Source: an uncultured Candidatus Saccharibacteria bacterium (GTDB lineage Bacteria; Patescibacteriota; WWE3; UBA101185; UBA10185). From it: 64,000 bases of DNA. The stretch spans positions 234,503 through 298,502 of the forward strand of contig CAZEBU010000001.1 in the NCBI GenBank assembly GCA_964510435.1, in the 5' to 3' direction. Below are positions 1 to 64,000 of the stretch, one piece after another (positions within the stretch are counted from its first letter, which is position 1; the number at the start of each line of letters is the position of its first letter). The translations under genes were made by a program, and so were the position numbers. The notes beneath the pieces are model-generated. The model ran no database searches. It had not been told where the DNA came from and saw nothing but the letters and a program-made list of their open reading frames with translations.

Positions 1-122
1 TTAAGATCACTGGGTACTGTTTTAATTGTTTTCCCGAATAATTTGGAATAAAGCATAGTACTAATAAGGTATACCGTCTAAACTTTGTTGTTGTCAACTA
101 GAAAAGATATAATGGGCTGAGT

Positions 123-2408
123 ATGACTGAAATGCCTAAAAAATATAACCATAGAGCCAGCGAAGAGGAGGTTTACAAATACTGGGAGAGCTTGCAGGCG
201 TTTTCCCCGGAAGGTGCTAAGAAACTGAGAGATAAGTATGGCTTAGAGACACTAGACGAACATTTTAGTGTTTTAATGCCGCCTCCTAATGCTAACGCCC
301 CGCTACATTGCGGACATGCTACGTATGCCATACAGGATCTCATGACCAGGTATAAAAGGATGCGAGGCTATAAAACATTGTATTTGCCTGGTACAGACCA
401 CGCAGGTTTTGAAACGCAGGTAGTCTTTGAGAAGAATCTCAAAAAAGAAGGTAAGAGCCGCTTTGATTTTGATACCAAAACTTTGTACAACCGAATTCTG
501 GACTTTGTCAAAGAAAATGCAGACCTAGCCATTAGCCAATTGAAGCGGTTGGGTATAAGTGCGGATTGGTCAAGAAACACCTTTATGCTAGATACCCACG
601 TTTTGAGAACAGTTTTGGACACTTTTAAAAAAATGTATCAGGAAGGCTTGATCTACCGGGATGTCTATTTGGTAAATTACTCTCCCTATCATGGCACAAC
701 TTTTAGTAATTTGGAGACCACACACATAGAAACTATCTCACCTTTATATTACGTTTCTTATCGGATCAAAGACTCGCAGGAGAAAGTCACCGTGGCTACA
801 GTTCGTCCGGAGACGATCTATGCCGATGTAGCCGTGGCCGTAAACCCCAAGGATAAAAGATATAAAAAGTTGCTAGGTAAAACCGTCATAAATCCTTTAA
901 ACGATAGAGAAATGCTTGTTATAAAGGATCCGTATGTTGATATGGCGTTTGGTACAGGGGTATTAAAAATTACTCCGGGACATGATTTTAATGACTTTGA
1001 AATTGGCCGAAAGCACAAACTGGAGATGCTTTCGGTAATTGATCTGGAAGGTAAAATGACTAGCGACGCAGGAGAGGTGGCTGGGATGGATGCCTACGCG
1101 GCCAGAAGTAGGGTAGTAGATATTCTCAAAGAAGTAAGCGCTCTGGAAAAGGTAAATGAAAGATATACCCATAAGTTGCTGGTTGACTATAGGGATAGCA
1201 AGCCTATCGAGCCCTTGCTGCTGCCGAACTGGTTTATTAAAATGGAGGATCTTGCTCATGAGGCTATAAAAGCTATAGAAAAGGGTAGGGTTACATTTAA
1301 TCGTGTCCTTTGGAAAAAGGAAATACTACGCTGGTTAACGAGCATCACGGATTGGCCGATAAGCAGGCAGATCGTTTTTGGGATTCGCATCCCCGCTTGG
1401 TACAACGTCAAAGAAAATCCCGATCTTCATGTAGTTTTTATTGATGGAAAAGGAGTAAGCCATGAAGGTTCAATTTCTAAATTACTGGCAGAATTTAGTT
1501 TGGAGGAAATTAACCGGGGTACGCAGAAAATCATTGCTCCTACCAAAGCAATGTTTGTTGTGTCAGAGGAGAGTCCGGGAGGAGACTATATACAGGAAAC
1601 CGATACTTTTGACACCTGGTTTAGTTCCGGACAGTGGCCTCTTACCACTCTCAAATATCCGGAGCACAAAGACTTTAAACAGTTTTTCCCCACCAGCTTT
1701 ATGGATTCCATGTGGGACATCCTATTTTTTTGGATTGCACGCATGCTTATGCTTAGTCTTTATTTAACCGGAGAAGTGCCTTATAAAGCGGTGTATATCC
1801 ATGGCAGGATCACTGATGAAAAAGGCCAAAAGATGAGCAAAAGCAGAGGTAATGTTATTGACCCCATCGATTTTGTAGAAAAGTACGGCGCAGATGCTCT
1901 AAGGATGGGCGTTTTGGTGGGAGGGAATACCTCTGCTAAAAACACCTCTTTAAGTGAGGACAAGGTGAGGGGTTACAGAAACTTTGCTAACAAAATATGG
2001 AATATGGCCAGGTTTATGAATTTGATGTTTGAGGATCATCAAGGCAAGGTTTTCTTGGAGGTGCAAAAGGCAGCGGATCTTAACAGCGAGGATCAGGAAA
2101 TACTTTCCGGATTGGGCAAATTGGTGGAGAAGGTGACGGAAGATCTAGAGGGGTATAGATTTGCTGATGCCGGAGATGCTATCTATCACTTTATGTGGCA
2201 TGAATTAGCGGATAAGTATATTGAGCAGGTGAAGGGTAGAGAAGATAAGGAGGTTGCCTTGGGTGTGCTAAGGTACGTATTTACGGAATGTTTAAAGCTG
2301 CTGCACCCCTATATGCCTTTTGTTACCGAGAAAATTTGGCAATACATTCCAGAAAGTACCGGTGAACCCCTTATTATTAGTAGCTGGCCGGGAGATAATG
2401 GGAGATGA
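123..2408 (+). CDS. valS: Valine--tRNA ligase (class I aaRS), short form without the C-terminal coiled-coil extension
   Basis: HIGH-type motif in PPPNANAPLHCGHA and KMSKS motif in KMSKSRGNVIDP. GTDHAGFETQ matches the ValRS signature GTDHAGIATQ. 761 aa is shorter than typical ValRS of about 880 aa. Confidence 0.85.
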   Translation: MTEMPKKYNHRASEEEVYKYWESLQAFSPEGAKKLRDKYGLETLDEHFSVLMPPPNANAPLHCGHATYAIQDLMTRYKRMRGYKTLYLPGTDHAGFETQVVFEKNLKKEGKSRFDFDTKTLYNRILDFVKENADLAISQLKRLGISADWSRNTFMLDTHVLRTVLDTFKKMYQEGLIYRDVYLVNYSPYHGTTFSNLETTHIETISPLYYVSYRIKDSQEKVTVATVRPETIYADVAVAVNPKDKRYKKLLGKTVINPLNDREMLVIKDPYVDMAFGTGVLKITPGHDFNDFEIGRKHKLEMLSVIDLEGKMTSDAGEVAGMDAYAARSRVVDILKEVSALEKVNERYTHKLLVDYRDSKPIEPLLLPNWFIKMEDLAHEAIKAIEKGRVTFNRVLWKKEILRWLTSITDWPISRQIVFGIRIPAWYNVKENPDLHVVFIDGKGVSHEGSISKLLAEFSLEEINRGTQKIIAPTKAMFVVSEESPGGDYIQETDTFDTWFSSGQWPLTTLKYPEHKDFKQFFPTSFMDSMWDILFFWIARMLMLSLYLTGEVPYKAVYIHGRITDEKGQKMSKSRGNVIDPIDFVEKYGADALRMGVLVGGNTSAKNTSLSEDKVRGYRNFANKIWNMARFMNLMFEDHQGKVFLEVQKAADLNSEDQEILSGLGKLVEKVTEDLEGYRFADAGDAIYHFMWHELADKYIEQVKGREDKEVALGVLRYVFTECLKLLHPYMPFVTEKIWQYIPESTGEPLIISSWPGDNGR

Positions 2409-2424
2409 GTAGTAGTTATATGCC

Positions 2425-3126
2425 TTATTGTTCCTCTTGAGATCCTTTTTCCTCGCCACCCTCGGGTTTTTCTTTCTCATCTTCCTCGCTTGGTTCTTTT
2501 TCCTCTGTAGCCTCAATGTCAGCTAAAGCTTCTGCTTCGTCGATTTCCTCTTCCTCTTCTTCTTCGAGCATCTGCGCATAGTCAAGTTTGACTACTATTT
2601 CTTCAGGTTCTTGGTTGAGGATCTCCACTTTTTCCCGATCGTATTTTAGATCGGTAATAGTAATAGAGCTATCTATGTCTTGTAATTCCGCAGCATCTAC
2701 CGCGAATTTTTCCGGAAGATCAGTAGGTAATGCCTCAACTTCTACCTCGTTTAAGAGGAGAAGGATCATAGCCTCACCGTTTTTTACCAGCTCATTTTTT
2801 TCTTCATTAATAACCTCTACGGGGATGTTGGCTCTGGTCTTTTCTTTAAGATTTACTTCGTAAAAACCAATATGAACCGGTTGAGAAGTAATATGGTGCT
2901 CTTGGACATCTTTAACTAGAACGGGATGTTTGTCACCTTCAATAACAAGGTCAATAACCTGAGTTTCACCTGCACCCTCAAAGATCTTGGTGAAATCATT
3001 ATGGCTAACGGTAATTGGGAGGGATTCCAGCCCCTTGCCGAAGATAACAGCCGGTATGAGTCTACTCTCTCTTAGGCTTTTCGTTTTTTTACGGAAAACT
3101 TGTCTTTTTTGTCCAGTAAGTTCCAT
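2425..3126 (-). CDS. rplY: Ribosomal protein L25 / general stress protein Ctc form with long acidic C-terminal tail
   Basis: N-terminus MELTGQKRQVFRKKTKSLRESRLIPAVIFGKG is typical of L25/Ctc. The C-terminus is a Glu/Asp-rich low-complexity tail. Confidence 0.8.
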   Translation of the reverse strand: MELTGQKRQVFRKKTKSLRESRLIPAVIFGKGLESLPITVSHNDFTKIFEGAGETQVIDLVIEGDKHPVLVKDVQEHHITSQPVHIGFYEVNLKEKTRANIPVEVINEEKNELVKNGEAMILLLLNEVEVEALPTDLPEKFAVDAAELQDIDSSITITDLKYDREKVEILNQEPEEIVVKLDYAQMLEEEEEEEIDEAEALADIEATEEKEPSEEDEKEKPEGGEEKGSQEEQ

Positions 3127-3425
3127 ATATTTTTTTTAACTAACATTTTGTGCAAGTCTAAGAGGTCATCGTAACTTACACTTTTTACACCCATGAACTT
3201 TTTGAACTCCGTGACATTAAGATCCGAAATTAACGGAGTTACCCCACCGCCGGCTGAAGTAATAGTAACCATACTTTCTGCTCGGCACTTGGTACAGACG
3301 GCGTGAGCTACCAAAGCTATGGGCGCATCCTTGATCGTTTCCAACTTCGCCCGCTCAAGACTGGTACCGCATTTATAACAGAAAGTTTTTTGTAAGTATT
3401 CATTAATGTAAGATTGTTCAAGCAT
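3072..3425 (-). CDS. Small zinc-ribbon protein (CxxC...CxxC), unknown function; 3' end overlaps rplY start by 54 nt
   Basis: Two CxxC pairs (CYKCG...CTKCR). The ORF overlaps the rplY start, so the true extent is uncertain. Confidence 0.35.
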   Translation of the reverse strand: MLEQSYINEYLQKTFCYKCGTSLERAKLETIKDAPIALVAHAVCTKCRAESMVTITSAGGGVTPLISDLNVTEFKKFMGVKSVSYDDLLDLHKMLVKKNIWNLLDKKDKFSVKKRKA

Positions 3426-3462
3426 ACTTTTTGTTGGAAACTTTGCAATTTTACTTTAGATC

Positions 3463-5340
3463 TTATGGCAAATCAAGCTCGAATACTTTACTGCCGCTGA
3501 GAAGGAACATTTTTGTTTCGTTGGAGTTGACACTGATGCTTCTAATGTCGTTCCAATCTGCATCCTTTTCTGCCTTGAGTTGCCTAACGAGTTTACCTTC
3601 TGTAGTTAAAACTAAAACCCTGCTATTTCCCTTATCAGCTACATAAATATTATCAAAGGCAGTGCTGGTGATAATATCTGAGGGATTGCTAAGAGGCTTA
3701 TCCAAACCGCTAATTTCGAAATCAGTCTTTTCTCCCTGTGTAAAAACAGACAACGTGCCGTCACCGGAAATGAGATAGACGCTGTAGGAAATACTTATGG
3801 CTTTGGCATTAGAAAACTCTGCGCCTTCGCCCCAGGTGGAACTGGTAAGCTCATCCCCGGAGGTAACGTACTTAACAAGCGTAGCCCCTTCGGAAGAATA
3901 AATGTTGCCCAGATATCTACCAGATGTACCAAAATCACCCGCGTAAGATTCGGAGACTGTCTTATTGATAAGATCGTAAGCTTTATAACCTGCATCATCA
4001 GCAAAGTTAAGCTTGCCGTCATAATTTACCGCACTCTTTATGCCGGGGAATGTATTTTCCAAAGCGGTAAATTTAGGGGTGTCCAGATCCGAGGTGAATA
4101 TTTTTCCTGAGGTAGTGTCTGTTACCACGACCGTGTTGTTGAAGAGGGCAATATCGGTGGGATTAGCAGTTTCGTCGGCCAGTTTAATATCATAAAAAGG
4201 CTGTGCGGCTACTCTCTCCAAACTATCGGGTTCCTCCTTTTCAGGTACAGGGGGCACCGGCTCTTCTAGTTGCTTTTCAGGTTGAGGCTGCTTTTTAGGG
4301 GTTTCCGATTCCGGTTTATTGAATTCTTTAGGAACAGTAAGTGTGGTAGTGTCCCCCTCTTCTTGCTCGCCGGTTTGTATCTGCTCGTCTTTGTCTCCGC
4401 GATTTCTCAATATTATCGTGGCTCCCATGGAAATACCCAACAACAAAAGAACAACGACCAGCAAAGATTTGGAAGTTATCTTATATCTTGGTCCCATGTG
4501 TGATTTGAGTTTAATATTTGGTGGATTGTTTTGTTTTTCCGTAGGTGCATCACCAACGGCACCTGCCAGTGTAGCTATTGGTTTGTCTTTAGTCTCCTTT
4601 TTGGCAGTCATTTTTTTAATTCCCTCCAACATTGATGACACTTTGGGCATTTTCTTATCCTTCTTTAAACTGAAATCTATCACTTCGTCTTCCGTAAACT
4701 CTGTGTCCACCATAAATTTTAATATCATGCACGACTGGTTATGTTCAAGGTCGTTCGAAGATAAGGAAGTATCTAGTAGTTTATCAGGTGGATATTTATT
4801 AGAAAAGTTTTCCGAACATAAAACAATAACATCATCATCTTTAACCACCCCGGAGGCCACGGAGAAATTCCCTTCTGAAGTTGAACTTACCTTATTGATC
4901 TCCCCTTCCCGCATGAGAAAACTTTTGGCGTTACCATACTGCACTATATAAAGAACATTTCCCCACAACACGCCCGCCAAGATATTAAAAGTTACTTTTT
5001 GATCTGAGACCGGTTGTTTTCCTTTTACGGTTTGTTCCTGTACAGCAAGGTTGGTAATTTTTTCGTTAATATCAACGATAGCCTTTTCCAGAGATTGTAT
5101 AGGTGAAATATTGTCCGAATGATAGTAGGAGTCAAACAAAACATCATTGATCACTTTGCAAATAAGCGAAACGTTAAGTTCCACGGGGCTATTGATATCA
5201 AAGACAGTATAAACACTACCCTTTTTTAAAATTAGATCACGTTCGGTAGGCTCTATGGCTAAACTAGTAGAAAAGCCGGTTTCGTTTTCGGTAAGGATGG
5301 GCACAAGTTTTTGGATTTTTGCAGTCAGTTTTTTGTTCAT
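3463..5340 (-). CDS. Bitopic membrane protein: N-terminal cytoplasmic PP2C/SpoIIE-like (possibly degenerate) domain, one TM helix, Pro/Glu-rich linker, C-terminal beta-propeller-like (NHL-type) repeats
   Basis: N-terminal region resembles the PP2C fold (e.g. FNILAGVLWGNVLYIVQYGNAKSFLMREGEINKV, DDDVIVLCSENF) but lacks the clear DGxGG metal motif. One hydrophobic helix LLVVVLLLLGISMGATIIL. C-terminal repeated motifs such as NIYVADKGNSRVLVL. Confidence 0.5.
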   Translation of the reverse strand: MNKKLTAKIQKLVPILTENETGFSTSLAIEPTERDLILKKGSVYTVFDINSPVELNVSLICKVINDVLFDSYYHSDNISPIQSLEKAIVDINEKITNLAVQEQTVKGKQPVSDQKVTFNILAGVLWGNVLYIVQYGNAKSFLMREGEINKVSSTSEGNFSVASGVVKDDDVIVLCSENFSNKYPPDKLLDTSLSSNDLEHNQSCMILKFMVDTEFTEDEVIDFSLKKDKKMPKVSSMLEGIKKMTAKKETKDKPIATLAGAVGDAPTEKQNNPPNIKLKSHMGPRYKITSKSLLVVVLLLLGISMGATIILRNRGDKDEQIQTGEQEEGDTTTLTVPKEFNKPESETPKKQPQPEKQLEEPVPPVPEKEEPDSLERVAAQPFYDIKLADETANPTDIALFNNTVVVTDTTSGKIFTSDLDTPKFTALENTFPGIKSAVNYDGKLNFADDAGYKAYDLINKTVSESYAGDFGTSGRYLGNIYSSEGATLVKYVTSGDELTSSTWGEGAEFSNAKAISISYSVYLISGDGTLSVFTQGEKTDFEISGLDKPLSNPSDIITSTAFDNIYVADKGNSRVLVLTTEGKLVRQLKAEKDADWNDIRSISVNSNETKMFLLSGSKVFELDLP

Positions 5341-5341
5341 C

Positions 5342-5581
5342 TTAGAATATGGTTATTATTGTAAACAAAAACAAGAACAAAGTCGCGAAAAAGTGCCCGT
5401 AAGAAAGACGAACTAATAGAGGAGCCACATCAGTTTGGAAACTTTTGTTAAGCAGCCTAACCTGCCTCACCATTAAAAAGGCAAAGATCAGATAAAAGAA
5501 TAAGACGAAAGCGATAAACAGCTGTACGATCAATCCTAGAGCAATGGCGCTGTTTAGTGTGTTAATAAAATCAATTTCCAT
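5342..5581 (-). CDS. Small hydrophobic membrane protein
   Basis: 79 aa with two predicted TM helices. Immediately downstream of and overlapping the 5571..6158 ORF. Confidence 0.35.
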   Translation of the reverse strand: MEIDFINTLNSAIALGLIVQLFIAFVLFFYLIFAFLMVRQVRLLNKSFQTDVAPLLVRLSYGHFFATLFLFLFTIITIF

Positions 5582-6158
5582 ATAATCCTTTCACTTCCGA
5601 AACCAGATCAGACAAGATATCCTGCAGCTTTCCCGGATCGGAAACACTATAAAATTCGATCTCTCTTCTTTCTGCTGCTGTTTGTATGGAAACGTTGCCA
5701 AAGTTGAAAAGAGTTTCCAGGGCACCGCTCACAGTATAAGTTATATCCTCAATATTTCTTAGGGGTGCTTCGGAAATGTTCCTATGCAGCAGGTGGTCAA
5801 AGTCCATGTCAACCACCCGTTTGTTAGTAACAATGTAAACATTGAAGAACCAGTTTAGAAATCTTTCGAACATATAACCGAAAGTAAAAATATACCAAAA
5901 GGCATTGACAATAAAGACCAGCACCAGCGAGAGTAAGTTAGGATAAGAATTGTTAAAGGAGGCTATGAACGCGTTGAAAAATAATGGTGCCAACAGCAAA
6001 CCGATGGAGGAAACAATCCAGCCAACATTTGTGATCAAGGCTTTTCTAAAGACATACAAAATTTCCTCGTCCCCATCCTCGCCCTCAAAGTATGTTTTGT
6101 CTGGTTTCTCAAGTACGGAGTTAGTTAGTATGTCTAACATGCTGATATTATATCTCAC
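5571..6158 (-). CDS. Membrane protein with two TM helices followed by a bacterial PH-like (bPH_2/DUF304-like) domain
   Basis: Two N-terminal TM helices followed by a ~100-aa soluble domain. The architecture is typical of YdbS/YdbT-like proteins. Confidence 0.4.
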   Translation of the reverse strand: MRYNISMLDILTNSVLEKPDKTYFEGEDGDEEILYVFRKALITNVGWIVSSIGLLLAPLFFNAFIASFNNSYPNLLSLVLVFIVNAFWYIFTFGYMFERFLNWFFNVYIVTNKRVVDMDFDHLLHRNISEAPLRNIEDITYTVSGALETLFNFGNVSIQTAAERREIEFYSVSDPGKLQDILSDLVSEVKGLYGN

Positions 6159-6215
6159 TTCGTTCGATGCGTCGCTTCGAGACTAAGAATTTAAACTTTG
6201 CTTTTTAGGTATGAG

Positions 6216-8042
6216 CTATTCCTTTTCGAAATCGAAGAGGCGGCTTCTGATGGCTACATATGAGGGTGCTCTAAGATTGAAGACCGTTTTAAAGGTTTGT
6301 CCGTCTATTTTAACTGTACCGTTATCGGTCTCTAATTCTACCTGTGAGGTATAACCGCCGTTACTGACATCTACACTGATGCTTTTGACCTTTTTGTAGC
6401 TCTTACCGTATTTATTGGCTTTGTCACGCATTTTGTCTAGTGAGTAAGGGTCTCCGCCCCAGCAGCTGGTAGTCACCGGCGTGATACGATCCTTTTCGCT
6501 GCCGGAGCCTTTTGTCCAGACTACCCAGGCATTTACGATATCCGCCATTTCTTCTTCGGTGAGCCAAGGATGGGATCTACCGCAGTTGCTATTGTCATTG
6601 TAGCTTTTGGTATACCAGGCTTTTCTAAACCAAGGGCTGCCGCCTTCTTTTTCATAAGCATCCTCAGGCCAGCACGAAGAGCCACCGCATTTTGTGTCCC
6701 AACCAACGTTATTAATATAACCTCCGGTAGTGGAGGAATACCATCCATAACCGGAAGCATCGGTGCTGCCGTCGATGATCTTGTTTTTTGTATCTTTGAC
6801 TGCGTCCTTCCATCTACCCGGGGGATCATCGCTTTTACTCTTTAGGAATACCTGACAGTTTTGTGTTGTACAAATACAGAGACCTTTTTTGGCAAACCTG
6901 TAGGCATAAGATCTGCCAGCCACCGCCTGTGCTTTCAAGGCGTCTGAATCCCAGCTGCTAGGCATCTCGGCCAAACCATAGAGGTATTTCTGGTAGTCCA
7001 TCTCGCCGTAGCCTTCCACGCAGATCTTGCTAGGAAAATCATCCTTTTCTTTTACATCTTCCTCATAATAAAACTCAATAATGTCTTTATAACCTTTACC
7101 CTTTTCCGCCCTGCCTCTAGCTCCATACTGACTCATTCCTTTATAGTGCGTGTACGCTCCGTAACTAAAGGCGGCAAAAGCAGGGTCAAAAGGAGGATCC
7201 GGGGTCTTAGCTTCGGAGGGTTCATATTCTCCCACACTACCGCTTTCCGTACCGTATTTTTGGTTTAAAATAGCTTGTTGTTTAGAGGAGAGCTCGGCGA
7301 TTTCCTGCTCCAGGTCAAAGAGTTCCTCTTCGTAATCTTCCTCTTCCTCTTCCAAGTTACTGAACTCATTTTGTGCCGAAGCTTTTTTACTATCTACATC
7401 AGCTTTTAGAGATAACAAACTGTTTTGTGTACCTTCCAGCTCGGATATGATAGTTTCCGCTTCCAGCCTGTCTGTTTCAAAGGTGTTGATCTCTGAATTC
7501 AACAAGTAGATCCATTGTAAAGCGTCGTCAGTGAGGGATTTATTAAATATGTAAGAGAAAGATGAATACTGGAATCCGGTGAGATTAGTACCAAAGGGAT
7601 TGAAGGCAAAAAATATTTCCAGGTCGCTCTTAAATCTTTTTTTGGAATAATTTCTGATAACTTTGTTTCTAAAATCAATCTTTTCTGCCAGCTTACCGCG
7701 GCGATCACTGAGGTTTTCGTTGATGATGTTTAGCTCTTCGCTGATAAAGTTAATTTCGCTTTGCAGCTCGTCAATTTGTGCTTGTGTCACATTTAGTTCC
7801 GAAAGGTACTGGTTTATGGTGGCTTCAATGTTGTCCATTTTGCCTCTAATATCGCCTAGCTTATTTGAGGTGGACTCGTATTTTTCTTGTTTGTCTTCGA
7901 TCTTATTGGCGTAGCAGTCTGCTCTGTCATCTAGATCTTGGATCTCCGAGCATCCCCCAACAACCGGTTTGGGTACAAGAGCCAGCAGGAAAGCCAGAGA
8001 TACTATGAGGAGAGATGTTTTAAACAGGTTCCTTGCGGGCAT
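6216..8042 (-). CDS. Secreted coiled-coil protein with C-terminal SpoIID/LytB-like domain (peptidoglycan remodelling)
   Basis: N-terminal signal peptide and a long heptad-rich coiled-coil region. C-terminal AQAVAGRSYAYRFAKKGLCICTTQNCQVF matches the SpoIID family motif (AQAVAARTYA...CDTTxCQVY). Confidence 0.6.
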   Translation of the reverse strand: MPARNLFKTSLLIVSLAFLLALVPKPVVGGCSEIQDLDDRADCYANKIEDKQEKYESTSNKLGDIRGKMDNIEATINQYLSELNVTQAQIDELQSEINFISEELNIINENLSDRRGKLAEKIDFRNKVIRNYSKKRFKSDLEIFFAFNPFGTNLTGFQYSSFSYIFNKSLTDDALQWIYLLNSEINTFETDRLEAETIISELEGTQNSLLSLKADVDSKKASAQNEFSNLEEEEEDYEEELFDLEQEIAELSSKQQAILNQKYGTESGSVGEYEPSEAKTPDPPFDPAFAAFSYGAYTHYKGMSQYGARGRAEKGKGYKDIIEFYYEEDVKEKDDFPSKICVEGYGEMDYQKYLYGLAEMPSSWDSDALKAQAVAGRSYAYRFAKKGLCICTTQNCQVFLKSKSDDPPGRWKDAVKDTKNKIIDGSTDASGYGWYSSTTGGYINNVGWDTKCGGSSCWPEDAYEKEGGSPWFRKAWYTKSYNDNSNCGRSHPWLTEEEMADIVNAWVVWTKGSGSEKDRITPVTTSCWGGDPYSLDKMRDKANKYGKSYKKVKSISVDVSNGGYTSQVELETDNGTVKIDGQTFKTVFNLRAPSYVAIRSRLFDFEKE

Positions 8043-8155
8043 GCTACCAAATTATATGGCTTTAGAGGTTATGACTCAAGTTTGTTACATAAGTTATTAT
8101 GCCCGTGCTAATAGCTTACTTGACTATTTTTCTCTATATTTGATAATTAAGTGGT

Positions 8156-8518
8156 ATGGTTAAAATCTTGCAAACCCTAGGATACTTTGTCTTTTCGCTG
8201 TTTGCATCCGCAGGGGTTGTTTACGCTGATGCGGAATCGGTACAGGAATTTATTGACAGCGTCGCTTTGGATGAGGCTGAGATAGCTGTAGGTATATATA
8301 ACTTCTTATTTCCTATTGGTTTGGCCGTAGGTTTTTTTGCCATAATCATGGCAGGCTACTCATACCTAACTAGCCAAGGACAACCGGATAAGGTAAAAGA
8401 AGCTAGCGAAAAATTAACCAGCGCTATACTTGGTATTATTTTTATAGCTCTATCTCTGGTCATCTTGCGGATCATTGTAGTTTCGTTATTGGGAGGCTCA
8501 TTACCCTTAGCTACGTAG
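8156..8518 (+). CDS. Small secreted two-helix hairpin protein, VirB2/TrbC-pilin-like (paralog 1 of 4)
   Basis: Signal peptide (..AGVVYA|DAES). Two hydrophobic helices separated by a short polar loop (AGYSYLTSQGQPDK...). Conserved motifs are shared with the next three ORFs. Confidence 0.5.
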   Translation: MVKILQTLGYFVFSLFASAGVVYADAESVQEFIDSVALDEAEIAVGIYNFLFPIGLAVGFFAIIMAGYSYLTSQGQPDKVKEASEKLTSAILGIIFIALSLVILRIIVVSLLGGSLPLAT

Positions 8519-8642
8519 TCATTACCAACCCATAACTTGAGATCCTACCGTTGTGTTGTCACTGGTGATTCTAAAGGTTATAATTAATTCATTACTTGGT
8601 CCGATTTACTTTTATTTTAAAGGAGGTGTAAGTTAACGAACT

Positions 8643-8996
8643 ATGTTATTACAAAAAGTGTATGCAGCAGGAACAGCTGTGAGTACTACCATTACCGACC
8701 CATTAACAAACTACACCAGCTTAGGTCAAGTCTTTAACTTTTTGCTCAATCTGTTTATTGGTATCGGTTGGGCCTTGGTTTTTGTCATGTTAGCTTTGGG
8801 TTTTGTACAGTACGTAATGTCACGAGGAGAGAAAACCGCTGTCGAGTCTGCCCAGAAATGGTTGACTTATGCCGTTATCGGTGGCGTTGGGTTGTTCTTT
8901 GTCTCTTTTGTGAGGAGGATAGTACCACAATTGTTAGGAGGTACTGCCGGTCCAGGAACTGGCCTTACAACAGGTGGAGACCTAACACCGTTCTAA
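8643..8996 (+). CDS. Small two-helix hairpin protein, VirB2/TrbC-pilin-like (paralog 2 of 4)
   Basis: RBS AAAGGAGG upstream. Core hairpin LGFVQYVMSRGEKTAVESAQKWLTYAVIGGVGLFFVSFVRRIVPQLLGG aligns with the other paralogs. Gly-rich C-terminal tail. Confidence 0.5.
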   Translation: MLLQKVYAAGTAVSTTITDPLTNYTSLGQVFNFLLNLFIGIGWALVFVMLALGFVQYVMSRGEKTAVESAQKWLTYAVIGGVGLFFVSFVRRIVPQLLGGTAGPGTGLTTGGDLTPF

Positions 8997-9049
8997 CGAG
9001 TATTGTTATTATTGTTACTGCAGTAATTACGAGATCTCAAAAAGGAAAA

Positions 9050-9077
9050 GCTCCAATGTTAACATTGGGGCTTTTTT
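9050..9077 (+). terminator. Rho-independent terminator after pilin-like paralog 2
   Basis: 9-bp stem GCTCCAATG/CATTGGGGC (one G-U pair) with a TTAA loop, followed by TTTTTTG. Confidence 0.55.
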
Positions 9078-9091
9078 GTTAAAATTATTTT

Positions 9092-9430
9092 ATGTTTGAT
9101 ACTCTACAAAGTATTTTTGGTTCGGTAGGCGCAGGTAGCCCAGGTAACAGCAAATATATTAGTTTTGCAGCTATGGCGGGTGCCGTCTTGAACTTTATGA
9201 TGGCCGTTGCCTTTGCGATCAGTATTTTAGCTGTGGCATACTCCGCTATCATGTACATTGTGAGCGGTGGAAATCCTGATAATACCAAGAAAGCTTGGAA
9301 TGCGTTTATATATGGAGTAGTTGGCGCTGCAGTTTCAGTAGGATTGTTTGCCTTGACCCGCATTGTTTTAAGTGGGTTTGGGGTTGAAGGTGTGCGAACT
9401 GATATTAATCAAATTATCCCAGGCTTTTAG
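9092..9430 (+). CDS. Small two-helix hairpin protein, VirB2/TrbC-pilin-like (paralog 3 of 4)
   Basis: Core VAYSAIMYIVSGGNPDNTKKAWNAFIYGVVGAAVSVGLFALTRIVLSGFG aligns with paralogs 1, 2 and 4. Confidence 0.5.
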   Translation: MFDTLQSIFGSVGAGSPGNSKYISFAAMAGAVLNFMMAVAFAISILAVAYSAIMYIVSGGNPDNTKKAWNAFIYGVVGAAVSVGLFALTRIVLSGFGVEGVRTDINQIIPGF

Positions 9431-9436
9431 AACAGG

Positions 9437-9907
9437 ATGAACACATTAAAGAAAAGTCTAATAATAGTATTTTTAATAACCGCTTCTTTGTTTGTGCTTA
9501 GTGATACAAATAAAGTGTACGCGCAATTTGGCGACTGCGATTTAGCTGGGGATACACAATTAGGTGTAACTGTTCCTAAACCCTCACAATTATTGTGCCC
9601 CTTCTACAGAATTATAAATTTCTTTTTCATTATTGTGGGCATTGTTTTTGCAGTTATGCTAGGTGTGGGAGCGATCAAGTTAGCCACCTCTTTAGGTGAT
9701 CCAAAGGCATTTCAGGGGGCCAACAGGACCTGGTTATACGCTGTTATTGGCGCGTTTGTGGCTGTGGGAGCGTATGCTGTTTTGAGGATTGTAAATAACG
9801 CGTTTGGTTTAGGTTTGTCTTTGGGAACAGGCCCCAGCAGCATTTATGACAGCATACAGACACAATGGGAAAATTTAATACGTAACACCTTCTTAATTTT
9901 TGAGTAA
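9437..9907 (+). CDS. Small secreted two-helix hairpin protein, VirB2/TrbC-pilin-like (paralog 4 of 4), with extra N- and C-terminal extensions
   Basis: Signal peptide (..TNKVYA|QFG). Core VGAIKLATSLGDPKAFQGANRTWLYAVIGAFVAVGAYAVLRIVNNAFG aligns with paralogs 1–3. Confidence 0.5.
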   Translation: MNTLKKSLIIVFLITASLFVLSDTNKVYAQFGDCDLAGDTQLGVTVPKPSQLLCPFYRIINFFFIIVGIVFAVMLGVGAIKLATSLGDPKAFQGANRTWLYAVIGAFVAVGAYAVLRIVNNAFGLGLSLGTGPSSIYDSIQTQWENLIRNTFLIFE

Positions 9908-9913
9908 ACCATC

Positions 9914-10552
9914 TTAATATGCGTAGTGGGGGGGTATAAAATACTCATCCTCTAAAATATTCCCCCAAAGTTGCATAAATTCATCCGCACTCATGGGTGT
10001 AAAATATGACTCTTGGTAAACAACCTGTGTGGTATCGAAGACGTTAAACCAAACCCCCTCATCCAGGTAAATATGGGCTTTTTCGTAAAAACCGTTTTTA
10101 TCGTATTTAATTATGTCAGGCTCGTCCAACTCCAAACGCTCTTTATAGGAGGAGAAAGGCAAAGCTTCATCATAGGATATAGGAATTCTCACAAACGCAA
10201 CTTTACCGTCTTTATCGACACCAATCTGGTGTTCCCTGACACCTGTCTTCGCGTCTCTGTGTACATAGAGAACCAACCCTTTGAAAGATCTTGAGGTAAG
10301 GAGTTTGCCGAATTTATCTTTGATATTCTCGTAGCTTGTTTTTCCTGGAGTAATACCATTCCAGGTATTTACTCTGTTTTCGGGTTTTACGTTATAGACA
10401 TCTGGAGAACCCAATTCCGGTTTTTCTGATTTAGGAATGCGTATACGTCCAAGGAATAAAATTATAATTCCTGCAACTAACCCAAAAACAAATATGAGAA
10501 AAAGTTTGTTTTCGAAAATAGTTTTTATAATAACCTTTAATTTATTTAGCAT
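9914..10552 (-). CDS. Bitopic membrane protein (N-terminal TM anchor + ~180-aa extracytoplasmic domain); speculative VirB8-like position
   Basis: A single N-terminal TM helix, LFLIFVFGLVAGIIILFLG. Sits 6 nt downstream of the 1075-aa gene on the same strand, so the two are probably co-transcribed. Confidence 0.45.
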   Translation of the reverse strand: MLNKLKVIIKTIFENKLFLIFVFGLVAGIIILFLGRIRIPKSEKPELGSPDVYNVKPENRVNTWNGITPGKTSYENIKDKFGKLLTSRSFKGLVLYVHRDAKTGVREHQIGVDKDGKVAFVRIPISYDEALPFSSYKERLELDEPDIIKYDKNGFYEKAHIYLDEGVWFNVFDTTQVVYQESYFTPMSADEFMQLWGNILEDEYFIPPHYAY

Positions 10553-10558
10553 ATTATT

Positions 10559-13500
10559 TTATGGTCCAAACAAAAAACTACTTGTAGCAAAATTATAATG
10601 TCCTTCGAAACAGGTAGGACAATATGTACCGTAGCTGTGCCAAAATTCGCTGGGAGAGACATTGGTGCATTGACCGCTTAGCACATGGTATTGTCCCACA
10701 GTCTCAGCAAAATCTTCGCTATTATTGTTACTTGTACTGCATTGGTTACCGGTGGGTCCTACGTATGTAGGTAATGTATAGCCGCTGTCATTTGACTGAG
10801 CTGTACCTAGGGCTCCCATGCCGTAGCGCATAGCATAGACATGTCCTGTTTCGTGGGCGAATAACCAATTGAAAAGAAGCTGGTTAGCGGAGTTGTATGT
10901 CCAACAACGGCCATCACCAAACTCTATTCTATTTAAACCTCTAGCCCAACCGCACCCAGCACCTCGATTCCAAGCAATTTCTATAGGACCGGCAGCGCAG
11001 AGTCTATCTACATAGCGACCACGAGTACCTGCTAGGCCGCCAGCGGCAGATTGTATGATGGAAAGTGCTTGTGGACCCTCTCCGGAATCCCACCCCTCAA
11101 GAAATTCAAAACAACCAACTGTACTTATTACTTCGCATTCTTCAGGAGGGCAGACTATGGGAGGGCCTGCAGCAGGACCACCTCCAAAATCCTTTCCAGC
11201 AGCCATTCTTGTGGGATCAACCGGAGTAATGGCTGTGAGAATGAAGATGAAAACTACCATCACTGGTATAACAACTACTAGACCAAAACAACCCATGACA
11301 TATCCCGCCAGTTTGAAAACTGCTTGAGCACTTTTTTCTACATATTTTTCTATAGCATCGAATTTAGCCTCTTTAATGGCTTTAAGCGTTGCAGCTGCAA
11401 AATCCATTGCTTTTTTGATCACATATTGCACTACCTTCTCGATGAGGGGGATCAACACGGTACCTATTCCTGATGTTCCGGCGGCGACAGCCGCACCGAC
11501 AACTTTGGCTAAAACTTTTGATATTGCCTTAGTTGCCATTTTCGACAACCATTTTGAAGCCACATTTCTTGCGTAAGCCACGGGCGCCAGGAATTTAAAA
11601 TATTTAAAGATCTTGCTTTGTATAATGTTGGCTCTCTGAGAAAGTTTATCTAAGATTCCGGCTTTACTTTGTAGGATACTGATAAAGTCTGAGTTTATCT
11701 CAATTTTATCCAAGCCTTTGAACAAGGCTTTGAGTTTCTCAATATTTTCCGGACTGTTTATTAAATACCCATTTGCATCGAATTTCAAACCCAGTTGCTT
11801 GTTGTGCTTCATAAGCCATTTTCTGAGGCTCTTTGCTCTTTGCTTCACGTCCTCTAATTCCTTAAAACCGTCATAATAAGATACTTTGTAAGCGACGCCG
11901 GGTCCGGTTTTGCCGTTAAGTAATTGTATAAAGCTCTTACCAGTCAAATGCAGTGCGTCTGATTTATCCAATGTGGTTCTGTCATTAAGACCAGTTCCAA
12001 GCTGAATATTAAAATTACCTGTAAATTTAAATTTACCCACGCCTTCTATATTGTGGGTTTGCCTATTAGCAAAAAGCCTAGTGCCCATTATTCCGTTGAA
12101 GAATTTTGATGATTTTACAGCGTCGTCACCCGGCACGCCGTCTTCTACGGAGTATCTCGAGTCGTATAATAGTCCAAAATAATGTCTTCTTTTTAGTTTT
12201 TCTTTTAAAAAACGCGCAGGTGTAAAACCATTTAATCGTTCCCTGAAAAGGACCCAAAATTGATCAGCTGCTATGTGCAATAGGCCGTCATTTTCAAGTC
12301 TATCTATGAGATCGTAAAAATCCTCCCTTTTATAGGTTCTTAGAGCCTCCTCCATAACATTGGCTAAGTTCTTAGTACCAACTATTTTGTCGTTACTGAA
12401 TATTACTTTGGTCAATGGGCTATTTAAAAGATGGGTTTCGACAAACTTTCTGTTCATTCGATCGAGGCTTCCCTTGACTTGGCCTTCCCTAGCGTATTTC
12501 TTTTGTAATAAACCAATTTTTCCACTGAGATTTCTAGCTTGGGTCTCACCGGTAATTTTTTCGTCTTTTAGCTTATCTAGATCTTTGAGGAGATTTCTTA
12601 ACGGTTTTGTATCTTTAACAAACTCATCAAGAGTATTACCACCTAATTCTATAAACCAATTATCCATTTCCTCTAAAGCCACATTTATCTTTGTGATATT
12701 CTCAACAACCCTTCCCAAGCGCTTATTTGCATCATCTATTGTGGCCGCACCATAAGTGTAAGCACTCAACTCTTTTGTCAAACCTGCTAATCCATAACCA
12801 ATGCCCTCACCATAAAGTGTTTCACCTGCCTTCTTTTGCGCATCCGTCAGTACACGGTCACTGGCGAATTTATAGGTGTTTATATCGCTACTCGAGATGC
12901 CCTGCAAAGCATTAGCCATTCTAATTGCCCTGGCTCGGTGTAGATAGGATTTGACAATTTCTACCTCTTTAGGATCACTTATATCCCCGCTATCAATCAG
13001 CTGAGTTAGTTCTGCCGAACTAGCTAGCGCCGCGGCGTTAATGAGCTTTCTGTAAGCCTTGTTTCTTGTACCCGAGGCTCGGACGGCTTGCATGTAGCTT
13101 AGGAAGGCACCGCCCGATTTTGCAAAAAGATCGGTTTCTGTTTCCGTAAATTCCTTAGTTTCCTTACCACCTACCTGTTCCTGGTAAAGAAGCCCAACTG
13201 ACACTTTAGCTTTAGGAATATCTAAACCCTTGAGTTGGAATGGCCTAAATTTAGTAGTCGCGCTTTCATCAAGGTGCTCGCCATATACCTTGCTTACGAT
13301 ACCTGGTATTGGTTTAATTTCACCTCCGCTCAGGAGAGGTTTCCACATAGCCGATTGCTCCATATAGGAATCAAAGTCTTTCCAGTTAGCAAAATCCTTT
13401 ACAAATCTATCTACGGTGTCTTTGGCCATTTCACCTGGGTTTCTCAGCCACTTGACAGGATTTATGTCTAATTCAAGCTGTACACCGGCAACATCTTCTT

Positions 13501-13786
13501 CATCACCAAGTTCTAGCGCACGCATAGGGTCGTAAGACACGCCTTTTGGTTTTGTTTGGGCAATTAAAGTTCTTTCCACATCGTCAATAAAGAACTTTTT
13601 AGCTTGATTACCAATGGTTAATTTATCCAGCTCTTTTCTAACCGCAAACAAGTACTTTTCGATCAAAGCATCCGTATTAAATTCGACCATATCAGGGGGT
13701 CTACTATAAGGAGGTCTTTTTCTAGGAATAGGCTTGCCAGGATAGTATCCGCCAAGAAGTTCGTAAAAAGGGTTTGAGTCAGGCAT
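10559..13786 (-). CDS. Large membrane protein: ~730-aa N-terminal domain without signal peptide, two central hydrophobic helices, C-terminal Cys/Gly-rich domain with HExxH zincin-like motif
   Basis: AHETGHVYAM motif in the C-terminal domain. Strongly hydrophobic segment GLVVVIPVMVVFIFILTAITPV. No Walker A motif was found. Confidence 0.5.
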   Translation of the reverse strand: MPDSNPFYELLGGYYPGKPIPRKRPPYSRPPDMVEFNTDALIEKYLFAVRKELDKLTIGNQAKKFFIDDVERTLIAQTKPKGVSYDPMRALELGDEEDVAGVQLELDINPVKWLRNPGEMAKDTVDRFVKDFANWKDFDSYMEQSAMWKPLLSGGEIKPIPGIVSKVYGEHLDESATTKFRPFQLKGLDIPKAKVSVGLLYQEQVGGKETKEFTETETDLFAKSGGAFLSYMQAVRASGTRNKAYRKLINAAALASSAELTQLIDSGDISDPKEVEIVKSYLHRARAIRMANALQGISSSDINTYKFASDRVLTDAQKKAGETLYGEGIGYGLAGLTKELSAYTYGAATIDDANKRLGRVVENITKINVALEEMDNWFIELGGNTLDEFVKDTKPLRNLLKDLDKLKDEKITGETQARNLSGKIGLLQKKYAREGQVKGSLDRMNRKFVETHLLNSPLTKVIFSNDKIVGTKNLANVMEEALRTYKREDFYDLIDRLENDGLLHIAADQFWVLFRERLNGFTPARFLKEKLKRRHYFGLLYDSRYSVEDGVPGDDAVKSSKFFNGIMGTRLFANRQTHNIEGVGKFKFTGNFNIQLGTGLNDRTTLDKSDALHLTGKSFIQLLNGKTGPGVAYKVSYYDGFKELEDVKQRAKSLRKWLMKHNKQLGLKFDANGYLINSPENIEKLKALFKGLDKIEINSDFISILQSKAGILDKLSQRANIIQSKIFKYFKFLAPVAYARNVASKWLSKMATKAISKVLAKVVGAAVAAGTSGIGTVLIPLIEKVVQYVIKKAMDFAAATLKAIKEAKFDAIEKYVEKSAQAVFKLAGYVMGCFGLVVVIPVMVVFIFILTAITPVDPTRMAAGKDFGGGPAAGPPIVCPPEECEVISTVGCFEFLEGWDSGEGPQALSIIQSAAGGLAGTRGRYVDRLCAAGPIEIAWNRGAGCGWARGLNRIEFGDGRCWTYNSANQLLFNWLFAHETGHVYAMRYGMGALGTAQSNDSGYTLPTYVGPTGNQCSTSNNNSEDFAETVGQYHVLSGQCTNVSPSEFWHSYGTYCPTCFEGHYNFATSSFLFGP

Positions 13787-13813
13787 ACGTTTATTTTATA
13801 ATAGATTTATAGT

Positions 13814-15247
13814 ATGAGAAAGGAAACCCTGCTTGATAGAAAAATAGTTCTTAAATTAGCTACATTCTTATTTGTCGGCTTTTTGTTCCTTGGATTATCA
13901 CCAAAAGCGCATGCAGGGGTGTGCGATGAACAACCCCCAAAATTTAGATTTGATATCATGATTGCCTGCAAACTTAAGGAGATTAATCCCCTGGTCTCTA
14001 TTCAGAGAACAATCAACGACGCGGCAACTACCATACTCACTAATGTTTTAGCCTCCATAGTTTTTAATAGTAATCCTGATGATCTGGGGACGTGCGGCGT
14101 TGCTATGTTGGCGGATCGAATAGACACTCTTCCCGGAGTGAATATGACGGACATTACTGATCAAAATGGAGTTTTGTTTAGTGCTGCGGAAGTGCAGGAT
14201 GCTCGTGATGCAGCCCCGGCCATCGGCTGTGATTTTAACGACACCCTTTTCGGGTCAAGGGCTAACGGCAGTTTGATGGGAGTAACTAAATTTGCTTTTA
14301 ACACGGTAACAACAGAGCAGCCTCCGATTAATTTGGCTTATTATTTCAAGCACAATTTGCAGAAGGTACCCATTATCAGTGATACAGCTTATGCACAAAC
14401 AGTGAGCTATAACGCCTGGGGATTGGAATTTGCTATCCAGATTTGGGAAAAATCACGCAACATTGCCTACGCCATGATGTCGGTTATCATGCTTGTCATA
14501 GGCATCCTTATTATTACCAGGAAAAAAATAAACCCCCAGACTGTAGTTTCTGTACAAACGGCTCTACCCAGGATAGTGATCAGCCTTATTCTTATTACTT
14601 TTAGCTATCCTATCGGGGCCATCTTAATATCCATAGGTTACGCCTTGGTAGTCGTTGTTATCAGGTTGTTTTTTGGAACTATTATAGATGATGTATCCCA
14701 GTTGGCGGATATGGATGTGCTGGTAATGATGGTTACTATTATGGCAGCTACTATTGGACCTCAAGGAGTAATAGGAGTAGTGACGGCAATGCTAATGGCT
14801 GTTTTGACCATCATAGCTTTGCTAGTGGCTATTATTAAGATTATAATTATTAATCTAAAGGTTCTTATTGCTATAATTTTTGCACCTATTCAGTTTGCTA
14901 TCGCAGCCATCCCGGGGCAGGAGGACCTGGTGCAGGATTGGTTTAAGAAGATGCTCGCCAAAGTGTTAGCTATTCCTGCCATATTCTTTATGATTGCCCT
15001 AGCTTGGTATATGCTCATTGTGCCCTTTACCAATCCAGATTTCTTTACCAGCATACTCGTACAATCCACTGACCCGATAAGTATTGGATATACCCTGATC
15101 AGAGGAGCAAGGGCGGTTGGTTCCAGAATGATCACTATTATGTTGCTTCCCCTTATGACCATTATGACTATGTTTTTTGCTTTGAAAGCGGATAAAGTAG
15201 TGGAAGAGTTTATTATGGGCGGTAGAGGTAAACCTAAAAGAAGATAG
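13814..15247 (+). CDS. Polytopic membrane protein with signal peptide and N-terminal extracytoplasmic domain, VirB6/TrbL-like architecture
   Basis: Signal peptide followed by a ~200-aa soluble region. At least five long hydrophobic helices in the C-terminal half. Divergent from the 1075-aa gene with only a 27-nt gap. Confidence 0.45.
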   Translation: MRKETLLDRKIVLKLATFLFVGFLFLGLSPKAHAGVCDEQPPKFRFDIMIACKLKEINPLVSIQRTINDAATTILTNVLASIVFNSNPDDLGTCGVAMLADRIDTLPGVNMTDITDQNGVLFSAAEVQDARDAAPAIGCDFNDTLFGSRANGSLMGVTKFAFNTVTTEQPPINLAYYFKHNLQKVPIISDTAYAQTVSYNAWGLEFAIQIWEKSRNIAYAMMSVIMLVIGILIITRKKINPQTVVSVQTALPRIVISLILITFSYPIGAILISIGYALVVVVIRLFFGTIIDDVSQLADMDVLVMMVTIMAATIGPQGVIGVVTAMLMAVLTIIALLVAIIKIIIINLKVLIAIIFAPIQFAIAAIPGQEDLVQDWFKKMLAKVLAIPAIFFMIALAWYMLIVPFTNPDFFTSILVQSTDPISIGYTLIRGARAVGSRMITIMLLPLMTIMTMFFALKADKVVEEFIMGGRGKPKRR

Positions 15248-15259
15248 TTAGATAATTAA

Positions 15260-18200
15260 ATGATATGCGCCGTTATGAAATCCAGCAGATTTACCAAGAT
15301 ATTTACGATCCTCCTAGTTTTATTAGGAGTTTCCCTATTTAACAACGTATTTGCACAAGAAGAATGTGACGAAGACGGTTTTATTGTCAATAGCTATTGT
15401 CCTTGTCCCCCTGATCCTGGTATAGCTTCAGTTTGCGGATTTGTGAGTGACGCGAATATTACCCAGGATCTTCCCGATACGGGTATAGAAAGAGCAATCT
15501 GGTCTACCAGAAAACCTGTACCCGGTGTTACCGTGACCATTTATGAAAATAACCCTGATATACCAACAGGTAAGCCGTATGGGAAGCTAGACAGAAAATT
15601 TGGTGCCTGCTACACCACAGAAGAAGAAGGAAAATATCACTGTTTAATGCGGAGACTTAATCCCGGCAACATGGCCTATGTCATTTTTAGCTGTGACGGA
15701 AAAATAGCGGATATGAAGATTATACCCACTGTGAAAAGTTACATAGGACTAGATTCAGATATAGATTGTAGCGGCGAATATAGTTACAATGCCCTAGATG
15801 ATGAGCTAGACTTTGCTGAGAGAAGTAATTTTTTGGGCTGTTTATCAACATCTGATGAAGAGGAAAATGTTAACGCCGGTTTTGAGGAACCGGAGTACAT
15901 CTACAAAAGTGCTGATATTGGTGAGAAGGGTGGAGATATTAGATTCAACCCTTTCACTGGAGTTTTACCCATTGTTGGTGTGCACAACGGTGCCTTTTGG
16001 GAAAAGGATTGTTTGTTCGAATTCACAGGACCGTTAGATTTAAACAGAGAATACGCTCTATTCGGAGGTTTTTTTGGTTTAGCAAACTATGGAAGTGTGT
16101 CAGAAAAGTGTAATTTGGATCCGGACAGAGATGGTGATGGAGCTATAGACGGCGATGATGGAAATCCCCTCAATGATCCTGATGAACTCACAGTGCCGTT
16201 CAGATATGATATTCCAACATTGCAGTTAGAGCACGAGCAGCAGAGGATTTGGGAGACCAGAACTTCCATGCAACGGGAAATACAGGATCCCAGAGCATTT
16301 CAACAGTACAACCATCTCATGTTTGGTGAATGTGTAGGTAGGGCGTTTCTCAGGTATTTTGGCGATGATGATGAAGACCTGCCTATTTCCTGCAGTGAGC
16401 TGGCGGAGTGTAACGAAGCCTTAGGAGATCCTTTTAGGAATACACACACAGCATTGAGTTTAGGATCACGTCTTGAGTTACAAGTTACTTGGGAGGACAT
16501 CTTAGATGCAAATGAAAGGGATCCGGAGGACATAGTTTGCGAAGATGAAGAATTGGGAGAGATTATGATTTCTGAGGTGCAACCACCATTCCCTGATAAC
16601 CCGTGCGAACCGGGAAGCCCGGGGTGCCCATATAAGTTATCAAGAGATTACTATATGCCGCAGTTTTTTGTTGAGGTTGGTGGTGTAAAAAAACCTAAAA
16701 CAGCAGAAACAGCGAATGACGCATATGGAAGTATCCCTAGGAGTTTAGTATGGGAACCTATAAGTACAGAAGCGGAAACTCCCCATGAATCAGGGCACTA
16801 TGTGAATTATGAGGACAAATCTTCGCAGAGGACAAACTCAGGCAGGACAGCTATCAGATTAGCCTCGAAAAGTAATGCTGATCTCGGGGACGTTATGACT
16901 AACAGGTTCGTGAGTTACATAGACGCTGTAGATGAAACTTATGATTATAATTCGGAATCAACAATTTGGGATGCAGGTGGAGATGTTAAAAGCCTATGTA
17001 CCATTTCTAGTGTTAACGATTTGCTTATAATTCCCGACCTGGCTACAGAAACCACAACTTTGGTGAGCAACGAGTTTGTTGGAGATGAAACGGATCATAA
17101 AGAGGACGAAACGGCGGCCTCGTCAACCTATGGTACAAATTGGGGTATGGCAAGAGACGAAGCTATGTCAAACGATTATTTCTGGCGTGATGTGCTTGAT
17201 ACCTTACAAAGGTACTCAAGTGGTGGCGGTGTGCAGCTAGACTTGATGACCGCTTGGGCAATCGTAAGAAACATTGCCTCACGTGGAGCCGGTAATGTTT
17301 ATAAATCGTTCGCAGAAAGAATAGATAACTGGGCACAAGTAGGCTACCCTTCTTATATGAATACGGAATACTGCATTGCCGAAGATACCTTTGAAGCAGC
17401 CTTCCCAGCTTATGGTACAGGAGGTTATCCTGGCGGACACGCTTGCTATCCTTGGATAGATGTGCCCAGTGGGGAAAATTGTGACGCTTGGCCGGGACCT
17501 CCGGGTGAGTGGCCTCCTACTCCAGAGGTGAGTGCGCTAGGTTATAACGCTGGTTCATGGCCAGGTATAGAGGGAGAGCTAAGAACATGCAGAGCTTTAA
17601 ATTGTGAGATAAGAACAAAAACTCGAACTTGCGATGAGGAAATATGCAGGTGGGTTTGGAATTCACGCGCCGGCGTATTTGTTTGGGTGTGCAGTGGTTG
17701 CGGGGATAATAATGGAGATGGGAACGTGGACTCAAACATTGATGATTCTACGAGAGGCTGTAACGACGGTGAGCTTAGGGCCTGTTTAGTTGAGCAAAGA
17801 GATAACTGGGATGAACAGCCTCCAGATCCCCCTCCACTGGATCCCCCTGATTATGATGATGAAAATAGTAGTATACGCGCTTGTGATTTAGAAAAAGCCG
17901 GACCAATGCAAGAGCCGGGTGATATTTGGAAAGACCACTCTGCTAGGATAGTTCAGCAGCCTTTTTTCGGGCAATCTCAAGAAAATGTTGATACGGTGTC
18001 CTTGACCGCTAACTACACGGCACTTTCCCTAACCAGTAAGGTTGAAGAAAGAAGAGAAAGCCATAAGGTTAGTTTTGTAGATTATGCATCCACAAATGAT
18101 ATCAGCGGAGGGGGACCTGCACAGGCCATAGATCCTGATAGGCTTAGGCACAGGAACACCGCAGGCACAAATTCTCAAGGATTTGGTACCGGGGCGGCAG

Positions 18201-18892
18201 TAGATCTACTAAAAACCATTAGCCACCCCGAAAGGTTTGGTTCTCTGGTTGAGCCGTTGCCGGACTGGATTCCAAATTGTAATTTTTATGATCCTAATTC
18301 ATGGTGTTATGCTATTCAACCTCCTGGTCCCATCGATTTAGATAGTTTGGATGGAGGTGCATGTAATCCAAATACTACTCGGGGAGCATGTCCTTTGAAC
18401 GGTTATGTACCCGCTATTGCAGAGAGAATACTAGGTGCCGCCGGAGCTAATTCGGGGGTTGATGGCGCAGTTTTGCTGGCAGCCATATATGGAGAAGGTG
18501 GGTGGATTGGTCCTGGGGCAAGGCTTGATTGGATAGATGCCAACGTCAGAGCCTGGAGCGAACCCTGGTATGCGAGAATACCTGGATGTAACGACATGGT
18601 GCCCACAGCCCAGGGACCTTTTGGTATGATAACCCGTTGGTTTGAAGGTGCGGTAGCTAATGGAGGATACCACCCATCGAGAGTAAGTCCTACCAACGGA
18701 CAGGTTATAGTCAGTAAATGTAACTTTATAGACGCAGCTTATGCTGCGGCACAGATGCTTGGTGGAATAGGATGTAATGGTTTTAGTGCAGCTGATGTAA
18801 GACAGAGATTAGCGGTTTACAGAGGCGGTTCTCAAGCAAATCCGGCAGACGTACCCCAGTTTTTAGTAGACACCGCTATGAACTGCCGCTAA
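15260..18892 (+). CDS. Giant secreted Cys-rich protein with Asp-rich calcium-binding-like repeats (DxDxDGxxD) and a possible C-terminal lysozyme/lytic-transglycosylase-like domain
   Basis: Signal peptide (..NNVFA|QEE). Very many Cys residues. DPDRDGDGAIDGDDGNPLNDPDE resembles thrombospondin-type-3 Ca-binding repeats. The C-terminal region (AIYGEGGW...GPFGMITRWF) is weakly reminiscent of SLT-type motifs. Confidence 0.5.
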   Translation: MICAVMKSSRFTKIFTILLVLLGVSLFNNVFAQEECDEDGFIVNSYCPCPPDPGIASVCGFVSDANITQDLPDTGIERAIWSTRKPVPGVTVTIYENNPDIPTGKPYGKLDRKFGACYTTEEEGKYHCLMRRLNPGNMAYVIFSCDGKIADMKIIPTVKSYIGLDSDIDCSGEYSYNALDDELDFAERSNFLGCLSTSDEEENVNAGFEEPEYIYKSADIGEKGGDIRFNPFTGVLPIVGVHNGAFWEKDCLFEFTGPLDLNREYALFGGFFGLANYGSVSEKCNLDPDRDGDGAIDGDDGNPLNDPDELTVPFRYDIPTLQLEHEQQRIWETRTSMQREIQDPRAFQQYNHLMFGECVGRAFLRYFGDDDEDLPISCSELAECNEALGDPFRNTHTALSLGSRLELQVTWEDILDANERDPEDIVCEDEELGEIMISEVQPPFPDNPCEPGSPGCPYKLSRDYYMPQFFVEVGGVKKPKTAETANDAYGSIPRSLVWEPISTEAETPHESGHYVNYEDKSSQRTNSGRTAIRLASKSNADLGDVMTNRFVSYIDAVDETYDYNSESTIWDAGGDVKSLCTISSVNDLLIIPDLATETTTLVSNEFVGDETDHKEDETAASSTYGTNWGMARDEAMSNDYFWRDVLDTLQRYSSGGGVQLDLMTAWAIVRNIASRGAGNVYKSFAERIDNWAQVGYPSYMNTEYCIAEDTFEAAFPAYGTGGYPGGHACYPWIDVPSGENCDAWPGPPGEWPPTPEVSALGYNAGSWPGIEGELRTCRALNCEIRTKTRTCDEEICRWVWNSRAGVFVWVCSGCGDNNGDGNVDSNIDDSTRGCNDGELRACLVEQRDNWDEQPPDPPPLDPPDYDDENSSIRACDLEKAGPMQEPGDIWKDHSARIVQQPFFGQSQENVDTVSLTANYTALSLTSKVEERRESHKVSFVDYASTNDISGGGPAQAIDPDRLRHRNTAGTNSQGFGTGAAVDLLKTISHPERFGSLVEPLPDWIPNCNFYDPNSWCYAIQPPGPIDLDSLDGGACNPNTTRGACPLNGYVPAIAERILGAAGANSGVDGAVLLAAIYGEGGWIGPGARLDWIDANVRAWSEPWYARIPGCNDMVPTAQGPFGMITRWFEGAVANGGYHPSRVSPTNGQVIVSKCNFIDAAYAAAQMLGGIGCNGFSAADVRQRLAVYRGGSQANPADVPQFLVDTAMNCR

Positions 18893-18957
18893 AACACTCT
18901 CCACCTTTATCCAAACACCCCTTAGGTTGATTAGTCCCAAAGGACGCATCGAACCAA

Positions 18958-19434
18958 GTGAGATATAATAACCCCATGCTGATACAGAAAAACCGCAAGG
19001 CTCTCTTTAACCACGAGATTCTCGAGAAATTTATGGCAGGAATTGAATTAAAGGGTTTTGAGGTCAAGGCAATAAAAGAAAATAAAGCCAGTTTTGAAGG
19101 TTCGTTTGTCAACATAGTGAAGGGCGAGGCCTTTGTACAAGGTATGCATATTGGCAAGTATTCGAAACAGAGCCAGGATTACTACGAACAAGAAGCACGC
19201 CGTCCTAGACGTTTGCTCTTAAATAAGCATGAGCTGAAAAAACTAAAAAAAGAAATTTCCGAAAAAGGTAAAACAGCGGTTCCATTGGCACTGTTATTAA
19301 AACGAGGCATGATCAAATTAGAGTTTGCGGTGGTTAAAGGTAGAAAAAAGCACCAGAAAAAACAATTACTGAAAAAGAAGCAGATAGAAATGGATCTAAA
19401 GAAAGAGATCAAACAGCAGTTTGAGTTGCCGTAA
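18958..19434 (+). CDS. smpB: SsrA-binding protein SmpB (true start possibly the second ATG at 18976)
   Basis: Sequence matches the SmpB family (NRKA...GIELKGFEVKAIK...LLLNKHELKKL). A basic C-terminal tail is present. Confidence 0.85.
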   Translation: MRYNNPMLIQKNRKALFNHEILEKFMAGIELKGFEVKAIKENKASFEGSFVNIVKGEAFVQGMHIGKYSKQSQDYYEQEARRPRRLLLNKHELKKLKKEISEKGKTAVPLALLLKRGMIKLEFAVVKGRKKHQKKQLLKKKQIEMDLKKEIKQQFELP

Positions 19435-19509
19435 TAGTATTTTAAGCATATTGAAAATTCGTACGAAGTGAGTTATAATACAGACCCATAGTGTTATGGG
19501 TGTAATTAC

Positions 19510-19902
19510 GGGGATGCGTAGGCATTGATTGGAAGAAGTAATTACGAGAGCAAGCCGAAGTGATAGATTTTCGTAAAAAACTATCAAAACATAAGTGCTG
19601 ATGAATACGCATATCAGCCAGCATACGCTTACGCTTAAGTGTATGTGTCAGAACCCTTTGGGTATATCCCAAATCGTTTTGAGGTCCTGTGCTCACTAGC
19701 CTGAGGGGAGTGCAAGGGCGTTATAAAATCAGGCACCGCAGCTTAAGCCTGACCAGTTTAGGTTGTTTGCGAAAGGAAGGTCTAGGGAAAGGTTAAGGGT
19801 TTGCGGTTGCCCGACTTTTACCGAATAAATTTCCGCTAAGCTTGTATTCTTTTGTATTTTATAGCTTTCAAGACGGGGGTTCGAATCCCCCCATCTCCAC
19901 CA
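19510..19902 (+). ncRNA. ssrA: tmRNA (ssrA), one-piece form
   Basis: 5' GGGGAUG pairs with the 3' acceptor strand CAUCUCC, with one G-U pair. The 3' end has the tRNA-like T-arm GGGGGTTCGAATCCCCC followed by A and CCA. It lies immediately downstream of smpB. An in-frame tag-like ORF ends at TAA 19636..19638 (…ADEYAYQPAYAYA*). The 5' boundary is approximate. Confidence 0.65.
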
Positions 19903-19904
19903 GA

Positions 19905-19940
19905 AAAAAGCAAATGTGTTTAATGTACGTTTGCTTTTTT
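19905..19940. terminator. Weak A/U-rich hairpin between tmRNA 3' end and the convergent membrane-protein gene; possible bidirectional terminator
   Basis: Stem AAAAAGCAAA / TTTGCTTTTT with a 15-nt loop, flanked by T runs on both strands. The stem has low GC. Confidence 0.25.
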
Positions 19941-21134
19941 TACAGCTAGTTTCAAGATCCAAAACGCTAAAATAAGATAAACGAGGGTAGTTCCGAACTG
20001 AAGGTACAAAAATCCCGACCAGGACAACAAAAACATCAAAATCAGGAAGCTGTAGAGCCTTCTATTATCGGATTTTCTGTAGAAATCACTGCTAACTAAG
20101 TACAAGGGCAAAAGAAAAACTACTATGTCAACCGGCATAGTGTGCAGGTTGATCAAAGGGGTGAAAAAAACTATGGCTGCAAAGGCCAAGTCTTTATTAA
20201 TGTATTCGTTTTTCTTAGCAAGCGTAAGTAAAACTGCTCCATAAAGAAGTAAGTTTACTATAACTGTTGTAACCTTAAGATAAGTACTGTTGCTTATTAA
20301 TAACGATAAGGACGAGCTGAGGTTATAGTTGAGTAATACGTTAGTTCCGTAACTTACCGACTCGCTGAGAAAGAGAAACTTTGGGTAGGTAGTTAAAAAC
20401 CCAATTCCATATAAACCAATATTTAACACCACCAGAACCGCCAGCGAAGAAACTATTCCAATCAACAAGCTCTTCACTTTCTTATCCTTCGAAAAAAGAA
20501 CCACCAACATAGGAATAATGATAAGGAACTGAGGTTTTAAAAGTACGAACCCTACAACTAAACCTGCTAACAGCATTCGTCTATTTTTAATAAAATAATA
20601 TGTTAAGGAAATGATCAACAGGATCAATAGAGAGATTTGGCCTGCGCTGACGTTACTCCAAATAGGTATATACCAGGGAAGTGCTAACAGGAGGTAAAAC
20701 CAGATTTTTTTATCGACAGTTACCATTTTGTAGTATACTGCCAGAATTAAGACGACCAGAATTATATTAACAAGAGCCAAAGGGTAAAAAGCTTCCGTGT
20801 AACTCATTTCGGCTAACGGACGCACTAGGAGCCCCGTTATGGGCGGCGCTCTGAAGGCTAGTATTCCCTTCATTTTTTCTAACCCGGCAAGCTCACTCTG
20901 AGTTTCTACTTGGGCATCCCAATCGTAGAGTTTTTTTATGCCCTCATCTTTTATTATCTTGGCACCCGTATAGTACATGAGAAAATCCGGAGGGTTATTA
21001 TCTTCGATCCAGTTCCTTCCTACTCGCACCTTTATCTTATTTGTCATGGATTCCAAAAGGAAAAGTGAAGCAAATATTAAAAATGCCGTAAGGAGGAGAG
21101 TTTTTATTTTTCTAGTACTTGGAGCATTAATCAT
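19920..21134 (-). CDS. Polytopic integral membrane protein, possible GT-C-type glycosyltransferase (DUF2029-like)
   Basis: 404 aa with at least ten predicted TM helices. No soluble catalytic domain was recognised. Confidence 0.4.
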   Translation of the reverse strand: MINAPSTRKIKTLLLTAFLIFASLFLLESMTNKIKVRVGRNWIEDNNPPDFLMYYTGAKIIKDEGIKKLYDWDAQVETQSELAGLEKMKGILAFRAPPITGLLVRPLAEMSYTEAFYPLALVNIILVVLILAVYYKMVTVDKKIWFYLLLALPWYIPIWSNVSAGQISLLILLIISLTYYFIKNRRMLLAGLVVGFVLLKPQFLIIIPMLVVLFSKDKKVKSLLIGIVSSLAVLVVLNIGLYGIGFLTTYPKFLFLSESVSYGTNVLLNYNLSSSLSLLISNSTYLKVTTVIVNLLLYGAVLLTLAKKNEYINKDLAFAAIVFFTPLINLHTMPVDIVVFLLPLYLVSSDFYRKSDNRRLYSFLILMFLLSWSGFLYLQFGTTLVYLILAFWILKLAVKKANVH

Positions 21135-21315
21135 TTAGGTGTTTTCATTATCGCATTTGTGTTTGGGGAAATTAAGTCCGGTTTGACTAGAATCTAGGTA
21201 TTAGTAAGGAGGTGAGTTTAACTATATTATAATATAGGTCTACACACCGGTATACTAGAGGTTTGTATACTAGTTAAGGCCGCAGCCCAAGTAGATAAAT
21301 AATTGTGGATAACCT

Positions 21316-21993
21316 ATGGAAAACCTAGTAAACACATTTTTTCCGGCAAAATGCTTTAACTGCGGGGAAAATTACGGAGATATTTGTCGTGCATGCCTAA
21401 ACGAGTGCTTAATTGCCAGAAATTTCTATTGTATAGTCTGTGACAAACCTGTGGTAAAGGGTAAAACTCATGTAAAGTGTGAAGGCAACTTTACCCCAAG
21501 AAGTATCTTTAGTGCCTTTGAGTACTCAGGCATAGTGAGAAAATGCATAAAAACAGCAAAATATCGATCCAAAACCTTTGCGCCACTAAAGAAATTAGCT
21601 CTAGAGGCCGCTAAAATGGCTTCTACCTGCAATTTACAGTACCAAGGATACACAGTAACCTCCATTCCTCTCAGCCGAAAAAGAAACAAAGAGAGAGGGT
21701 TTAACCAGGCAGGATTAATTTTATCAGCCATAGCTAGGCAGTATGATCTATCCCATAGGGAGTCTATTTTAGCTAGAAAAAAGCAGACCAAAGCTCAGTA
21801 CGGCCAGGCAAGAAAAGAGAGGTTTGAGAATTTGCGAGGAGCGTTTGTTTGTAATAGAAATATTAAAGGTCAGAAAATACTCTTAGTAGATGATATTTGC
21901 ACAACGGGAGCCACTTTGCTGGAGGCGTCTAAGGTTTTACGCAGTGCAGAAGCCCAGGAAGTGCAGTGTTTTACCTTGGCTAAAAAGTTTTAG
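21316..21993 (+). CDS. comFC: ComF/ComFC-like phosphoribosyltransferase-domain protein with N-terminal zinc finger
   Basis: N-terminal CFNCG...CRAC...CIVC cysteine cluster. C-terminal PRTase motif ILLVDDICTTGATL. Confidence 0.7.
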   Translation: MENLVNTFFPAKCFNCGENYGDICRACLNECLIARNFYCIVCDKPVVKGKTHVKCEGNFTPRSIFSAFEYSGIVRKCIKTAKYRSKTFAPLKKLALEAAKMASTCNLQYQGYTVTSIPLSRKRNKERGFNQAGLILSAIARQYDLSHRESILARKKQTKAQYGQARKERFENLRGAFVCNRNIKGQKILLVDDICTTGATLLEASKVLRSAEAQEVQCFTLAKKF

Positions 21994-22063
21994 TTTTTTC
22001 CCGCAATCTCATTAATCACGTAGTGATGTATCGCACTTAGTGCGATATAATATAGCGGTAATT

Positions 22064-22150
22064 GGAGGGTTGGCAGAGTGGTAATGCAGCGGCTTGCTAA
22101 GCCGTGACCGTTAATACGGTCCGTGGGTTCGAATCCCGCACCCTCCGCCA
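22064..22150 (+). tRNA. tRNA-Ser (anticodon GCT), class II with long variable arm
   Basis: Acceptor GGAGGGT/ACCCTCC, anticodon loop CTTGCTAAG, T-arm GTGGGTTCGAATCCCGC, encoded CCA. Confidence 0.85.
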
Positions 22151-22201
22151 TGATCACAGCCAAGTGTGTTTTATTTACGAATAAGCTATACTTAACCTAA
22201 T

Positions 22202-22795
22202 ATGAAGGTAACCGACCTAACCGATTTAATAGGTGTGACAAACACAAAAAAGGATCAGCCGGTAGCGCCGGAAGAAGCGGAGTTTAGACGGGAAAACCTT
22301 GGATCTAAATCGATCTACTTATCTTGGGAAGCCAAACCTAGCGCTCCAACTGCCTCTATTGATCCCAGATTTAAAAAGACCTTCTTAGTCATTGGTGCTG
22401 TCGTGGGCTTGGTTCTTATGGTTATGGGAGAAGTGTTTTTGCTCCTGGTGATTGCCAGCTTGGTTTTTATTACCTACGTATTATCAAATAACCCTTTGGA
22501 AAGTTTTAAGTACGAATTAAGCAGTCACGGACTGAGTGTGCATGGGAATCATTACTATTGGGACGAAATGGAAAGGTTTTTCTTTACTAAGCATTTTGGT
22601 AGCGAAAATCTAGCTGTTGATCTAAAAGAAGGATTACCTGCCAGGCTTATTATTGCTTTTAACCACAACGATAAGGAAAAGATCACCGAAAGCATGAATA
22701 AGCATCTTCCTTATTTGGAGGAGGAGCCCTTGAATTTTATGGATAAAGCGTATACAGGTATTTTAGGCAAGTTTGATTTCCAAAAGAAAAAATAG
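22202..22795 (+). CDS. Hypothetical protein with a central TM hairpin
   Basis: 197 aa. Hydrophobic segment FLVIGAVVGLVLMVMGEVFLLLVIASLVFITYVL. Confidence 0.45.
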   Translation: MKVTDLTDLIGVTNTKKDQPVAPEEAEFRRENLGSKSIYLSWEAKPSAPTASIDPRFKKTFLVIGAVVGLVLMVMGEVFLLLVIASLVFITYVLSNNPLESFKYELSSHGLSVHGNHYYWDEMERFFFTKHFGSENLAVDLKEGLPARLIIAFNHNDKEKITESMNKHLPYLEEEPLNFMDKAYTGILGKFDFQKKK

Positions 22796-22814
22796 TAGTC
22801 TCCCCATATATAAT

Positions 22815-22890
22815 GCACCCGTAGTTCAGTGGATAGAACGCAGCGTTGCGGACGCTGAGGTCGGGGGTTCAAATCCCTCCGGGTGCGCCA
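22815..22890 (+). tRNA. tRNA-Arg (anticodon read as GCG)
   Basis: Cloverleaf GCACCCG-TA-GTTCAGTGGATAGAAC-G-CAGCG-TTGCGGA-CGCTG-AGGTC-GGGGGTTCAAATCCCTC-CGGGTGC-G-CCA. A GCG anticodon is unusual for bacteria; ACG is more common. Confidence 0.75.
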
Positions 22891-22912
22891 AAGTTGTTAC
22901 ACAGGCTTATTT

Positions 22913-22989
22913 GGGCCGTTAGCTCAGTCGGCTAGAGCGTCGCATTCGCATTGCGGAGGTCGGGGGTTCGATTCCCCCACGGTCCACCA
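22913..22989 (+). tRNA. tRNA-Ala (anticodon CGC)
   Basis: Acceptor GGGCCGT with the G3:U70 identity pair. Anticodon loop TTCGCAT, T-arm GGGGGTTCGATTCCCCC, encoded CCA. Confidence 0.8.
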
Positions 22990-22997
22990 AGAATTTT

Positions 22998-23089
22998 GGA
23001 GGGGTGCGAGAGTGGTTTAATCGGCTGGTCTCGAAAACCAAGCGCTTGCGAGAGCAGGCACGAGGGTTCGAATCCCTCCCCCTCCGCCA
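22998..23089 (+). tRNA. tRNA-Ser (anticodon CGA), class II
   Basis: Acceptor GGAGGGG/CCCCTCC, anticodon loop CTCGAAA, long variable arm, T-arm GAGGGTTCGAATCCCTC, encoded CCA. Confidence 0.8.
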
Positions 23090-23221
23090 TGAAAAGTAGA
23101 TATTGTCTTGAGCTAACCACCTAGCTGTAAAAACCTTTACCTTCAGAGAACCCCATAGTATAATATTACACAACATTTCAAAATAACCGAGAAGAATAAA
23201 ACAAATCAAGAAGGAGGCGAC

Positions 23222-23680
23222 ATGCCTGTGTTCCCGCAATTTATTAGAAGGAGCGAGAGACTCTACGCGATTCTCGAGGAGTTTGTCGACAGTTTCTTAG
23301 GCAGCACTGTCGAGGAGATTCAGGAGGCACTGGACTATTACGCTGGCGAAGACTTTACAGGGGAGACGCCTAAGAAACCGGTTTACATACATGCTGAGAG
23401 CGTTTCCTACGATGAGGTGGAGGGTACAGTCACTGTGTCAGTCGATGGTCAGGAGTATGCCTCAAGGGACTTGGCACATGTCAAGCTGGATCTTTTTTAC
23501 GAAGACAAGCATATCACTAGATCCAGAAAATCCAGACTGTCTCTTTGGCATCGTAAGGGGGTGGAAGACAAGTATGAAGGTGAGGTAAGCTTCTACTACT
23601 GCGACGCGCAAGATGATGCTGGAAGGTTCATGCGAATCTGGTTCTCTGAAGGCGAAGCACCTCACTCCTTGATATCCTGA
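23222..23680 (+). CDS. Hypothetical protein (higher-GC islet gene 1)
   Basis: RBS AAGGAGG at -9. Own rho-independent terminator downstream. GC content is visibly higher than in the flanking genes. Confidence 0.5.
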   Translation: MPVFPQFIRRSERLYAILEEFVDSFLGSTVEEIQEALDYYAGEDFTGETPKKPVYIHAESVSYDEVEGTVTVSVDGQEYASRDLAHVKLDLFYEDKHITRSRKSRLSLWHRKGVEDKYEGEVSFYYCDAQDDAGRFMRIWFSEGEAPHSLIS

Positions 23681-23686
23681 AACAAA

Positions 23687-23727
23687 CCCCTCATTGGTAG
23701 ATTCTATTTGCCATGAGGGGCTTTTTA
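23687..23727 (+). terminator. Rho-independent terminator
   Basis: Stem CCCCTCAT/ATGAGGGG with a 18-nt loop, followed by CTTTTTAT. Confidence 0.5.
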
Positions 23728-23799
23728 TATTTGACCAGTGTTAAATCCTATAGTACAATTACCCAATCCTACAAATACCATCAACAAGAAAAGGAGAGG

Positions 23800-24201
23800 A
23801 TGATGGGTATGCAGTATTCGCGTACGTTTTCGGAGGAAGTTCGTCAGGCTCTTGATGAGCACGATCAGTTGGAAGCCGAGAAGGAAGCCGGTTTGGTGGC
23901 CGAAACGGCAGATTTGGACAGTCTGTATGAGGAGGTTTGGTGGCAAGAGTTTGTCAACCATTTCTATTGTGAAGACATCGAAGCTCTGAGGCGATCTGAA
24001 GCACAAGAGATCGAAGAGGCTTGGGAAGATCCTATGGCCCACGGATTCTACGATGACGATTCTTGGTACTGGGATCCGGTGGATTCGGTGGATTTGGACT
24101 CAGAACAACCAACTAGGTTCTCCAGGAGCATTATGGTGCGCAATGCGAAGAGGCTTTTTGAGGCTGTCGAACGCCGCCTTCGCACTCGTTTTATACAGTG
24201 A
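23800..24201 (+). CDS. Hypothetical acidic protein (higher-GC islet gene 2); the ORF track extends to 23713 but the RBS supports a start near 23800
   Basis: RBS AAGGAGAGG precedes ATGATGGGTATG. Trp/Asp/Glu-rich sequence. Own terminator downstream. Confidence 0.5.
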   Translation: MMGMQYSRTFSEEVRQALDEHDQLEAEKEAGLVAETADLDSLYEEVWWQEFVNHFYCEDIEALRRSEAQEIEEAWEDPMAHGFYDDDSWYWDPVDSVDLDSEQPTRFSRSIMVRNAKRLFEAVERRLRTRFIQ

Positions 24202-24240
24202 GCTAATTGAGCGTTCATCGCTCTTAGCTAACTCCTCTCG

Positions 24241-24286
24241 ACCCCCGCTATTTCTGGTTAGTGCCATTAGCGGGGGTTCTTTTTTC
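24241..24286 (+). terminator. Rho-independent terminator
   Basis: Stem CCCCCGCTA/TAGCGGGGG followed by TTCTTTTTTC. Confidence 0.6.
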
Positions 24287-24342
24287 GTGTTAGAATAGCC
24301 AACAAATAAATCATCCAAAGAAAAAATAGAAAGGAAGTTGAT

Positions 24343-25002
24343 ATGACCATCACATCGGCAAGAATCGCGCTTGATTTAGGTGATGATGTACGTGTTTCAC
24401 CGCCGGATTGGCCAAACAGCCAACTTAGTGTTAAGCCCGGAGATCTTTCAATGATCGCACCAAGCGGGGAAGGCATCTATGGCTATGAGGATAAGGAGGA
24501 GAGAAATTTCCTTCTGAGCGCACCCAGATTTGAGGCTTGCGGCGGAAGTTTTTATTTTGTCAACGGTGTTTCAAAAGCTGATTTTGAGGCTCTCATGAGG
24601 GTTTTGAGAATTGAACAACGTTTTGGAAAATCAGAGAAACCCTCCAAGGATCACGCTGTATTCGTCTATGAGTCAGCAGAGCCTGGCGAAGATGGGTATC
24701 TTGCCCAGTTGAGGATAGTCTCCAGGTTTGGACTTCAATTTATGTTTGGAGCACTCGCTGAAGGTGAGTACGAAAAGTTTCCTGAGCAAAAATTAACTAT
24801 GACGGAAACTTTCTGGTTGTTCATGGAACACGAACGCAATCGCTGGGGCACCGAGTTTTGGCACGACGGCAGAGGCCTGCGCGGTCTCTTTGGAGGTGAT
24901 GGAGACTTTGCACGTGAGGAGCTATCCTTTGGCTTCATGGTGGAGAACGACTACCACCAGATCTATCGTATCTGGTCTCGTGCGTGGCTAGTCACCAAGT
25001 AA
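24343..25002 (+). CDS. Hypothetical protein (higher-GC islet gene 3)
   Basis: RBS AAAGGAAG. 219 aa with no recognisable motifs. Own terminator downstream. Confidence 0.5.
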   Translation: MTITSARIALDLGDDVRVSPPDWPNSQLSVKPGDLSMIAPSGEGIYGYEDKEERNFLLSAPRFEACGGSFYFVNGVSKADFEALMRVLRIEQRFGKSEKPSKDHAVFVYESAEPGEDGYLAQLRIVSRFGLQFMFGALAEGEYEKFPEQKLTMTETFWLFMEHERNRWGTEFWHDGRGLRGLFGGDGDFAREELSFGFMVENDYHQIYRIWSRAWLVTK

Positions 25003-25038
25003 GCTGATTGAGTGCTCATTACTTTCAGCTAAGCATCG

Positions 25039-25088
25039 CCCTCGTTACATTTAGTAATATTCATTTGTAACGGGGGTTCTTTTTTTCC
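25039..25088 (+). terminator. Rho-independent terminator
   Basis: Stem CCCTCGTTACA/TGTAACGGGGG followed by TTCTTTTTTTCC. Confidence 0.6.
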
Positions 25089-25106
25089 AAAACTGATATT
25101 ATTTAC

Positions 25107-26633
25107 TTGATGAAGACAAAATATCTACCATTTTTAATCAGCCTAGCGCTGCTTTTTTATTTTGGTCTATTTTTTGCACAAAAAATTAATCTTACCACTG
25201 CAGATTTGGGACGACATATTATCAATGGCAAAGTTTTTTTAACTCAAGGCAAAGTGATCTCCACCAATTTTTACTCATATACACAACCGGATTTTCCTAC
25301 CGTAACTCATCACTGGTTTAGTGGGGTAGTTTTCTATCTTGTCGAAAAAGCTGCTGGCTTCACCGGATTATCAATTTTCTATGTCCTGATAAGCGGTTTA
25401 ACTGCCTTGCTTTTCTTAAAAACAGCGCAGGAAAGATCCAACTTCGGTACAGCCCTATTTTTTACCATCTTGGTGATCCCTCTATTGGCAGATAGAAAAG
25501 AAATCAGACCGGAAGGATTTAGTTACCTGTTCATGGGGCTTTATTACTACATACTGATTTTATACAAAAAAGGGAAGATCAGTTTCAGACTGCTTCTGCC
25601 TGCAATCCTAATTACACAGCTACTCTGGGTTAATATGCATCTGTTTTTCGTTATGGGAATTTTCATGGTGGCTGTTTTTACCGCTAAGGAATTTATCGAA
25701 AAGCATTTTTACGGGAAGAAAAGTTACTATAAAAAGCTAGGATTGCTGCTGGTGTTGATGACGCTGGTTAGTTTAATCAATCCTTACGGAATCCATGGTT
25801 TGCTTGAACCTTTTAATATCCTAAAAGAGTACGGTTACATGATCATTGAAAATCAAACCATCTTATTTATGCAGAAAAGAGCCCCTAGTTTTAAGTATTT
25901 TTACATTGAAGCCTTGTCCATAGTTTTTTTGATCACGGCAATACAAAGTATATTAGTTAAGAGGTGGAGAAGCTATTTTATTTCCGGTCTGTTAACACTT
26001 ACCTTCTTAGTTTTGGCTTTTCGAGCTATAAGAGGAATACCTCTATTTGCATTATTTTTCATACCCTTTATGTCCCAGTATTTCTACACGAATTTTAAAA
26101 AACAGAGTGAGAAGTTAGTGGTTTTTTCTGTGGTTGCTTTCATATTAACCCTTATTCCCGGGCACTTTTTTTCCGTTAGTCAGCCTGGGTTTGGTTTTGG
26201 GATAATCCCTGGGGTAAATGATTCGGCGGAATTTGTTAAGCAAAACAAAATAGGTGGGCCCATCTTTAACAACTACGACATTGGCGGCTACCTAATCTAC
26301 CACTTTAACGACCAAGAAAAAGTCTTTGTAGATAACAGGCCTGAATCATACAGTGTGGAGTTTTTTAAAGACTTGTATGTTCCTAGCCAGGAAAACGAAG
26401 AAAAGTGGCAGGAAACCCTGGAAACTTATGATTTTAACGTCATCTACTTTTACCGCCGTGATGCAACTCCGTGGGCTCAGCCGTTTCTCATAGAGAGAAT
26501 CAAGGATGACACATGGGTGCCCGTATTCGTCGATAATTATGTTTTAATTTTAGTTAGAAATAATGAAAAAAATAAGGGTATAATAGAATCCCACGAGATT
26601 CCCAAGAGTGTCTTTGTAGTAACACCATCATGA
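25107..26633 (+). CDS. Polytopic membrane glycosyltransferase, GT-C fold (ArnT/PMT-like)
   Basis: 508 aa with at least ten TM helices. N-terminal region is typical of GT-C mannosyltransferase-like proteins. Its stop overlaps the start of the next gene. Confidence 0.5.
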   Translation: MMKTKYLPFLISLALLFYFGLFFAQKINLTTADLGRHIINGKVFLTQGKVISTNFYSYTQPDFPTVTHHWFSGVVFYLVEKAAGFTGLSIFYVLISGLTALLFLKTAQERSNFGTALFFTILVIPLLADRKEIRPEGFSYLFMGLYYYILILYKKGKISFRLLLPAILITQLLWVNMHLFFVMGIFMVAVFTAKEFIEKHFYGKKSYYKKLGLLLVLMTLVSLINPYGIHGLLEPFNILKEYGYMIIENQTILFMQKRAPSFKYFYIEALSIVFLITAIQSILVKRWRSYFISGLLTLTFLVLAFRAIRGIPLFALFFIPFMSQYFYTNFKKQSEKLVVFSVVAFILTLIPGHFFSVSQPGFGFGIIPGVNDSAEFVKQNKIGGPIFNNYDIGGYLIYHFNDQEKVFVDNRPESYSVEFFKDLYVPSQENEEKWQETLETYDFNVIYFYRRDATPWAQPFLIERIKDDTWVPVFVDNYVLILVRNNEKNKGIIESHEIPKSVFVVTPS

Positions 26634-27709
26634 AAATAATTGTTTCAGCTGGAGGACAGGGTACGAAGATCTGGCCTTTTAGCACTAAAAAACAACCTAA
26701 GCAGTTTCAGAAGATCATCGGTCAGGAATCCCTTTTTACTCATAATGTGAAAATGCTTCTAAATAAATATCGGCCGGAGGATATTTTTATTTCCACCAAG
26801 AAGATGTACAAAAAGCTTGTTAAAGAGCAGGCGCCCAAGATTCCTGAGGAGAATCTGCTCATTGAACCTGATATTGCTAAGGGCAGGGGACCTGCGGAAG
26901 GCTTTGTATTTTTGCTGCTGTCGTTGAAACACTCTACTGAGGTATTTACCATATTGCAAGCCGACTGCATGTACCTGCCGGCAAACAAGTATTTAGCCAC
27001 TCTGGAATTTATGGAAAAAATTGTCAAAAGAGACCAAAAGTTTATCTCCGGAGGTCTAGTGCCCACCTTTCCGGTAATTGGCGTGGATTATCTTTCCTTG
27101 GGAGAAAAGGTGGAGTCAGACGACTGGATGGATATTTACAAAGTAAAGAAGTTTTTAGGTAGAAAAAAGGATTATGAAGAAACAGCTAAGCTTATAAAAG
27201 AAAAAAACGTGGTCATGCACACTAATCTTAACACCTGGTTTCCCGATTTGATGTTGCAAGCCTACGGAAAATACAGACCGGACTGGTTCGAAAAACTAAT
27301 GGAAATTAAAGAGGTGCTTGAAAACAAGGGTTCCGAAAAAGAAATTGAGGAAATATTTTCCCAAATGGAACCAGGATCTACGGAAGAAGTTACGCGCTAT
27401 GTCTTTGAAGAGGGATATACTGTTACCTATCCTTTCAAATGGTTTGATATTGGCACTTGGGACTCAGTTTATAAGTACCTAGCGCGGAAAAACCAGGTTT
27501 ACAAAGAAGGAAACGTTGTGGCGTTGGAATCTTCGGGAACATTGGTAAAAAGTACAGATCCTAAGAAGCTAATTGCCGTACTGGGTTTGGAGGACATGGT
27601 TATAGTGGATACCGAGGAGGTGTTATTTATTGCCCCCAGGGATAAGGTAGGAAATATCAAAGATGTGCATCAGAAACTTATTGATAAAGGTTTGGAAAAA
27701 TTTTTATAG
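26630..27709 (+). CDS. Sugar-phosphate nucleotidyltransferase (mannose-1-phosphate guanylyltransferase-like)
   Basis: N-terminal MKIIVSAGGQGTKIWPFS matches the NTP-transferase G-rich motif (LAGGxGTRLWPLS). Confidence 0.6.
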   Translation: MKIIVSAGGQGTKIWPFSTKKQPKQFQKIIGQESLFTHNVKMLLNKYRPEDIFISTKKMYKKLVKEQAPKIPEENLLIEPDIAKGRGPAEGFVFLLLSLKHSTEVFTILQADCMYLPANKYLATLEFMEKIVKRDQKFISGGLVPTFPVIGVDYLSLGEKVESDDWMDIYKVKKFLGRKKDYEETAKLIKEKNVVMHTNLNTWFPDLMLQAYGKYRPDWFEKLMEIKEVLENKGSEKEIEEIFSQMEPGSTEEVTRYVFEEGYTVTYPFKWFDIGTWDSVYKYLARKNQVYKEGNVVALESSGTLVKSTDPKKLIAVLGLEDMVIVDTEEVLFIAPRDKVGNIKDVHQKLIDKGLEKFL

Positions 27710-27762
27710 ACAAGAGTGCCTATGCTAAAATCACCAAGTAAAATCACCAAGCCTTACTATTA

Positions 27763-27852
27763 GGAGGGATGCGAGAGCGGCTGAATCGGCTCGCCTGGAA
27801 AGCGACGCGCTCCGAAAGGGGCACGGGGGTTCGAATCCCCCTCCCTCCGCCA
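27763..27852 (+). tRNA. tRNA-Ser (anticodon GGA), class II
   Basis: Acceptor GGAGGGA/TCCCTCC, anticodon loop CTGGAAA, long variable arm, T-arm GGGGGTTCGAATCCCCC, encoded CCA. Confidence 0.8.
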
Positions 27853-27854
27853 CA

Positions 27855-28523
27855 CTAGGGCACCAGTAAATAAAAGATCACATACTGCAGGGGATAAAAA
27901 ACATAAAATAAATATTTTACTCTCGGACCGGGTTTGCCATTGTAAAAAGCCACAAAGAATAGGGAGATAAGTGCAAACGGTTGTATGATAGAAACCATAC
28001 TAAACGCAACTTGCTTAGTTAGTACCAAAATGGGAAGCAATCCAAAATAAATAGCGGATTGCGATAAGAGCATCATTTTAATATCTTCGAAATAGATATA
28101 AAAAGAAATAATGGATAAAACACCCAACATACCATAATCACTATCAATTAGCTGGGCTGTCGCTGAGTAGACCAGAACAGCGATAATTTTTACTAGATTA
28201 CTTTTCCCATCCCTGATCACTTTTATGCCTAGCAGTCCTAAAAACAAGGTAAAAAAAATGTTCAGCTGAGCAAACGAAACATCAATTGATCTAAAGGCAA
28301 TAGTGTAGGGAATTTGCGAGAGCAGAGAAAAGATAAAAAGTCTTTTTAAATAGGCATTGATGTCTTTTGTGTGCTTAGCGCCGTTGGCTATCATCCAGGC
28401 AAAAAGGGGAAAGGAAAGTCTTCCCAGTGCCCTAAGGAAAACTGCTTGAGGAAAAATGAAAACACCAATGTGGTCAATAGCCATAGCTAAAATAGCAATA
28501 ATTTTAATAGTGAAGGTATTCAT
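27855..28523 (-). CDS. TraX-family membrane protein (F-pilin acetylase family)
   Basis: N-terminal IKIIAILAMAIDHIGVF matches the TraX signature (LKxIAxxxMxIDHIG). Multi-pass membrane protein. Confidence 0.6.
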   Translation of the reverse strand: MNTFTIKIIAILAMAIDHIGVFIFPQAVFLRALGRLSFPLFAWMIANGAKHTKDINAYLKRLFIFSLLSQIPYTIAFRSIDVSFAQLNIFFTLFLGLLGIKVIRDGKSNLVKIIAVLVYSATAQLIDSDYGMLGVLSIISFYIYFEDIKMMLLSQSAIYFGLLPILVLTKQVAFSMVSIIQPFALISLFFVAFYNGKPGPRVKYLFYVFYPLQYVIFYLLVP

Positions 28524-28635
28524 ATCTTTACCGGCTCATTATATTACAGTTCTCGTGTGTATGAAAATGCTGTAATTAAGCCATAAAACGCCCAATAGGA
28601 GAAGTAATTATGACGCGTATGTTAAGTGTGTAGGT

Positions 28636-30435
28636 GTGCCTTTTTTCCTAAAGTATGCTATACAATCTGTAATGGACACAGTTTCCCAAATTAAGCAAAA
28701 TCTAGATGTTGTAGATATTGTCGGTGGTTATTTAAGTCTTAAAAGAGCAGGAAAAAATTACAAAGCTTTGTGCCCGTTTCATTCTGAGGATACACCTTCA
28801 TTCATGGTTTCTCCGGAGCTGCAAATATACAAGTGCTTTGGTTGTGGAGAGGCTGGTGACATGTTTAACTTTGTCCAAAAAGTGGAAGGCGTTGATTTTA
28901 ATAGGTCTTTGGAAATATTGGCGGACAAGGCAGGTGTCAAAATTGAGAGGACTCAGATGGACCCAAACTACAAGAAGAAAAAGCTTATCTTCGAAATTAA
29001 TAGTACCGCCGCAGATTTTTACCACCACCTTTTAACCAAGCACAAAGTAGGTAGGAAAGGCCTTAACTACCTTTTAAAAAAGAGAGATGTGGATGCCAAA
29101 ACAATAAACAGGTTTAAGATAGGTTACGCTCCTGACAATTGGGATACCCTCCACAGTTTTTTAGTGAAAAAAGGTTATAAGGATGAGGATATTTTGCTCT
29201 CCGGAGTGGTAATTGGGAAAAGGTCCGACAAAGGTTTTATTGATAAGTTTAGAGGGAGAATAGTCTTCCCGTTTATTGATATCAACGAGAAAATTGTTGG
29301 TTTTAGCGGTAGAGACATAGTAGGCAGAGATCCCAAGTACCTTAATACCCAGGATACTTTAGTTTTTAATAAGAGCGGCTTTGTTTATGGGTTGGACAAA
29401 GCTAAGGTGGATATTAAAAAGAAAGGAGCAATTTTGGTAGAAGGTCAAATGGACGTTATTAAAGCTTTCCAGAAAGGTATCACAAATGCAGTGGCTGTTT
29501 CCGGTACCTCACTGACCTCGTTGCAGTTAAAGATCATTTCCAGATACACCAAAGAACTGATTCTTAGCTTCGACTCGGATGAGGCAGGCATGTCTGCCAC
29601 AGCCAGAGCCCTTTCTCTAGCCGAACCCTTTGATTTTGAGATAAAAGTTACCTTAATTCCCGAAAAATACGCCGACCTAGACGACTTTTTAAATAAAAGC
29701 TTAAGACAGGCCAAGAAAGCTCTAGAATCCCCGGTACCTATCTATGATTTTTATTTCGCCAATGCCTTAAAGAATTATAATAAAGGATCCGCATATGGCA
29801 AAAAAAAGATCGTTGAATATTTAGCCCCTATTTATTCGAAAATTACTAACAGCATAGTGCTTGATCATTATGTTAAAAGAATTGCGGAAGAAATTGATGT
29901 TACGGAGGAGGTAGTCAGGGAGTCTCTAAAAGATAAAGAGCACACAGCCCTAAAAGAGGAAATAACCGAACAAGAGCAAACTGGCGTGCAAGCGAACGTA
30001 AGAAAATTACCTGAGGAGTATTTTATTTCCTTGTTGATCAAATCAGACCTTGACACTATGGGGCAATTTTTGTATAAACTTAAGGCTAAAGATTTTTTTA
30101 ACGAGCGTAATAAAGAGATATTTGGAACGTTAAAAAGTTATATTGATAGTAAGCCAAGGGAGTTTGATATAAAATATTTTAGAGACAGGTTGGACGATAA
30201 TTATAAAGAAGTTATTTTAGAAATGTATCTTTGGGACTTTGGTGAGATAACCGTTGATAAGGATCTATTTGTAAGTGAGCTAGATTCAGCCATTTCTCGT
30301 ATAGAAAAGAACTCTATCAAGAGAAAGTTGAAAGAATTGACCGAGCAAATAAAACTTGCCGAATTAGAAAAAAATGCCGAAGCAGTTAAGGAGTTATCTA
30401 AAAAGTTTGCTAGACTTTCGAAAAAGTTAATTTGA
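28636..30435 (+). CDS. dnaG: DNA primase
   Basis: Zinc-binding [11 protein letters not shown]...CFGCG motif. TOPRIM region (EGQMDV..., DSDEAG). Confidence 0.95.
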
Positions 30436-30436
30436 T

Positions 30437-31549
30437 ATGCCTAAAAAAGCAACGAAAAAAGCAACGAAAAAAGCAAAACTTAGCCTAAAAGAAAAAAATA
30501 TCAGGAAATTAATTACCATTGGTAAGAAACAAGGTTATTTAACCTTAACCCAGATATTGGAATTATTTCCTAACGCTGAAGAAGACATAGAAACATTGGA
30601 TTTCCTTTACGAGAAGTTATTGGATGCCAAAGTAGATGTTTTTGACGTGGAGTCAGAGAAGGAAGCTGAAAAATTAGCAGAGATAGAACAAATAGACCTC
30701 ACCAAGCAAAAGCTTGATAGAACGGTGTCTTCTGATCCGGTGCGCATGTATTTAAGAGAAATCGGCAAAGTGGACCTATTAAAGGCAGAAGAAGAAGTTG
30801 AACTAGCTAAAAGAGCTGAGAAACATGACCAGGAAGCCGCGGATCTACTGGCTAAAGCTAATTTAAGATTGGTTGTTTCCATTGCCAAAAAATATATGGG
30901 CAGGGGCCTGCACTTTTTGGATCTGATCCAAGAGGGTAATATAGGGTTGATGCGCGCCGTGGAGAAGTTTGACTGGAGAAGGGGTTTTAAATTTTCTACC
31001 TACGCCACCTGGTGGATCAGGCAGGCCATTACCAGAGCCATTGCCGATCAAGCCAAAACTATCAGAATTCCGGTACACATGGTAGAAACAATCAATAAAT
31101 ACAAGAAAATTGAGCGAGAATTGGAGCAAAAGCTGCAAAGACCGCCCAACCCTGATGAAATTGCCAAAGTTATGGGGATAGATGAAGATAAGGCCCACGA
31201 AATAGAAAGAATTTCCCAGGACACCACCTCTTTAGAGACCCCTGTAGGTAAAGAGGAGGACACCCGATTAAAAGAATTCATTAAAGACGAAGTTACCGTA
31301 TCCCCTTTTGATTCGGCTAGCCAGGAATTGTTAAAGGGCCACATTGACGACGTTTTGGAAACACTAAATCCCAGGGAAAGAAGAGTATTGTCCTTAAGAT
31401 TTGGCCTGAAAGATGGTAGGAACAGGACTTTGGAAGAGGTAGGACGAGAGTTTGGGGTAACTAGGGAAAGAATTAGACAAATTGAAGCCAAGGCATTAAG
31501 AAAACTGAGACACCCCTCAAGAAGCAAGAGGTTAAGGGATTATTTGTAA
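30437..31549 (+). CDS. rpoD: RNA polymerase primary sigma factor (sigma-70 family)
   Basis: Region 2 is present ([48 protein letters not shown]). Region 4 is present (LRFGL...[18 protein letters not shown]). Confidence 0.95.
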
Positions 31550-33114
31550 TATAAGGTTTTAGGCTGAGGTTTAACCTCAGCCAGATTCTCATAGATAAAC
31601 ACATCCGAGAGTGGTATCAGGTTGGGTTTTGGTAAGACAAACTGATTGATTAACATAAATTGTCTAGGATCAAGTATGGTCTCCTCGAATTCTTTCCATG
31701 TTTGGTAATAAAAAGGGTAAGTTTCTCGTACAACCTCTCTTTTATAGTTGCTTAACGGCCTGGAAGAAATAACTACATAAGAGTAGTGCTCAAGATTTTC
31801 CGGTGTCTGAAACTGGGCTCCTTCGCTGGAGTATACCGGCAGGGTAACCACTTTTGAAGTAACGAGCTTGTTCATGGGGTCCAAGCCCTCTTCACTGTAA
31901 ACTAAAACACTTTTTATGGGATCCAGGTTATCACGCATCCAAAGGTAGGCCGCAGATTTTGGAGTATATCTTTGGAACTGATGCAGAAGTAGCGTTGGGA
32001 AATATAAGTAGGAAGCAAGCAGAAGTATAGCTACGAATAACAAAACCAGACGGCTTTTTAATCTTTCCAACAAATAGTCCAGCCCAAAGGATGCATACAT
32101 GAGAACAATAGGTAGGATAGGCAGCAACCAGCGGTCAACCCTTCGGCTCTGCAAAGTAAAAAACACCAGATATATGATGACACTGCCTACCAAAAAAATA
32201 TGAAAGTCAAGATCAACCCGTTCTTTAAATGATTTGTATTTCCCGTAAAGAGAAGATAGTAAAACTAATGGTGTAGTTATAAACCCCAAACCAAATATAT
32301 ATTTGTAGACAGATAGATCAACCGAGTCAAAGACCAAACCGCCTTCCTTGGTGAACATGGATAGTATGCGAAAAGTAAATCTTTCCGACAAGATAAAGGA
32401 AAAAGGATTTGTCATCATGAAAACCCCCAAAGCCACAAGATTTAACGCCGCCAATCCTCGATAGTCTTTTTTCCTAATGTATGGGTAGTAAAAGAGAGGT
32501 AGGGTTATGAGGGTAGTAATTTTTGTACCAATAGCCAGTCCCAACAACGCGCCTGTAAGCAATGTAAACTTAGTATCCTCTTCCTTCCTGCGAAAATAGT
32601 AGAAAAGAGTTAAGTAAGATAAAGAGAGTACGATGGTTTGAATGAGATCAGCATTTATGTAATGTGCGTGCACGATCAGTTTCCAATTTAGGGCAACTAA
32701 TAATAGTGTCACAAAAAATACCAGCCACTTTTTTCTTAGCTTATAACTTAAAACGGCTGTAGATAGCACAATGAATATGGACAGCAGAGCATTAAAAGAC
32801 CTCATGAAAACGTAGAGGCTAGTTTTATCAAAGGGCAGGCTCAGCAGGTTACTTAATTTGCTGAAAGTCATGGTGGCCAGTGTAAATAGGTAAGCAGGAA
32901 AAGTGCCGTAAACAAAAGAAATGGGTATGAGTTGGTAATAATCATTATTTTTAATGATGTTTCGTATTTCGTAGGTATATCTAATGGCTAATTCAGCTAT
33001 TTCCGGTTCATCAGCGTAAAAGCTGTGGGGTAAGCCAAACTCAATGTGATACAGCCTGAAAAATAATCCCAAGGCTAGTATAAAGAGGACCAAAAATTTA
33101 TGCAGTTTGCTCAT
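31540..33114 (-). CDS. Polytopic membrane glycosyltransferase, GT-C fold (ArnT/PMT-like), second copy
   Basis: 524 aa with many TM helices and a C-terminal soluble domain. Similar architecture to the 25107..26633 gene. Confidence 0.5.
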
Positions 33115-34388
33115 TTTTCTAGTAGAATTTTTCTAGTTTCTTGTTTATAACTCTCTACGCTGGGCTGATCAAAAGCGTTTACTCCTAGCAAATGTCCCAA
33201 ATACATTATTTCTACCATTTTGAACTGCATGAACTGTCCAAGGGACTCCAGAGTAATATCATCCAGGATAACTTCTATGAAGGGAAGATCATTTTTTGCA
33301 AAGGCAATTTTTACACCTGCTAAAATGGCATCCATAATTTCTGAAGTACTTTTTTCTTCGATCTCGCTGAGAAGCTCTATGACAGGTTCTTGAGGTACGC
33401 TAATGTTGGCACCCGAATTTTTTGTAGAAATAAAAGTAAATAACTTATCCTTAATGCCCCCCAGATAAAGCTGTCCCATGGAGTGTAGATCCGTGGAGCC
33501 AATAGAGACGGTGGGGGTAATTCCTTTGCCGTCTTTGCCGATACTCTCACCCATAAGCTGTCTGTACCACTTGCCCAGAGATTCCAGTTCGGGGTGGAAA
33601 AAGAAATTGTCGTTGATCAGCTTGCCTTTGACGTAGTTTTCGAAAATTATGATGGCTGATAGAGCGGAGGGGTTCTTTGAGACGGTTTTATTTAAACAGA
33701 CTCTACGGGCTTCCATGGCGCCTTTAAGGAGTTCGGAGAGGTCAATACCCAAACATGCTAAAGGGAAAAGCCCTACGCTGGAAAAAACTGAGAATCTCCC
33801 GCCTACCTTGTTGGGTACCGGCAAGCAATCCAGATTTAAGCTGCGAGCAGTCTTCCAAAGGTCTGAGTTATAAGATGTAGTAATAACCAGCCTATCTTTG
33901 GCAAAAGGAATACCGCTGGAAATTATTTCCAAGTTAACGAGGGTCTCTGTGGTTTTTCCTGATTTGCTGATGGTGTTAATGATGATTTCCTCGGGGCTTT
34001 TGATGTTCTTTTTAATAAACTTGTAGAGTTTGTAAATGTAGGTTGGATCGTTGGTATCCGCAAAGATCATTTTGGGGTATCTGTCCGGCTCAATAAGATC
34101 AAAATAGCCATAGAGAGCATCGTAAATAGCTTTCGTGCCTAGGTTAGAACCACCGATGCCTATATCCAGGACATATTTTAAGTTGCTATTTACGTATTTT
34201 GACTTAAGCTTATGGATTTTTTCGAGAATGCTCTCATCAAAGGGAAGATTTATAGAACTCTCCTCATACATGTAATTATCAGCCTCTGCCACCTTGGTCA
34301 AGCGTTTGATGTATTCCTCAAGATGCTGTGCTTGCGCGGCTACCTCGTCCTTGGTGACATGAGAGCTATCTTCGTATCTGAACAACAT
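33111..34388 (-). CDS. pgi: Glucose-6-phosphate isomerase
   Basis: DIGIGGSNLG, SKSGKTTETL and GGRFSVFSSVG motifs are characteristic of PGI. Confidence 0.8.
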   Translation of the reverse strand: MLFRYEDSSHVTKDEVAAQAQHLEEYIKRLTKVAEADNYMYEESSINLPFDESILEKIHKLKSKYVNSNLKYVLDIGIGGSNLGTKAIYDALYGYFDLIEPDRYPKMIFADTNDPTYIYKLYKFIKKNIKSPEEIIINTISKSGKTTETLVNLEIISSGIPFAKDRLVITTSYNSDLWKTARSLNLDCLPVPNKVGGRFSVFSSVGLFPLACLGIDLSELLKGAMEARRVCLNKTVSKNPSALSAIIIFENYVKGKLINDNFFFHPELESLGKWYRQLMGESIGKDGKGITPTVSIGSTDLHSMGQLYLGGIKDKLFTFISTKNSGANISVPQEPVIELLSEIEEKSTSEIMDAILAGVKIAFAKNDLPFIEVILDDITLESLGQFMQFKMVEIMYLGHLLGVNAFDQPSVESYKQETRKILLEK

Positions 34389-34396
34389 ATCTTCTC

Positions 34397-35197
34397 CTAT
34401 TTTATCAGGTATCCGAACTCATTAGGAAGTTCTAATTCTTTAATTATTTCGCCTTGTATACCGCTAATAAATCTTTTTATAACTTTGCGTTCGCGGTTTT
34501 CAATGTTCTCTTTTTTTACCATGGCCTCTTTACTACCCGTGATAAGGATCAATTTTGCCGGGACCTCCGCCAACCAGGCAAGCAGCCCATTTTCTTGACG
34601 GTGGACAACAGGCACTAGCTTAAGCATAAGAGCAAGATCAAACCGGCCTACATTTTTAGGGAGGTAGTGTTGCCAGTCTTCTTTTCCAAAGCGCTGGTTA
34701 TAAAGTATAAGATTTTTAAGTTCCTGCACATCTTTGTACTTGTTTAGTTTATTAAATGATTCTTTATCCTTGTCGAGCCAAACGTATTCTTTAAATCCAT
34801 TAAACAAACCGGTTTCAATGGAAGCGGGAAACATACCTCCGCCAAGGTCAATGATATACGAAGATCGTGCAAAATAGGGCTTGAGTTGTTGGAAAAAGCT
34901 ATCTATAAAAGGTTTCCGTTCTTTAGTGGATAAATGGGAGTCAACCGGCGCCTTCAACGTAGTTTGGTATGTTCTCAATTGGTAGTAGATGTCTTTCTTG
35001 GTCTTTTTTATAAAGTTTTTGTACTGGTGAGTTCGATAAATACTTTTTAAATTCCCGGCAATGGCGATCTCGTTTTTTAAGGCAGGAAATCTGTCTAACT
35101 CATTTTTTAAGATCTGTCGCACTTCCTCGGAAGAAATTTTGTAGTTTTTAACAATTTTTTGTGTTTGTTCGCCGAGAAACTTTTCCAACATGTGCAT
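34397..35197 (-). CDS. Hypothetical protein, possible Rossmann-fold SAM-dependent methyltransferase
   Basis: The only motif is a weak glycine-rich one, IIDLGGGMFP. The 5' end overlaps the divergent nuclease ORF. Confidence 0.3.
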   Translation of the reverse strand: MHMLEKFLGEQTQKIVKNYKISSEEVRQILKNELDRFPALKNEIAIAGNLKSIYRTHQYKNFIKKTKKDIYYQLRTYQTTLKAPVDSHLSTKERKPFIDSFFQQLKPYFARSSYIIDLGGGMFPASIETGLFNGFKEYVWLDKDKESFNKLNKYKDVQELKNLILYNQRFGKEDWQHYLPKNVGRFDLALMLKLVPVVHRQENGLLAWLAEVPAKLILITGSKEAMVKKENIENRERKVIKRFISGIQGEIIKELELPNEFGYLIK

Positions 35198-35760
35198 ATG
35201 ATAACATTAAAAAAATGCCTAAAAAGAAACGCCAGAAGAAGAAAATAATCCTTGGTAGCTTGCTATCCGCGCTGCTCATGTTGATCACCGGCTTAGTAAT
35301 ATCTCTAGATAAAGAAGATGAGAACGTCTTGGGTGAATATGTGGGTGATTATTATAAGGTAGTAAAAGTCGTTGATGGAGATACCCTGGTAGTGGAGAGG
35401 AACGGACGAGAGGATAAGGTGAGGTTAATAGGGGTCGATACACCGGAGCTTAAACATCCTAGAAAAGAAGTGGAATGCTTTGCCATAGAAGCTTCCAAAA
35501 AGGCTAAGGATCTATTGCTGGGTAAACGGGTGAAATTGGCTGACGATCCTTCTCAGTACGATAAAGACCGCTATGGAAGGTTGCTGAGGTATGTTTATCT
35601 GCCGGACGGTATTTTTGTAAATGAGCTTCTCATTAAGGAGGGTTACGCCTACGAATACACTTATCAAACTAAGTACGCTTTCCAGGAAGAGTTTAAGCAA
35701 GCCGAGGAACAGGCCAAGGATGGAAGGATAGGTTTGTGGGGACCTCTTTGCAATAATTAG
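35161..35760 (+). CDS. Membrane-anchored thermonuclease (staphylococcal nuclease/SNase homolog); the ATG at 35215 is the more likely start
   Basis: VVDGDTL...RLIGVDTPE...RYGRLLRYVYL matches SNase active-site motifs. N-terminal signal-anchor after MPKKKRQKKK. Confidence 0.75.
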   Translation: MFVRRETFPTCAYDNIKKMPKKKRQKKKIILGSLLSALLMLITGLVISLDKEDENVLGEYVGDYYKVVKVVDGDTLVVERNGREDKVRLIGVDTPELKHPRKEVECFAIEASKKAKDLLLGKRVKLADDPSQYDKDRYGRLLRYVYLPDGIFVNELLIKEGYAYEYTYQTKYAFQEEFKQAEEQAKDGRIGLWGPLCNN

Positions 35761-37007
35761 TCTGAAAAATCAATAAGATCCTCGCACTCCTCCTTTTGCT
35801 CAGAAAAGTCTTGTTCATACTCTTCTTCCAAGTTATCCCAGGCCTCTCGACAGTTTTTATAAGCGTTAATGCTGCCAGTGATGTTGAGCTCATTGGATAG
35901 GAGAGCTATTCGTTTGCTGACAAATAGGTAAGTTTGCTTTAATTCAATAACCTGTGTGTAGGTTAGCAAGGAGTTTGTATATCCATCCCAGAGTTTATCT
36001 GCTATGTCTATTGCCTTTTCGATCTTGGCAAGGAGTTTATGAAGAAGATCTGAGTCCACGTTTTCCGAGTCAGCCGTTTTCTTCCAGCTGTTTAAGACGG
36101 CTTGGTCATGTATCTTCCTATTTTCCCAGAAAAGTACCTCTTCGTAATCATAAGGTATAGGGTCATTAGGATCTAAGTATTTTTGTGTATCGGGATATGT
36201 TTCGGGCCCATCCGTATTAGCTGCAATTTCTTTGTGGGTAGGTTCAGGAGGTATTTGGGGAGACCCCGTGTCTTTTTCGATCAAGTTTTTTACTACCTTT
36301 TTGGCGTAGTTAGAGGCAATGGCATAACCGATCCCTTCCGAAGGAGCGTTTTTATCGATCCAGCTGGTTTTCGAAGTATTAATGCCTATGACCCCGCACT
36401 TGTTTATCAGAGGGCCTCCTGAGTTCCCGGGATTTATGGGAGAATCAGTTTGCACCATGGGAACATTTTCGTTACCCAAAAAGGTATATCTGGAGAAAAC
36501 ACCCTTGGTGATAGTAGATTCTCCGTAAGGACTGTTAGGCCAGCCAATAGCAAAAACACTTTCAGCAAGTTCCAAATCCTGACTATCGGACCATTGGCAG
36601 GAAGTAAAACCGGGGTCTATTTTCAAAACGGCCAAATCATCTTCACTGACAAAGCCGACAATGCGGGATGAGTGAAAATCACCTTCATAAAACACATTGA
36701 CATAGCCATCTTTTGAGTCACTAATGACATGATAATTAGTGACCAAGTATCCTTTGGGATCGATCAAAAAACCTGTGCCGTGTTTCTCAACATCACCTAT
36801 GAGAAAAGTGCAGTATTTGGCCAAATTGAGACTCTCTTTTTCCGAACAAGTTATAACTGTGGTTTTTGGAATGGCAACGCTTTCCTGAGGTGCAAAATAA
36901 CCTTTTACAACGAATGTAAACACATAGATTGCAACAACCGATAATATAACAAGTAATAAAATCTTAATGTATCTTAGGAATTTTCTCATCTGCAGGTATT
37001 TTACCAC
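35757..37007 (-). CDS. Trypsin-like (S1/HtrA-type) serine protease with N-terminal TM anchor and acidic C-terminal domain
   Basis: TNYHVI (His), GNSGGPL (Ser) and a Asp context. N-terminal TM helix. Confidence 0.75.
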   Translation of the reverse strand: MVKYLQMRKFLRYIKILLLVILSVVAIYVFTFVVKGYFAPQESVAIPKTTVITCSEKESLNLAKYCTFLIGDVEKHGTGFLIDPKGYLVTNYHVISDSKDGYVNVFYEGDFHSSRIVGFVSEDDLAVLKIDPGFTSCQWSDSQDLELAESVFAIGWPNSPYGESTITKGVFSRYTFLGNENVPMVQTDSPINPGNSGGPLINKCGVIGINTSKTSWIDKNAPSEGIGYAIASNYAKKVVKNLIEKDTGSPQIPPEPTHKEIAANTDGPETYPDTQKYLDPNDPIPYDYEEVLFWENRKIHDQAVLNSWKKTADSENVDSDLLHKLLAKIEKAIDIADKLWDGYTNSLLTYTQVIELKQTYLFVSKRIALLSNELNITGSINAYKNCREAWDNLEEEYEQDFSEQKEECEDLIDFSD

Positions 37008-37493
37008 TTAGGTTATATTTACAATTTGTGGTTTGACTAGTTCTTGATAGTCGGAGGTTTTTATGGCTATGGATACTTTCTTGTCCCCTGCATTAAAAAT
37101 GATGACATCGTTTTCAAAGACTTTGTCATCAGTGTAAACCTCTAAGTTAAATAAATTACCAAAAGGGGGTACGCCGCCTAATTTAATACCACCCGTTATT
37201 TTGAGTACCTCATCTTTGGTGGCAAACCTAATATCTTTGGCTGTAAATAACTTTTTTGTCTTTTTTATATCAAATTTCAGATCTCCGGGAACAATTAACA
37301 TAACAAAAAACTTGACTCCCCCCGACTTTTTAATTCGTACGATAAGAGCTTTAGCCCCTTGTTTTAAAGTATATTGATCCGGACGGATCTCTGCGGCTTC
37401 CTCGCTGGTACGAACAGCTTTGTGCTCCATATAGTCGTACCACATATCATTTTCTTGCAAAAGATTTCTAATTTTACTAACGCAGCGGTGCAT
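37008..37493 (-). CDS. YbaK/ProX-like aminoacyl-tRNA deacylase domain protein
   Basis: Lys-containing core and C-terminal GGIKLGGVPPFG, typical of YbaK/ProX editing domains. Confidence 0.55.
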   Translation of the reverse strand: MHRCVSKIRNLLQENDMWYDYMEHKAVRTSEEAAEIRPDQYTLKQGAKALIVRIKKSGGVKFFVMLIVPGDLKFDIKKTKKLFTAKDIRFATKDEVLKITGGIKLGGVPPFGNLFNLEVYTDDKVFENDVIIFNAGDKKVSIAIKTSDYQELVKPQIVNIT

Positions 37494-37509
37494 ATTATTT
37501 AAAGAAAAT

Positions 37510-38619
37510 TTACTTAAATAGTGCGGCAGCCGTGTCCCAAAAATAGGGATTATTATTGACGTATTTTTCCCAGTACCACCACTCCACCCCCCAAAAGTAA
37601 TAATCTTTAAAACCGGCTTTTTGGGCGTAGGTGATGGTATCTATGAATTGGTGCCTAGACATGGTTTTGTTTTTTTCATCTTCGGAAAGCATGCTGTTAA
37701 TAGCAGGACCCCAAGGTTCGGATTGCAGTTCAGTGACAATGATCTTTTCCTGGGGTACGAGTGTGAGATCGGCCTTTATTTTATATGTCCAGTGAGCCAG
37801 TGGATATTTAAAGTAGATGAAGTTGCCTAAAAATATATGCCAAAAGTCGTACCACACTTTGCGGTACATGGAAATTCCTAAGATATCGCCAGCCTGAAAG
37901 GAAGGGAACCAAAAGCCTCCCTCCCCGCTATCCTGGATAACTATAGGGCGATCATCCAAAGTTCTTACTACTTCGATCTCCTTTAGAACCAATTCTCTGC
38001 TCAGACTGGGAACACACTCCCCAAATTTAAAGAAAGGCTCATTTTCTACCTGCCACTTATTGATGGATTCGTATCTTTTTAACTCTTCCACTGTAGTTTT
38101 AACGTATTCCAATAGTTCGATGTTTTTAAACTCTTCATTTTCTAACTCGCGCCACCAGCGGGGTTCAAAACATTCAGGGTATCTGGGGACTTTGCGTCCC
38201 AAGGTGAGTATGACGTTTGCCCCTCGTTTTTCAGCCTCATCCAGCTGCCAAATGATATCTTCGTAATTGTATTCATCCCTCTCTTTCTCAATGTCGTCCC
38301 AATAGGCTATCAATCTGATATCCCGGACTTCCAGATCGTCCAAGATAGCTAGGTACACTTCTTTCCAATCCAGCTCCAACTGATTGGTATACTTTTTGCT
38401 GAAAGTTACCCCGTAAGTGATGTTTTTCTGTACTTTAGGACGGTAGAAAAAGAAGATAATGATGGGGGCAACTGTGAGGAGAATAAGGAAGACAACAATT
38501 ACTTTAATGATATGTAGGTTGAAGATATTTTTAAGGAGTTTTTTGGCTAGCTTTAATTCTTTAACTTCTTGAGAAACCTTTTTCCTTTTAAGTAATTTTA
38601 GAATATCGGGCAGCTTCAT
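37510..38619 (-). CDS. Membrane-anchored TIM-barrel glycoside hydrolase-like protein (GH5-like NEP motif)
   Basis: N-terminal TM helix. VENEPF motif. Co-oriented with and 1 nt from the GH1 gene. Confidence 0.4.
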   Translation of the reverse strand: MKLPDILKLLKRKKVSQEVKELKLAKKLLKNIFNLHIIKVIVVFLILLTVAPIIIFFFYRPKVQKNITYGVTFSKKYTNQLELDWKEVYLAILDDLEVRDIRLIAYWDDIEKERDEYNYEDIIWQLDEAEKRGANVILTLGRKVPRYPECFEPRWWRELENEEFKNIELLEYVKTTVEELKRYESINKWQVENEPFFKFGECVPSLSRELVLKEIEVVRTLDDRPIVIQDSGEGGFWFPSFQAGDILGISMYRKVWYDFWHIFLGNFIYFKYPLAHWTYKIKADLTLVPQEKIIVTELQSEPWGPAINSMLSEDEKNKTMSRHQFIDTITYAQKAGFKDYYFWGVEWWYWEKYVNNNPYFWDTAAALFK

Positions 38620-38620
38620 T

Positions 38621-39814
38621 TTACCTACTTATAGTACCACTTTTACATATTTTAGCGTATTCATAAAATGACGGTCTAGGCTTTCTTTGTAGGTTATTCT
38701 CCCTGTCAATCTCTACCAAACCGAAACGGGGGCGGTAACCCTCCGCCCATTCATAATTGTCAATGAGAGACCAGTGGAAGTAGCCTTTTAAGTCAACTCC
38801 CTTATCTCTAGCCTGGGCGCAGCTTTTTAGTATCCCCCTGAGGTACCAGGTTCTATATTTGTCTTGTGCATCCGCCAGTCCGTTTTCGGTGATATAAATG
38901 GGGATCTGGTATCTTTTTAAGTCTAAAAGCACTTTTTTGATGCCTTTTGTTTCCAACCACCAACCTAAGTCGGAAATCTTATCGTTGGGGTTTTGGATCC
39001 TCAAATTTTTAAGTTTATTCGAAAAATAGTAGTTTAAGCCAAGGAAATCAAGCTCATCTTTAATTGGTTTTAAGAAAAAGTCATTATTTAAAAAACGCAG
39101 AATACCGGAGGCTACCTTGTCCAAAGGGTTTTTGCTACTGGAGGAAGGTTCGTACCAGGCGATATTTTTTACCAAACCTACAGGGTAATTAGCCACCTCT
39201 TTTATAGCCAAGTAGGCTTTTTGGTGAGCCCGGCGCATATTTTTTTGCACCAAAAGAACTTTGAAAGGATTGTGGCTTTGAGGTACCCAGCGTGCTAGTA
39301 AAAAAGCAAGCAGGGAATAGACCTGGGGCTCATTAACGGTGATGTAGAAATCGATCATATCTCTAAATTCCTCGGCACATTTTTTAGTGTACTTGGCAAA
39401 GTGATTAGTGACCTTTGGATTAACCCAGCCGCCCATATCCGCTATCCAAACTGGGTTTGTAAAGTGGTGCAAAGTAACAAAGGTCTTTAACCCGCGATCT
39501 TTAGCTGCCTGTAGAACCTTTTTATAGTGTGCCAGCTCTTTTTGGTCGAATTTCCCCGGTTCCGGTTCAAGACGAGCCCACTCCAGACCGATACGTATGG
39601 CGTTGTTGTTAAGTTCTACGGCTAGATCAAAATCTTCTTCGAATCTGCGGTAAGAATCACAGGCTAGCAAGGATGGTTCCAGAGGCCACTTACCCTTGTT
39701 TTTATTTCTGTGCTCCCATGCCCACCAGTCACTTTTTTTATTATTGCCCTCAATTTGGTAGGCAGAGGTGGCCGTACCCCACAAAAAGTCTTTAGGGAAT
39801 TGATAAGACTTCAT
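38621..39814 (-). CDS. Glycoside hydrolase family 1 beta-glucosidase
   Basis: FPKDFLWGTATSAYQIEG N-terminal signature. TLHHFTNPVW, VNEPQV (acid/base) and YITENG (nucleophile) motifs. Confidence 0.9.
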   Translation of the reverse strand: MKSYQFPKDFLWGTATSAYQIEGNNKKSDWWAWEHRNKNKGKWPLEPSLLACDSYRRFEEDFDLAVELNNNAIRIGLEWARLEPEPGKFDQKELAHYKKVLQAAKDRGLKTFVTLHHFTNPVWIADMGGWVNPKVTNHFAKYTKKCAEEFRDMIDFYITVNEPQVYSLLAFLLARWVPQSHNPFKVLLVQKNMRRAHQKAYLAIKEVANYPVGLVKNIAWYEPSSSSKNPLDKVASGILRFLNNDFFLKPIKDELDFLGLNYYFSNKLKNLRIQNPNDKISDLGWWLETKGIKKVLLDLKRYQIPIYITENGLADAQDKYRTWYLRGILKSCAQARDKGVDLKGYFHWSLIDNYEWAEGYRPRFGLVEIDRENNLQRKPRPSFYEYAKICKSGTISR

Positions 39815-39855
39815 ATTTTAAGTATACATTTCAGAAGAGATGAAAGTTAGGTATA

Positions 39856-40464
39856 TTATGGGGTCAGGTTAGTTATCGTGTCAGTGGTTTCATCCTGATT
39901 TAATCCGTTTTCTTCCGCGGATGGTTCTTCAAACTCCCCACACCTTATTTCGATGTTTAAAGCTTCTGTTTTTGTTGCTTCTGCCACCTCTTTGTCTATT
40001 AGGCTACGCACGATACATACTATGTGGCTCCCTAAATATCCGTATTTTCTTCCGGAAGTATCTGCCTCCAGATTAATGGCGTCTTGCTCAAAACCATTCT
40101 CCTCTAAATATACCAGCAAAGCCTCTTCCACCTTTGAACTCGTGTTGGTAATAATCAGGCCCTTGCCAACGATTTCCGTGGAAGAATCAGGGGTATTCCA
40201 GGCAAAGCTGGCGTCCACTATTTCAATAATCTGTAACTCTGCAATTGCGCCAAGAATGCGCAGCAAATTATCAATTTCGTAATCAATTTCATTTTCGAAC
40301 AATCTTACTGACTGGTTTTCGGGAATTTCGCTGGAGGTGGTTTCAGGTACCTCGCTTTGTGTTCCTTTAGTATCTCTGCTGGTGTTGGAAATATAGTTCA
40401 CACCCAGAAAACCCACAAGTATGACAATGAAGGCAGTGAATAGTGCTGTAATTTTGGTCCTCAT
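39856..40464 (-). CDS. Hypothetical membrane-anchored protein
   Basis: N-terminal TM anchor. Acidic extracytoplasmic region. Confidence 0.4.
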   Translation of the reverse strand: MRTKITALFTAFIVILVGFLGVNYISNTSRDTKGTQSEVPETTSSEIPENQSVRLFENEIDYEIDNLLRILGAIAELQIIEIVDASFAWNTPDSSTEIVGKGLIITNTSSKVEEALLVYLEENGFEQDAINLEADTSGRKYGYLGSHIVCIVRSLIDKEVAEATKTEALNIEIRCGEFEEPSAEENGLNQDETTDTITNLTP

Positions 40465-40699
40465 CTAATATTCGTTATTGGACAGGAATTTTAGCGCCAT
40501 AATAGCGTACAGTATGGCACTAAAGAAGATAGCAAACCAACCGAAGAAAATTAAGCCCTCGTTGCTAGACCTAATAGCATCAAAAGCCATCAAATCTATG
40601 CCTAATAAAACTAAGAATGATAATGGTATTAGTAGTTTACCCATCGCCTATATTATATAGAATTTTTACCGGAAAAGTAAACAGGGGAGAAAAGAGGTG

Positions 40700-40763
40700 G
40701 ATAAAAAGTAACACCCAGCACGGAACAAGCACTCGCCGAAGCGAAGAGTCCCGTGCCGGGTGT
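40700..40763 (-). terminator. Rho-independent terminator for the 40784..41191 gene
   Basis: Long hairpin ACACCCAGCACGG...CCGTGCCGGGTGT with an inner CGCC/GGCG stem. On the minus strand it is followed by TACTTTTTAT. Confidence 0.5.
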
Positions 40764-40783
40764 CGTGGAGAGGAGGAGGAGAG

Positions 40784-41191
40784 CTACGGAAGATACTTAA
40801 GATCAAGAACTTTGAGTGAAAGGTGTTCTGCAGAGTATCCCCAAGACAATGAGGTACCATCCTTGCAATCAATGGGTCCAACAGCAATGAATGGGATTTC
40901 CCAAACAGCGTTATACCCACGATCCAAGATCACTGCTACCTGATTCCCGTCGACTATGCAAGGTTGCGACCTCGGGTCGTCAACGGGGTGCTGATTGAAC
41001 TCCTCGTAGAAACGCATAGAATCCTTGATTTCCACGATATCCTCCACATCTCCTGTTTGAAAGGGGTTGCAGGCGCTAGACAGCGCTAATGATACGAGCA
41101 AAACCCCAGAGAGAAAAAAGACCTTCCTCGTGTGCCACATCTGAGCACCTCCTGATACTTTATTATTTGTAGGTCTTTTGCCTAGGTTCAA
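40784..41191 (-). CDS. Small secreted/lipoprotein-like hypothetical protein (start probably at the internal Met, MWHTRKVFFLSG...)
   Basis: Signal peptide followed by Cys (..LALSSAC). Terminator downstream. Confidence 0.45.
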   Translation of the reverse strand: MNLGKRPTNNKVSGGAQMWHTRKVFFLSGVLLVSLALSSACNPFQTGDVEDIVEIKDSMRFYEEFNQHPVDDPRSQPCIVDGNQVAVILDRGYNAVWEIPFIAVGPIDCKDGTSLSWGYSAEHLSLKVLDLKYLP

Positions 41192-41248
41192 ACCACATTA
41201 TATCCTATAGTTATATATGTGTAAAGCGTTGGAAGGAGAGCGTTATAG

Positions 41249-42622
41249 TTAGAACAAGAAAAAGTAACTGGCAAAACTCGCGCCTATGATAAGAAGCATG
41301 GAAACAAAGAATTTGCGTGAGAACTCCTTTTTAGCTTGAAAAAAGGCATAGAGAGACTTGCTTAAAAGATTAGCAGCGTTGACAAAAAGGAAAACAAACA
41401 AGGCAGATTCGGGAGTTATAGTTTTCTCTGCTAACTCGGCAAGGTTGATCACTACCGCATCTATTCCTGTGAGGGAAGCCATAACGGAGGTAATCAAAAA
41501 TCCTGATTGCCCAAATATAATCAAGGCTGATTTTGTTAAGGCTCTAATGAAAACCAGCAGCAAGGCAAACTTTATGGCTGGTTTGAGGGAGAATATTTTC
41601 TGATCCTCTTTCTCCTCTTTTGGCACCACTTCCTCCGGAGTTTGATGTATTTCCGAGACTACTTTTGTTTTCTTGTGATCGGTAAAGTAGAAAAATAACC
41701 CAATCAGCAGGGAAGGAATAATAATGGCAAGTAAAGTTGGCGTAATAAATACTAACCACTTGGTGTTCAAAGAGGCTACCAGTATAAAGACTTGGAAGAA
41801 ACTGGTTAAGTTAGCAAAGATAGCTGCGGAAACCAGAGTGTTTATTTTCGAGGATCTTTTGCTTTTTTGCGCCAAGGAAATAGTAGTGGATGTAGAAGAG
41901 ATAAAGCCGCCCACAGAACTGATGAGTACGATACTCTTTTTATCTCCGGTAATTTTTTTCAAAGTGTGCCCAAAGATATTTATTCCCGTGATGATAGCTA
42001 CAATGAACCACAGCCTAAAAGGATTGATCAGCTCTAGTTGTTCGAAAAAGTGAAGGTTGGCATTATAAGCTTCTAAAACAGCCCGTATTGAGGGGATGTC
42101 GGTCAGGTGGTAGGCTTGATTTGGCAAGAAGGGCAGGATGACCAGCGCAATAATAGCAAAACCTATGAAAGCGTCAATTTCGGTGCGTTTTATACCCAAA
42201 ATAAGGTTATGACTCTTTTCTTTCACCGAAAGTATCAACTGAATAACAATAGTAATGGCTATGACCAGCTGAACAGGAAAGATTTCCGAAGTGACAAAAT
42301 ATCCAACCAAAAATGAAAATATGCCGCCTAGCTCTGTAGTTAATCCCATGGATTTTATCATCCAGCCCCCCAAACCATAGTAGATAAAGATGAGTATGAA
42401 AAAGGAAACGGTAATGATTATAGAGAGATAGATATTTCCGTACAAGCTTAATAGTCCGGCAACAGCCCCCAGTAAGGAGATAAGAGAATAAGTCCTTAAA
42501 CCCCACATGTCTCCGGATTCCTTACGGGTTTCAGTATCGGTGGCGGATTCTCGTTCTAAACCTATGAGGCCGCCAAGCACAATGGCCAACAGAAGTTTAA
42601 GAGGCAGTGTTAAAGCTTCCAT
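41249..42622 (-). CDS. MgtC-family N-terminal domain fused to DUF4010-like polytopic membrane domain
   Basis: N-terminal LGGLIGLERE signature of MgtC/SapB. About 12 TM helices. Confidence 0.55.
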   Translation of the reverse strand: MEALTLPLKLLLAIVLGGLIGLERESATDTETRKESGDMWGLRTYSLISLLGAVAGLLSLYGNIYLSIIITVSFFILIFIYYGLGGWMIKSMGLTTELGGIFSFLVGYFVTSEIFPVQLVIAITIVIQLILSVKEKSHNLILGIKRTEIDAFIGFAIIALVILPFLPNQAYHLTDIPSIRAVLEAYNANLHFFEQLELINPFRLWFIVAIITGINIFGHTLKKITGDKKSIVLISSVGGFISSTSTTISLAQKSKRSSKINTLVSAAIFANLTSFFQVFILVASLNTKWLVFITPTLLAIIIPSLLIGLFFYFTDHKKTKVVSEIHQTPEEVVPKEEKEDQKIFSLKPAIKFALLLVFIRALTKSALIIFGQSGFLITSVMASLTGIDAVVINLAELAEKTITPESALFVFLFVNAANLLSKSLYAFFQAKKEFSRKFFVSMLLIIGASFASYFFLF

Positions 42623-42663
42623 TAACTAACTATAAAAAAGTATTACTCTTTTGTCTATGAAAG

Positions 42664-44049
42664 TTAATTTACCAAGTTGCTTACAGCGTTAACCAACTCC
42701 TGATAATTAAAGTACCTGTAGAGCTCATCCCGCCAGTTGACTGATGTGATGTTTACCATTGGGTCAACGCCCTTCCCTTCTATAGGTACGCCGTCTTCTC
42801 TTAAGGTTAAACTATGTACTAAAAGCACCGAATAAGTTTCGTTTTCCGGATCCAGCTGGTTATTGAGTTTAAAGACACTTTCTACGCTGCCCCAGCCCTT
42901 GGTAGGCTCACCGACAACAACACCCACATTATATTTTTTAAGCACAGAAGCAAAAACCTCCGCAGAAGATTGAGCCTCTCCGTCTATTAATATAACCACT
43001 TTCTTATATCTTATTAAGCTAGTCATCCAGCCTGTTTTGGTAGTAAAGTCCTCTTTTTCTCCTCTGCTGAAAAATTGATAGGCGTATTGATTGGGGCCAA
43101 TAAAAGGGCCTAAGAAATAAGGCAGTCCGTCAATTGCACCTCCAATGTTTCCTCTAAGATCAATGATAAGTGTATCGAGTTCATTTCCTTGATCCACTTT
43201 GTCCATGACACGCTGTAATTCTTCAACCGTGGTGGGTGAAAATTTGGTGATGTGAATGTAGAAAATCCTTGGTGAAATAAGTCTATTTTCTATGGTGGGG
43301 TCAACGCCTAACTCGTCGTAGACGTTTTTATTTCCGGAGTCTCCCAAAACCTCAAAGGCTTTTTCCAGCACAACTTTTTCTTGCTTGACTTCCGGCGTCT
43401 GTTCTTTCTGATTTAATTCCGCAACTTTATTTTGATAGGCAAGTGCCACCGCCTCAATGGATGCTTCTTTCTCTACCTCAAGGGAATCGTAATGGTTTAC
43501 GTTAGGATTTATGTTCTTTACCGTATCGGCAAGCTCTTTTTGTTTTTTTGAATTGTAAAGTCTACTCCTTCCAAAAGGTTCCAGGTTGGCTAGTATAATA
43601 TCGGATAGCTGAACCGTAAATTCTTTCTTTTCTTCCTCCGTCATATCCCTCATAGTTTCTTTAAGAAGTGTCCCAAGTGCGTCTCTCGTAGCGGGAGCCG
43701 CGGGAATTGCTTCCTCTGTTAGTTTCTCTATGGCTAATTTTGCTACATTTCCTAACTGCTCGTCGCTGAGGTTGTTCCAGTGCTTGTTTTTAATGAGATC
43801 ATAAATTTCGAAGAAAAAAGCAGTGTATTTATCATCATCTACCGTTCTTGTTCCGGCAATATCATCAAAAATGGAACTGTCCGGAAGAACATCCTCCCAC
43901 TTATTACCAAGAGGAGACTCCCTTCCCATTACGGTAATAACGGTAATGGTCAAAACAGCGATAATAGTAATGATCTGCTTTCTCTTGAGTTCGATCTTTT
44001 TTATGTTTAGCTTAGGAATACTAAATTTAAATTTAGGCAAACGTTTCAT
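42664..44049 (-). CDS. C-terminal processing (S41, tail-specific) peptidase, membrane anchored
   Basis: GGAIDGLPYFLGPF and DGEAQSSAEVFA (Ser nucleophile region) motifs. N-terminal TM helix. Confidence 0.7.
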   Translation of the reverse strand: MKRLPKFKFSIPKLNIKKIELKRKQIITIIAVLTITVITVMGRESPLGNKWEDVLPDSSIFDDIAGTRTVDDDKYTAFFFEIYDLIKNKHWNNLSDEQLGNVAKLAIEKLTEEAIPAAPATRDALGTLLKETMRDMTEEEKKEFTVQLSDIILANLEPFGRSRLYNSKKQKELADTVKNINPNVNHYDSLEVEKEASIEAVALAYQNKVAELNQKEQTPEVKQEKVVLEKAFEVLGDSGNKNVYDELGVDPTIENRLISPRIFYIHITKFSPTTVEELQRVMDKVDQGNELDTLIIDLRGNIGGAIDGLPYFLGPFIGPNQYAYQFFSRGEKEDFTTKTGWMTSLIRYKKVVILIDGEAQSSAEVFASVLKKYNVGVVVGEPTKGWGSVESVFKLNNQLDPENETYSVLLVHSLTLREDGVPIEGKGVDPMVNITSVNWRDELYRYFNYQELVNAVSNLVN

Positions 44050-44112
44050 ATCTTAAATAATATAACACACATGTTGTAACGGAAATAATAAAAGGCTAAG
44101 ATGTTTTACTAC

Positions 44113-44445
44113 TTAGAATCTAGTCAACGTAATAAGGACAAGCGTTACAAAAAAGAACAACCACACCGCGGTGTAAGTTACTAATCTTATGGCACTTTGC
44201 GTATCTTTGTGGTCCCAAAAGAGAATTATTGGATATCCAAAAGCCAGCAAGGCACAAATAAGTACTGATGCTACAAGAAGCGCCAAAAATAATAAAGGCC
44301 CAAGGAAAGTTCTTATTGGACCAAAGAACTCGCTACTTATCCAGATCAGGAAACCTACCAAGCTGCAATAAAGAAAGATCCCAAAAGCTTGTAAGAATCC
44401 AAGAAAAGTTAGAGAAAACCTCGACAATTTTTTAAAAGGAATCAT
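44113..44445 (-). CDS. Small polytopic membrane protein
   Basis: 110 aa with 3–4 TM helices. Confidence 0.4.
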   Translation of the reverse strand: MIPFKKLSRFSLTFLGFLQAFGIFLYCSLVGFLIWISSEFFGPIRTFLGPLLFLALLVASVLICALLAFGYPIILFWDHKDTQSAIRLVTYTAVWLFFFVTLVLITLTRF

Positions 44446-44473
44446 CTTGATTAGATTATATCACTTTAGGAAC

Positions 44474-44974
44474 TTAAAAATTAACCGTATCGCCTACACC
44501 GGTACCGTTTTCTATTGACCATCCGCCGTTTACCTCTAAAACATACATCACAGGATACTTTGAACTGTAAGAGAGACAGGGACTTTCCAAGCAGGGCAGC
44601 GCGCTGTGTTCTATGTGGACTATTTTTTTATCTTTGTTAACCCAGATGATATCCAGGGGGATTTTGGTATTCTTCATCCAGAAGGAACGGCGAGATTCGT
44701 TATCGAAAATAAAAAGCATGCCATCATTTTGTGCGAGGTTTCTTCGAAACATCAAACCCAAAGAGCGCTCTTTGTTGTTGACGGCCACCTCTGCATTAAT
44801 AGTCGTGTTGTTTATTTGCACCGGTATTTTGTTTTCATCATTACTTTTAGTGAGGGACAGATAGGCTATAAGTAAGATAACGGCAAGAAAAAATGCATGT
44901 GCAGCCTTAAATTCGTATTTTGGCCTCTTTTTTGTTCGAAAGGATACCAGTTTTCTTAACTTTGAAAAACACAT
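44474..44974 (-). CDS. DUF192 (COG1430) family protein with N-terminal anchor
   Basis: LGLMFR...GMLFIF...FWMKNTKIPLDIIW pattern typical of DUF192. Confidence 0.55.
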   Translation of the reverse strand: MCFSKLRKLVSFRTKKRPKYEFKAAHAFFLAVILLIAYLSLTKSNDENKIPVQINNTTINAEVAVNNKERSLGLMFRRNLAQNDGMLFIFDNESRRSFWMKNTKIPLDIIWVNKDKKIVHIEHSALPCLESPCLSYSSKYPVMYVLEVNGGWSIENGTGVGDTVNF

Positions 44975-45102
44975 TAGTTATAAAATTTTAACAAACAAAA
45001 CTGTGTAAATTAATGATCTATTTTTTAAACAAGATTTTCCCTATAACCATTATCATTTATTTAGTTGCTTAGTTTTTTTGGATATTTTGATATAATTTTC
45101 CT

Positions 45103-45393
45103 ATGGCAGAAAAATTAAAAAAAGAAGGGAAACCAAAAGGCAAAAAATTTAAGGTACTTCTTATTGCCCTAGGCGCCTTTGTCCTACTTGTACTAATAGG
45201 AGTGCTCACGGGAGTCATTCGTACAGATACCGATGGCAACTACTGCAATAAGTATGTTATAGATAATTACACTACGGAAGAGGGAATAAAAGAGGAAGTC
45301 TTTGTGAAAAGATTTAACGAATGTCTGGAAAGCCGGGGTGTGACACAAGAGTATTGGTTAAGACCAAGCTCATTTACCCCTCCAAATAGATAG
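45103..45393 (+). CDS. Small membrane-anchored hypothetical protein
   Basis: Lys-rich N-terminus followed by a TM helix. Confidence 0.4.
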   Translation: MAEKLKKEGKPKGKKFKVLLIALGAFVLLVLIGVLTGVIRTDTDGNYCNKYVIDNYTTEEGIKEEVFVKRFNECLESRGVTQEYWLRPSSFTPPNR

Positions 45394-45418
45394 CGGCTTT
45401 AGGTGTAACAGGAAGCTA

Positions 45419-45667
45419 TTAGGCAAGAAAAACCTCATCACCGTCTCTGACTTTTTCCGCAACCTTTATACCCACCTCCTGGCCCTTTTTAGCCTTTTCA
45501 ATATCTTTGCGGTCGTATTGCATTTGGGCAACTTCTTGCTCCACGTCTGTAGTGTGGCCGACAATTTTGATAGTATCACCCACTTTTAAATCAGCACCTA
45601 GTTTGATAATGCCTACTCCGAGATCTGTATAATAATGTGTTATTTCGCCTATCTTTTTATCTGGCAT
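45419..45667 (-). CDS. Small beta-barrel protein resembling EF-Tu domain 2
   Basis: 82 aa. The GDTIKIVG...GQEVGIKV pattern recalls translation-factor beta-barrel domains. Confidence 0.35.
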   Translation of the reverse strand: MPDKKIGEITHYYTDLGVGIIKLGADLKVGDTIKIVGHTTDVEQEVAQMQYDRKDIEKAKKGQEVGIKVAEKVRDGDEVFLA

Positions 45668-45734
45668 TTACTACACCCCCTTTTAGGAAAGTACAATTAC
45701 TGCCATTATATCAGGAAATAACAAATGTAGTAGT

Positions 45735-45772
45735 AAAAAAGGGCACCGCCTGATTGGTTATCAGTGGTGCCC
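45735..45772 (-). terminator. Rho-independent terminator for the FBP aldolase/phosphatase gene
   Basis: Stem GGGCACC...GGTGCCC. On the minus strand it is followed by TTTTTT. Confidence 0.55.
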
Positions 45773-45801
45773 AGGTGGGCTAGGTGTGAATTTGCATTTT
45801 G

Positions 45802-46914
45802 CTACTCCTCGACCCTGAACTCAGCATCAAGATCCTTCATGGTTTTCTTGAAAGCGCTGTACTCAAGTTCGTCGAAAGGGAGCATAGCTGCGCCCACAAA
45901 GCCCTGCTCACGCATGTAGTCTCCCTTGCGCTGTGCTTTGAGTCTAGTGGCATCCCAAACCGGATTCCCGAACATGTCTACGGGATTGGAAAGTATGCCA
46001 GCTTGGTTAACGGAGTAGGCTAAGCAGGAGACAATGGGTAGGCAATACGAGCCGGTTACCGGTGTACTTATAGCCACAGGCATAACAGGCATGTGGTGGC
46101 TTCCTCGGGCATCGCCTGCTGTGTAATGAGCAGTTGTCCAAGGGCTGACCACTTCTTCGGGAGCAGGGAAGAACTTTTGCACCCGAACAATAGCCACGGG
46201 GTCATCTTTTCCCTTGTACTCCCCGGCAATACTATGAAGTCTGTCGGTTGAGATGGAAACTACCTGTTGTTTTGGGTAGGTGTTGGAGTGGATAGCCTTG
46301 ATGCCAAATTTGTTCTCATCTCTAAGAAGGAAAGCCAGCTCCACGGCCTTGACCTTTCCGTTGAGGACAATCACTCTATCCTTTCCGACATGGTCCATGT
46401 CAATTACCGTAAAGGTGAATCCGGAGAGCATATTCGGGAGCATTAACCCCGCGCAGTACATGGGGTTGGTGAAGACATTCCAGAATGGAAAGTTGAAGAC
46501 ACCAGGACCACACTTATCGGCCGCAAATACTAAGAAGGGTTCGGATTCCCTTTCCTCGGCCTTTTCATCAAAAGTGATCTCGGCGACACCAGGCCCGGCA
46601 CCACGCACATTTCCTGAGGGAGCGTCGACAAGAAGATCCTGACCAGCACCGTATAGACCATCTTTCTTTGCCTCATCCGTGGCTGCTTCAAAAATCCTCC
46701 AGGCTAGCTGGTGAATGTCTTCGTTTAGATCACCATATCTGTGGGACATCAGAAGGCACAGATCATCACCGGTGAACGTCACCCGATGATCGATGAACTC
46801 TGACATCTGCGCATCCTCAAGCATCTCAGAAGCTACTTCGAGCATTCTGTCAGAGGGGCGGGTATGGCCTCCAATGCTACCCACGTCGGCCTTGATGCAA
46901 CTAATTGTAAGCAT
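45802..46914 (-). CDS. Bifunctional fructose-1,6-bisphosphate aldolase/phosphatase (class V FBPase, archaeal-type)
   Basis: N-terminal ISCIKADVGSIGGH motif characteristic of this family. Visibly higher GC than the neighbouring genes. Confidence 0.8.
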   Translation of the reverse strand: MLTISCIKADVGSIGGHTRPSDRMLEVASEMLEDAQMSEFIDHRVTFTGDDLCLLMSHRYGDLNEDIHQLAWRIFEAATDEAKKDGLYGAGQDLLVDAPSGNVRGAGPGVAEITFDEKAEERESEPFLVFAADKCGPGVFNFPFWNVFTNPMYCAGLMLPNMLSGFTFTVIDMDHVGKDRVIVLNGKVKAVELAFLLRDENKFGIKAIHSNTYPKQQVVSISTDRLHSIAGEYKGKDDPVAIVRVQKFFPAPEEVVSPWTTAHYTAGDARGSHHMPVMPVAISTPVTGSYCLPIVSCLAYSVNQAGILSNPVDMFGNPVWDATRLKAQRKGDYMREQGFVGAAMLPFDELEYSAFKKTMKDLDAEFRVEE

Positions 46915-47004
46915 GCTTTTCTCCTTTTCTAATACGTTAACGGATATTTATTTGTCAATATTGCTATAACTAAGATTGGCAAAAAGGAGTATATCAAAAA
47001 AATC

Positions 47005-47784
47005 TCAGGAACGCTTGGACACCAGTATTTTCAATAAGAATAAGAAGAAGATCCCTCCAATGATTGTTTTTACATTTTTGTGGGCAAGTATATCTTCAAG
47101 GTTTTTTAAAAGAATACTTTCTCTTGATATCTTCTCATCTCTACGTATGACCTCTTCTGACGTACCTGCGATCTCTGCTGTTCCCATAACCGTATCCAAT
47201 AATATTGAGTATTCGATTTCTAGTTTAGGGGGAATATTGGTATTACTCGAAAGGAATATTTTTTGGTAACCGGAATTTTTAGCACCTTCCAACTGAAAAC
47301 CAAAAATAACGTTTTTATTATTTGTCCATTCTTGCACTAGATCGGTAAGATTAAACCTGGTGTAACCTTGCAAATCTTCGGCAGCCGTAGGGAATTTATT
47401 ACCGATCGTTTTTGGCCGAGTATTCCAAGTAACTGTAGATTGTTCCCAATCCTCTTGCAGCAACATGGCGCTGAAAGGAACGTCTTTGTCGTCGGATTCT
47501 GGTTTCAAGGCGAGTACAAGGTTAGCCGACTCTATTTTAGCGAGATCCGGTATTTCGGAGAGGTCAAAATCAAGAAAGGTTATGTGTTGCGTACCGCTTC
47601 CTTCGGTATAAGATACGCGAAGGACAGCCAGACTACCTGTAGTTTGATCAGAGTAGCGGTTGGTTAGGGAGACCTCCTTTGTAGGGTTTAGGATTAGAGA
47701 TCCCTCTGCGAATATAGTACGGTAGGAGGTTATGGTTATGAACAGAAAGTAAAATATTACAGTGTAGATTGCTTTTTTTGACAC
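47005..47784 (-). CDS. Secreted hypothetical protein
   Basis: N-terminal signal peptide. Predicted beta-rich. Confidence 0.45.
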   Translation of the reverse strand: MSKKAIYTVIFYFLFITITSYRTIFAEGSLILNPTKEVSLTNRYSDQTTGSLAVLRVSYTEGSGTQHITFLDFDLSEIPDLAKIESANLVLALKPESDDKDVPFSAMLLQEDWEQSTVTWNTRPKTIGNKFPTAAEDLQGYTRFNLTDLVQEWTNNKNVIFGFQLEGAKNSGYQKIFLSSNTNIPPKLEIEYSILLDTVMGTAEIAGTSEEVIRRDEKISRESILLKNLEDILAHKNVKTIIGGIFFLFLLKILVSKRS

Positions 47785-47854
47785 AAGCCAAGTCTACGAT
47801 ATGGCGAGTTTGCTAGTCAAGTTTGGTAAAAAAGAAAGCTCTGGTATTTGGGGG

Positions 47855-48604
47855 TTAGATACCAGAGCCTTGGTTGTTGACTCGAAAGGCGATTGTTTCA
47901 TGTTCCCACTGAGCGTTAGTGACAGTTTTGAAACGTTGAAACCAATCACTTTGTTTTTTTAGACTCTTGTTACGGCCCTTATCTACAAGAAGTAAGGTAT
48001 CCGGGAAGTTAGCTCTCAACATTGCCAGCTGCCACAATATGCGTTCAACAACGGCGATGTCATACCTCCCTCGCGATAGTGCCTCGGTCATATCAGCAGG
48101 AGTTAGGGGAAGTTTGCTGTCAAAAACCACCATGAGAAAGTTCAAATTAAAGCGTTTTCTCAGATGAGCAAGCACGTCTTTAGTAGGAACTGCTTTTTGA
48201 AGCCAAACACACGTTTCTTTTCCACGATACAATTGTTCGTTTGTACTTCTCAGATTAAGGCTCGCACGTAATATTCTGTCAAACCTTAAGAATCGATGGT
48301 AACCCTTAGCCTCAACCCAGTCTGCCTCGGATTGTTCACATGGCCTAGTGACAGGCTTTATCGGACGGTATCCGTTTTGGGTGAGCCCAATAAATATCTC
48401 ATCCGGTGAAACAAGAACCAGTTCACTGCAACCTGAATCTTCAAAAAATGCGGCAACTTCCTCATGACCCTTCCACCTATACGGGTATTTCCTGATATTT
48501 ACTTTGCTAGAAAAACCTTTCTCCAAGGTGGCGATTTGAATATCACGAGGATCGTGTCTTGACCCCCAAAAGACGTCTACAACATCAAACATGCCCATAT
48601 CCAC
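47855..48604 (-). CDS. Hypothetical protein (higher GC)
   Basis: 249 aa with no recognisable motifs. Confidence 0.45.
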   Translation of the reverse strand: MDMGMFDVVDVFWGSRHDPRDIQIATLEKGFSSKVNIRKYPYRWKGHEEVAAFFEDSGCSELVLVSPDEIFIGLTQNGYRPIKPVTRPCEQSEADWVEAKGYHRFLRFDRILRASLNLRSTNEQLYRGKETCVWLQKAVPTKDVLAHLRKRFNLNFLMVVFDSKLPLTPADMTEALSRGRYDIAVVERILWQLAMLRANFPDTLLLVDKGRNKSLKKQSDWFQRFKTVTNAQWEHETIAFRVNNQGSGI

Positions 48605-48986
48605 TCTCCGTTTTCATTATATTATCGACTGTTGCAGGTATTATAGCACATTTCCGGAAATAGGCTATAGGATTACATTGTGCAAATAATTAATGAATAA
48701 TCAATTGAGAATAACCAAAAGACCTAGAATAATTAAGTGGAAAACCTGATGAAATTCGTAAAAATAAAATACTGGGACGAAAAATACTGTGTAGACGAGG
48801 CTGTGCACTAACAAAGGAAAATATTGCTTAGTTTTGTTTATGGCCTCCCAATGAGTTTGAAAAAGCCAATCGGCGATAAGATGTGTAAGGAATAAGAAAT
48901 AGGGCCTCAAATGGTGTTAAGTTCATTTGGGCTTATTCTAACACAACAGCAAATAGTATAATGAGTAGCAAGGGTATTCTAACAAC

Positions 48987-49015
48987 TTGACTCCATACGT
49001 ATTATAGGCTATAAT
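48987..49015 (+). promoter_or_regulatory. Sigma-70-like promoter (TTGACT-17-TATAAT) upstream of the 49064 gene
   Basis: -35 TTGACT at 48987..48992, a 17-nt spacer, -10 TATAAT at 49010..49015. The CDS starts about 49 nt downstream. Confidence 0.45.
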
Positions 49016-49063
49016 GCATGAGTTCTTTGAAAACCCTTGAATCCCTTAAGTGGGTAAGGAAAA

Positions 49064-49894
49064 ATGACAATAAAATCTAAAAAAGAAAATCGAGAATCAT
49101 TATTGAAATCTCTGCAAGAGTGGCACGAGAATCTTGGCATAGAGAATTTCCCCCAAAGGTTTGGTATTACCACCAACGAAAAGAAGTTTAGAGAAATCTC
49201 CTTTAGAGTAAAAAAGAATACCCTAGAAAGCGAAGCAACTGCTGACGATGTAATTGTTAGCAAACAGACGATCTACGGGATGAACCACACCGTTGCAGGG
49301 TATTCGGTAAGTTATAGAGTGTGGTTACCTTCGGATGAGGGTAAGTTTCCGGGATACATTACTGTAAGGTTTAGTCTTTATGTTAGCGTCGTCGCTATTG
49401 TAAAGGTTGGGGATTTCTTTATTGCAGTTGAGCACGACAACTTTCCTCTGCAGGCCAAAGCTATAAGTATGCCAAGAATGTTTGGTGTAACTGAGTCAAA
49501 GGATCTTGATGCGTTGGGTAAACTTCTTATTGAGAAAGAGTACCCTTTTCTGCTCGATAACATAGAATCTTATCGTATAAGGCAGTTAGGGAATACTGTA
49601 TTTCAGGATCCATCCTCTAGATATGAGAAGACGCTGTCACTATTGATCGAACTAACTCTGAAAGAGAATGTGCGATCTAAGGAGGAATTGGCTGGGTATC
49701 TAGACCACCGAAACAAGGAGATGATCTTGCATCATATTTTTCACGATTCAGAAGTGAGAGAGATTTTTAAAAATCAACTGCTTATAAGAGACACAAAAAC
49801 AGTCAGTGAGGACGACAATCTTACTTTTAGAGAGACATATAGCCTTTGGGCTTTAGCTTCATATTACTTTTCTACTGATAAAGATTTTTCGTAA
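49064..49894 (+). CDS. Hypothetical protein
   Basis: 276 aa. Preceded by a consensus-like promoter. Confidence 0.45.
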   Translation: MTIKSKKENRESLLKSLQEWHENLGIENFPQRFGITTNEKKFREISFRVKKNTLESEATADDVIVSKQTIYGMNHTVAGYSVSYRVWLPSDEGKFPGYITVRFSLYVSVVAIVKVGDFFIAVEHDNFPLQAKAISMPRMFGVTESKDLDALGKLLIEKEYPFLLDNIESYRIRQLGNTVFQDPSSRYEKTLSLLIELTLKENVRSKEELAGYLDHRNKEMILHHIFHDSEVREIFKNQLLIRDTKTVSEDDNLTFRETYSLWALASYYFSTDKDFS

Positions 49895-49970
49895 AACAAT
49901 TTAAATATTTTATTTTAGGACCTTTTTTATATTTTATGGTCATTTTTCCAAACAAATAGTAATAGGAATT

Positions 49971-50825
49971 GTGGCTAATCCGATGCAAGACCCAGAAAAG
50001 GAGAGATTCATGACCGAACACGTTTTGGATGTTCATATCCCCAACATCACCGCATACAGTGAAGATTGGGAGGCGAACGACTGGAAAGGAATGCCCTATG
50101 CGGCATTCGAAAAACTGGCGAGGATGTTTCCTGCACCTTGTCAGGAGCTGTATGTTCTGAAGGAGGATGATAGCGGTACGATTAAGACACTACTCATCCG
50201 ACGCCCGGAGTCAGACAAGCATTATGGACTCATGTGGCACAATCCTGGAACAGCGCACCGCTCCACGGATGGTGTCACATTGACCTCGTCACAGAATGTG
50301 GAGGCTATGAGGGCACTTCCAAGGAATGTGTTGTTGGCTGAGCTAGCGAAATCCACATGTGCATTGACCCCTCGTGACAAGGGTCTTCACAGGGTTTTGA
50401 GCGGCGCTGGCATTAGGTTTAGTTCTGAGGATGCCTTTGAGGCACTTGAGAACCAGATCCAGTACGCCGGCCTGACACCATTGGAGCTCACACCTCGTGG
50501 TATCGAGAACGCAGAACTCAACGTGTTGTTCCTTTCTCCCAAGCAAGCGGACAGCATAGAAATTGAGTACAGCGTTCCTGAGGATGAGAGTGAAGAGCCT
50601 GTGCCCGTCACGGGTTGGTTTGATGTCACAGAGCTTTACGACATGGCGCAGAGGGGTGAGTTTATTCAGCATCAGGTGAATCGCTTTGCCATGATGATGG
50701 ACTCCCTTCGAGCCACGTCAGACAACGAGCACCTACCCGTTCTTCGTCGAATCGAACCCCTCAGCTTGCAGGAGCTGCTTGATCAACTTGGGATCGACGA
50801 ATCGGAATTGTCCAAGCCTGTTTAG
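49971..50825 (+). CDS. Hypothetical protein (higher GC) with strong downstream terminator
   Basis: 284 aa, acidic. Terminator at 50861..50900. Confidence 0.5.
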   Translation: MANPMQDPEKERFMTEHVLDVHIPNITAYSEDWEANDWKGMPYAAFEKLARMFPAPCQELYVLKEDDSGTIKTLLIRRPESDKHYGLMWHNPGTAHRSTDGVTLTSSQNVEAMRALPRNVLLAELAKSTCALTPRDKGLHRVLSGAGIRFSSEDAFEALENQIQYAGLTPLELTPRGIENAELNVLFLSPKQADSIEIEYSVPEDESEEPVPVTGWFDVTELYDMAQRGEFIQHQVNRFAMMMDSLRATSDNEHLPVLRRIEPLSLQELLDQLGIDESELSKPV

Positions 50826-50860
50826 CCACGTATTGCACGTTGCTTAGGTAAAGGGCAAAA

Positions 50861-50900
50861 GCCCCTGAAAAATACACATTTTCAGGGGCTTCTTTTTTTT
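50861..50900 (+). terminator. Rho-independent terminator
   Basis: Stem GCCCCTGAAAA/TTTTCAGGGGC with a 7-nt loop, followed by TTCTTTTTTTT. Confidence 0.7.
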
Positions 50901-50934
50901 CGAATATTTTACATTACAGTAGAAATTTGCAATA

Positions 50935-52236
50935 ATGACAGGCGCAAAACACCCTATGTTCACATTTAAAGACTTTAACGTAACTTTTGAAGAAGCAACC
51001 TTATCTAACGGTGTGCCGGTAGTATTGTTTCGAAGAAAGGGTATGCCTATTCATTTACAAATTGCTTTTGCTGCCGGCTCCCGTTTTGATCCTGTGGGTA
51101 AGGAGGGTTTGGCGCATTTTACGGAACATATGATAGTCTCTGGTTCTAAGAAATTCCCAAGCAAGATTAAAATTGCATCTCACGTTGCACAGCTCGGAGC
51201 TGCTTTTGGTGCATCAACATCTAAGGATATTCTAAAAACAAAGTTCGAGGTGGTTGGAAAAGAGGATTTTAAGGAGATCGCTATTCTAATGGAGGAATTC
51301 CTATCAAACTCTTTGTTTGATGAGAACACAATTGAACGTGAGAGGGGAGCAATAATCAGTGAGATTGGTATGCTGGAATCAAGTCCTGCAAGAAAGATAG
51401 GTATTGTAGGAAGAAATTTATACTTCCAGGGTACTAATCTTGCGCGGAATGTTTCAGGAAGTAAGGAGTCAGTAGCTAGTATTTCGAAAGATGATATTAA
51501 AAATTATTACAGCAGCATGTTGGGCTCTAGTCGAGCAGTAATAGTGTTAAGTGGCGATATAGGTATGGGCGATGTGATTGATCAATTAGAGAGTAAGTTT
51601 AAATTAAGAAAGTCGGAAAAATTTAGTTTTGGTGAAATGCTCCCCATTATACGTGAGAAAGCTACTTTAGCTTTAAAATATCCTGGTCAAAACCAAGTTA
51701 GGATAATGTTAGGATTTCGTGTATGTGGAATCAAAGACGAAGATGCACTTCCTTTGGCGGGATTAGCCTCTATTGTTGGTGGTGGTAAGACAGCTGCGTT
51801 GAATAAGAAGCTAAGGTATGAAAAGGGGTTGGTTTATTCCGTCAGTGCATCAATGTGGTCGTTTCCAGATGGAGGTGTTTGGGATATTTATACATCAACT
51901 CCAAAAGAAAAAGTACAGCAAGTTATAGACATAATCTTAGAAGAAATTAAAAGAGTTTCGTCTGGAGAGATAACAGAAGAGGAATTTGTTAAAGACAAGA
52001 AAAGAGTGTTGAAATCAACTAGAAGGAGAATGCAAACATCAAGTGCATGGGTAAGAAGACACATCATTAAGGAGCTCTACGGAGATCACACACGTTATCC
52101 TGATTTTCTAAATAAAATTGATTCACTACAGTTAGTAGACATCAAACGAGTTGGAAAAAAATACTTTAAGCCTGGAACATGGTATTTGGCCATGGCTGGC
52201 GATATTGATGAAGACAGTGTGAAGATAAATTACTAA
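50935..52236 (+). CDS. M16-family (pitrilysin/insulinase-like) zinc peptidase
   Basis: Inverted zinc motif HFTEH followed by downstream Glu residues. Confidence 0.65.
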   Translation: MTGAKHPMFTFKDFNVTFEEATLSNGVPVVLFRRKGMPIHLQIAFAAGSRFDPVGKEGLAHFTEHMIVSGSKKFPSKIKIASHVAQLGAAFGASTSKDILKTKFEVVGKEDFKEIAILMEEFLSNSLFDENTIERERGAIISEIGMLESSPARKIGIVGRNLYFQGTNLARNVSGSKESVASISKDDIKNYYSSMLGSSRAVIVLSGDIGMGDVIDQLESKFKLRKSEKFSFGEMLPIIREKATLALKYPGQNQVRIMLGFRVCGIKDEDALPLAGLASIVGGGKTAALNKKLRYEKGLVYSVSASMWSFPDGGVWDIYTSTPKEKVQQVIDIILEEIKRVSSGEITEEEFVKDKKRVLKSTRRRMQTSSAWVRRHIIKELYGDHTRYPDFLNKIDSLQLVDIKRVGKKYFKPGTWYLAMAGDIDEDSVKINY

Positions 52237-52332
52237 CTACCTACATGCCAAAAAAAAGAAGGATACTTCATCGTATAGATAAAGTATCCTCTTGTTGAAG
52301 TCCCGCGCTTCTTTACAACTAAAAATCGTCAG

Positions 52333-52572
52333 CTAGCTCCTGAGGCTGGCCATCTTCTCCGCAAGCTCTTTAGCAAATCTATGCCTGATGGGGCCTGTCT
52401 CCTCAGGACGACCGCTGGCAAGATGACTAAGCATAGCAACTTCCTCTGCATTTTCCTCTGACACGCCTTCGTCAACAAGTTGGCTCCTCCTGCAGGCAGG
52501 ACAGACGTCGTAAGAGGGATCAAAACCTTGCATTCCGCACATATGACCGGATAGAACTGATGAATCTGACAT
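52333..52572 (-). CDS. Small Cys-containing protein (HxCG...CPAC), possible zinc-finger regulator (higher GC)
   Basis: 79 aa with HMCGM...CPACRR. RBS AAGGAGA at -8. Confidence 0.4.
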   Translation of the reverse strand: MSDSSVLSGHMCGMQGFDPSYDVCPACRRSQLVDEGVSEENAEEVAMLSHLASGRPEETGPIRHRFAKELAEKMASLRS

Positions 52573-52593
52573 AATTATCTGTCTCCTTAAGTG

Positions 52594-52665
52594 GTGGATT
52601 TTTTAAATTATAGCAAAAAAAGAACCGCCGTAAAGTGTGCACGTAAGCACGAAAATACGACGGTT
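52594..52665 (-). repeat. Copy 1 of a conserved intergenic terminator-containing module (minus-strand orientation)
   Basis: GTGGATTTTT...AAAAAAGAACCGCCGTAAAGTGTGCACG...CGACGGTT. On the minus strand this is a hairpin followed by TTCTTTTTTT. Shares more than 40 nt with copies at 54767, 57283 and 58948. Confidence 0.6.
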
Positions 52666-52700
52666 TAGGTTTTGGGTTGGCAACTTAGGGTAGGTTTGGT

Positions 52701-53009
52701 CTACAAGAAGTATTTGCCAGCCATTGAAAGGATCATAGCTACATAGCCAAGCAGCCATGTACCCACTATGCTCCCATCCATTGATTGACCTATTCCGCCC
52801 AAACGCTTAAGGACAACCCTTATAAAAGCAGCGCCAGTAGAAATACCCAATCCAAGTAGGAAGATCCTTTCCAAGTTCGGGTGTGGGTACCAATACGACT
52901 CCCAATATGTGGGAAAGACAAATGTAGGTACCACAAACACTATCATGACCAGCGTGATAATCAGCATTGTGACCGGATCCTGAAGCTTTTGGAACCTCGT
53001 TTGGGACAT
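52701..53009 (-). CDS. Small polytopic membrane protein
   Basis: 102 aa with 3 TM helices. Confidence 0.4.
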   Translation of the reverse strand: MSQTRFQKLQDPVTMLIITLVMIVFVVPTFVFPTYWESYWYPHPNLERIFLLGLGISTGAAFIRVVLKRLGGIGQSMDGSIVGTWLLGYVAMILSMAGKYFL

Positions 53010-53156
53010 TTTCCTCTCCTTCTTCTCTTTCTTATGGATTTGGGTAATTATACACTGTGGTTGGGATTAGGTAAAGTGCTATAGGGTGATGATGTACGAC
53101 ACGAGGTTTTTAAAGTTAACTAGATTTAAAATGTACAAAAAGTCTATACTGGATGA

Positions 53157-53702
53157 ATGGAATCTTGGATAATCACTTTTGGCTACTTTGGACTATTTGC
53201 AGCCACAATAGTAGGTAATGCATCAATTATGTTGCCAGTACCAATCGATGGTCTCGTATTAGCAGCAGCTGGTTTTCTTGACCCTCTAATAGTAACTATT
53301 GTTGCCACTATTGGCAGTTCGATAGGTGAGATGAGCGCGTATTATATAGGGCTTGGGGGGCGGTATGTGGTTACAAAAGGTAGGAGTGACGATGAAAAAA
53401 TCGACGAAAATGATATTGATGATACTAACAAAGCTAAAAAGCCTAAGGTTGACAGTGCTGTTTTAAAAAAGATTGAACGAATTTTGCATAAACATGGCTT
53501 TATAACTATTCCGGTCTTTGCATTTACACCGCTGCCAATAGATCCCTTAGGAATAGTCTGTGGCGGCATAGCCTACAACGTGAAAAAGTTTTTTCTGGGA
53601 GTCCTTATAGGTAAATTTTTTAGGATGCTGGTAATTTCACTTTCCGCGGTATACGCGATAGATTGGATTATAAGTCTGGTTAAGTGGTTTGGAATCAGTT
53701 AA
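53157..53702 (+). CDS. DedA/TVP38-family membrane protein (with an inserted hydrophilic loop)
   Basis: N-terminal GYFGLFAATIVGNASIMLPVPIDG resembles the DedA signature. Confidence 0.5.
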   Translation: MESWIITFGYFGLFAATIVGNASIMLPVPIDGLVLAAAGFLDPLIVTIVATIGSSIGEMSAYYIGLGGRYVVTKGRSDDEKIDENDIDDTNKAKKPKVDSAVLKKIERILHKHGFITIPVFAFTPLPIDPLGIVCGGIAYNVKKFFLGVLIGKFFRMLVISLSAVYAIDWIISLVKWFGIS

Positions 53703-53785
53703 AGATTTACATTACCCACACCCACATATATACTTGTTGGACTCTTTTTATATAACTTATTTCTAATTGAGGAGGTGGATTTTTT

Positions 53786-54190
53786 GTGGAATTTCCAAAA
53801 AACATTGAAGACTTTTTTAGTAAACCTAATTTTATGACCCTATCTGAATTCAACTTGGACGGAACTATCCATTCGACGATAGTATGGTTCGAATATGATC
53901 CTGAAAACAATGGGTTTCGTTTTAGTACAACAGGAGATAGGATCAAACACAGAAATTTGAATAAAGACCCAAGATGCACTTTTGTAATCGCGAATTTAGA
54001 AAATATGTATCAATTTGTTCAAGTTAGAGGAGAGGTAACTGACCAAACCCGTGAAGGTGGTCACGACTTTATTGACAAGTTGGCAAAACATTATATGGGA
54101 AAGGATACATATCCTTTTGACCCGGAAAGAAAAGACGATAGAGTCACTTTTACAATCACCCCCAAAAGCTTTTTCACCATGGGTTTTTAA
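53786..54190 (+). CDS. Pyridoxamine 5'-phosphate oxidase-like FMN-binding split-barrel protein
   Basis: Split-barrel pattern TLSEFNLDGTIHSTIVWFEYD...RFSTTGDRIKHRNLNKDPRCTF typical of the PNPOx-like family. Confidence 0.55.
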   Translation: MEFPKNIEDFFSKPNFMTLSEFNLDGTIHSTIVWFEYDPENNGFRFSTTGDRIKHRNLNKDPRCTFVIANLENMYQFVQVRGEVTDQTREGGHDFIDKLAKHYMGKDTYPFDPERKDDRVTFTITPKSFFTMGF

Positions 54191-54200
54191 GGAGTAAAGA

Positions 54201-54232
54201 AAAACCCCATTCGTGGGTGAACGGGGTTTTAT
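54201..54232. terminator. Bidirectional rho-independent terminator between convergent genes
   Basis: GC-rich hairpin AAAACCCCATTCGTGGGTGAACGGGGTTTT with T runs on both strands. Confidence 0.55.
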
Positions 54233-54248
54233 GTTGTGAGCACAATAG

Positions 54249-54683
54249 CTAGCCTAGATCCAGTGTGTTTATGTATTCCCTGAATACACCGAGTCTTGAG
54301 TCCTTGTGGTCAGACAGGGGTAAGAGGTTTGGATCTGGATTCCCAAGGGCAGTAAGGGTGATACCATCTTTTTCCACCTGCTCACGAGCAATGAAACTCA
54401 GTAGCTCCCTCACAATCCGAGTTGTTGGGTCACTGTAGCTTTGGATCAAGCGTAGGAAAATCCCTCTCAACCTATCGGTAGCTATGTTTTGATCTCTCAT
54501 CATGAGGGGAATCGCAATATCGCATAGGACCCTGATGATGTCACTTGTGCTGAGGAATTTTGTATCCATGGCACTGTGATGTCCTACCAAAACCTTAAGA
54601 TCCTCAACAATATCGTCAGATGTTAGATACCATCCTTTTGCGTAAAGCCAAATATGGTGCCATTTCTGTAGCTCTGTGTTCAT
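54249..54683 (-). CDS. Hypothetical protein (start set at the internal Met with RBS GGAGGTGG; the ORF track extends to 54890)
   Basis: RBS GGAGGTGG 5 nt upstream of ATG at 54683. The upstream part of the long ORF overlaps repeat copy 2 and the 54857..55846 gene. Confidence 0.45.
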   Translation of the reverse strand: MNTELQKWHHIWLYAKGWYLTSDDIVEDLKVLVGHHSAMDTKFLSTSDIIRVLCDIAIPLMMRDQNIATDRLRGIFLRLIQSYSDPTTRIVRELLSFIAREQVEKDGITLTALGNPDPNLLPLSDHKDSRLGVFREYINTLDLG

Positions 54684-54732
54684 ATCCACCTCCTTGATAT
54701 CACTCCGACTCCTCTTATATGGGTTTGCTGAG

Positions 54733-54761
54733 ATACTAGCAGGGATGTGCTTGTGTGTCAA
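54733..54761 (-). promoter_or_regulatory. Sigma-70-like promoter (TTGACA-17-TAGTAT) inside repeat module copy 2, driving the 54249..54683 gene
   Basis: On the minus strand: TTGACA, a 17-nt spacer, then TAGTAT. Lies about 45 nt upstream of the RBS. Confidence 0.45.
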
Positions 54762-54766
54762 AGCTA

Positions 54767-54838
54767 TGGGATTTATGTAGAAAAAAAGAAACCGCCATAA
54801 AGTGTGCTTGTGCACAGCCTCACGGCGGTTTTTGTGTT
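54767..54838 (-). repeat. Copy 2 of the conserved terminator-containing module
   Basis: GGGATTTATGTAGAAAAAAAGAAACCGCCATAAAGTGTGCTTGTG...CACGGCGGTTT. On the minus strand this is a hairpin followed by TTTCTTTTTTT. Confidence 0.6.
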
Positions 54839-54856
54839 GAAAAAGGCATCCAACCC

Positions 54857-55846
54857 CTATTGGAGAGGGATTTCCTTTGTTGCGTACCAAATAGGTTCAT
54901 GTCCAGTATCGACTGTAGGGGATCCTACAATATGTACGAACTGATTTTCCCCACGAATTTCAACTTGCAGTGTTTCTGCAGTCCCTCCGCTAGTGTTCAG
55001 ATCGTCTCTAGATAAACCCAGGATTTCCAGAACACTATCCATTTGATTTGGGGAAATCGAATAATGAGCTAATTTCCCGCCGTCGCTAAATGGGGCACCC
55101 AATAGCGATACTAAGTTTTCAAACATGTTGACCTCCTTCGGTTTTATCCTCAACCACCCAACACTAGCGTGGTATGGGAGTTTGTAGTCGCTGCAGTGAT
55201 CTGGACAATCTTCCCTATCTCTGTAGCGCTTACCCATAATAGGGTAGAGTCCCCAAGGGTTACACACACATTTGCGAAGTTTCTTCTCACCACCACAGTA
55301 GTGGCAAGGATATTCGGCGAACATGTCCAAGTGATCTCCATAAGAGATACCTGAACCCCTGCAGTGTGGGCAAGGCGGTTCATCTTCTCGCCAACGTTCC
55401 AACCACCAGGGAATCCCTTTAATGCGGGTTATTAACCGCTGAGCTGGGTACCTAAAACGGCGATTGAGAAAATATCTCACCTCTCCTTTTACCTTGAACC
55501 AATCGAATCTGTATCTAAGCCTCCACCAGAAAACGGTACGGTCAATTCGCCACAATTTAAGAAGTGACATATCGCTATAACGCTCCTTTACGCTGAACTC
55601 GCCGTTTTCGTACCGTATATAACCCTGGACAGTAGTCTTTGAGCTTTGACTAATTGTCACAAAAGCTCCGGCTCGGTAAGAAACTCCGCCATCGTATCTG
55701 ATTACAAGCTCATCCTCAAGCAACTTCCTGTCTTCTGACGAAAGTCTCAGTTTGTGCAAAGTTCCATCATTGTCGATGAGCACATCTGACTCAAAGTGTA
55801 ACGTTGGACTGCCTTGCATCGGTAAAACTACCTGCACGTCGTACAT
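54857..55846 (-). CDS. Hypothetical protein with DnaJ-type CxxCxGxG zinc-finger repeats
   Basis: CPHCRGSG and CHYCGGEKK motifs. RBS AGGAGG 5 nt upstream of the ATG. Confidence 0.5.
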   Translation of the reverse strand: MYDVQVVLPMQGSPTLHFESDVLIDNDGTLHKLRLSSEDRKLLEDELVIRYDGGVSYRAGAFVTISQSSKTTVQGYIRYENGEFSVKERYSDMSLLKLWRIDRTVFWWRLRYRFDWFKVKGEVRYFLNRRFRYPAQRLITRIKGIPWWLERWREDEPPCPHCRGSGISYGDHLDMFAEYPCHYCGGEKKLRKCVCNPWGLYPIMGKRYRDREDCPDHCSDYKLPYHASVGWLRIKPKEVNMFENLVSLLGAPFSDGGKLAHYSISPNQMDSVLEILGLSRDDLNTSGGTAETLQVEIRGENQFVHIVGSPTVDTGHEPIWYATKEIPLQ

Positions 55847-56016
55847 GTTTTCCTCCTGTTTATTCTATTTTTGTTTGTGGAAAGATAATAAAAGTTTAAT
55901 ACAACTTCTGATCCGACTATCTATCCACTTAAGGAATCCAGATTGTCTTAGGGGATTATAACACCAGTTTAACAGCACGTCAACACTATAGGAGAGTAGC
56001 ATACCGTAATTACAAG

Positions 56017-56262
56017 CTACGAAGTATTACTGTTTTTTTCACCTTCTACTTTGCATGTATTAATACCTAGAAGATGATTAACCGGACAATATCCAACAAT
56101 TGCCGTAATCAACCCAATTACCGTTATTAAATAAAACCAAGGACTGACCGTAAAACCAAGATATGCCCCAACACCAGCAGCAAGTATCCTAATTATTTTC
56201 TCAGTTGACCCAACATTGCATTTCATATCGCTTATTATATTCACATTTAGGCACACGTACAA
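56017..56262 (-). CDS. DUF2892 (YgaP-like) small membrane protein
   Basis: RILAAGVGAYLGF...GYCPVNHLLGINTC pattern typical of DUF2892. Confidence 0.5.
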   Translation of the reverse strand: MYVCLNVNIISDMKCNVGSTEKIIRILAAGVGAYLGFTVSPWFYLITVIGLITAIVGYCPVNHLLGINTCKVEGEKNSNTS

Positions 56263-56352
56263 GAGGTAAAGTGGTCTTGAGTAAGTTCGAAGCTAACAAA
56301 AAGACAAAAGGCGTCTGGTGTCGCTACGAAGCAAACAAAAGACGCCCAATTG

Positions 56353-57192
56353 TTAGAGATGTTCTATTGCCTTTTCAATATGCCGGTAGGTGCCCTTGAA
56401 GTTATTTTCCGTAAGGCACTCCTGCGCTCTTTTTATATGATATCGAGCCCACCGAGCATAATGAGCAAAAGGCTTGTTTTCAAGCAGGTGCTCAAGAGTT
56501 TTGTAGTGCAGACCTAGTGAATTTCCCAAACCTTTGGATGTTCCGTTGATCTTAGTCTCACCACTTACAGGCACGAAGTCTAAAAGAATTTCCAAGGCCC
56601 CTCTAACATGGCTTTGGACTTTATTTAGCCTATCCAATCTGGACTCTACCGCTTTTTCCCGACCAGCTAGATGGGTGCTGATAGCATCAATTTTTTCTAT
56701 GCGATCAAGAACCACGCCCGTCAAAGCTGTCTGCTCAACTGCCTTCAAAGGTTCCTGAGAACTTGCTTTCTCGAGCATCTTCCAAAGCCTGCTTGTCTCC
56801 CTTAAGTATTTTGGTTGAGTGTGCTCTGCAAGCTGTCTCTGCAAAGCAGAGAGATCATCAAGCTGTTGGTAGATAAGCAGTCTGAAGTCATCCTCACTTA
56901 GACGAACAATTCCCAAAGTGTATAGTTTCTCTCTCCTCAGCTTTCTAAGTTTAGAAACAGAGATTGGGTAGTTTGCCGGTAGGGGAATCCACCTGGGGTT
57001 GAGATAAGTTTTGTTTAGTCGAACTCGTGCGTGCCTTTTCTTTCCCCTCTGTTTCCAAGTAAGCCTGATCCTACCCTTAATAACAAGAAGCATCCTTGTT
57101 CCGGGAACTCTCTTCACTTCCAACGAGCCCTCTCTTATGCCCTTCCAAACTCTTTCCCACGTAAGTGACGGTGTATCTTTCCTTCGAGCCAT
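56353..57192 (-). CDS. Hypothetical basic protein
   Basis: RBS GGGAGAAAAGGA upstream. Promoter inside repeat copy 3 upstream. Confidence 0.5.
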   Translation of the reverse strand: MARRKDTPSLTWERVWKGIREGSLEVKRVPGTRMLLVIKGRIRLTWKQRGKKRHARVRLNKTYLNPRWIPLPANYPISVSKLRKLRREKLYTLGIVRLSEDDFRLLIYQQLDDLSALQRQLAEHTQPKYLRETSRLWKMLEKASSQEPLKAVEQTALTGVVLDRIEKIDAISTHLAGREKAVESRLDRLNKVQSHVRGALEILLDFVPVSGETKINGTSKGLGNSLGLHYKTLEHLLENKPFAHYARWARYHIKRAQECLTENNFKGTYRHIEKAIEHL

Positions 57193-57234
57193 GTCCTTTT
57201 CTCCCTACTAATATGTGTATGTAAGTTAGTATGT

Positions 57235-57263
57235 ATTATATGATGTCTTTGATTGGGAATCAA
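57235..57263 (-). promoter_or_regulatory. Sigma-70-like promoter (TTGATT-17-TATAAT) adjacent to repeat copy 3, driving the 56353..57192 gene
   Basis: On the minus strand: TTGATT, a 17-nt spacer, then TATAAT. Lies about 36 nt upstream of the start codon. Confidence 0.45.
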
Positions 57264-57282
57264 AGCTACAGGTTTGCTGGGG

Positions 57283-57340
57283 GTGGATTTTTGTGTGGAA
57301 AAAAAGAAGGACACCTTAGTATATGAATAAGGTGCCCTTA
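57283..57340 (-). repeat. Copy 3 of the conserved terminator-containing module (divergent hairpin sequence, conserved flank)
   Basis: GTGGATTTTTGTGTGGAAAAAAAGAAGGACACCTTAGTATATGAATAAGGTGCCCTT. The flank is identical to copy 4, and the hairpin arms carry compensatory changes. Confidence 0.55.
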
Positions 57341-57352
57341 TGGTAGAGCTCA

Positions 57353-57658
57353 CTAAGAAACTTGAACTACATCACCAAGAACCTGCAAATCCTCCATGAG
57401 TTCTTCGAAAGATCCCTGGTAGTGCCTCATGTTTGGTACCGTGCTTGTACCGTCTCCCCAGGGTCCTACTTGGCTGATCTCGTCAACCTGGTGTACCAAG
57501 CCGTTTTCTCCCACGTGAATAGTAAGGGGAGTTGTTTCGGCATCGTCCTCTCTAGGTAGAAGAACTGAGATAGCACTACTTCCTGAGAATCTCCTATTCG
57601 CATCAAAAGCCAAGAAACTTCTTGTTGCATAAACATTAATTGCAACCTTTGAGTTCAT
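57353..57658 (-). CDS. Hypothetical protein (start at the internal Met with RBS AAGGAGAGG; the ORF track extends to 57724)
   Basis: RBS AAGGAGAGG 4 nt upstream of ATG AAC TCA. Confidence 0.45.
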   Translation of the reverse strand: MNSKVAINVYATRSFLAFDANRRFSGSSAISVLLPREDDAETTPLTIHVGENGLVHQVDEISQVGPWGDGTSTVPNMRHYQGSFEELMEDLQVLGDVVQVS

Positions 57659-57862
57659 AACCTCTCCTTTTATATTTTGTTTAAGGCTGTTGGTTATTTT
57701 AAGTGAAAATACTATAGATGTCAATCCTATAGGATAGTGGCTTTCTACAAAGAACTTTACCCGAAGTTTATTATTTCACTTATTTAAAAGCACTCTCTAT
57801 GTAATATTTATTCTATTTGGTAAAATACCCTGATGTATTAATTTTTGGTGCTTTACTAGGAG

Positions 57863-58111
57863 GTGTCGCATATGAAAACAATGACATGCAATCAGCTAGG
57901 TGGTGCTTGTGATCATAAAATTATAGGCGAAACATTTGACGAAATGGCTAAAAAAGCCCAAGAACATGGTATGGAAATGGCTGCCAATGGAGATGAAGCT
58001 CATATAAAGGTTATGGAAGCTATGAAAGAAAGTATGAATGATCCGGAAGCAATGAAGGAATGGGTGGAACAAAGGAAAAAAGAGTTTGACGCTTTACCGG
58101 AAGATGAATAG
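57863..58111 (+). CDS. DUF1059 family small protein
   Basis: MKTMTCNQLGGACDHKIIGETFDE matches the DUF1059 N-terminal pattern (CxxLGGxCD). RBS AGGAGG. Confidence 0.55.
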   Translation: MSHMKTMTCNQLGGACDHKIIGETFDEMAKKAQEHGMEMAANGDEAHIKVMEAMKESMNDPEAMKEWVEQRKKEFDALPEDE

Positions 58112-58180
58112 ATAGGTTTATTGGCTTTTCATTCTAACCTAAAAGAAATTGTTATGCTATCGCCAATAGAGATGTTTTCC

Positions 58181-58384
58181 TTAAAGAAAGTTACCACCTT
58201 TTTTAATCATAAGCTTGGTTTTCCAAGAAGTTTTTCCAACATTCGCTGTTATAGGATATCTTCCCCAGGTTTTTCTGTCTATTTTTAAACTTTCACTGTA
58301 TTTTCCAGGTACGCTAACATAAAACCAACCGCTTTCTCCTGGAAATTTCTCCACGGTACCTTCAAATGAAATGTCCCAACTCAC
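58181..58384 (-). CDS. Small beta-rich hypothetical protein, possibly DUF1905-like
   Basis: 67 aa. The assignment is weak. Confidence 0.3.
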   Translation of the reverse strand: MSWDISFEGTVEKFPGESGWFYVSVPGKYSESLKIDRKTWGRYPITANVGKTSWKTKLMIKKGGNFL

Positions 58385-58561
58385 TACACAATTCTATCAA
58401 AGCTGGCTCTACATAGCTGAGGATGTTCGAACTAGTTTTAATCCCCGGATCCCATCTAACTAATGCTGATATCTAAAAGCTTTTGCTTAATTAGCTTATC
58501 CTGAACCTGAAAGTCGGGTGCAAAAGATACTTTTATGGCTGGAAGTAGTTCTTTTTGTTCT

Positions 58562-58843
58562 TTAGTTAGTATGTTTGGATGCATTTGCATTCGAGAAGTA
58601 TAAATCAAAATAATATTTTGCTCTTGGTCTGATGTTGACTCTTGAATTGTTTGTTAATGATTCATAGAGTTCCTTTGTTTTGCCAAAGCCTAATTCACTA
58701 ATAGTTTCCTGCACCTGTTTCCAAGTACCGTAGTTTAGAACGTGTTCCAAAATGCTTCTGTTACTTAAGTTAGCATTGTTTTTTGTATACCAAACAAGGG
58801 AAGGGTCTTGGCGAATAATTTTACTTAGGTTTGGGTTGCTCAT
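58562..58843 (-). CDS. Hypothetical protein
   Basis: 93 aa. A putative promoter lies just upstream, following repeat copy 4. Confidence 0.4.
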   Translation of the reverse strand: MSNPNLSKIIRQDPSLVWYTKNNANLSNRSILEHVLNYGTWKQVQETISELGFGKTKELYESLTNNSRVNIRPRAKYYFDLYFSNANASKHTN

Positions 58844-58947
58844 GCATCCATTATGTCACCTGTGTTAGTAGTAAATTGGCTCCCCCTCAACAGTGTTTCT
58901 ATGCACCGAGGGTGAATACTAGCACAGCTTACTTGAACTATTAAAGA

Positions 58948-59010
58948 GTGGATTTTTGTGTAGAAAAAAGAACCGCCATAAAGTGTGCATGTGAGCAAAA
59001 TTATGGCGGT
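58948..59010 (-). repeat. Copy 4 of the conserved terminator-containing module
   Basis: GTGGATTTTTGTGTAGAAAAAAGAACCGCCATAAAGTGTGCATGTGAGCAAAATTATGGCGGT. On the minus strand a 9-bp perfect stem is followed by TCTTTTTTCTACACAAAAATCCAC. Confidence 0.6.
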
Positions 59011-59052
59011 AAAGACCAATATATAGTAATGGATAAAGGTGCTGGAAACCAT

Positions 59053-59493
59053 TTAGAGAGGAAGCTGGTTTTTAGAACCTTTGTCTGCTCGCATTGCATA
59101 ACCCATACCACCTTCCCAAGCACTTACGAAGAGAGGAATAAGGGTGATGATCATCTTGGTAGCTAAATGCAGGAGCTCAATTTCATCTGATTCACTTTCT
59201 ATGGTAATTGTTTCGCCAAGAAAAGGATCTATAGACACTATCCCACACAGCTTTGTGCAGGCCAAACCTGCTGAGATGATTAGAGTTTCTCCTGAAAGCA
59301 ATTCCAATTTTTGGAACTGTTCAAATAGAGAGTGTGTCCACTGATCATAATAATCTTCTAGGCTACCATCCTCTATTTGAGTGAGATACATTTCATCAAT
59401 CCTTGAATCCTCAATCTTTTTATACTCCTCATAACGCACAAAACGCAGTATCACTCCCACAGAGTGATTACATTCTTCGATTGATGTGCTCAT
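59053..59493 (-). CDS. Hypothetical acidic protein
   Basis: 146 aa with no recognisable motifs. Confidence 0.45.
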   Translation of the reverse strand: MSTSIEECNHSVGVILRFVRYEEYKKIEDSRIDEMYLTQIEDGSLEDYYDQWTHSLFEQFQKLELLSGETLIISAGLACTKLCGIVSIDPFLGETITIESESDEIELLHLATKMIITLIPLFVSAWEGGMGYAMRADKGSKNQLPL

Positions 59494-59651
59494 TTCATCA
59501 TTCCCTTTCTGTTTGCTTGGTCTAATTATTTGATGTCACTGATTATTATAAGGCAGGGTGAAAAACCAGTCAACACTATAGGGCTCTTGCGTAATTACTC
59601 ATACAGAACTTTATCCGAGATCTACTAGAATTTTTAGTATAATTTAAATAA

Positions 59652-60011
59652 ATGGACAACATTATTAAAGTATTGAAAGTTATCTTCTTGATTGTTGGTG
59701 TTATTGTTGGTTTAGCAGCTTTGTTTCTTATTTATTTTGTGTTTATGGGGATTAAATCTGGCGATTTGGCTGGTTATGTACAAAAAACTGCTATAGAAAA
59801 TGTGGTCGATGAGAATAATCTTAGTCCCGTTCAAAAACAAATGCTTGAGTCAGGTGATATAGATGGCTTGGTTGAGGATTTACAAGAAAATGTAACTCAA
59901 GAGCAAATTGATTGTGCTACGCGAGCTGTAGGGGAGAAAAGAGCTCGAGAATTGATGGTAACCCAGGATCCTTCCCCTCAAGAACTTTTGATTCTTTCCA
60001 AATGTTTATAG
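59652..60011 (+). CDS. Small membrane-anchored hypothetical protein
   Basis: N-terminal TM helix followed by an acidic soluble region. Confidence 0.4.
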   Translation: MDNIIKVLKVIFLIVGVIVGLAALFLIYFVFMGIKSGDLAGYVQKTAIENVVDENNLSPVQKQMLESGDIDGLVEDLQENVTQEQIDCATRAVGEKRARELMVTQDPSPQELLILSKCL

Positions 60012-60108
60012 TCTGAAGATGTTATAGCAGAAAAATCACTGGCTCCCCGTAATAGAAGAAATCAGGACCTGTGTTGTTCAAGGGGGGCGGTAGGGAACTT
60101 TTCAATGT

Positions 60109-60753
60109 CTATGTTTGCCACTTTTTTGGATCTACAGGGGGCTTTTTTTCTTTGTTGTAGTATTCAAATTGCTTCTTATTTAGTGGGTACCATTCGTCAT
60201 GAGGGTATCGTCTGAAAAATTGCGCAATGCTCTCCCTAAAGTGTTCTGTGGCCTCGTCATTTAGTTCACCTTTTCTCAACTTAACTATATTTTTTTCTAA
60301 AAGTGAGCGTCTAATTTGGATAACCATGTGAAAGTTTACTGCCATGTTTTTTGTAAATCCCAAAGTATCATCTTCTGGTAGGTAGAACCATTTAGAATTT
60401 GCTTTAGATTCTTGTGTAATCATATTAACCCACCATTTAGTTATGTTGGCTTTCTTGTCGTGCGAGGGTTTTTGTCCTACAACCTCTATGAAATCGTTTA
60501 TAACGAAAAGAGAAAGTATAGGTACCCGAGAAGCATCACAGTTTTGAGATGCAACTATTGCCCATGTTGCAGTAACAGGTACTAATACAGTATGGTCTAC
60601 TGTATGATTCAAATCTACCCATTTACTTTCTACTGCCCCTCCATCTTCTTTTATAACAGGTAATCTTTCAGTATCTACTGTAGGATAAGGTACTGGATAG
60701 AAAATATCCCCTTGTTCTATTGGTTTATCATTTTCGGGGAACTCATAAATCAT
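60109..60753 (-). CDS. Hypothetical protein, third gene of a tightly overlapping three-gene operon
   Basis: Its start overlaps the stop of the upstream gene by 11 nt. Confidence 0.5.
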   Translation of the reverse strand: MIYEFPENDKPIEQGDIFYPVPYPTVDTERLPVIKEDGGAVESKWVDLNHTVDHTVLVPVTATWAIVASQNCDASRVPILSLFVINDFIEVVGQKPSHDKKANITKWWVNMITQESKANSKWFYLPEDDTLGFTKNMAVNFHMVIQIRRSLLEKNIVKLRKGELNDEATEHFRESIAQFFRRYPHDEWYPLNKKQFEYYNKEKKPPVDPKKWQT

Positions 60754-61285
60754 CGATATCTGGACTTAAATAATTTTCAAATTCAGCTTCATTTTTAACA
60801 TAATCCTGCCACTCTCTTTTTAGTTCGTGAAGCGATTCCATTGCAATCTTATATGCTTCCTTTGTTGTGACAGCTTTTCCAGTTTGTTTTAACACCGACG
60901 GACTGACTGATGGTGAAACTGATGCCCGCTCTAATGTATCAACCACATAATAACTTTCAGCATTTGCTGATGGTGAAACTGATGCAGAAGGAGAGACAGC
61001 CACACTTTCTGAAATATCCAATGCCGATAGTGTTGGGCCGGTACTAACCAACGAAGGACCAAAACCTTTTAATGAAGATAAACCAAATGTTATACGCCTT
61101 GTTTTAGGAATGTATGCTAATTCGCTGGTTGTTGCAAGTGCTGCGTTTGGGTATTGAGTATCTCTAATCGATTGCAAAGTATCGGGGAATGTCTCCCAGG
61201 AGCCTGCACGGGCATAATTTTCAGGTATTTGATCTGTCTCTGTTAGTATTGCTGTGCCTACTCTGGGTTTAGTTTTAACTCTCAT
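60743..61285 (-). CDS. Hypothetical protein with Ser/Pro/Val low-complexity repeats, middle gene of the operon
   Basis: SVAVSPSASVSPSA...SVSPSVSPSV repeats. The DNA repeat CTGATGGTGAAACTGATGC occurs twice. There is a 4-nt ATGA overlap with the upstream gene. Confidence 0.5.
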   Translation of the reverse strand: MRVKTKPRVGTAILTETDQIPENYARAGSWETFPDTLQSIRDTQYPNAALATTSELAYIPKTRRITFGLSSLKGFGPSLVSTGPTLSALDISESVAVSPSASVSPSANAESYYVVDTLERASVSPSVSPSVLKQTGKAVTTKEAYKIAMESLHELKREWQDYVKNEAEFENYLSPDIDDL

Positions 61286-62070
61286 AGTTCAACTCCAATC
61301 AACGATTTGTAACACTCTGTGGCGACATTGTTGGCATCATCTAACCAACTGTTAAAGGAATCTATATCCAAAGGTCCACCTATTTCTTTATTAATCACTA
61401 TGTCCCATATCAATGCAGGTTTACCTGATTTTCGACCTTTCTTGATGGATGTTTTTAAACTTGTACCATCCTTTATTAAGGGGTACCCAAATCCAAACTC
61501 AAAACCATTTGGATTGCTGCCAAAAACTTTTTCGTCATGAAGTTGCTCTGGTAAGTTAATGTCGATGTCCATGGTTTTGTTTAGAAAACTAAAAACATTC
61601 TTTTGTTCAAAATTGAATGGAAATGCGTTTATATATCTGATCGTGATATTTGCTATTTTGAGCTGTGAAGTATCAGGATGGATTTGAAGAAACTTTTCAT
61701 ATCCATCTGTTATTCCCTTTCTAAATGTTGCCCACTTGTAAGAATCCCCTTCATTGTAAGTAAATAAACCAGGACCCAATTGAACCAATGGCCACCCATT
61801 CTTTACTTTTCTCCACCTGTATTGAACGAATCCTGCAACAACGCTTTCAGGGGCAGATGCAGCCATTTGGGGTTCATCTACAGGGTAATCCTTTTTAAAC
61901 GCATCAAATGCTCTGCCAACAAGTATCCTGTAATGTGGATCCACGAACATACCAGATTGGTCTCCTGTTTTTGATTGCCATCTTATCTCTGCGATCGCTT
62001 CTATTAGTGGGCGTTTTTTATTTTTGGCAGGAGGATTTTTTTTAGCTTTATTCATATCTGCCATATACAA
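61282..62070 (-). CDS. Hypothetical protein, first gene of the operon (the ORF track start is TTG; ATG at 62064 or 62055 is more likely)
   Basis: 262 aa and Lys-rich N-terminus. No confident family assignment. Confidence 0.5.
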   Translation of the reverse strand: MYMADMNKAKKNPPAKNKKRPLIEAIAEIRWQSKTGDQSGMFVDPHYRILVGRAFDAFKKDYPVDEPQMAASAPESVVAGFVQYRWRKVKNGWPLVQLGPGLFTYNEGDSYKWATFRKGITDGYEKFLQIHPDTSQLKIANITIRYINAFPFNFEQKNVFSFLNKTMDIDINLPEQLHDEKVFGSNPNGFEFGFGYPLIKDGTSLKTSIKKGRKSGKPALIWDIVINKEIGGPLDIDSFNSWLDDANNVATECYKSLIGVEL

Positions 62071-62212
62071 TTCATATTATACACAATGGAACAATTAGGA
62101 ATAAACATATTTGGTGCTTTAACCTTTATAGAGGTTAAAACCAGAGATTTAGTATTCTGGTTTTTCCCACCAAATCCTAATGATTTCGGCAATTTTATGT
62201 TATGAATAATGT

Positions 62213-62815
62213 ATGGGAAGATACTATTTTTCTACAAAACAAGAGGCTGATAGTTTGAAAAAGATAGAGATAAGTTGGTTGAGAAAACTCGGCTTCTTAA
62301 GCGGTTGGAATGAGGGCACTATTAGGTGGACAAAAAATGGAATAGAAACAGGTAACGCCGGGGTGCAGGTAGTTACCCATACCGAGGGAAAAGAGCATGT
62401 AAGATTTCTATATAACTTAACTGACTCAAGTGGAGAACAGTCGTCTTATGACTATAAACACCGATTAACAACAACGTCTTGTAATTACGGAGGAGCCAGG
62501 TACTGGTTTATATGTGGTTTGTATACCAATGGTAAATACTGTGGAAGACGTGTCGGCGTTTTGTATATGGGTGAAAAGTACTTTGGCTGCAGGCATTGTT
62601 TGAATCTTACATACAGTTCTCGTAACGAAAATAGAAGAAGTGAGTTTTACCCATTAGTAAGGAATAGGAAACAACGTGAAAGAGCGGATAAAATAAGAAT
62701 TAAGTACTATAAGGGAAACCTCACTAAAAGGTATCGGCGGTTGCTCGATAAGGGAGGTTTTTTAAGTGAAGAAAGCGAGTACCAAATGTTTCGGGAACTT
62801 GTAACTAGGCTCTGA
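62213..62815 (+). CDS. Hypothetical basic protein with a Cys-rich zinc-ribbon-like region
   Basis: CNYGG...FICG...CGRR...FGCRHC Cys/His cluster. Arg/Lys-rich C-terminus. Confidence 0.45.
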   Translation: MGRYYFSTKQEADSLKKIEISWLRKLGFLSGWNEGTIRWTKNGIETGNAGVQVVTHTEGKEHVRFLYNLTDSSGEQSSYDYKHRLTTTSCNYGGARYWFICGLYTNGKYCGRRVGVLYMGEKYFGCRHCLNLTYSSRNENRRSEFYPLVRNRKQRERADKIRIKYYKGNLTKRYRRLLDKGGFLSEESEYQMFRELVTRL

Positions 62816-62823
62816 CAGTCATA

Positions 62824-63816
62824 TTACTTGCTATTCTGCTCCTGTGACTCTTGTATCTTTTTCTGGGACTTTTCCATGGCCTTTCGGTACTTCTGAACCG
62901 CCGCCCAGGCTTCCTTCGACACCTGTTCCGTGGACTTGCCCCTTGTCGATATTAATGCTACTAATCGCTTCATTGGCGTATTCTGGTTTTTCTTATTCGG
63001 TTCATAATTAGGTAAAAACACCACCTCTGATTTTTGGTCCTTCTTTTCTGTATCTAGGGATTTTTCTACAGACTCCTGGACTTCCTTTTTCAATTGCTCT
63101 GGAGATTTATTCTCTGCTTTATTTGATTCATATTTAGGAAAAAAAGCTACATTTGCTTTTACTGCCTTCTGATCCGGTGACGGGTGTTTGGGATAAGAGA
63201 TGCCAAGGGTAGATTTGTACCATTGAAAATCAAACTCCTTTCCCAGAAATAAGTAGTTTAATGCTTCACGAATTATATTAAGGATAATAAATGCGCCACC
63301 AATTACGAGTACAAGCCATAGTAACGAGTCATCCCAGCTTCCTTGTATTTTTTCAACTATGTTAATACTAAATTTATAAGAATAGTCACCTTTTGCTGCC
63401 ATAGATTCTACTGTTGGTTTTTCGATTCCATAATTAGGTAGTTCATCGTACTTGGCGACAATTTGCCAATCTGAATTTGGGTTTTCGTTTTCCAAGTAAT
63501 AGGTTTTATTTTTCAAGCAAAACTCATTTCCCTTATCAAAATCATAGTTACCTAATGGTATTTCGTCTAATGATCCGTACATTTGCACAGTTGCAAGAGA
63601 ATAACTTTTACCATTTGTGACACACGTTATTGTGCTTTTCTCTCTATCAACTGTAGGTATAGGACGAGATTCCCATGCACCAAGCACTGCTATTAGAATT
63701 GCCGTTAAGAGAAATAGATAATAAGCAACCTTAACCAATCTATAAAGAAACCTATTTTCATAATCATTATTTATATTCATAAGAACAAAGAAGGGATACC
63801 CCTCTGTAACCATCAA
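62824..63816 (-). CDS. Hypothetical membrane protein (two TM segments, Lys/Glu-rich C-terminus)
   Basis: Hydrophobic segments YYLFLLTAILIAVLGAW and LWLVLVIGGAFIILNII. Confidence 0.45.
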   Translation of the reverse strand: MMVTEGYPFFVLMNINNDYENRFLYRLVKVAYYLFLLTAILIAVLGAWESRPIPTVDREKSTITCVTNGKSYSLATVQMYGSLDEIPLGNYDFDKGNEFCLKNKTYYLENENPNSDWQIVAKYDELPNYGIEKPTVESMAAKGDYSYKFSINIVEKIQGSWDDSLLWLVLVIGGAFIILNIIREALNYLFLGKEFDFQWYKSTLGISYPKHPSPDQKAVKANVAFFPKYESNKAENKSPEQLKKEVQESVEKSLDTEKKDQKSEVVFLPNYEPNKKNQNTPMKRLVALISTRGKSTEQVSKEAWAAVQKYRKAMEKSQKKIQESQEQNSK

Positions 63817-64000
63817 CCGCTAAGCATCCAGTCCTAGGAGGGATACCCCTTCCGGGGGACTGAATACTCGCCTGATAGGCGTAATAATTAGCGGTTGATG
63901 ATTTGTAGCATTATAATATAGCAAGGTAAGATATTAGTAAATCTATATAAGTATGAAAAATGAAAATGAAATAATAAATCCTCCCGACCCACGGGATTTT

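Follow-up and report, generated by a model that had tools for sequence, protein, structure and literature searches.

How did a fructose-1,6-bisphosphatase (FBPase) gene with a GC content far above that of its surroundings come to reside in the genome of a WWE3 bacterium? The gene lies on the minus strand at positions 45802..46914 of the 64,000-nucleotide stretch of DNA that was analyzed (hereafter ‘the window’, which also contains bacterial tmRNA and SmpB), and a preliminary description had read it as encoding an ‘archaeal-type’ bifunctional enzyme whose elevated GC content pointed to horizontal acquisition. [quoted passage not shown] The host was assigned to candidate division WWE3 of the Patescibacteria (Candidate Phyla Radiation, CPR) through its ValRS, whose 120 best matches carry, if named, almost exclusively WWE3 or Patescibacteria labels, and the tmRNA and SmpB mark it as bacterial.

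The assignment of the protein to the class V FBPase/aldolase family, already made in the preliminary description, was confirmed. The 370-residue product (N-terminus MLTISCIKADVGSIGGH) matches the Pfam profile PF01950 (FBPase_3) over essentially its full length (profile positions 2-360 of 361; E=4.5e-130; 434.5 bits, against a cut-off of 25), and the PDB entries 3t2b, 3r1m and 1umg are sequence matches with E values of about 1e-69. When an AF2 model of the protein (pLDDT 79.8, pTM 0.86) was submitted to Foldseek, the best seven matches were all FBPA/P entries (TM 0.79-0.82, E<=3e-29), the next match having an E value of 5e-3. At near-invariant columns (at least 97% conserved among 180 homologues) the protein agrees in 80 of 81 cases, the sole departure being a conservative substitution of R by K. 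Residues D10, H17, D50, D51, Q92, D93, D133, K134, Y233, K236, D237, D238 and Y352 all fall within such columns, and D10, H17, D50/D51, Q92, D133 and K134 are, following the structural papers, presumably ligands of metal or phosphate. The catalytic motif is intact, with Y233-K-G-K236-D237-D238 aligned to Y229-V-G-K232-D233-D234 of the Thermoproteus neutrophilus enzyme, where we take K232 to be the Schiff-base lysine (an assignment that reportedly goes back to Du et al. and Fushinobu et al., both of 2011); PDB entry 3t2g is a Y229F variant at the column aligned to Y233. Finally, Y352 (in E-L-E-Y-S) is aligned to the tyrosine of E-M-E-Y-T in 3r1m and 1umg; the C-terminal catalytic tyrosine of ST0318 (Tyr347/348) is required for both activities, and PMC8740755 describes Tyr347 as important.

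A protein of this family need not have kept both activities. The Coxiella burnetii protein CinF (Cbu0513), a bacterial member of 382 residues that is ~39% identical to ST0318, acts as a secreted effector and has protein phosphatase but no FBP phosphatase activity (PMC8740755), which demonstrates that a PF01950 member can lose the latter and yet retain the C-terminal catalytic tyrosine. A similar change of function in the window protein, or its reduction to a phosphatase only, could be read into its score of 420.4 bits against the NCBIfam equivalog model NF041126 (FBP_aldo_phos), which lies under the cut-off of 520. However, sub-threshold scores are common to every sequence of the bacterial clade that was tested (WWE3, 380-413 bits; Anaerolineae, 428; Gemmatimonadota, 444; other Patescibacteria, 430), and a Bathyarchaeota protein, included as an archaeal control, was the only one among those tested to pass (524.7 bits). 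The retention of the near-invariant residues, the acidic metal ligands and the Lys/Tyr motif of the Schiff base among them, also argues against such a change, as does the sugar-phosphate context of the gene in relatives, where FBPase lies beside 6-phosphogluconolactonase-like or G6PD/PGM/enolase genes, and the host is not known as an intracellular pathogen with secreted effectors. A changed function appears quite improbable, and the protein is filed here under PF01950 and outside NF041126, with a bifunctionality that is predicted from its sequence. To our knowledge, no protein of the bacterial FBPA/P subclade has been assayed.

[quoted passage not shown] The likely next step, judged from pathway knowledge, is catalyzed by the phosphoglucose isomerase (PGI) that is encoded nearby on the minus strand (33111..34388; PF00342, E=1.2e-18), which would pass F6P to glucose-6-phosphate for the synthesis of sugar nucleotides and envelope glycans or for the pentose-phosphate pathway. 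The presence of pgi and glycosidase genes in the vicinity had been correctly noted; the latter are represented by a GH1 glycosidase at 38621-39814.

The gene appears to be transcribed alone, as it possesses both its own ribosome-binding site (AAGGAG at 46926-46921, 6 nucleotides ahead of the ATG) and its own terminator. The latter, also anticipated in the preliminary description, is an intrinsic-terminator-like hairpin on the minus strand (GGGCACC...GGUGCCC followed by a U tract; 45735..45772), located 30 nucleotides past the stop codon, for which RNA folding gave -20.2 kcal/mol and z=-3.59, with none of 200 shuffled sequences as stable; a simple consensus terminator scan missed it because its inner stem-loop is long. 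The 5' intergenic spacer (46915..47004, minus strand), as read from the sequence, harbors the AAGGAG element and a TTGACA hexamer (46958-46953) but no convincing -10 element, and a putative promoter may lie within it; a consensus scan of this spacer returned no promoter compatible with the start codon.

Upstream of the gene lies a CBM96-domain protein (47005..47784; Pfam, with tblastn and ORF maps of the relatives' loci L021 and L006), and downstream an 82-residue stand-alone ORF resembling the beta-barrel domain 2 of EF-Tu (45419..45667; weak matches to Pfam GTP_EFTU_D2 and to EF-Tu domain 2 in the PDB), hereafter the ‘small ORF’. Beyond it follow a DUF192 gene (44474-44974), a 110-residue membrane ORF (44113-44445), an S41 peptidase/DnaJ gene (42664-44049) and an MgtC/DUF4010 gene (41249-42622), all, like the two nearer neighbours, on the minus strand (Pfam and gene maps of L003-L006). 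This downstream block (41249..44974) is common to the window and the related locus L003, and in L005 only its DUF192 and 110-residue ORF part is found. Pfam detected neither integrase nor transposase domains within 10 kb on either side of the FBPA/P gene, no phage-family match was obtained for the six unannotated ORFs closest to it, and no direct repeats above chance flank the gene.

The elevated GC content is real. The gene has a GC of 0.510, versus a mean of 0.413 (sd 0.037) for the 53 ORFs of the window, among which it ranks second, and a GC3 of 0.555 versus 0.417 (rank third); merely 0.09% of all 1113-bp segments across the 64 kb reach 0.510, every one of them overlapping the gene, and its 1-kb flanks have a GC of 0.369 and 0.395. 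This observation, together with the terminator, invites the interpretation that the gene was recently transferred from archaea or a GC-rich donor and still bears an un-ameliorated donor signature, and both the patchy occurrence of the gene in WWE3 and the high GC of donor-type FBPase genes in Anaerolineae and Chloroflexota (GC 0.58-0.64, GC3 0.67-0.83) would be in keeping with it. The makeup of the excess argues otherwise. With host codon usage, the amino acid sequence predicts a GC of 0.459, as compared with the 0.510 observed and the host mean of 0.413; about half of the excess is due to amino acid composition (the protein is rich in Gly, Ala, Pro and Arg and poor in Lys, Asn and Ile) and about half to codons ending in C (C3 0.345 vs 0.221; G3 0.185 vs 0.171). 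Codon choices are host-like and not donor-like: 9 of 16 Arg codons are still AGR, NCG codons are rare, and by Karlin codon distance the gene lies closer to host genes (0.37) than to Anaerolineae FBPase genes (0.57). It is the preference for C-ending codons that is the lineage-specific part of the excess; the orthologous genes in L003 and L005 have a GC3 at host level, without any excess, and a second WWE3 lineage also displays one (L012, 0.52 vs 0.31 in its flanks). Two other sources of the excess were considered: a mosaic or recombinant origin is ruled out, GC3 being high over the full length of the gene, and the usual translational selection is unsupported, L25 (the sole ribosomal protein gene in the window) having a GC3 of 0.36.

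The history of the locus in related genomes bears on the age of the gene. FBPA/P orthologues (P0002 and P0003) are found in two related WWE3 contigs, and all three pairwise identities among them and the window protein are 76%. Their loci have in common with the window the small ORF and the DUF192, 110-residue ORF, S41/DnaJ, MgtC/DUF4010, GH1 and CBM96 genes; the flanking proteins (42-74% identical between window and L003) are about equally diverged across all three genomes, and FBPase divergence parallels flank divergence in all three pairs. The four-fold sites of the FBPase orthologues are saturated (0.252 identical vs 0.251 expected), and the three proteins form one clade in neighbour-joining trees (bootstrap 96-100%). 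Syntenic orthologues, co-diverged flanks and saturated four-fold sites together indicate that the gene was already there when these lineages diverged; the saturation further implies that the GC3 excess cannot have persisted from any transfer that predates the split, and the monophyly of the three sequences argues against later replacement.

Thus, synteny and the saturation of synonymous sites leave no room for a recent import, and neither recent nor archaeal acquisition is supported; with an identity of only ~40% to archaeal enzymes and no mobile-element genes or repeats beyond chance nearby, recent transfer is very improbable and may be regarded as largely refuted. When the gene is held against the usual marks of an ‘alien’ gene, its composition is indeed atypical, but its codons are not donor-like, it does not branch within any foreign subgroup, and it has syntenic orthologues, so that overall it does not fit that profile. 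The preliminary description had read acquisition from the GC excess, which these results do not bear out, and had named vertical descent within the host lineage and a uniform composition as grounds for refutation: the former is observed, so that half of the refutation holds, and the latter is not.

Residence of this kind has not been permanent everywhere. The gene is absent from L018, L021 and L017, which marks it as an accessory gene that has been lost repeatedly. The most informative case is L018, which, compared with L005 (small ORF 95% identical, DNA 85% identical), lacks a ~1.35-kb FBPase segment only, with a C+T5 microhomology at the deletion junction inside ~35-bp similar terminator regions; in L021 the CBM96 homologue directly adjoins the small ORF. 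RAAC2, the first complete WWE3 genome, is likewise reported to be without an FBPase (PMC3812714).

Such a clean presence or absence of one gene between similar terminator regions might also be produced by a mobile one-gene cassette passing between WWE3 relatives, in which case the copies in the window, L003, L005 and L012 would be independent insertions beside the small ORF. The gene orders do differ (CBM96/FBPase/small ORF in the window; small ORF/FBPase/membrane ORF in L005; small ORF/membrane fragment/FBPase in L003; divergent in L012), which amounts to three or four positions and orientations of FBPase relative to the small ORF, and a gene-own terminator is present in L005 as well as in the window, where it is joined by the gene's own ribosome-binding site. 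Since the placement of FBPase to one or the other side of the small ORF varies among the window, L005 and L003, purely vertical descent needs local rearrangements. However, a mobile cassette does not account for an FBPase divergence equal to that of the flanks in all three pairs, nor for the host-level GC3 of the L005 and L003 genes; no recombinase is seen, the upstream spacers of the FBPase loci do not align and no conserved cassette ends were found among them, and four independent landings by the same gene need a site-specific mechanism of which there is no sign. Such a cassette is unlikely; we favor the view that FBPA/P was at this locus before the split from the two sampled relatives and would then have been deleted in other close relatives.

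Where the WWE3 gene originally came from is a separate matter. The best named matches of the window protein are from Gemmatimonadota, Anaerolineae and Chloroflexota (66-70% identity), as compared with 40% for the Bathyarchaeota protein, and a 4-residue insertion and a GDARGSHHMP motif are common to the window protein and these bacterial matches and missing from archaeal sequences; by sequence, the protein is a member of a large bacterial subclade. The family as a whole comprises at least 7689 clusters of homologues (90% identity, E<=1e-10) and is abundant in uncultivated bacteria. The label ‘archaeal-type’ is therefore apt for the history of the family and misleading for this member of it.

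Because the enzyme is patchy in WWE3 and in CPR bacteria, a much older transfer between phyla may have brought it into WWE3: a donor of Chloroflexota/Gemmatimonadota type would have passed it to an ancestor from which much of WWE3 descends, with vertical descent and frequent loss thereafter. This idea is compatible with the old residence advocated above, and would specify the origin of the gene. It would explain why the FBPase is 66-70% identical to proteins from other phyla, whereas the named sequences among the best 120 matches of ValRS (50-72% identity) are almost all from WWE3 or Patescibacteria, with one probably mis-binned exception. It also agrees with the lack of the gene in the reference WWE3 genome and with the polyphyly of CPR FBPases (P0260, from another Patescibacteria bacterium, is 42% identical and sits on a far-off branch), and the presence of the small ORF beside FBPase in the WWE3 lineage of P0247 fits a single WWE3 origin. 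On the other hand, WWE3 FBPases do not fall inside the ‘crown’ group of sampled non-CPR sequences but branch off outside it, so that no donor lineage is identified, although these are neighbour-joining trees in which the position of WWE3 relative to the ‘crown’ and to the second WWE3 lineage shifts with sampling. Identity to the ‘crown’ varies little (0.60-0.70) and singles out no subgroup, and the enzyme is so conserved (Anaerolineae and Gemmatimonadota FBPases are 78% identical to each other) that high identity across phyla is weak evidence for transfer. A sister grouping of the two WWE3 lineages received 67% in one neighbour-joining tree and was not recovered in another, and four-group site patterns, which comprise few sites, do not favor it. 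We would give an ancient transfer somewhat less than an even chance, deep inheritance being the alternative source of the WWE3 gene. A search of the literature for FBPA/P in CPR or Patescibacteria returned nothing specific.

The small ORF, which served as a synteny marker, adjoins FBPase in every WWE3 FBPase locus seen, with homologues (59-65% identity) in L003/L004, L005/L006 and L012/L013/L015. It was undetected in the flanks of FBPase loci from Gemmatimonadales, Anaerolineae/Chloroflexota, Acidobacteria and other Patescibacteria (three of these contigs measure 2-3.5 kb). A general functional coupling of the two genes was ruled out: FBPase occurs in 1 of 80 metagenome loci of the small ORF (42 of them at least 5 kb long), namely that of the L012 organism. 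Within WWE3, the adjacency is kept in tandem (in both orders) and in divergent arrangement, across FBPases that are only 60% identical and with differing other neighbours. It could reflect a functional partnership beyond inherited synteny, in which the small protein would regulate the enzyme, assist its assembly or be a co-expressed partner, but we think this improbable.

The central carbon metabolism of CPR/Patescibacteria is patchy, and with a one-enzyme, one-way route from triose phosphates to F6P some WWE3 lineages would possess a gluconeogenic capacity deleted in sister lineages, which is of use for the metabolic reconstruction of symbiont-like bacteria. For the practice of annotation there is a caution, in that the most GC-rich gene in a window can be an old resident. 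Neither point alters the current understanding of the enzyme family.

Among characterized systems, those closest to the window protein are the archaeal enzymes of T. neutrophilus (PDB 3T2B-3T2G) and Sulfolobus/Sulfurisphaera tokodaii (ST0318; 1UMG, 3R1M), which belong to the same Pfam family, have the same fold and align over the full length. The motifs Tyr-x-x-Lys-Asp-Asp, KADVG...GH, GDD, GAGQD, ADK and the C-terminal EY(S/T) are all conserved, in spite of an identity of only 37-40%. The differences include the 4-residue insertion, which follows the ‘ITFD’ strand, the sequence GWMRGSH(A/Y)GP that the archaeal enzymes possess instead of GDARGSHHMP, and an 11-residue insertion in the Thermoproteus enzyme that the window protein lacks; moreover, the archaeal hosts are thermophiles, whereas the host here is a WWE3 bacterium. 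As for CinF, compared here by its published description, nothing at the window gene suggests a similar effector role.

The bacterial FBPase_3 proteins of Anaerolineae/Chloroflexota and Gemmatimonadota (such as P0024, P0012 and P0077) are of the same length, with the same insertions and motifs; they are named ‘fructose 1,6-bisphosphatase’ (NCBI) or ‘aldolase/phosphatase’ (JGI) and are uncharacterised. Unlike the window gene, theirs have the high GC3 values given above, lie in unrelated contexts and are not accompanied by the small ORF. The second WWE3 lineage (the P0247 cluster, including MBT6401532.1, ‘candidate division WWE3 bacterium’) resembles the window in its adjoining small ORF and in an FBPase far GC-richer than its flanks, but its protein is only 60-61% identical to that of the window (a similarity that does not exceed that of either one to the non-CPR group), and its context is a different one (UvrA, a 6-phosphogluconolactonase-like gene, PBP and UvrB). 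Finally, the same net step from triose phosphates to F6P is accomplished by the classical pair of a class II FBP aldolase, which is reported for most CPR bacteria (PMC7304191), and a class I/II (Fbp/GlpX) FBPase; that pair consists of two separate enzymes with unrelated folds and a reversible aldolase step, in contrast to the one-way FBPA/P.

The ORF at 45802..46914 on the minus strand, a position that the preliminary description had given exactly, encodes an FBP aldolase/phosphatase (FBPA/P; here 'FBPase') of 370 amino acids, with the N-terminus MLTISCIKADVGSIGGH. A ribosome-binding site (AAGGAG) lies 6 nt 5' of its ATG, and ~30 nt past its stop comes a hairpin, GGGCACC ... GGUGCCC around an inner stem of 5 bp, and then a U run. 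RNA folding gave that hairpin an energy of -20.2 kcal/mol (z = -3.6, with 0 of 200 shuffles as stable), which upholds the earlier proposal that the gene has its own terminator; a simple terminator scan did not pick it up, because its inner stem-loop is long. The gene is intact and apparently monocistronic. Two overlapping opposite-strand ORFs, 45799-46023 (+; 74 aa) and 46280-46642 (+; 120 aa), are shadow ORFs of a GC-rich coding region, not genes.

The original assignment to the class V FBPase/aldolases proved sound. The protein matches Pfam PF01950 (FBPase_3) from end to end (E = 4.5e-130), and the only solved structures matched by its sequence are FBPA/Ps, from Thermoproteus neutrophilus (3T2B-G) and Sulfolobus tokodaii (1UMG and 3R1M), at E ~1e-69 and ~40% identity. 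A PDB search with an AlphaFold model (30 homologues as input; pLDDT 79.8, pTM 0.86) returned the same FBPA/P structures only (TM 0.79-0.82), the next match having E = 5e-3. The catalytic motif is intact: in Y233-K-G-K236-D237-D238 the protein keeps the equivalents of Y229/K232/D233/D234 in the Thermoproteus enzyme, whose Y229F variant (3T2G) differs at precisely the Y233-aligned column, and the C-terminal tyrosine reported to be essential in ST0318 (PMC8740755) has its aligned counterpart in Y352. The protein agrees with its homologues at 80 of the 81 columns that are at least 97% conserved in 180 sequences (at the remaining one it has K for R, a conservative change); as a PF01950 enzyme it retains every catalytic residue. 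The two loops of lowest confidence in the model span residues 97-105 and 228-234, the latter carrying Y233 and adjoining K236. Loop remodelling in the solved FBPA/Ps is reportedly described by Du et al. 2011 and Fushinobu et al. 2011, and the low confidence of the modelled Y233 loop would fit such a process.

The host is a WWE3 bacterium. The window carries tRNAs and a bacterial tmRNA (19510-19902) with SmpB (18958-19434) directly upstream, the predicted tag peptide being ADEYAYQPAYAYA. Its valyl-tRNA synthetase (123-2408) was compared with its 120 top-scoring homologues, of which the named ones are labelled 'candidate division WWE3' or 'Patescibacteria group' at 72% down to 50% identity; one odd match amid them (P0242, 55%), on a 6.4-kb contig labelled 'Niabella sp.' (Bacteroidota), probably reflects a binning error in the source. 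Many window ORFs lack a Pfam domain, as is usual in CPR genomes; three large ones, 10559-13786 (-), 13814-15247 (+) and 15260-18892 (+), of 1075, 477 and 1210 aa, had none at E<=1e-3, and the largest has an unusually high GC2 (0.46).

The closest proteins to the window FBPase, at 76%, are two related WWE3 enzymes, P0002 (contigs L005/L006) and P0003 (L003/L004), whose genes lie in the same neighbourhood: a small EF-Tu-domain-2-like ORF, DUF192, a membrane ORF of 90-110 aa, an S41/DnaJ peptidase, MgtC/DUF4010, GH1 and CBM96. The three FBPases are equidistant (76/76/76%) and came out as monophyletic each time they were analysed (bootstrap 96-100%), while the flanking proteins of the window and L003 share 42-74% identity, the other two pairs being similarly distant. 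Where a conserved residue has a four-fold degenerate codon, the third base agrees between the window gene and that of L003 at a frequency of 0.252, against a composition expectation of 0.251; synonymous sites are completely saturated. Therefore, the gene was resident in this neighbourhood before these lineages split, which by neutral change was very long ago. The horizontal acquisition that had been suggested for it is not supported in a recent or archaeal form, given the old synteny, the saturated four-fold sites and the ~40% identity to archaeal enzymes.

The elevated GC content behind that suggestion is itself genuine: 0.510 against an ORF mean of 0.413 (rank 2 of 53 window ORFs), with GC3 at 0.555 against 0.417. 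The gene is the most GC-rich 1.1-kb stretch in the 64 kb (0.510 is attained by only 0.09% of segments of this length, every one overlapping it), and its 1-kb flanks stand at 0.37 and 0.40. When its own amino acids are encoded with average host codon usage, however, the expected GC is already 0.459 (GC3 0.424), so that the protein accounts for roughly half of the 0.097 excess (G+A+P+R 26.5% versus 20.8%; K+N+I+F+Y+M 25.4% versus 31.1%) and synonymous choice for the other half. The latter involves mainly C-ending codons (C3 0.345 versus 0.221; G3 0.185 versus 0.171), with TTC, TAC, GTC, TCC, ACC, GCC and CCC raised and AAG and GAG likewise; 9 of 16 arginines are still AGR, and NCG and CTG codons are rare. 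A mosaic gene was ruled out, GC3 being raised over its entire length. The codon bias exceeds sampling noise (0.378 versus 0.242 +/- 0.03 in simulations). The Karlin codon distance is smaller to window genes (0.37) than to Anaerolineae/Chloroflexota FBPase genes (0.57).

GC3 is not raised in the syntenic orthologues (L003, 0.479 versus ~0.48 in its flanks; L005, 0.419 versus ~0.39), and since sites have become saturated since the split, the excess in the window gene cannot be a leftover donor signature. Other window ORFs, at 49971-50825 and 23222-25002, are similarly GC-rich or nearly so. The ORF at 49971-50825 (+), which has no Pfam match, has the top ORF GC in the window (0.517; GC3 0.575, with G3 and C3 both up), and its 66%-identical orthologue at L003:2112-2885 is GC-rich too (0.552), so that GC heterogeneity among genes is a standing, long-kept property of these genomes. 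Ordinary translational selection is not evident, since L25, the sole ribosomal protein gene in the window, has a low GC3 (0.36). At 22064-25100, four tRNA genes (Ser-gct, Arg-gcg, Ala-cgc and Ser-cga) precede three ORFs for acidic proteins (23222-23680, 23713-24201 and 24343-25002; GC 0.48-0.49), without Pfam or PHROG matches; two near-identical terminator-like 18-mers are located at 24268 and 25068. This region may be a small island beside tRNA genes. The conspicuous GC content of the FBPase is not evidence of import.

The small ORF, a stand-alone beta-barrel of 82-85 aa (window 45419-45667 (-); L003:9443-9700; L005:477-728; L012:9652-9903), served as the query of a metagenome search that yielded 80 loci, of which three (L018, L021 and L017) are relatives without FBPase. 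L018 and L005 share 95% identity in the small ORF and 85% DNA identity over it and its upstream region. In L005 the order is small ORF, FBPase, membrane ORF and 229-aa ORF (-); L018 has the same order minus FBPase, L021 likewise with CBM96 in front, and L017 also lacks the gene. L005 and L018 differ by one ~1.35-kb segment containing FBPase, spacer and terminator (L005:792-2145 versus L018:1029-1077), and the L018 junction switches from left to right L005 sequence inside a C+T5 microhomology within two mutually similar ~35-bp terminator regions. Insertion in the L005 lineage would produce the same difference, but deletion from L018 is the simpler reading, because the L005 FBPase branches deeply and its GC3 is at the host level. 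FBPase is also reported absent from the complete WWE3 genome RAAC2 (PMC3812714). In WWE3, then, this is an old accessory gene, lost repeatedly.

A second WWE3 lineage is represented by P0247, the 50%-identity representative nearest the window protein (61%), whose cluster includes MBT6401532.1 ('candidate division WWE3 bacterium'). Its locus context differs (UvrA, a 6-phosphogluconolactonase-like gene, PBP, UvrB, LexA, PGM and enolase), yet the small ORF directly adjoins FBPase there also, in divergent orientation. The FBPase of this lineage (L012:10001-11149) is a stronger compositional outlier than that of the window (GC3 0.522 versus ~0.31 in its flanks; Arg CGN 16 versus AGR 1); it adjoins the PF01182 6-phosphogluconolactonase-like gene, and PGM and enolase lie no more than 10 kb away.

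The small ORF family is widespread, matching metagenome sequences at least 494 times, for the most part on contigs with ~40% GC. It lies next to FBPase in every WWE3 FBPase locus, which a functional link between the two would explain; an FBPase lies near it, however, in only 1 of the 80 loci found via the small protein (that of the L012 organism), and it was not detected in the flanks of Gemmatimonadales, Anaerolineae/Chloroflexota, Acidobacteria and another Patescibacteria FBPase loci, three of them only 2-3.5 kb long. A functional link is therefore a minority possibility, and the adjacency, as a synteny marker, is best read as marking a single origin of the WWE3 FBPase locus. That the two lineages are sisters is only weakly supported: 67% in one neighbour-joining tree, successive branching below the sampled non-CPR bacteria in a larger data set (53% and 85%), and very few informative site patterns. 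CPR FBPases are polyphyletic, since P0260 (42% identity), of a different Patescibacteria member, is placed far off in the trees. Vertical descent holds for the syntenic clade of the window gene with P0002 and P0003, while deeper WWE3 placement varies with sampling. An ancient transfer into WWE3 from another phylum is plausible, if tentative.

By analogy with the archaeal enzymes, the protein would condense DHAP and GAP via a lysine Schiff base and then, with that active site remodelled, hydrolyse FBP to F6P there too, which would make for a one-way gluconeogenic step. The pgi and glycosidase genes originally noted nearby are indeed present (PGI, 33111-34388; GH1, 38621-39814), and PGI could conceivably carry F6P on to G6P. 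Possible consumers, also encoded in the window, are a ManC-like nucleotidyl transferase and GT87/PMT-type glycosyltransferases. Sugar-phosphate genes lie adjacent to or near FBPase in relatives (G6PD in L003; 6-phosphogluconolactonase-like genes in L012 and L098), and a link to these neighbours is conjectural.

The finding is real, correctly identified and ordinary, a further member of a known enzyme family whose presence in WWE3 is already on record in database annotation; more informative are the age and repeated loss of the gene, and a GC content that is no sign of import. The textbook view (PMC12965863) restricts the family to archaea and a small number of deep-branching bacteria, of which the preliminary description called it typical, but it comprises at least 7689 clusters at 90% identity (E <= 1e-10; 806 clusters at 50% identity, E <= 1e-3), and the nearest named relatives are bacterial. 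Named matches at 66-70% are all Gemmatimonadota, Anaerolineae/Chloroflexota or 'bacterium HR33', and species-representative genomes with close relatives belong to Anaerolineaceae, Chloroflexota, Anaerolineales and Caldilineales, with one Acidobacteria genome (56%). The window protein scores 420 bits against NCBIfam equivalog NF041126 (cut-off 520); all bacterial-clade sequences tested also fall below (380-444), whereas a Bathyarchaeota protein passes (525), and the shortfall is therefore a trait of the whole bacterial subclade rather than of this gene. The protein is accordingly filed as a PF01950 member, its conserved residues suggesting bifunctionality.

The window protein shares with those bacteria a 4-residue insertion and the motif GDARGSHHMP, which archaeal sequences lack, and the Bathyarchaeota protein is only 40% identical to it; 'archaeal-type' thus survives as a historical label for the family and fails as a description of this enzyme. 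Coxiella CinF, of the same family, has turned into a protein phosphatase that lacks FBPase activity (PMC8740755), a caution against reading activity from family membership.

Follow-up and report, generated by a model that had tools for sequence, protein, structure and literature searches.

Organisation of the locus

The window (the whole 64-kb stretch of DNA analysed here) contains an island of accessory genes anchored by a conserved gene for a 279-aa protein with no assigned function (56353..57192, minus strand). Proteins flanking the modules described below are unrelated to one another (all E>0.05), and two of the gene labels given in the preliminary description were not supported: "DUF1059" found no Pfam confirmation at E<=0.01, and the Pfam match behind "DnaJ zinc-finger" was below threshold.

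Four intergenic gaps carry a minus-strand module, scored here with a covariance model. Copy 1 (type A; 52594..52668; 79.1 bits) consists of a hairpin (AACCGTCGTA...TACGGCGGTT; 52623-52665), a T-tract (52614-52622) and a candidate extended -10 promoter (TGCTATAAT; 52607-52615), whose -35 element lies within the 3' hairpin arm (TTTACG-16-TATAAT with TGn; 52634-52607); it ends in the tail AAAAAATCCAC, followed by the RBS and ATG (52572) of a 79-aa gene. Copy 2 (type A; 54733..54833; 81.9 bits) has its hairpin at 54789-54831, T-tract at 54781-54788 and CTACATAAATCC at 54769-54780, followed by the candidate promoter CCCATAGCT-TTGACA-17-(TGC)TAGTAT (54733-54770) of a 144-aa gene (ATG 54683); read on the plus strand, this copy also presents a hairpin with TTTTTGTGTTG (26.1 bits). 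Copy 3 (57235..57340; 27.1 bits) carries a type B hairpin (AAGGGCACCTTA..TAAGGTGTCCTT; 57307-57339), a T-tract (57298-57306), CACACAAAAATCCAC (57283-57297) and the candidate promoter CCTGTAGCT-TTGATT-17-TATAAT (57235-57272) of the 279-aa gene, this promoter being conserved in relatives along with its 5' UTR. Copy 4 (type A; 58876..59014; 86.8 bits) stands 5' of a 93-aa ORF (ATG 58843) and comprises a hairpin (58972-59010), a T-tract (58964-58971), CTACACAAAAATCCAC (58948-58963), a weak -35 TTTAAT (58940-58945) with an extended -10 TGCTAGTAT (58916-58924), a small hairpin CACCCTCGGTG within 58898-58915, and GGGGGAGCCAA (58876-58886).

Further predicted elements, also on the minus strand, lie between these copies and around them. 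A fifth terminator of type B-like sequence (GAGGATACTTTATC..GATGAAGTATCCTT + T8; 52259..52291) is found 3' of the 79-aa gene, convergent with an M16 peptidase gene. A type C terminator (GGGCGTCT...AGACGCCT + TTTGTCTTTTT; 56309..56347) follows the 279-aa gene. P1-type promoters precede genes for proteins of 146 aa (CGGATAAAGTTCTGTATG...CCTATAGTG-TTGACT-17-TATAAT; 59545..59620), 101 aa (CTTCGGGTAAAGTTCTTTGTAGAAAGCCACTAT-CCTATAGGA-TTGACA-17-TAAAAT; 57696..57775) and 329 aa (CCTATAGTG-TTGACG-17-TATAAT; 55955..55992), and a P1-like promoter (CCTATAGCAC-TTTACC-17-TATAAT; 53047..53085) precedes a gene for a 102-aa membrane protein.

Relatedness and anatomy of the window copies

The preliminary description had reported four copies of one conserved segment, at 52594, 54767, 57283 and 58948. 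The repeat is real and the coordinates are correct, but the set is better described as three copies plus one, as the hairpin common to 52594, 54767 and 58948 is not that of 57283. These three share hairpin, T-tract and flank (0 chance matches expected), and the core originally quoted, GCACACTTTAYGGCGGTTYYTTTTT on the minus strand, occurs three times with at most 3 mismatches (52615-52640, 54782-54807 and 58963-58988; 0 matches in shuffles). Pairwise local alignment of the intergenic regions gave z=20 for copies 4 and 2, z=18 for copies 4 and 1, and z=11.5 for copies 2 and 1; for copies 4 and 3 (z=10.5) the match was confined to TTC(T)TTTTTTCYACACAAAAATCCAC. The T-tract and the flank CACACAAAAATCCAC are thus the only parts that copy 3 has in common with the others: the CCGCC...GCACAC hairpin is absent from it, and its own hairpin, of a second type, resembles that of the fifth terminator (z=5.9). 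The covariance model was trained on copies 1, 2 and 4, and gave ordinary terminators of the window (24237+, 50856+ and 54179-) 23-25 bits. Since these score near copy 3, 'GGTTCTTTTTT' reflects a general terminator style of this genome, and we take the repeat-specific part to be the hairpin sequence together with the CTACAC..AAATCC flank.

On the minus strand each copy forms a hairpin followed by a T-run, as had been proposed (-16 to -28.5 kcal/mol; z -4.4 to -7.3). Plus-strand folds are weaker in copies 1-3, because G-U pairs turn into C-A mismatches, and equal in copy 4. The hairpins start 13-42 nt past the stop codons of minus-strand genes, which public assemblies call as well; in their predicted structure the hairpins look like intrinsic terminators. 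The claim of compensatory change in the hairpin arms was overstated: among the three type A copies, 1 of the 13 pairs is changed on both sides (A-U / G-U / G-C), 8 are invariant and 3 show a one-sided wobble difference, and covariation in this sample (n=3) is no different from that in shuffles. By eye, the type B hairpins at 57307-57339 and 52259-52291 differ by two pairs changed on both sides.

The promoters that had been noted downstream of copy 2 (TTGACA-17-TAGTAT; 54761-54733) and copy 3 (TTGATT-17-TATAAT; 57263-57235) are present, and copy 4 can be read as TTTAAT-18-TGCTAGTAT (58945-58916). Across the whole region promoter-like sites are not in excess (38 found vs 37.9 expected from shuffles). 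Directly 3' of the terminators and on the same strand, candidates score 10-11 out of 12, and the hexamers stand at the right spacing to start codons. Each terminator thus looks to be followed by a predicted sigma-70-like or extended -10 promoter of the next gene. The copy 2 promoter (TCCCATAGCTTTGA) has 14 nt identical to the promoter of the homologue of the 279-aa gene in a relative (sequence L026), which suggests that the promoter of one gene type was reused before an unrelated gene.

Homologous modules in related species

Comparison of about 130 kb of DNA from the clade makes the same module family recognisable in at least three other species of WWE3-like Patescibacteria, the clade to which the window itself belongs. 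Its members run from a hairpin of one of three recurrent types, A (ACCGCC..GGCGGT), B (GGGCACC..GGTGCCC) or C (GGCGTC..GACGCC), through TTTTTCTACACMAAAAYC and often a spacer of ~55 nt ending in GGGGAGCCA, to a promoter of the form CCTATAG-NN-TTGAC-17-TATAAT. In full-length copies the spacer (..CTTCAATAAAACACTTCGGATAAAG..TATGGGGAGCCA) separates TTTTTCTACACMAAAAYC from the promoter. In the four window copies, which are shortened forms, the linker almost directly abuts the promoter, and the P1-type promoter at 59545..59620 retains the right-hand portion of the spacer seen across the clade. Across 12 aligned junctions, a TTCTAYA core is invariant, whichever of the three hairpin types precedes it.

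Four full-length copies from sequences L020 and L017 were used to build a profile, which they themselves match at E 1e-32 to 2e-40; it detected additional copies at E 1e-7 to 7e-16 in L026, L015/L017 and L023. Eight copies from L020, L017, L015, L026 and L023 made up a spacer profile that recovered them at E 1e-12 to 3e-17 and found no copies in L018 or L002. Individual counterparts include a type A hairpin with CTACACAAAAA in L020 (821-892; 29 bits) and a segment of L026 (4349-4390) with 81% identity to copy 4 over 42 nt. The type C terminator has an orthologous, sequence-conserved counterpart in L020, L023 and L026, again behind the homologue of the 279-aa gene, and its type also occurs 3' of an unrelated gene in L026 (3523-3569).

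In these relatives the modules flank non-homologous small genes, and the region that holds them varies in gene content while its flanks are conserved. The 279-aa gene is the only island gene common to the window and the relatives; beyond it, the window and the relatives have one distal block in common (an 83-aa gene, DUF192, S41, MgtC and GH1). In the window ~10.7 kb separates the 279-aa gene from this block, compared with 1.8 kb in L020 and 8.2 kb in L026, and the genes in between are unrelated. The element is therefore not restricted to the four window sites, and the finding that three other species of the clade carry it at sites that are not orthologous bears out the earlier view that the copies are related rather than of independent origin.

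Proposed reusable boundaries and competing explanations

We favour, at a probability of roughly 0.6, the reading that the modules are boundaries of regulatory cassettes, reusable or propagated in the manner of PeSLs or mobile promoters, with termination, initiation and mobility all predicted from sequence. In each copy, a Rho-independent terminator would end transcription of the upstream minus-strand gene, a conserved T-tract/CTACAC/A-tract linker would join it to a sigma-70-type or extended -10 promoter, and the latter would start transcription of the next gene. With both activities at each boundary, every small gene of the island would therefore be an insulated transcription unit. The family would have been copied, or kept, beside ORFan genes with no relation to one another, in a hyperplastic region that surrounds a single conserved gene. 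The shared sequence would probably have spread by recombination or duplication, and the spacer would act at the DNA level as a substrate for protein binding or recombination. Of the earlier proposal of a mobile or duplicated boundary, relatedness by descent or propagation thus stands. Mobility itself fared less well: all public fragments of the organism are collinear with the window, no rearrangement was seen among them, and gene order is the same among strains of the relatives. The window copies would also be a poor substrate for RecA-type recombination because they are short and 75-90% identical.

The strongest competitor, though in our judgement unlikely, is co-regulation without mobility, in which the CCTATAG dyad beside the -35, the GGGGAGCCA/AAAGTTCT spacer and the CTACAC linker would be sites bound by one or more transcription factors particular to the clade, or by an accessory factor of RNA polymerase, and maintained at many promoters through purifying selection, and terminator similarity would be incidental to promoter architecture. 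The spacer lacks conserved RNA structure (consensus -1 kcal/mol) and yet is 84-90% identical between species, vs 64-68% for orthologous coding DNA, which points to recognition at the DNA level; such conservation could equally mark a shared regulator-binding region without mobility. Moreover, the palindromic CCTATAG(G) stands 2-3 nt 5' of the -35 at six island promoters, is the most over-represented word in L026 and occurs outside the island context (L020 11152, upstream of msrA), and an XRE-type HTH gene in L020 itself lies behind such a promoter. Co-regulation nevertheless leaves unexplained why terminator hairpins, loop halves and linker recur at non-orthologous sites, and does not account for the housekeeping-gene promoters of the window, which lack the motif; sub-motif spacing from 4 to >25 nt with internal indels is also atypical of a fixed protein-DNA architecture. 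We regard as improbable a second alternative, that hairpin and core form an attC- or att-like site of a cassette system with a recombinase acting in trans, perhaps derived from integration at a tRNA-Asn 3' end, and that the island is an integron-like array. It would fit single-gene ORFan units bounded by conserved hairpin-bearing sequences, and several features of L023: the spacer end GGGGAGCCA is identical to the tRNA-Asn 3' end there, the 28 nt past this tRNA are homologous to the L026 module after GGGGAGCCA (z=5-8), and a 145-aa gene between ~45-nt direct repeats of a module variant adjoins a large serine recombinase gene. The tRNA identity, however, spans just 9-10 nt. A scan against Pfam, NCBIfam and PHROGs identified no recombinase, integrase or transposase domains among the window island proteins, the 279-aa protein has no recombinase-like fold match, RYYYAAC/GTTRRRY boxes are absent on by-eye reading, genes occur in both orientations each with its own promoter, and strain-level presence or absence of cassettes was not observed.

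Still less probable is a REP/REPIN- or MITE-like selfish repeat, a small palindrome inserted after genes that would resemble a terminator only in appearance. Imperfect intergenic palindromes at gene 3' ends in several copies and one orientation would suit it, as would independent short-read assemblies that break within copy 4 (58968-59038), as they do at repeats, although they break at many other places as well. Against it, all copies lie within 6.4 kb and none in the other 57 kb of the window; terminal inverted repeats beyond the hairpin, target-site duplications and a RAYT/IS200-type gene were not seen; the 25-nt core has no further exact copy among 185,579 species genomes, and its matches in a metagenome collection were limited to a fragment of the same organism; and the G-U pairs indicate strand-specific structure at the RNA level. 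To a purely local history, in which a two-gene unit was tandemly duplicated and its coding parts replaced or diverged with nothing wider involved, we give hardly any weight. The layout recurs four-fold in the window (P1 promoter, gene, terminator module, second promoter, gene, terminator), but coding parts retain no similarity while non-coding parts are 75-90% identical, and the family beside other genes in other species largely refutes it.

Relation to known systems

The propagated-boundary reading has its closest parallel in the promoter-early stem-loop (PeSL) cassettes of T4-type phages (Arbiol et al. 2010, PMC2839356; Comeau et al. 2014, PMC4122927). In both, a conserved composite of ~100 nt brings together a stem-loop terminator, an AT-rich stretch and a strong sigma-70-like promoter; it recurs between ORFans that lack homology to one another, in hyperplastic regions with conserved core genes on either side, and makes each ORFan an insulated expression unit (here by prediction). 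The modules described here differ in lying on a Patescibacteria chromosome (the window carries tmRNA, tRNAs, dnaG and rpoD), in being unrelated in sequence to PeSLs, where polyG/polyC stems are common, and in their fixed order of terminator then promoter, additional conserved spacer of ~55 nt and CCTATAG motif. For PeSLs, recombination and mini-circles have been shown experimentally, whereas our case is built from sequence.

Putative mobile promoters (Matus-Garcia et al. 2012, PMC3488235), defined as families solely by >=80% identity in cultured genomes, are similar in that upstream regions of 50-100 nt with high similarity stand before genes that are not homologous, both within one genome and between genera; the present unit takes in the preceding terminator and spacer, and is linked to a single variable locus in an uncultured clade. 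Integron attC sites and cassette arrays likewise combine imperfect hairpins at cassette boundaries with mostly small genes of unassigned function, but the island has neither R''/R' consensus nor a nearby integrase, its genes have their own promoters and mixed orientation, and its hairpins show G-U pairs and T-runs, as is usual in RNA terminators. REP/BIME/REPIN elements, too, are imperfect intergenic palindromes 3' of genes; the modules differ in being few, clustered, without RAYT and each joined to a predicted promoter. Finally, phage morons are accessory genes that form independent transcription units with a promoter and a terminator around each, but their regulatory sequences differ from one moron to another, whereas those of the island are homologous.

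A repeated putative terminator hairpin in an island of small genes

Between 52.2 and 59.7 kb the window carries an island of ~12 small genes, mainly on the minus strand and for the most part without family assignment. The family matches were to VTT/DedA, PNPOx-like, YgaP-like TM and truncated DUF1905 proteins, and NCBIfam and PHROGs added nothing for the genes flanking the repeats. Elsewhere the window has the content of an ordinary chromosome, with tmRNA, five tRNAs, dnaG, rpoD and FBPase, and the G+C content of the island is not anomalous. Protein matches placed the organism within Patescibacteria, near candidate division WWE3, with its nearest relatives only ~54% identical in a housekeeping peptidase.

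The preliminary description had proposed that four minus-strand intergenic regions of this island (near 52594, 54767, 57283 and 58948; henceforth copies 1–4) hold the same element. We found its core at three sites (52615, 54782 and 58963), where none is expected by chance, and the core-bearing intergenic regions aligned with each other at z=11–20, far beyond shuffled controls; the repeat is real and non-random. The count of four was reduced to three full copies: the site at 57283 has no more than the T-tract and flank CACACAAAAATCCAC in common with copy 4 (z=10.5), and its hairpin is of a different type (type B, GGGCACC..GGTGCCC, as opposed to type A, ACCGCC..GGCGGT, in copies 1, 2 and 4), which recurs at 52259–52291. 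A covariance model trained on the three full copies scored these at 79–87 bits and the fourth at 27 bits, while unrelated terminators from the same genome reached 23–25 bits, meaning that the stem-TTCTTTTTT ending is a general terminator style here. The repeated part is the hairpin sequence with its flank, not that ending.

Each of the five hairpins is stable on the minus strand. A stem of 10–14 pairs (−16 to −28.5 kcal/mol) runs into CTTTTTTT or TCTTTTTT, as in intrinsic terminators, and the hairpins of copies 1–4 start 35, 24, 13 and 42 nt past the stop codons of genes of 102, 329, 101 and 146 aa. G-U pairs make four of the five less stable on the plus strand; the exception, copy 4, folds equally well on both. 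A terminator scan missed the type A copies since it allowed only loops of up to 8 nt and theirs are longer. Compensatory change between the hairpin arms, which had also been claimed, is weakly supported in type A, where 8 pairs are invariant, three show one-sided wobble changes and a single pair changed on both sides; two two-sided changes can, on the other hand, be read directly from the sequences of the two type B hairpins. A terminator with the type B stem (GGGCACC...GGTGCCC + T6; 45741–45772, minus strand) also lies 3′ of FBPase, a housekeeping gene outside the island, so the type B stem sequence is not confined to accessory genes.

Rfam gave no relevant match at gathering or lenient thresholds, even at E<=5 across 52000–59700. 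The exact 25-nt core had no match in viral contigs or in 185,579 species genomes (the source genome itself is not a species representative), and in a metagenome collection it was found only in a fragment of the same organism. When the island proteins were sought in other samples, all public fragments of the organism matched the window at 99.4–100% identity and in the same order, and one of the searches gave no match; for module-bounded indels or mini-circles, the comparison covers only such collinear fragments. Five short-read-assembly contigs (VAPB, VAPC, SRR6439358, SRR6439359) terminate within copy 4, at 58968–59038. They represent two or three samples: the VAPB and VAPC contig ends coincide exactly with Logan assemblies of SRR6439359 and SRR6439358, and may be the same data. 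These breaks could reflect more near-identical copies in the genome or community, or low coverage of the hairpin; no two copies in the window share an identical stretch of at least 21 bases.

A predicted promoter grammar associated with the modules

Directly past each module, on the gene strand, we found a predicted sigma-70-type promoter upstream of an RBS, with a 16–18-nt spacer and 28–70 nt between its −10 and the ATG. The promoters of copies 1, 2 and 3 (TGCTATAAT, TTGACA-17-TGCTAGTAT and TTGATT-17-TATAAT, respectively) each match 10/12 consensus positions, and that of copy 4 (TTTAAT-18-TGCTAGTAT) combines a weak −35 (3/6) with TGn + TAGTAT. Four further island promoters (53085, 55992, 57733 and 59582) match at 10–11/12 positions. 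These four and the promoters of copies 2 and 3 carry the motif CCYRTAG two to three bases 5′ of the −35 (53047–53085, 54733–54770, 55955–55992, 57235–57272, 57696–57733 and 59545–59582, all minus strand). Taken together with the modules, this set of promoters lets the island be read as four units (i.e., promoter, gene, terminator module, promoter, gene, terminator).

The same motif was found in loci of related species, at 728, 3101, 3694, 9725, 10673, 11175, 13114 and 17133 in L026, at 437, 937 and 11152 in L020, and at 6784 and 7357 in L017, often within a dyad such as ATCCTATAGGAT lying 2–3 nt 5′ of a near-consensus TTGAC-17-TATAAT; the commonest 8-mer in L026 is ACTATAGG. It was absent from plausible promoters elsewhere in the window, those of housekeeping genes among them. 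CCYRTAG with near-consensus hexamers is, as far as these sequences indicate, a clade-specific promoter grammar. The copy 2 promoter (TCCCATAGCTTTGA), predicted to drive a 144-aa gene, is also the promoter of the L026 homologue of an unrelated gene encoding a 279-aa protein, which makes it a concrete case of apparent promoter reuse.

Several other roles for the repeat were considered and rejected. On inspection, a small plus-strand ORF was suggested by GTGGATTTTTGTG, which resembles an RBS with GTG, and its frames are inconsistent among the copies; likewise, no consistent promoter lies 5′ of the hairpins, as a small RNA with its own promoter would need. A DNA uptake sequence was dismissed, there being no over-represented 8–12-mers in the window except tRNA arms. 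The opposite strand reads CAACACTATAGG, reminiscent of a T7/SP6-like promoter, but in this orientation transcription would lead away from all downstream genes, and perfect sigma-70 hexamers on the gene strand also disfavour it.

Two related ~14.6-kb viral contigs, L029 (IMGVR_UViG_3300045988_151812) and L030, contain AACCTATAGTATTGACA-17-TATAAT. L029 has one near each end, inverted relative to each other (21–57 and 14406–14442), and in L030 a single exact match lies close to one end (144–180). They may be phages using the same promoter grammar, perhaps phages of Patescibacteria, or chance matches.

A module family around a conserved anchor in related species

The 279-aa protein (56353–57192, minus strand), which is 54–65% identical across the clade, gave access to loci in three further species (L020, L023 and L026); L015 and L017 belong to one JGI sample series with L026 and probably represent the same organism. 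AlphaFold modelled the protein with confidence (pLDDT 87) as an N-terminal beta domain and a helical bundle. With no PDB sequence match and no fold match at E<=0.001, a role as recombinase or regulator was rejected. The −10 and CA-rich leader of its gene (TATAATACAYACTAACTYACATACACATATTARTAGGGAGA; 5′ UTR 57193–57234) are ~90% conserved between species, which exceeds the conservation of the protein-coding part. Apart from this gene and a distal conserved block (an 83-aa gene, DUF192, S41 peptidase, MgtC and GH1), the relatives' loci contain no homologues of the island genes. The interval between these anchors varies from ~10.7 kb here to 1.8 kb in L020 and 8.2 kb in L026, and holds unrelated small genes, each bracketed by modules.

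These loci contain the same non-coding family as the window. In L020, a type A hairpin followed by CTACACAAAAA lies at 821–892 and scores 29 bits. In its full-length form, the module comprises a hairpin of type A, B or C (the last GGCGTC..GACGCC), then TTTTTCTACACMAAAAYC, then CTTCAATAAAACACTTCGGATAAAG..TATGGGGAGCCA, and finally CCTATAGTGTTGAC-17-TATAAT. Full-length copies matched their own profiles at E values of 1e-12 to 2e-40, and these profiles detected more copies in L026, L015/L017 and L023 (1e-7 to 7e-16), none in the more distant relative L018 or the unrelated locus L002, and only partial copies in the window (59600–59618 and 57739–57773). Across twelve aligned hairpin-to-linker junctions from four species, the TTTTTCTACA core follows all three hairpin types. 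The four copies of the window seem to be internally shortened forms of the full-length module; copy 4 keeps GGGGGAGCCAA and a small hairpin homologous to an insertion at L026 3640–3690. The densest array lies at L026 1–4400, where modules separate at least six consecutive single-gene units (including genes of 89, 81, 223, 113 and 178 aa). Some L026 modules have extra small hairpins with UUCG-type loops inserted in the spacer, and at 1678–1715 a promoter fragment in the "wrong" orientation lies between two minus-strand genes.

The ~55-nt spacer is 84–90% identical between species, compared with 64–68% for orthologous coding DNA at the same loci. We rejected a structured RNA here, as the consensus fold reaches only −1 kcal/mol and shows no covariation. 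The lack of a conserved RNA fold suggests that constraint, or recent spread, acts on the DNA sequence, and this together with conservation above that of coding DNA makes the spacer a concrete candidate protein-binding element that can be tested. Strong conservation is shared by the spacer and the CTACAC linker. In viral contigs, one spacer 18-mer had no match and the other had four apparently chance matches that were found without the rest of the module.

In two relatives, CCTATAG-type promoters precede 250–400 nt of structured-looking, G+C-rich sequence in which no gene is called. One such stretch, at L020 11190–11616 (plus strand), lies 5′ of msrA; the other, at L015 11500–11745 (minus strand; equivalent to L017 4860–5110, minus strand), is convergent with the M16 peptidase gene. 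No Rfam family was found for them at gathering score, and they are candidates for undescribed non-coding RNAs or for long leaders. An M16 peptidase search of the genome contigs returned only an unrelated Sphingomonadales match.

Modules as putative cassette boundaries

The central proposal of the preliminary description, i.e., that the element marks a regulatory cassette boundary, was upheld by the clade-wide terminator-linker-(spacer)-promoter family, which also suggests a feature wider than could be seen from the window. Most likely, each module would end the transcription of the upstream gene and then restart it for the next one, with the T-tract/A-tract linker placed in the upstream region of the promoter, and the family would have spread from one intergenic site of the variable region to another through duplication or recombination. 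Both function and mobility are here inferred from sequence comparison.

Two known systems resemble this arrangement. Like promoter-early stem-loop (PeSL) cassettes, the modules combine a conserved promoter and a stem-loop, are repeated between genes and are concentrated in a hyperplastic region beside ORFans that differ between related genomes (here, species at 54–65% protein identity, not near-identical strains). Hyperplastic regions with PeSL cassettes in T4-type phages show the same pattern as the island (PMC2839356, PMC4122927), which "promoter propagation" also fits (PMC3488235). By contrast with PeSLs, the window modules lie in a chromosome and not in a T4-type phage genome; PHROGs gave no hits, and the 25-nt core is absent from viral contigs. 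Putative mobile promoters are defined by at least 80% identity over 50–100 nt 5′ of non-homologous genes; here, copies 4 and 1 are ~86% identical over ~65 nt, and spacer copies are 84–91% identical over ~55 nt, within and between species, with unrelated downstream proteins. We thus regard the modules of this uncultured bacterial lineage as predicted cassette boundaries that resemble PeSLs or mobile promoters.

Simple local duplication is an unlikely origin; the proteins of the island units share no similarity and the flanking genes are not paralogous. A REP/REPIN or MITE element is also unlikely, as the copies lie only within 52.6–59.0 kb of the 64-kb window and no partner gene was found. A pure regulon, in which the shared sequence is a common factor-binding architecture, is possible; the conserved spacer would suit it, and it is compatible with the termination-then-restart role.

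Two features of L023 hint at an integron-like or att-site mechanism. In the region 9784–9890, its tRNA-Asn(GTT) terminates in GGGGGAGCCA, the same 9–10 nt as the end of the module spacer, and the 28 nt 3′ of it are homologous to the sequence past GGGGAGCCA in four L026 modules (z=5–8), which could mean an old att-site relationship or coincidence. Additionally, a variant of the module recurs as ~45-nt direct repeats (CAAAAATGGTTCTAACATTGTTCACGRTGCGGAGCCAA) on either side (11940–12010 and 12690–12745) of a 145-aa gene (12109–12546), which lies directly beside a large serine recombinase gene (13001–14366). Against this mechanism, the outer boxes of the window hairpins do not fit the attC consensus (R″ RYYYAAC, R′ GTTRRRY), reading AAAGAAC before CGCC...GGCG and GTTTTTG, GTTTAGG or GTAAAGA after it, and the island proteins (52–64 kb) gave no match to a recombinase domain. 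Island genes also occur on both strands with their own predicted promoters, unlike promoterless cassettes in one orientation.

A bolder reading of the cassette boundaries, to which we give rather low odds, is that they belong to an undescribed gene-cassette platform of WWE3-like Patescibacteria, in which a ~170–190-nt module would act as a recombination site for gaining, losing and swapping single ORFans, each insulated and ready for expression, at a hyperplastic locus anchored by the 279-aa gene. Such a module might comprise the terminator hairpin, the CTACAC linker, a spacer ending in the tRNA-Asn-3′-like GGGGAGCCA core and the CCTATAG promoter, and the platform might give ultra-small symbiotic bacteria a chromosomal equivalent of integrons or phage PeSLs that brings its own promoter. 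If the modules are exchange sites, they would account for a plastic ORFan region beside a conserved core in reduced genomes and extend to cellular chromosomes the PeSL principle, to our knowledge demonstrated to date only in T4-type phages. The genomes of Patescibacteria are tiny, with few regulators that can be recognised, and experimental genetics is almost absent from the group. The putative clade-specific grammar (CCTATAG-NN-TTGAC-17-TATAAT, three hairpin types and the CTACAC linker) could supply parts for expression constructs and would aid the annotation of transcription units in metagenome-assembled genomes.

Possible gene decay and a neighbouring operon

Signs of gene decay were seen in the island at 58181–58843 (minus strand), where truncation leaves only 67 aa of a DUF1905 ORF (profile positions 1–57 of 81) and overlapping 93-aa and 50-aa ORFs resemble a single frameshift-split gene; the 93-aa product has no record as a called gene. 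Adjoining the island, a three-gene operon (60109–62070, minus strand) encodes proteins of 214, 180 and 262 aa, of which the first two are without family and the last belongs to the TIGR04255 family (E 5e-27). It might represent a defence-type or otherwise sporadically distributed system.
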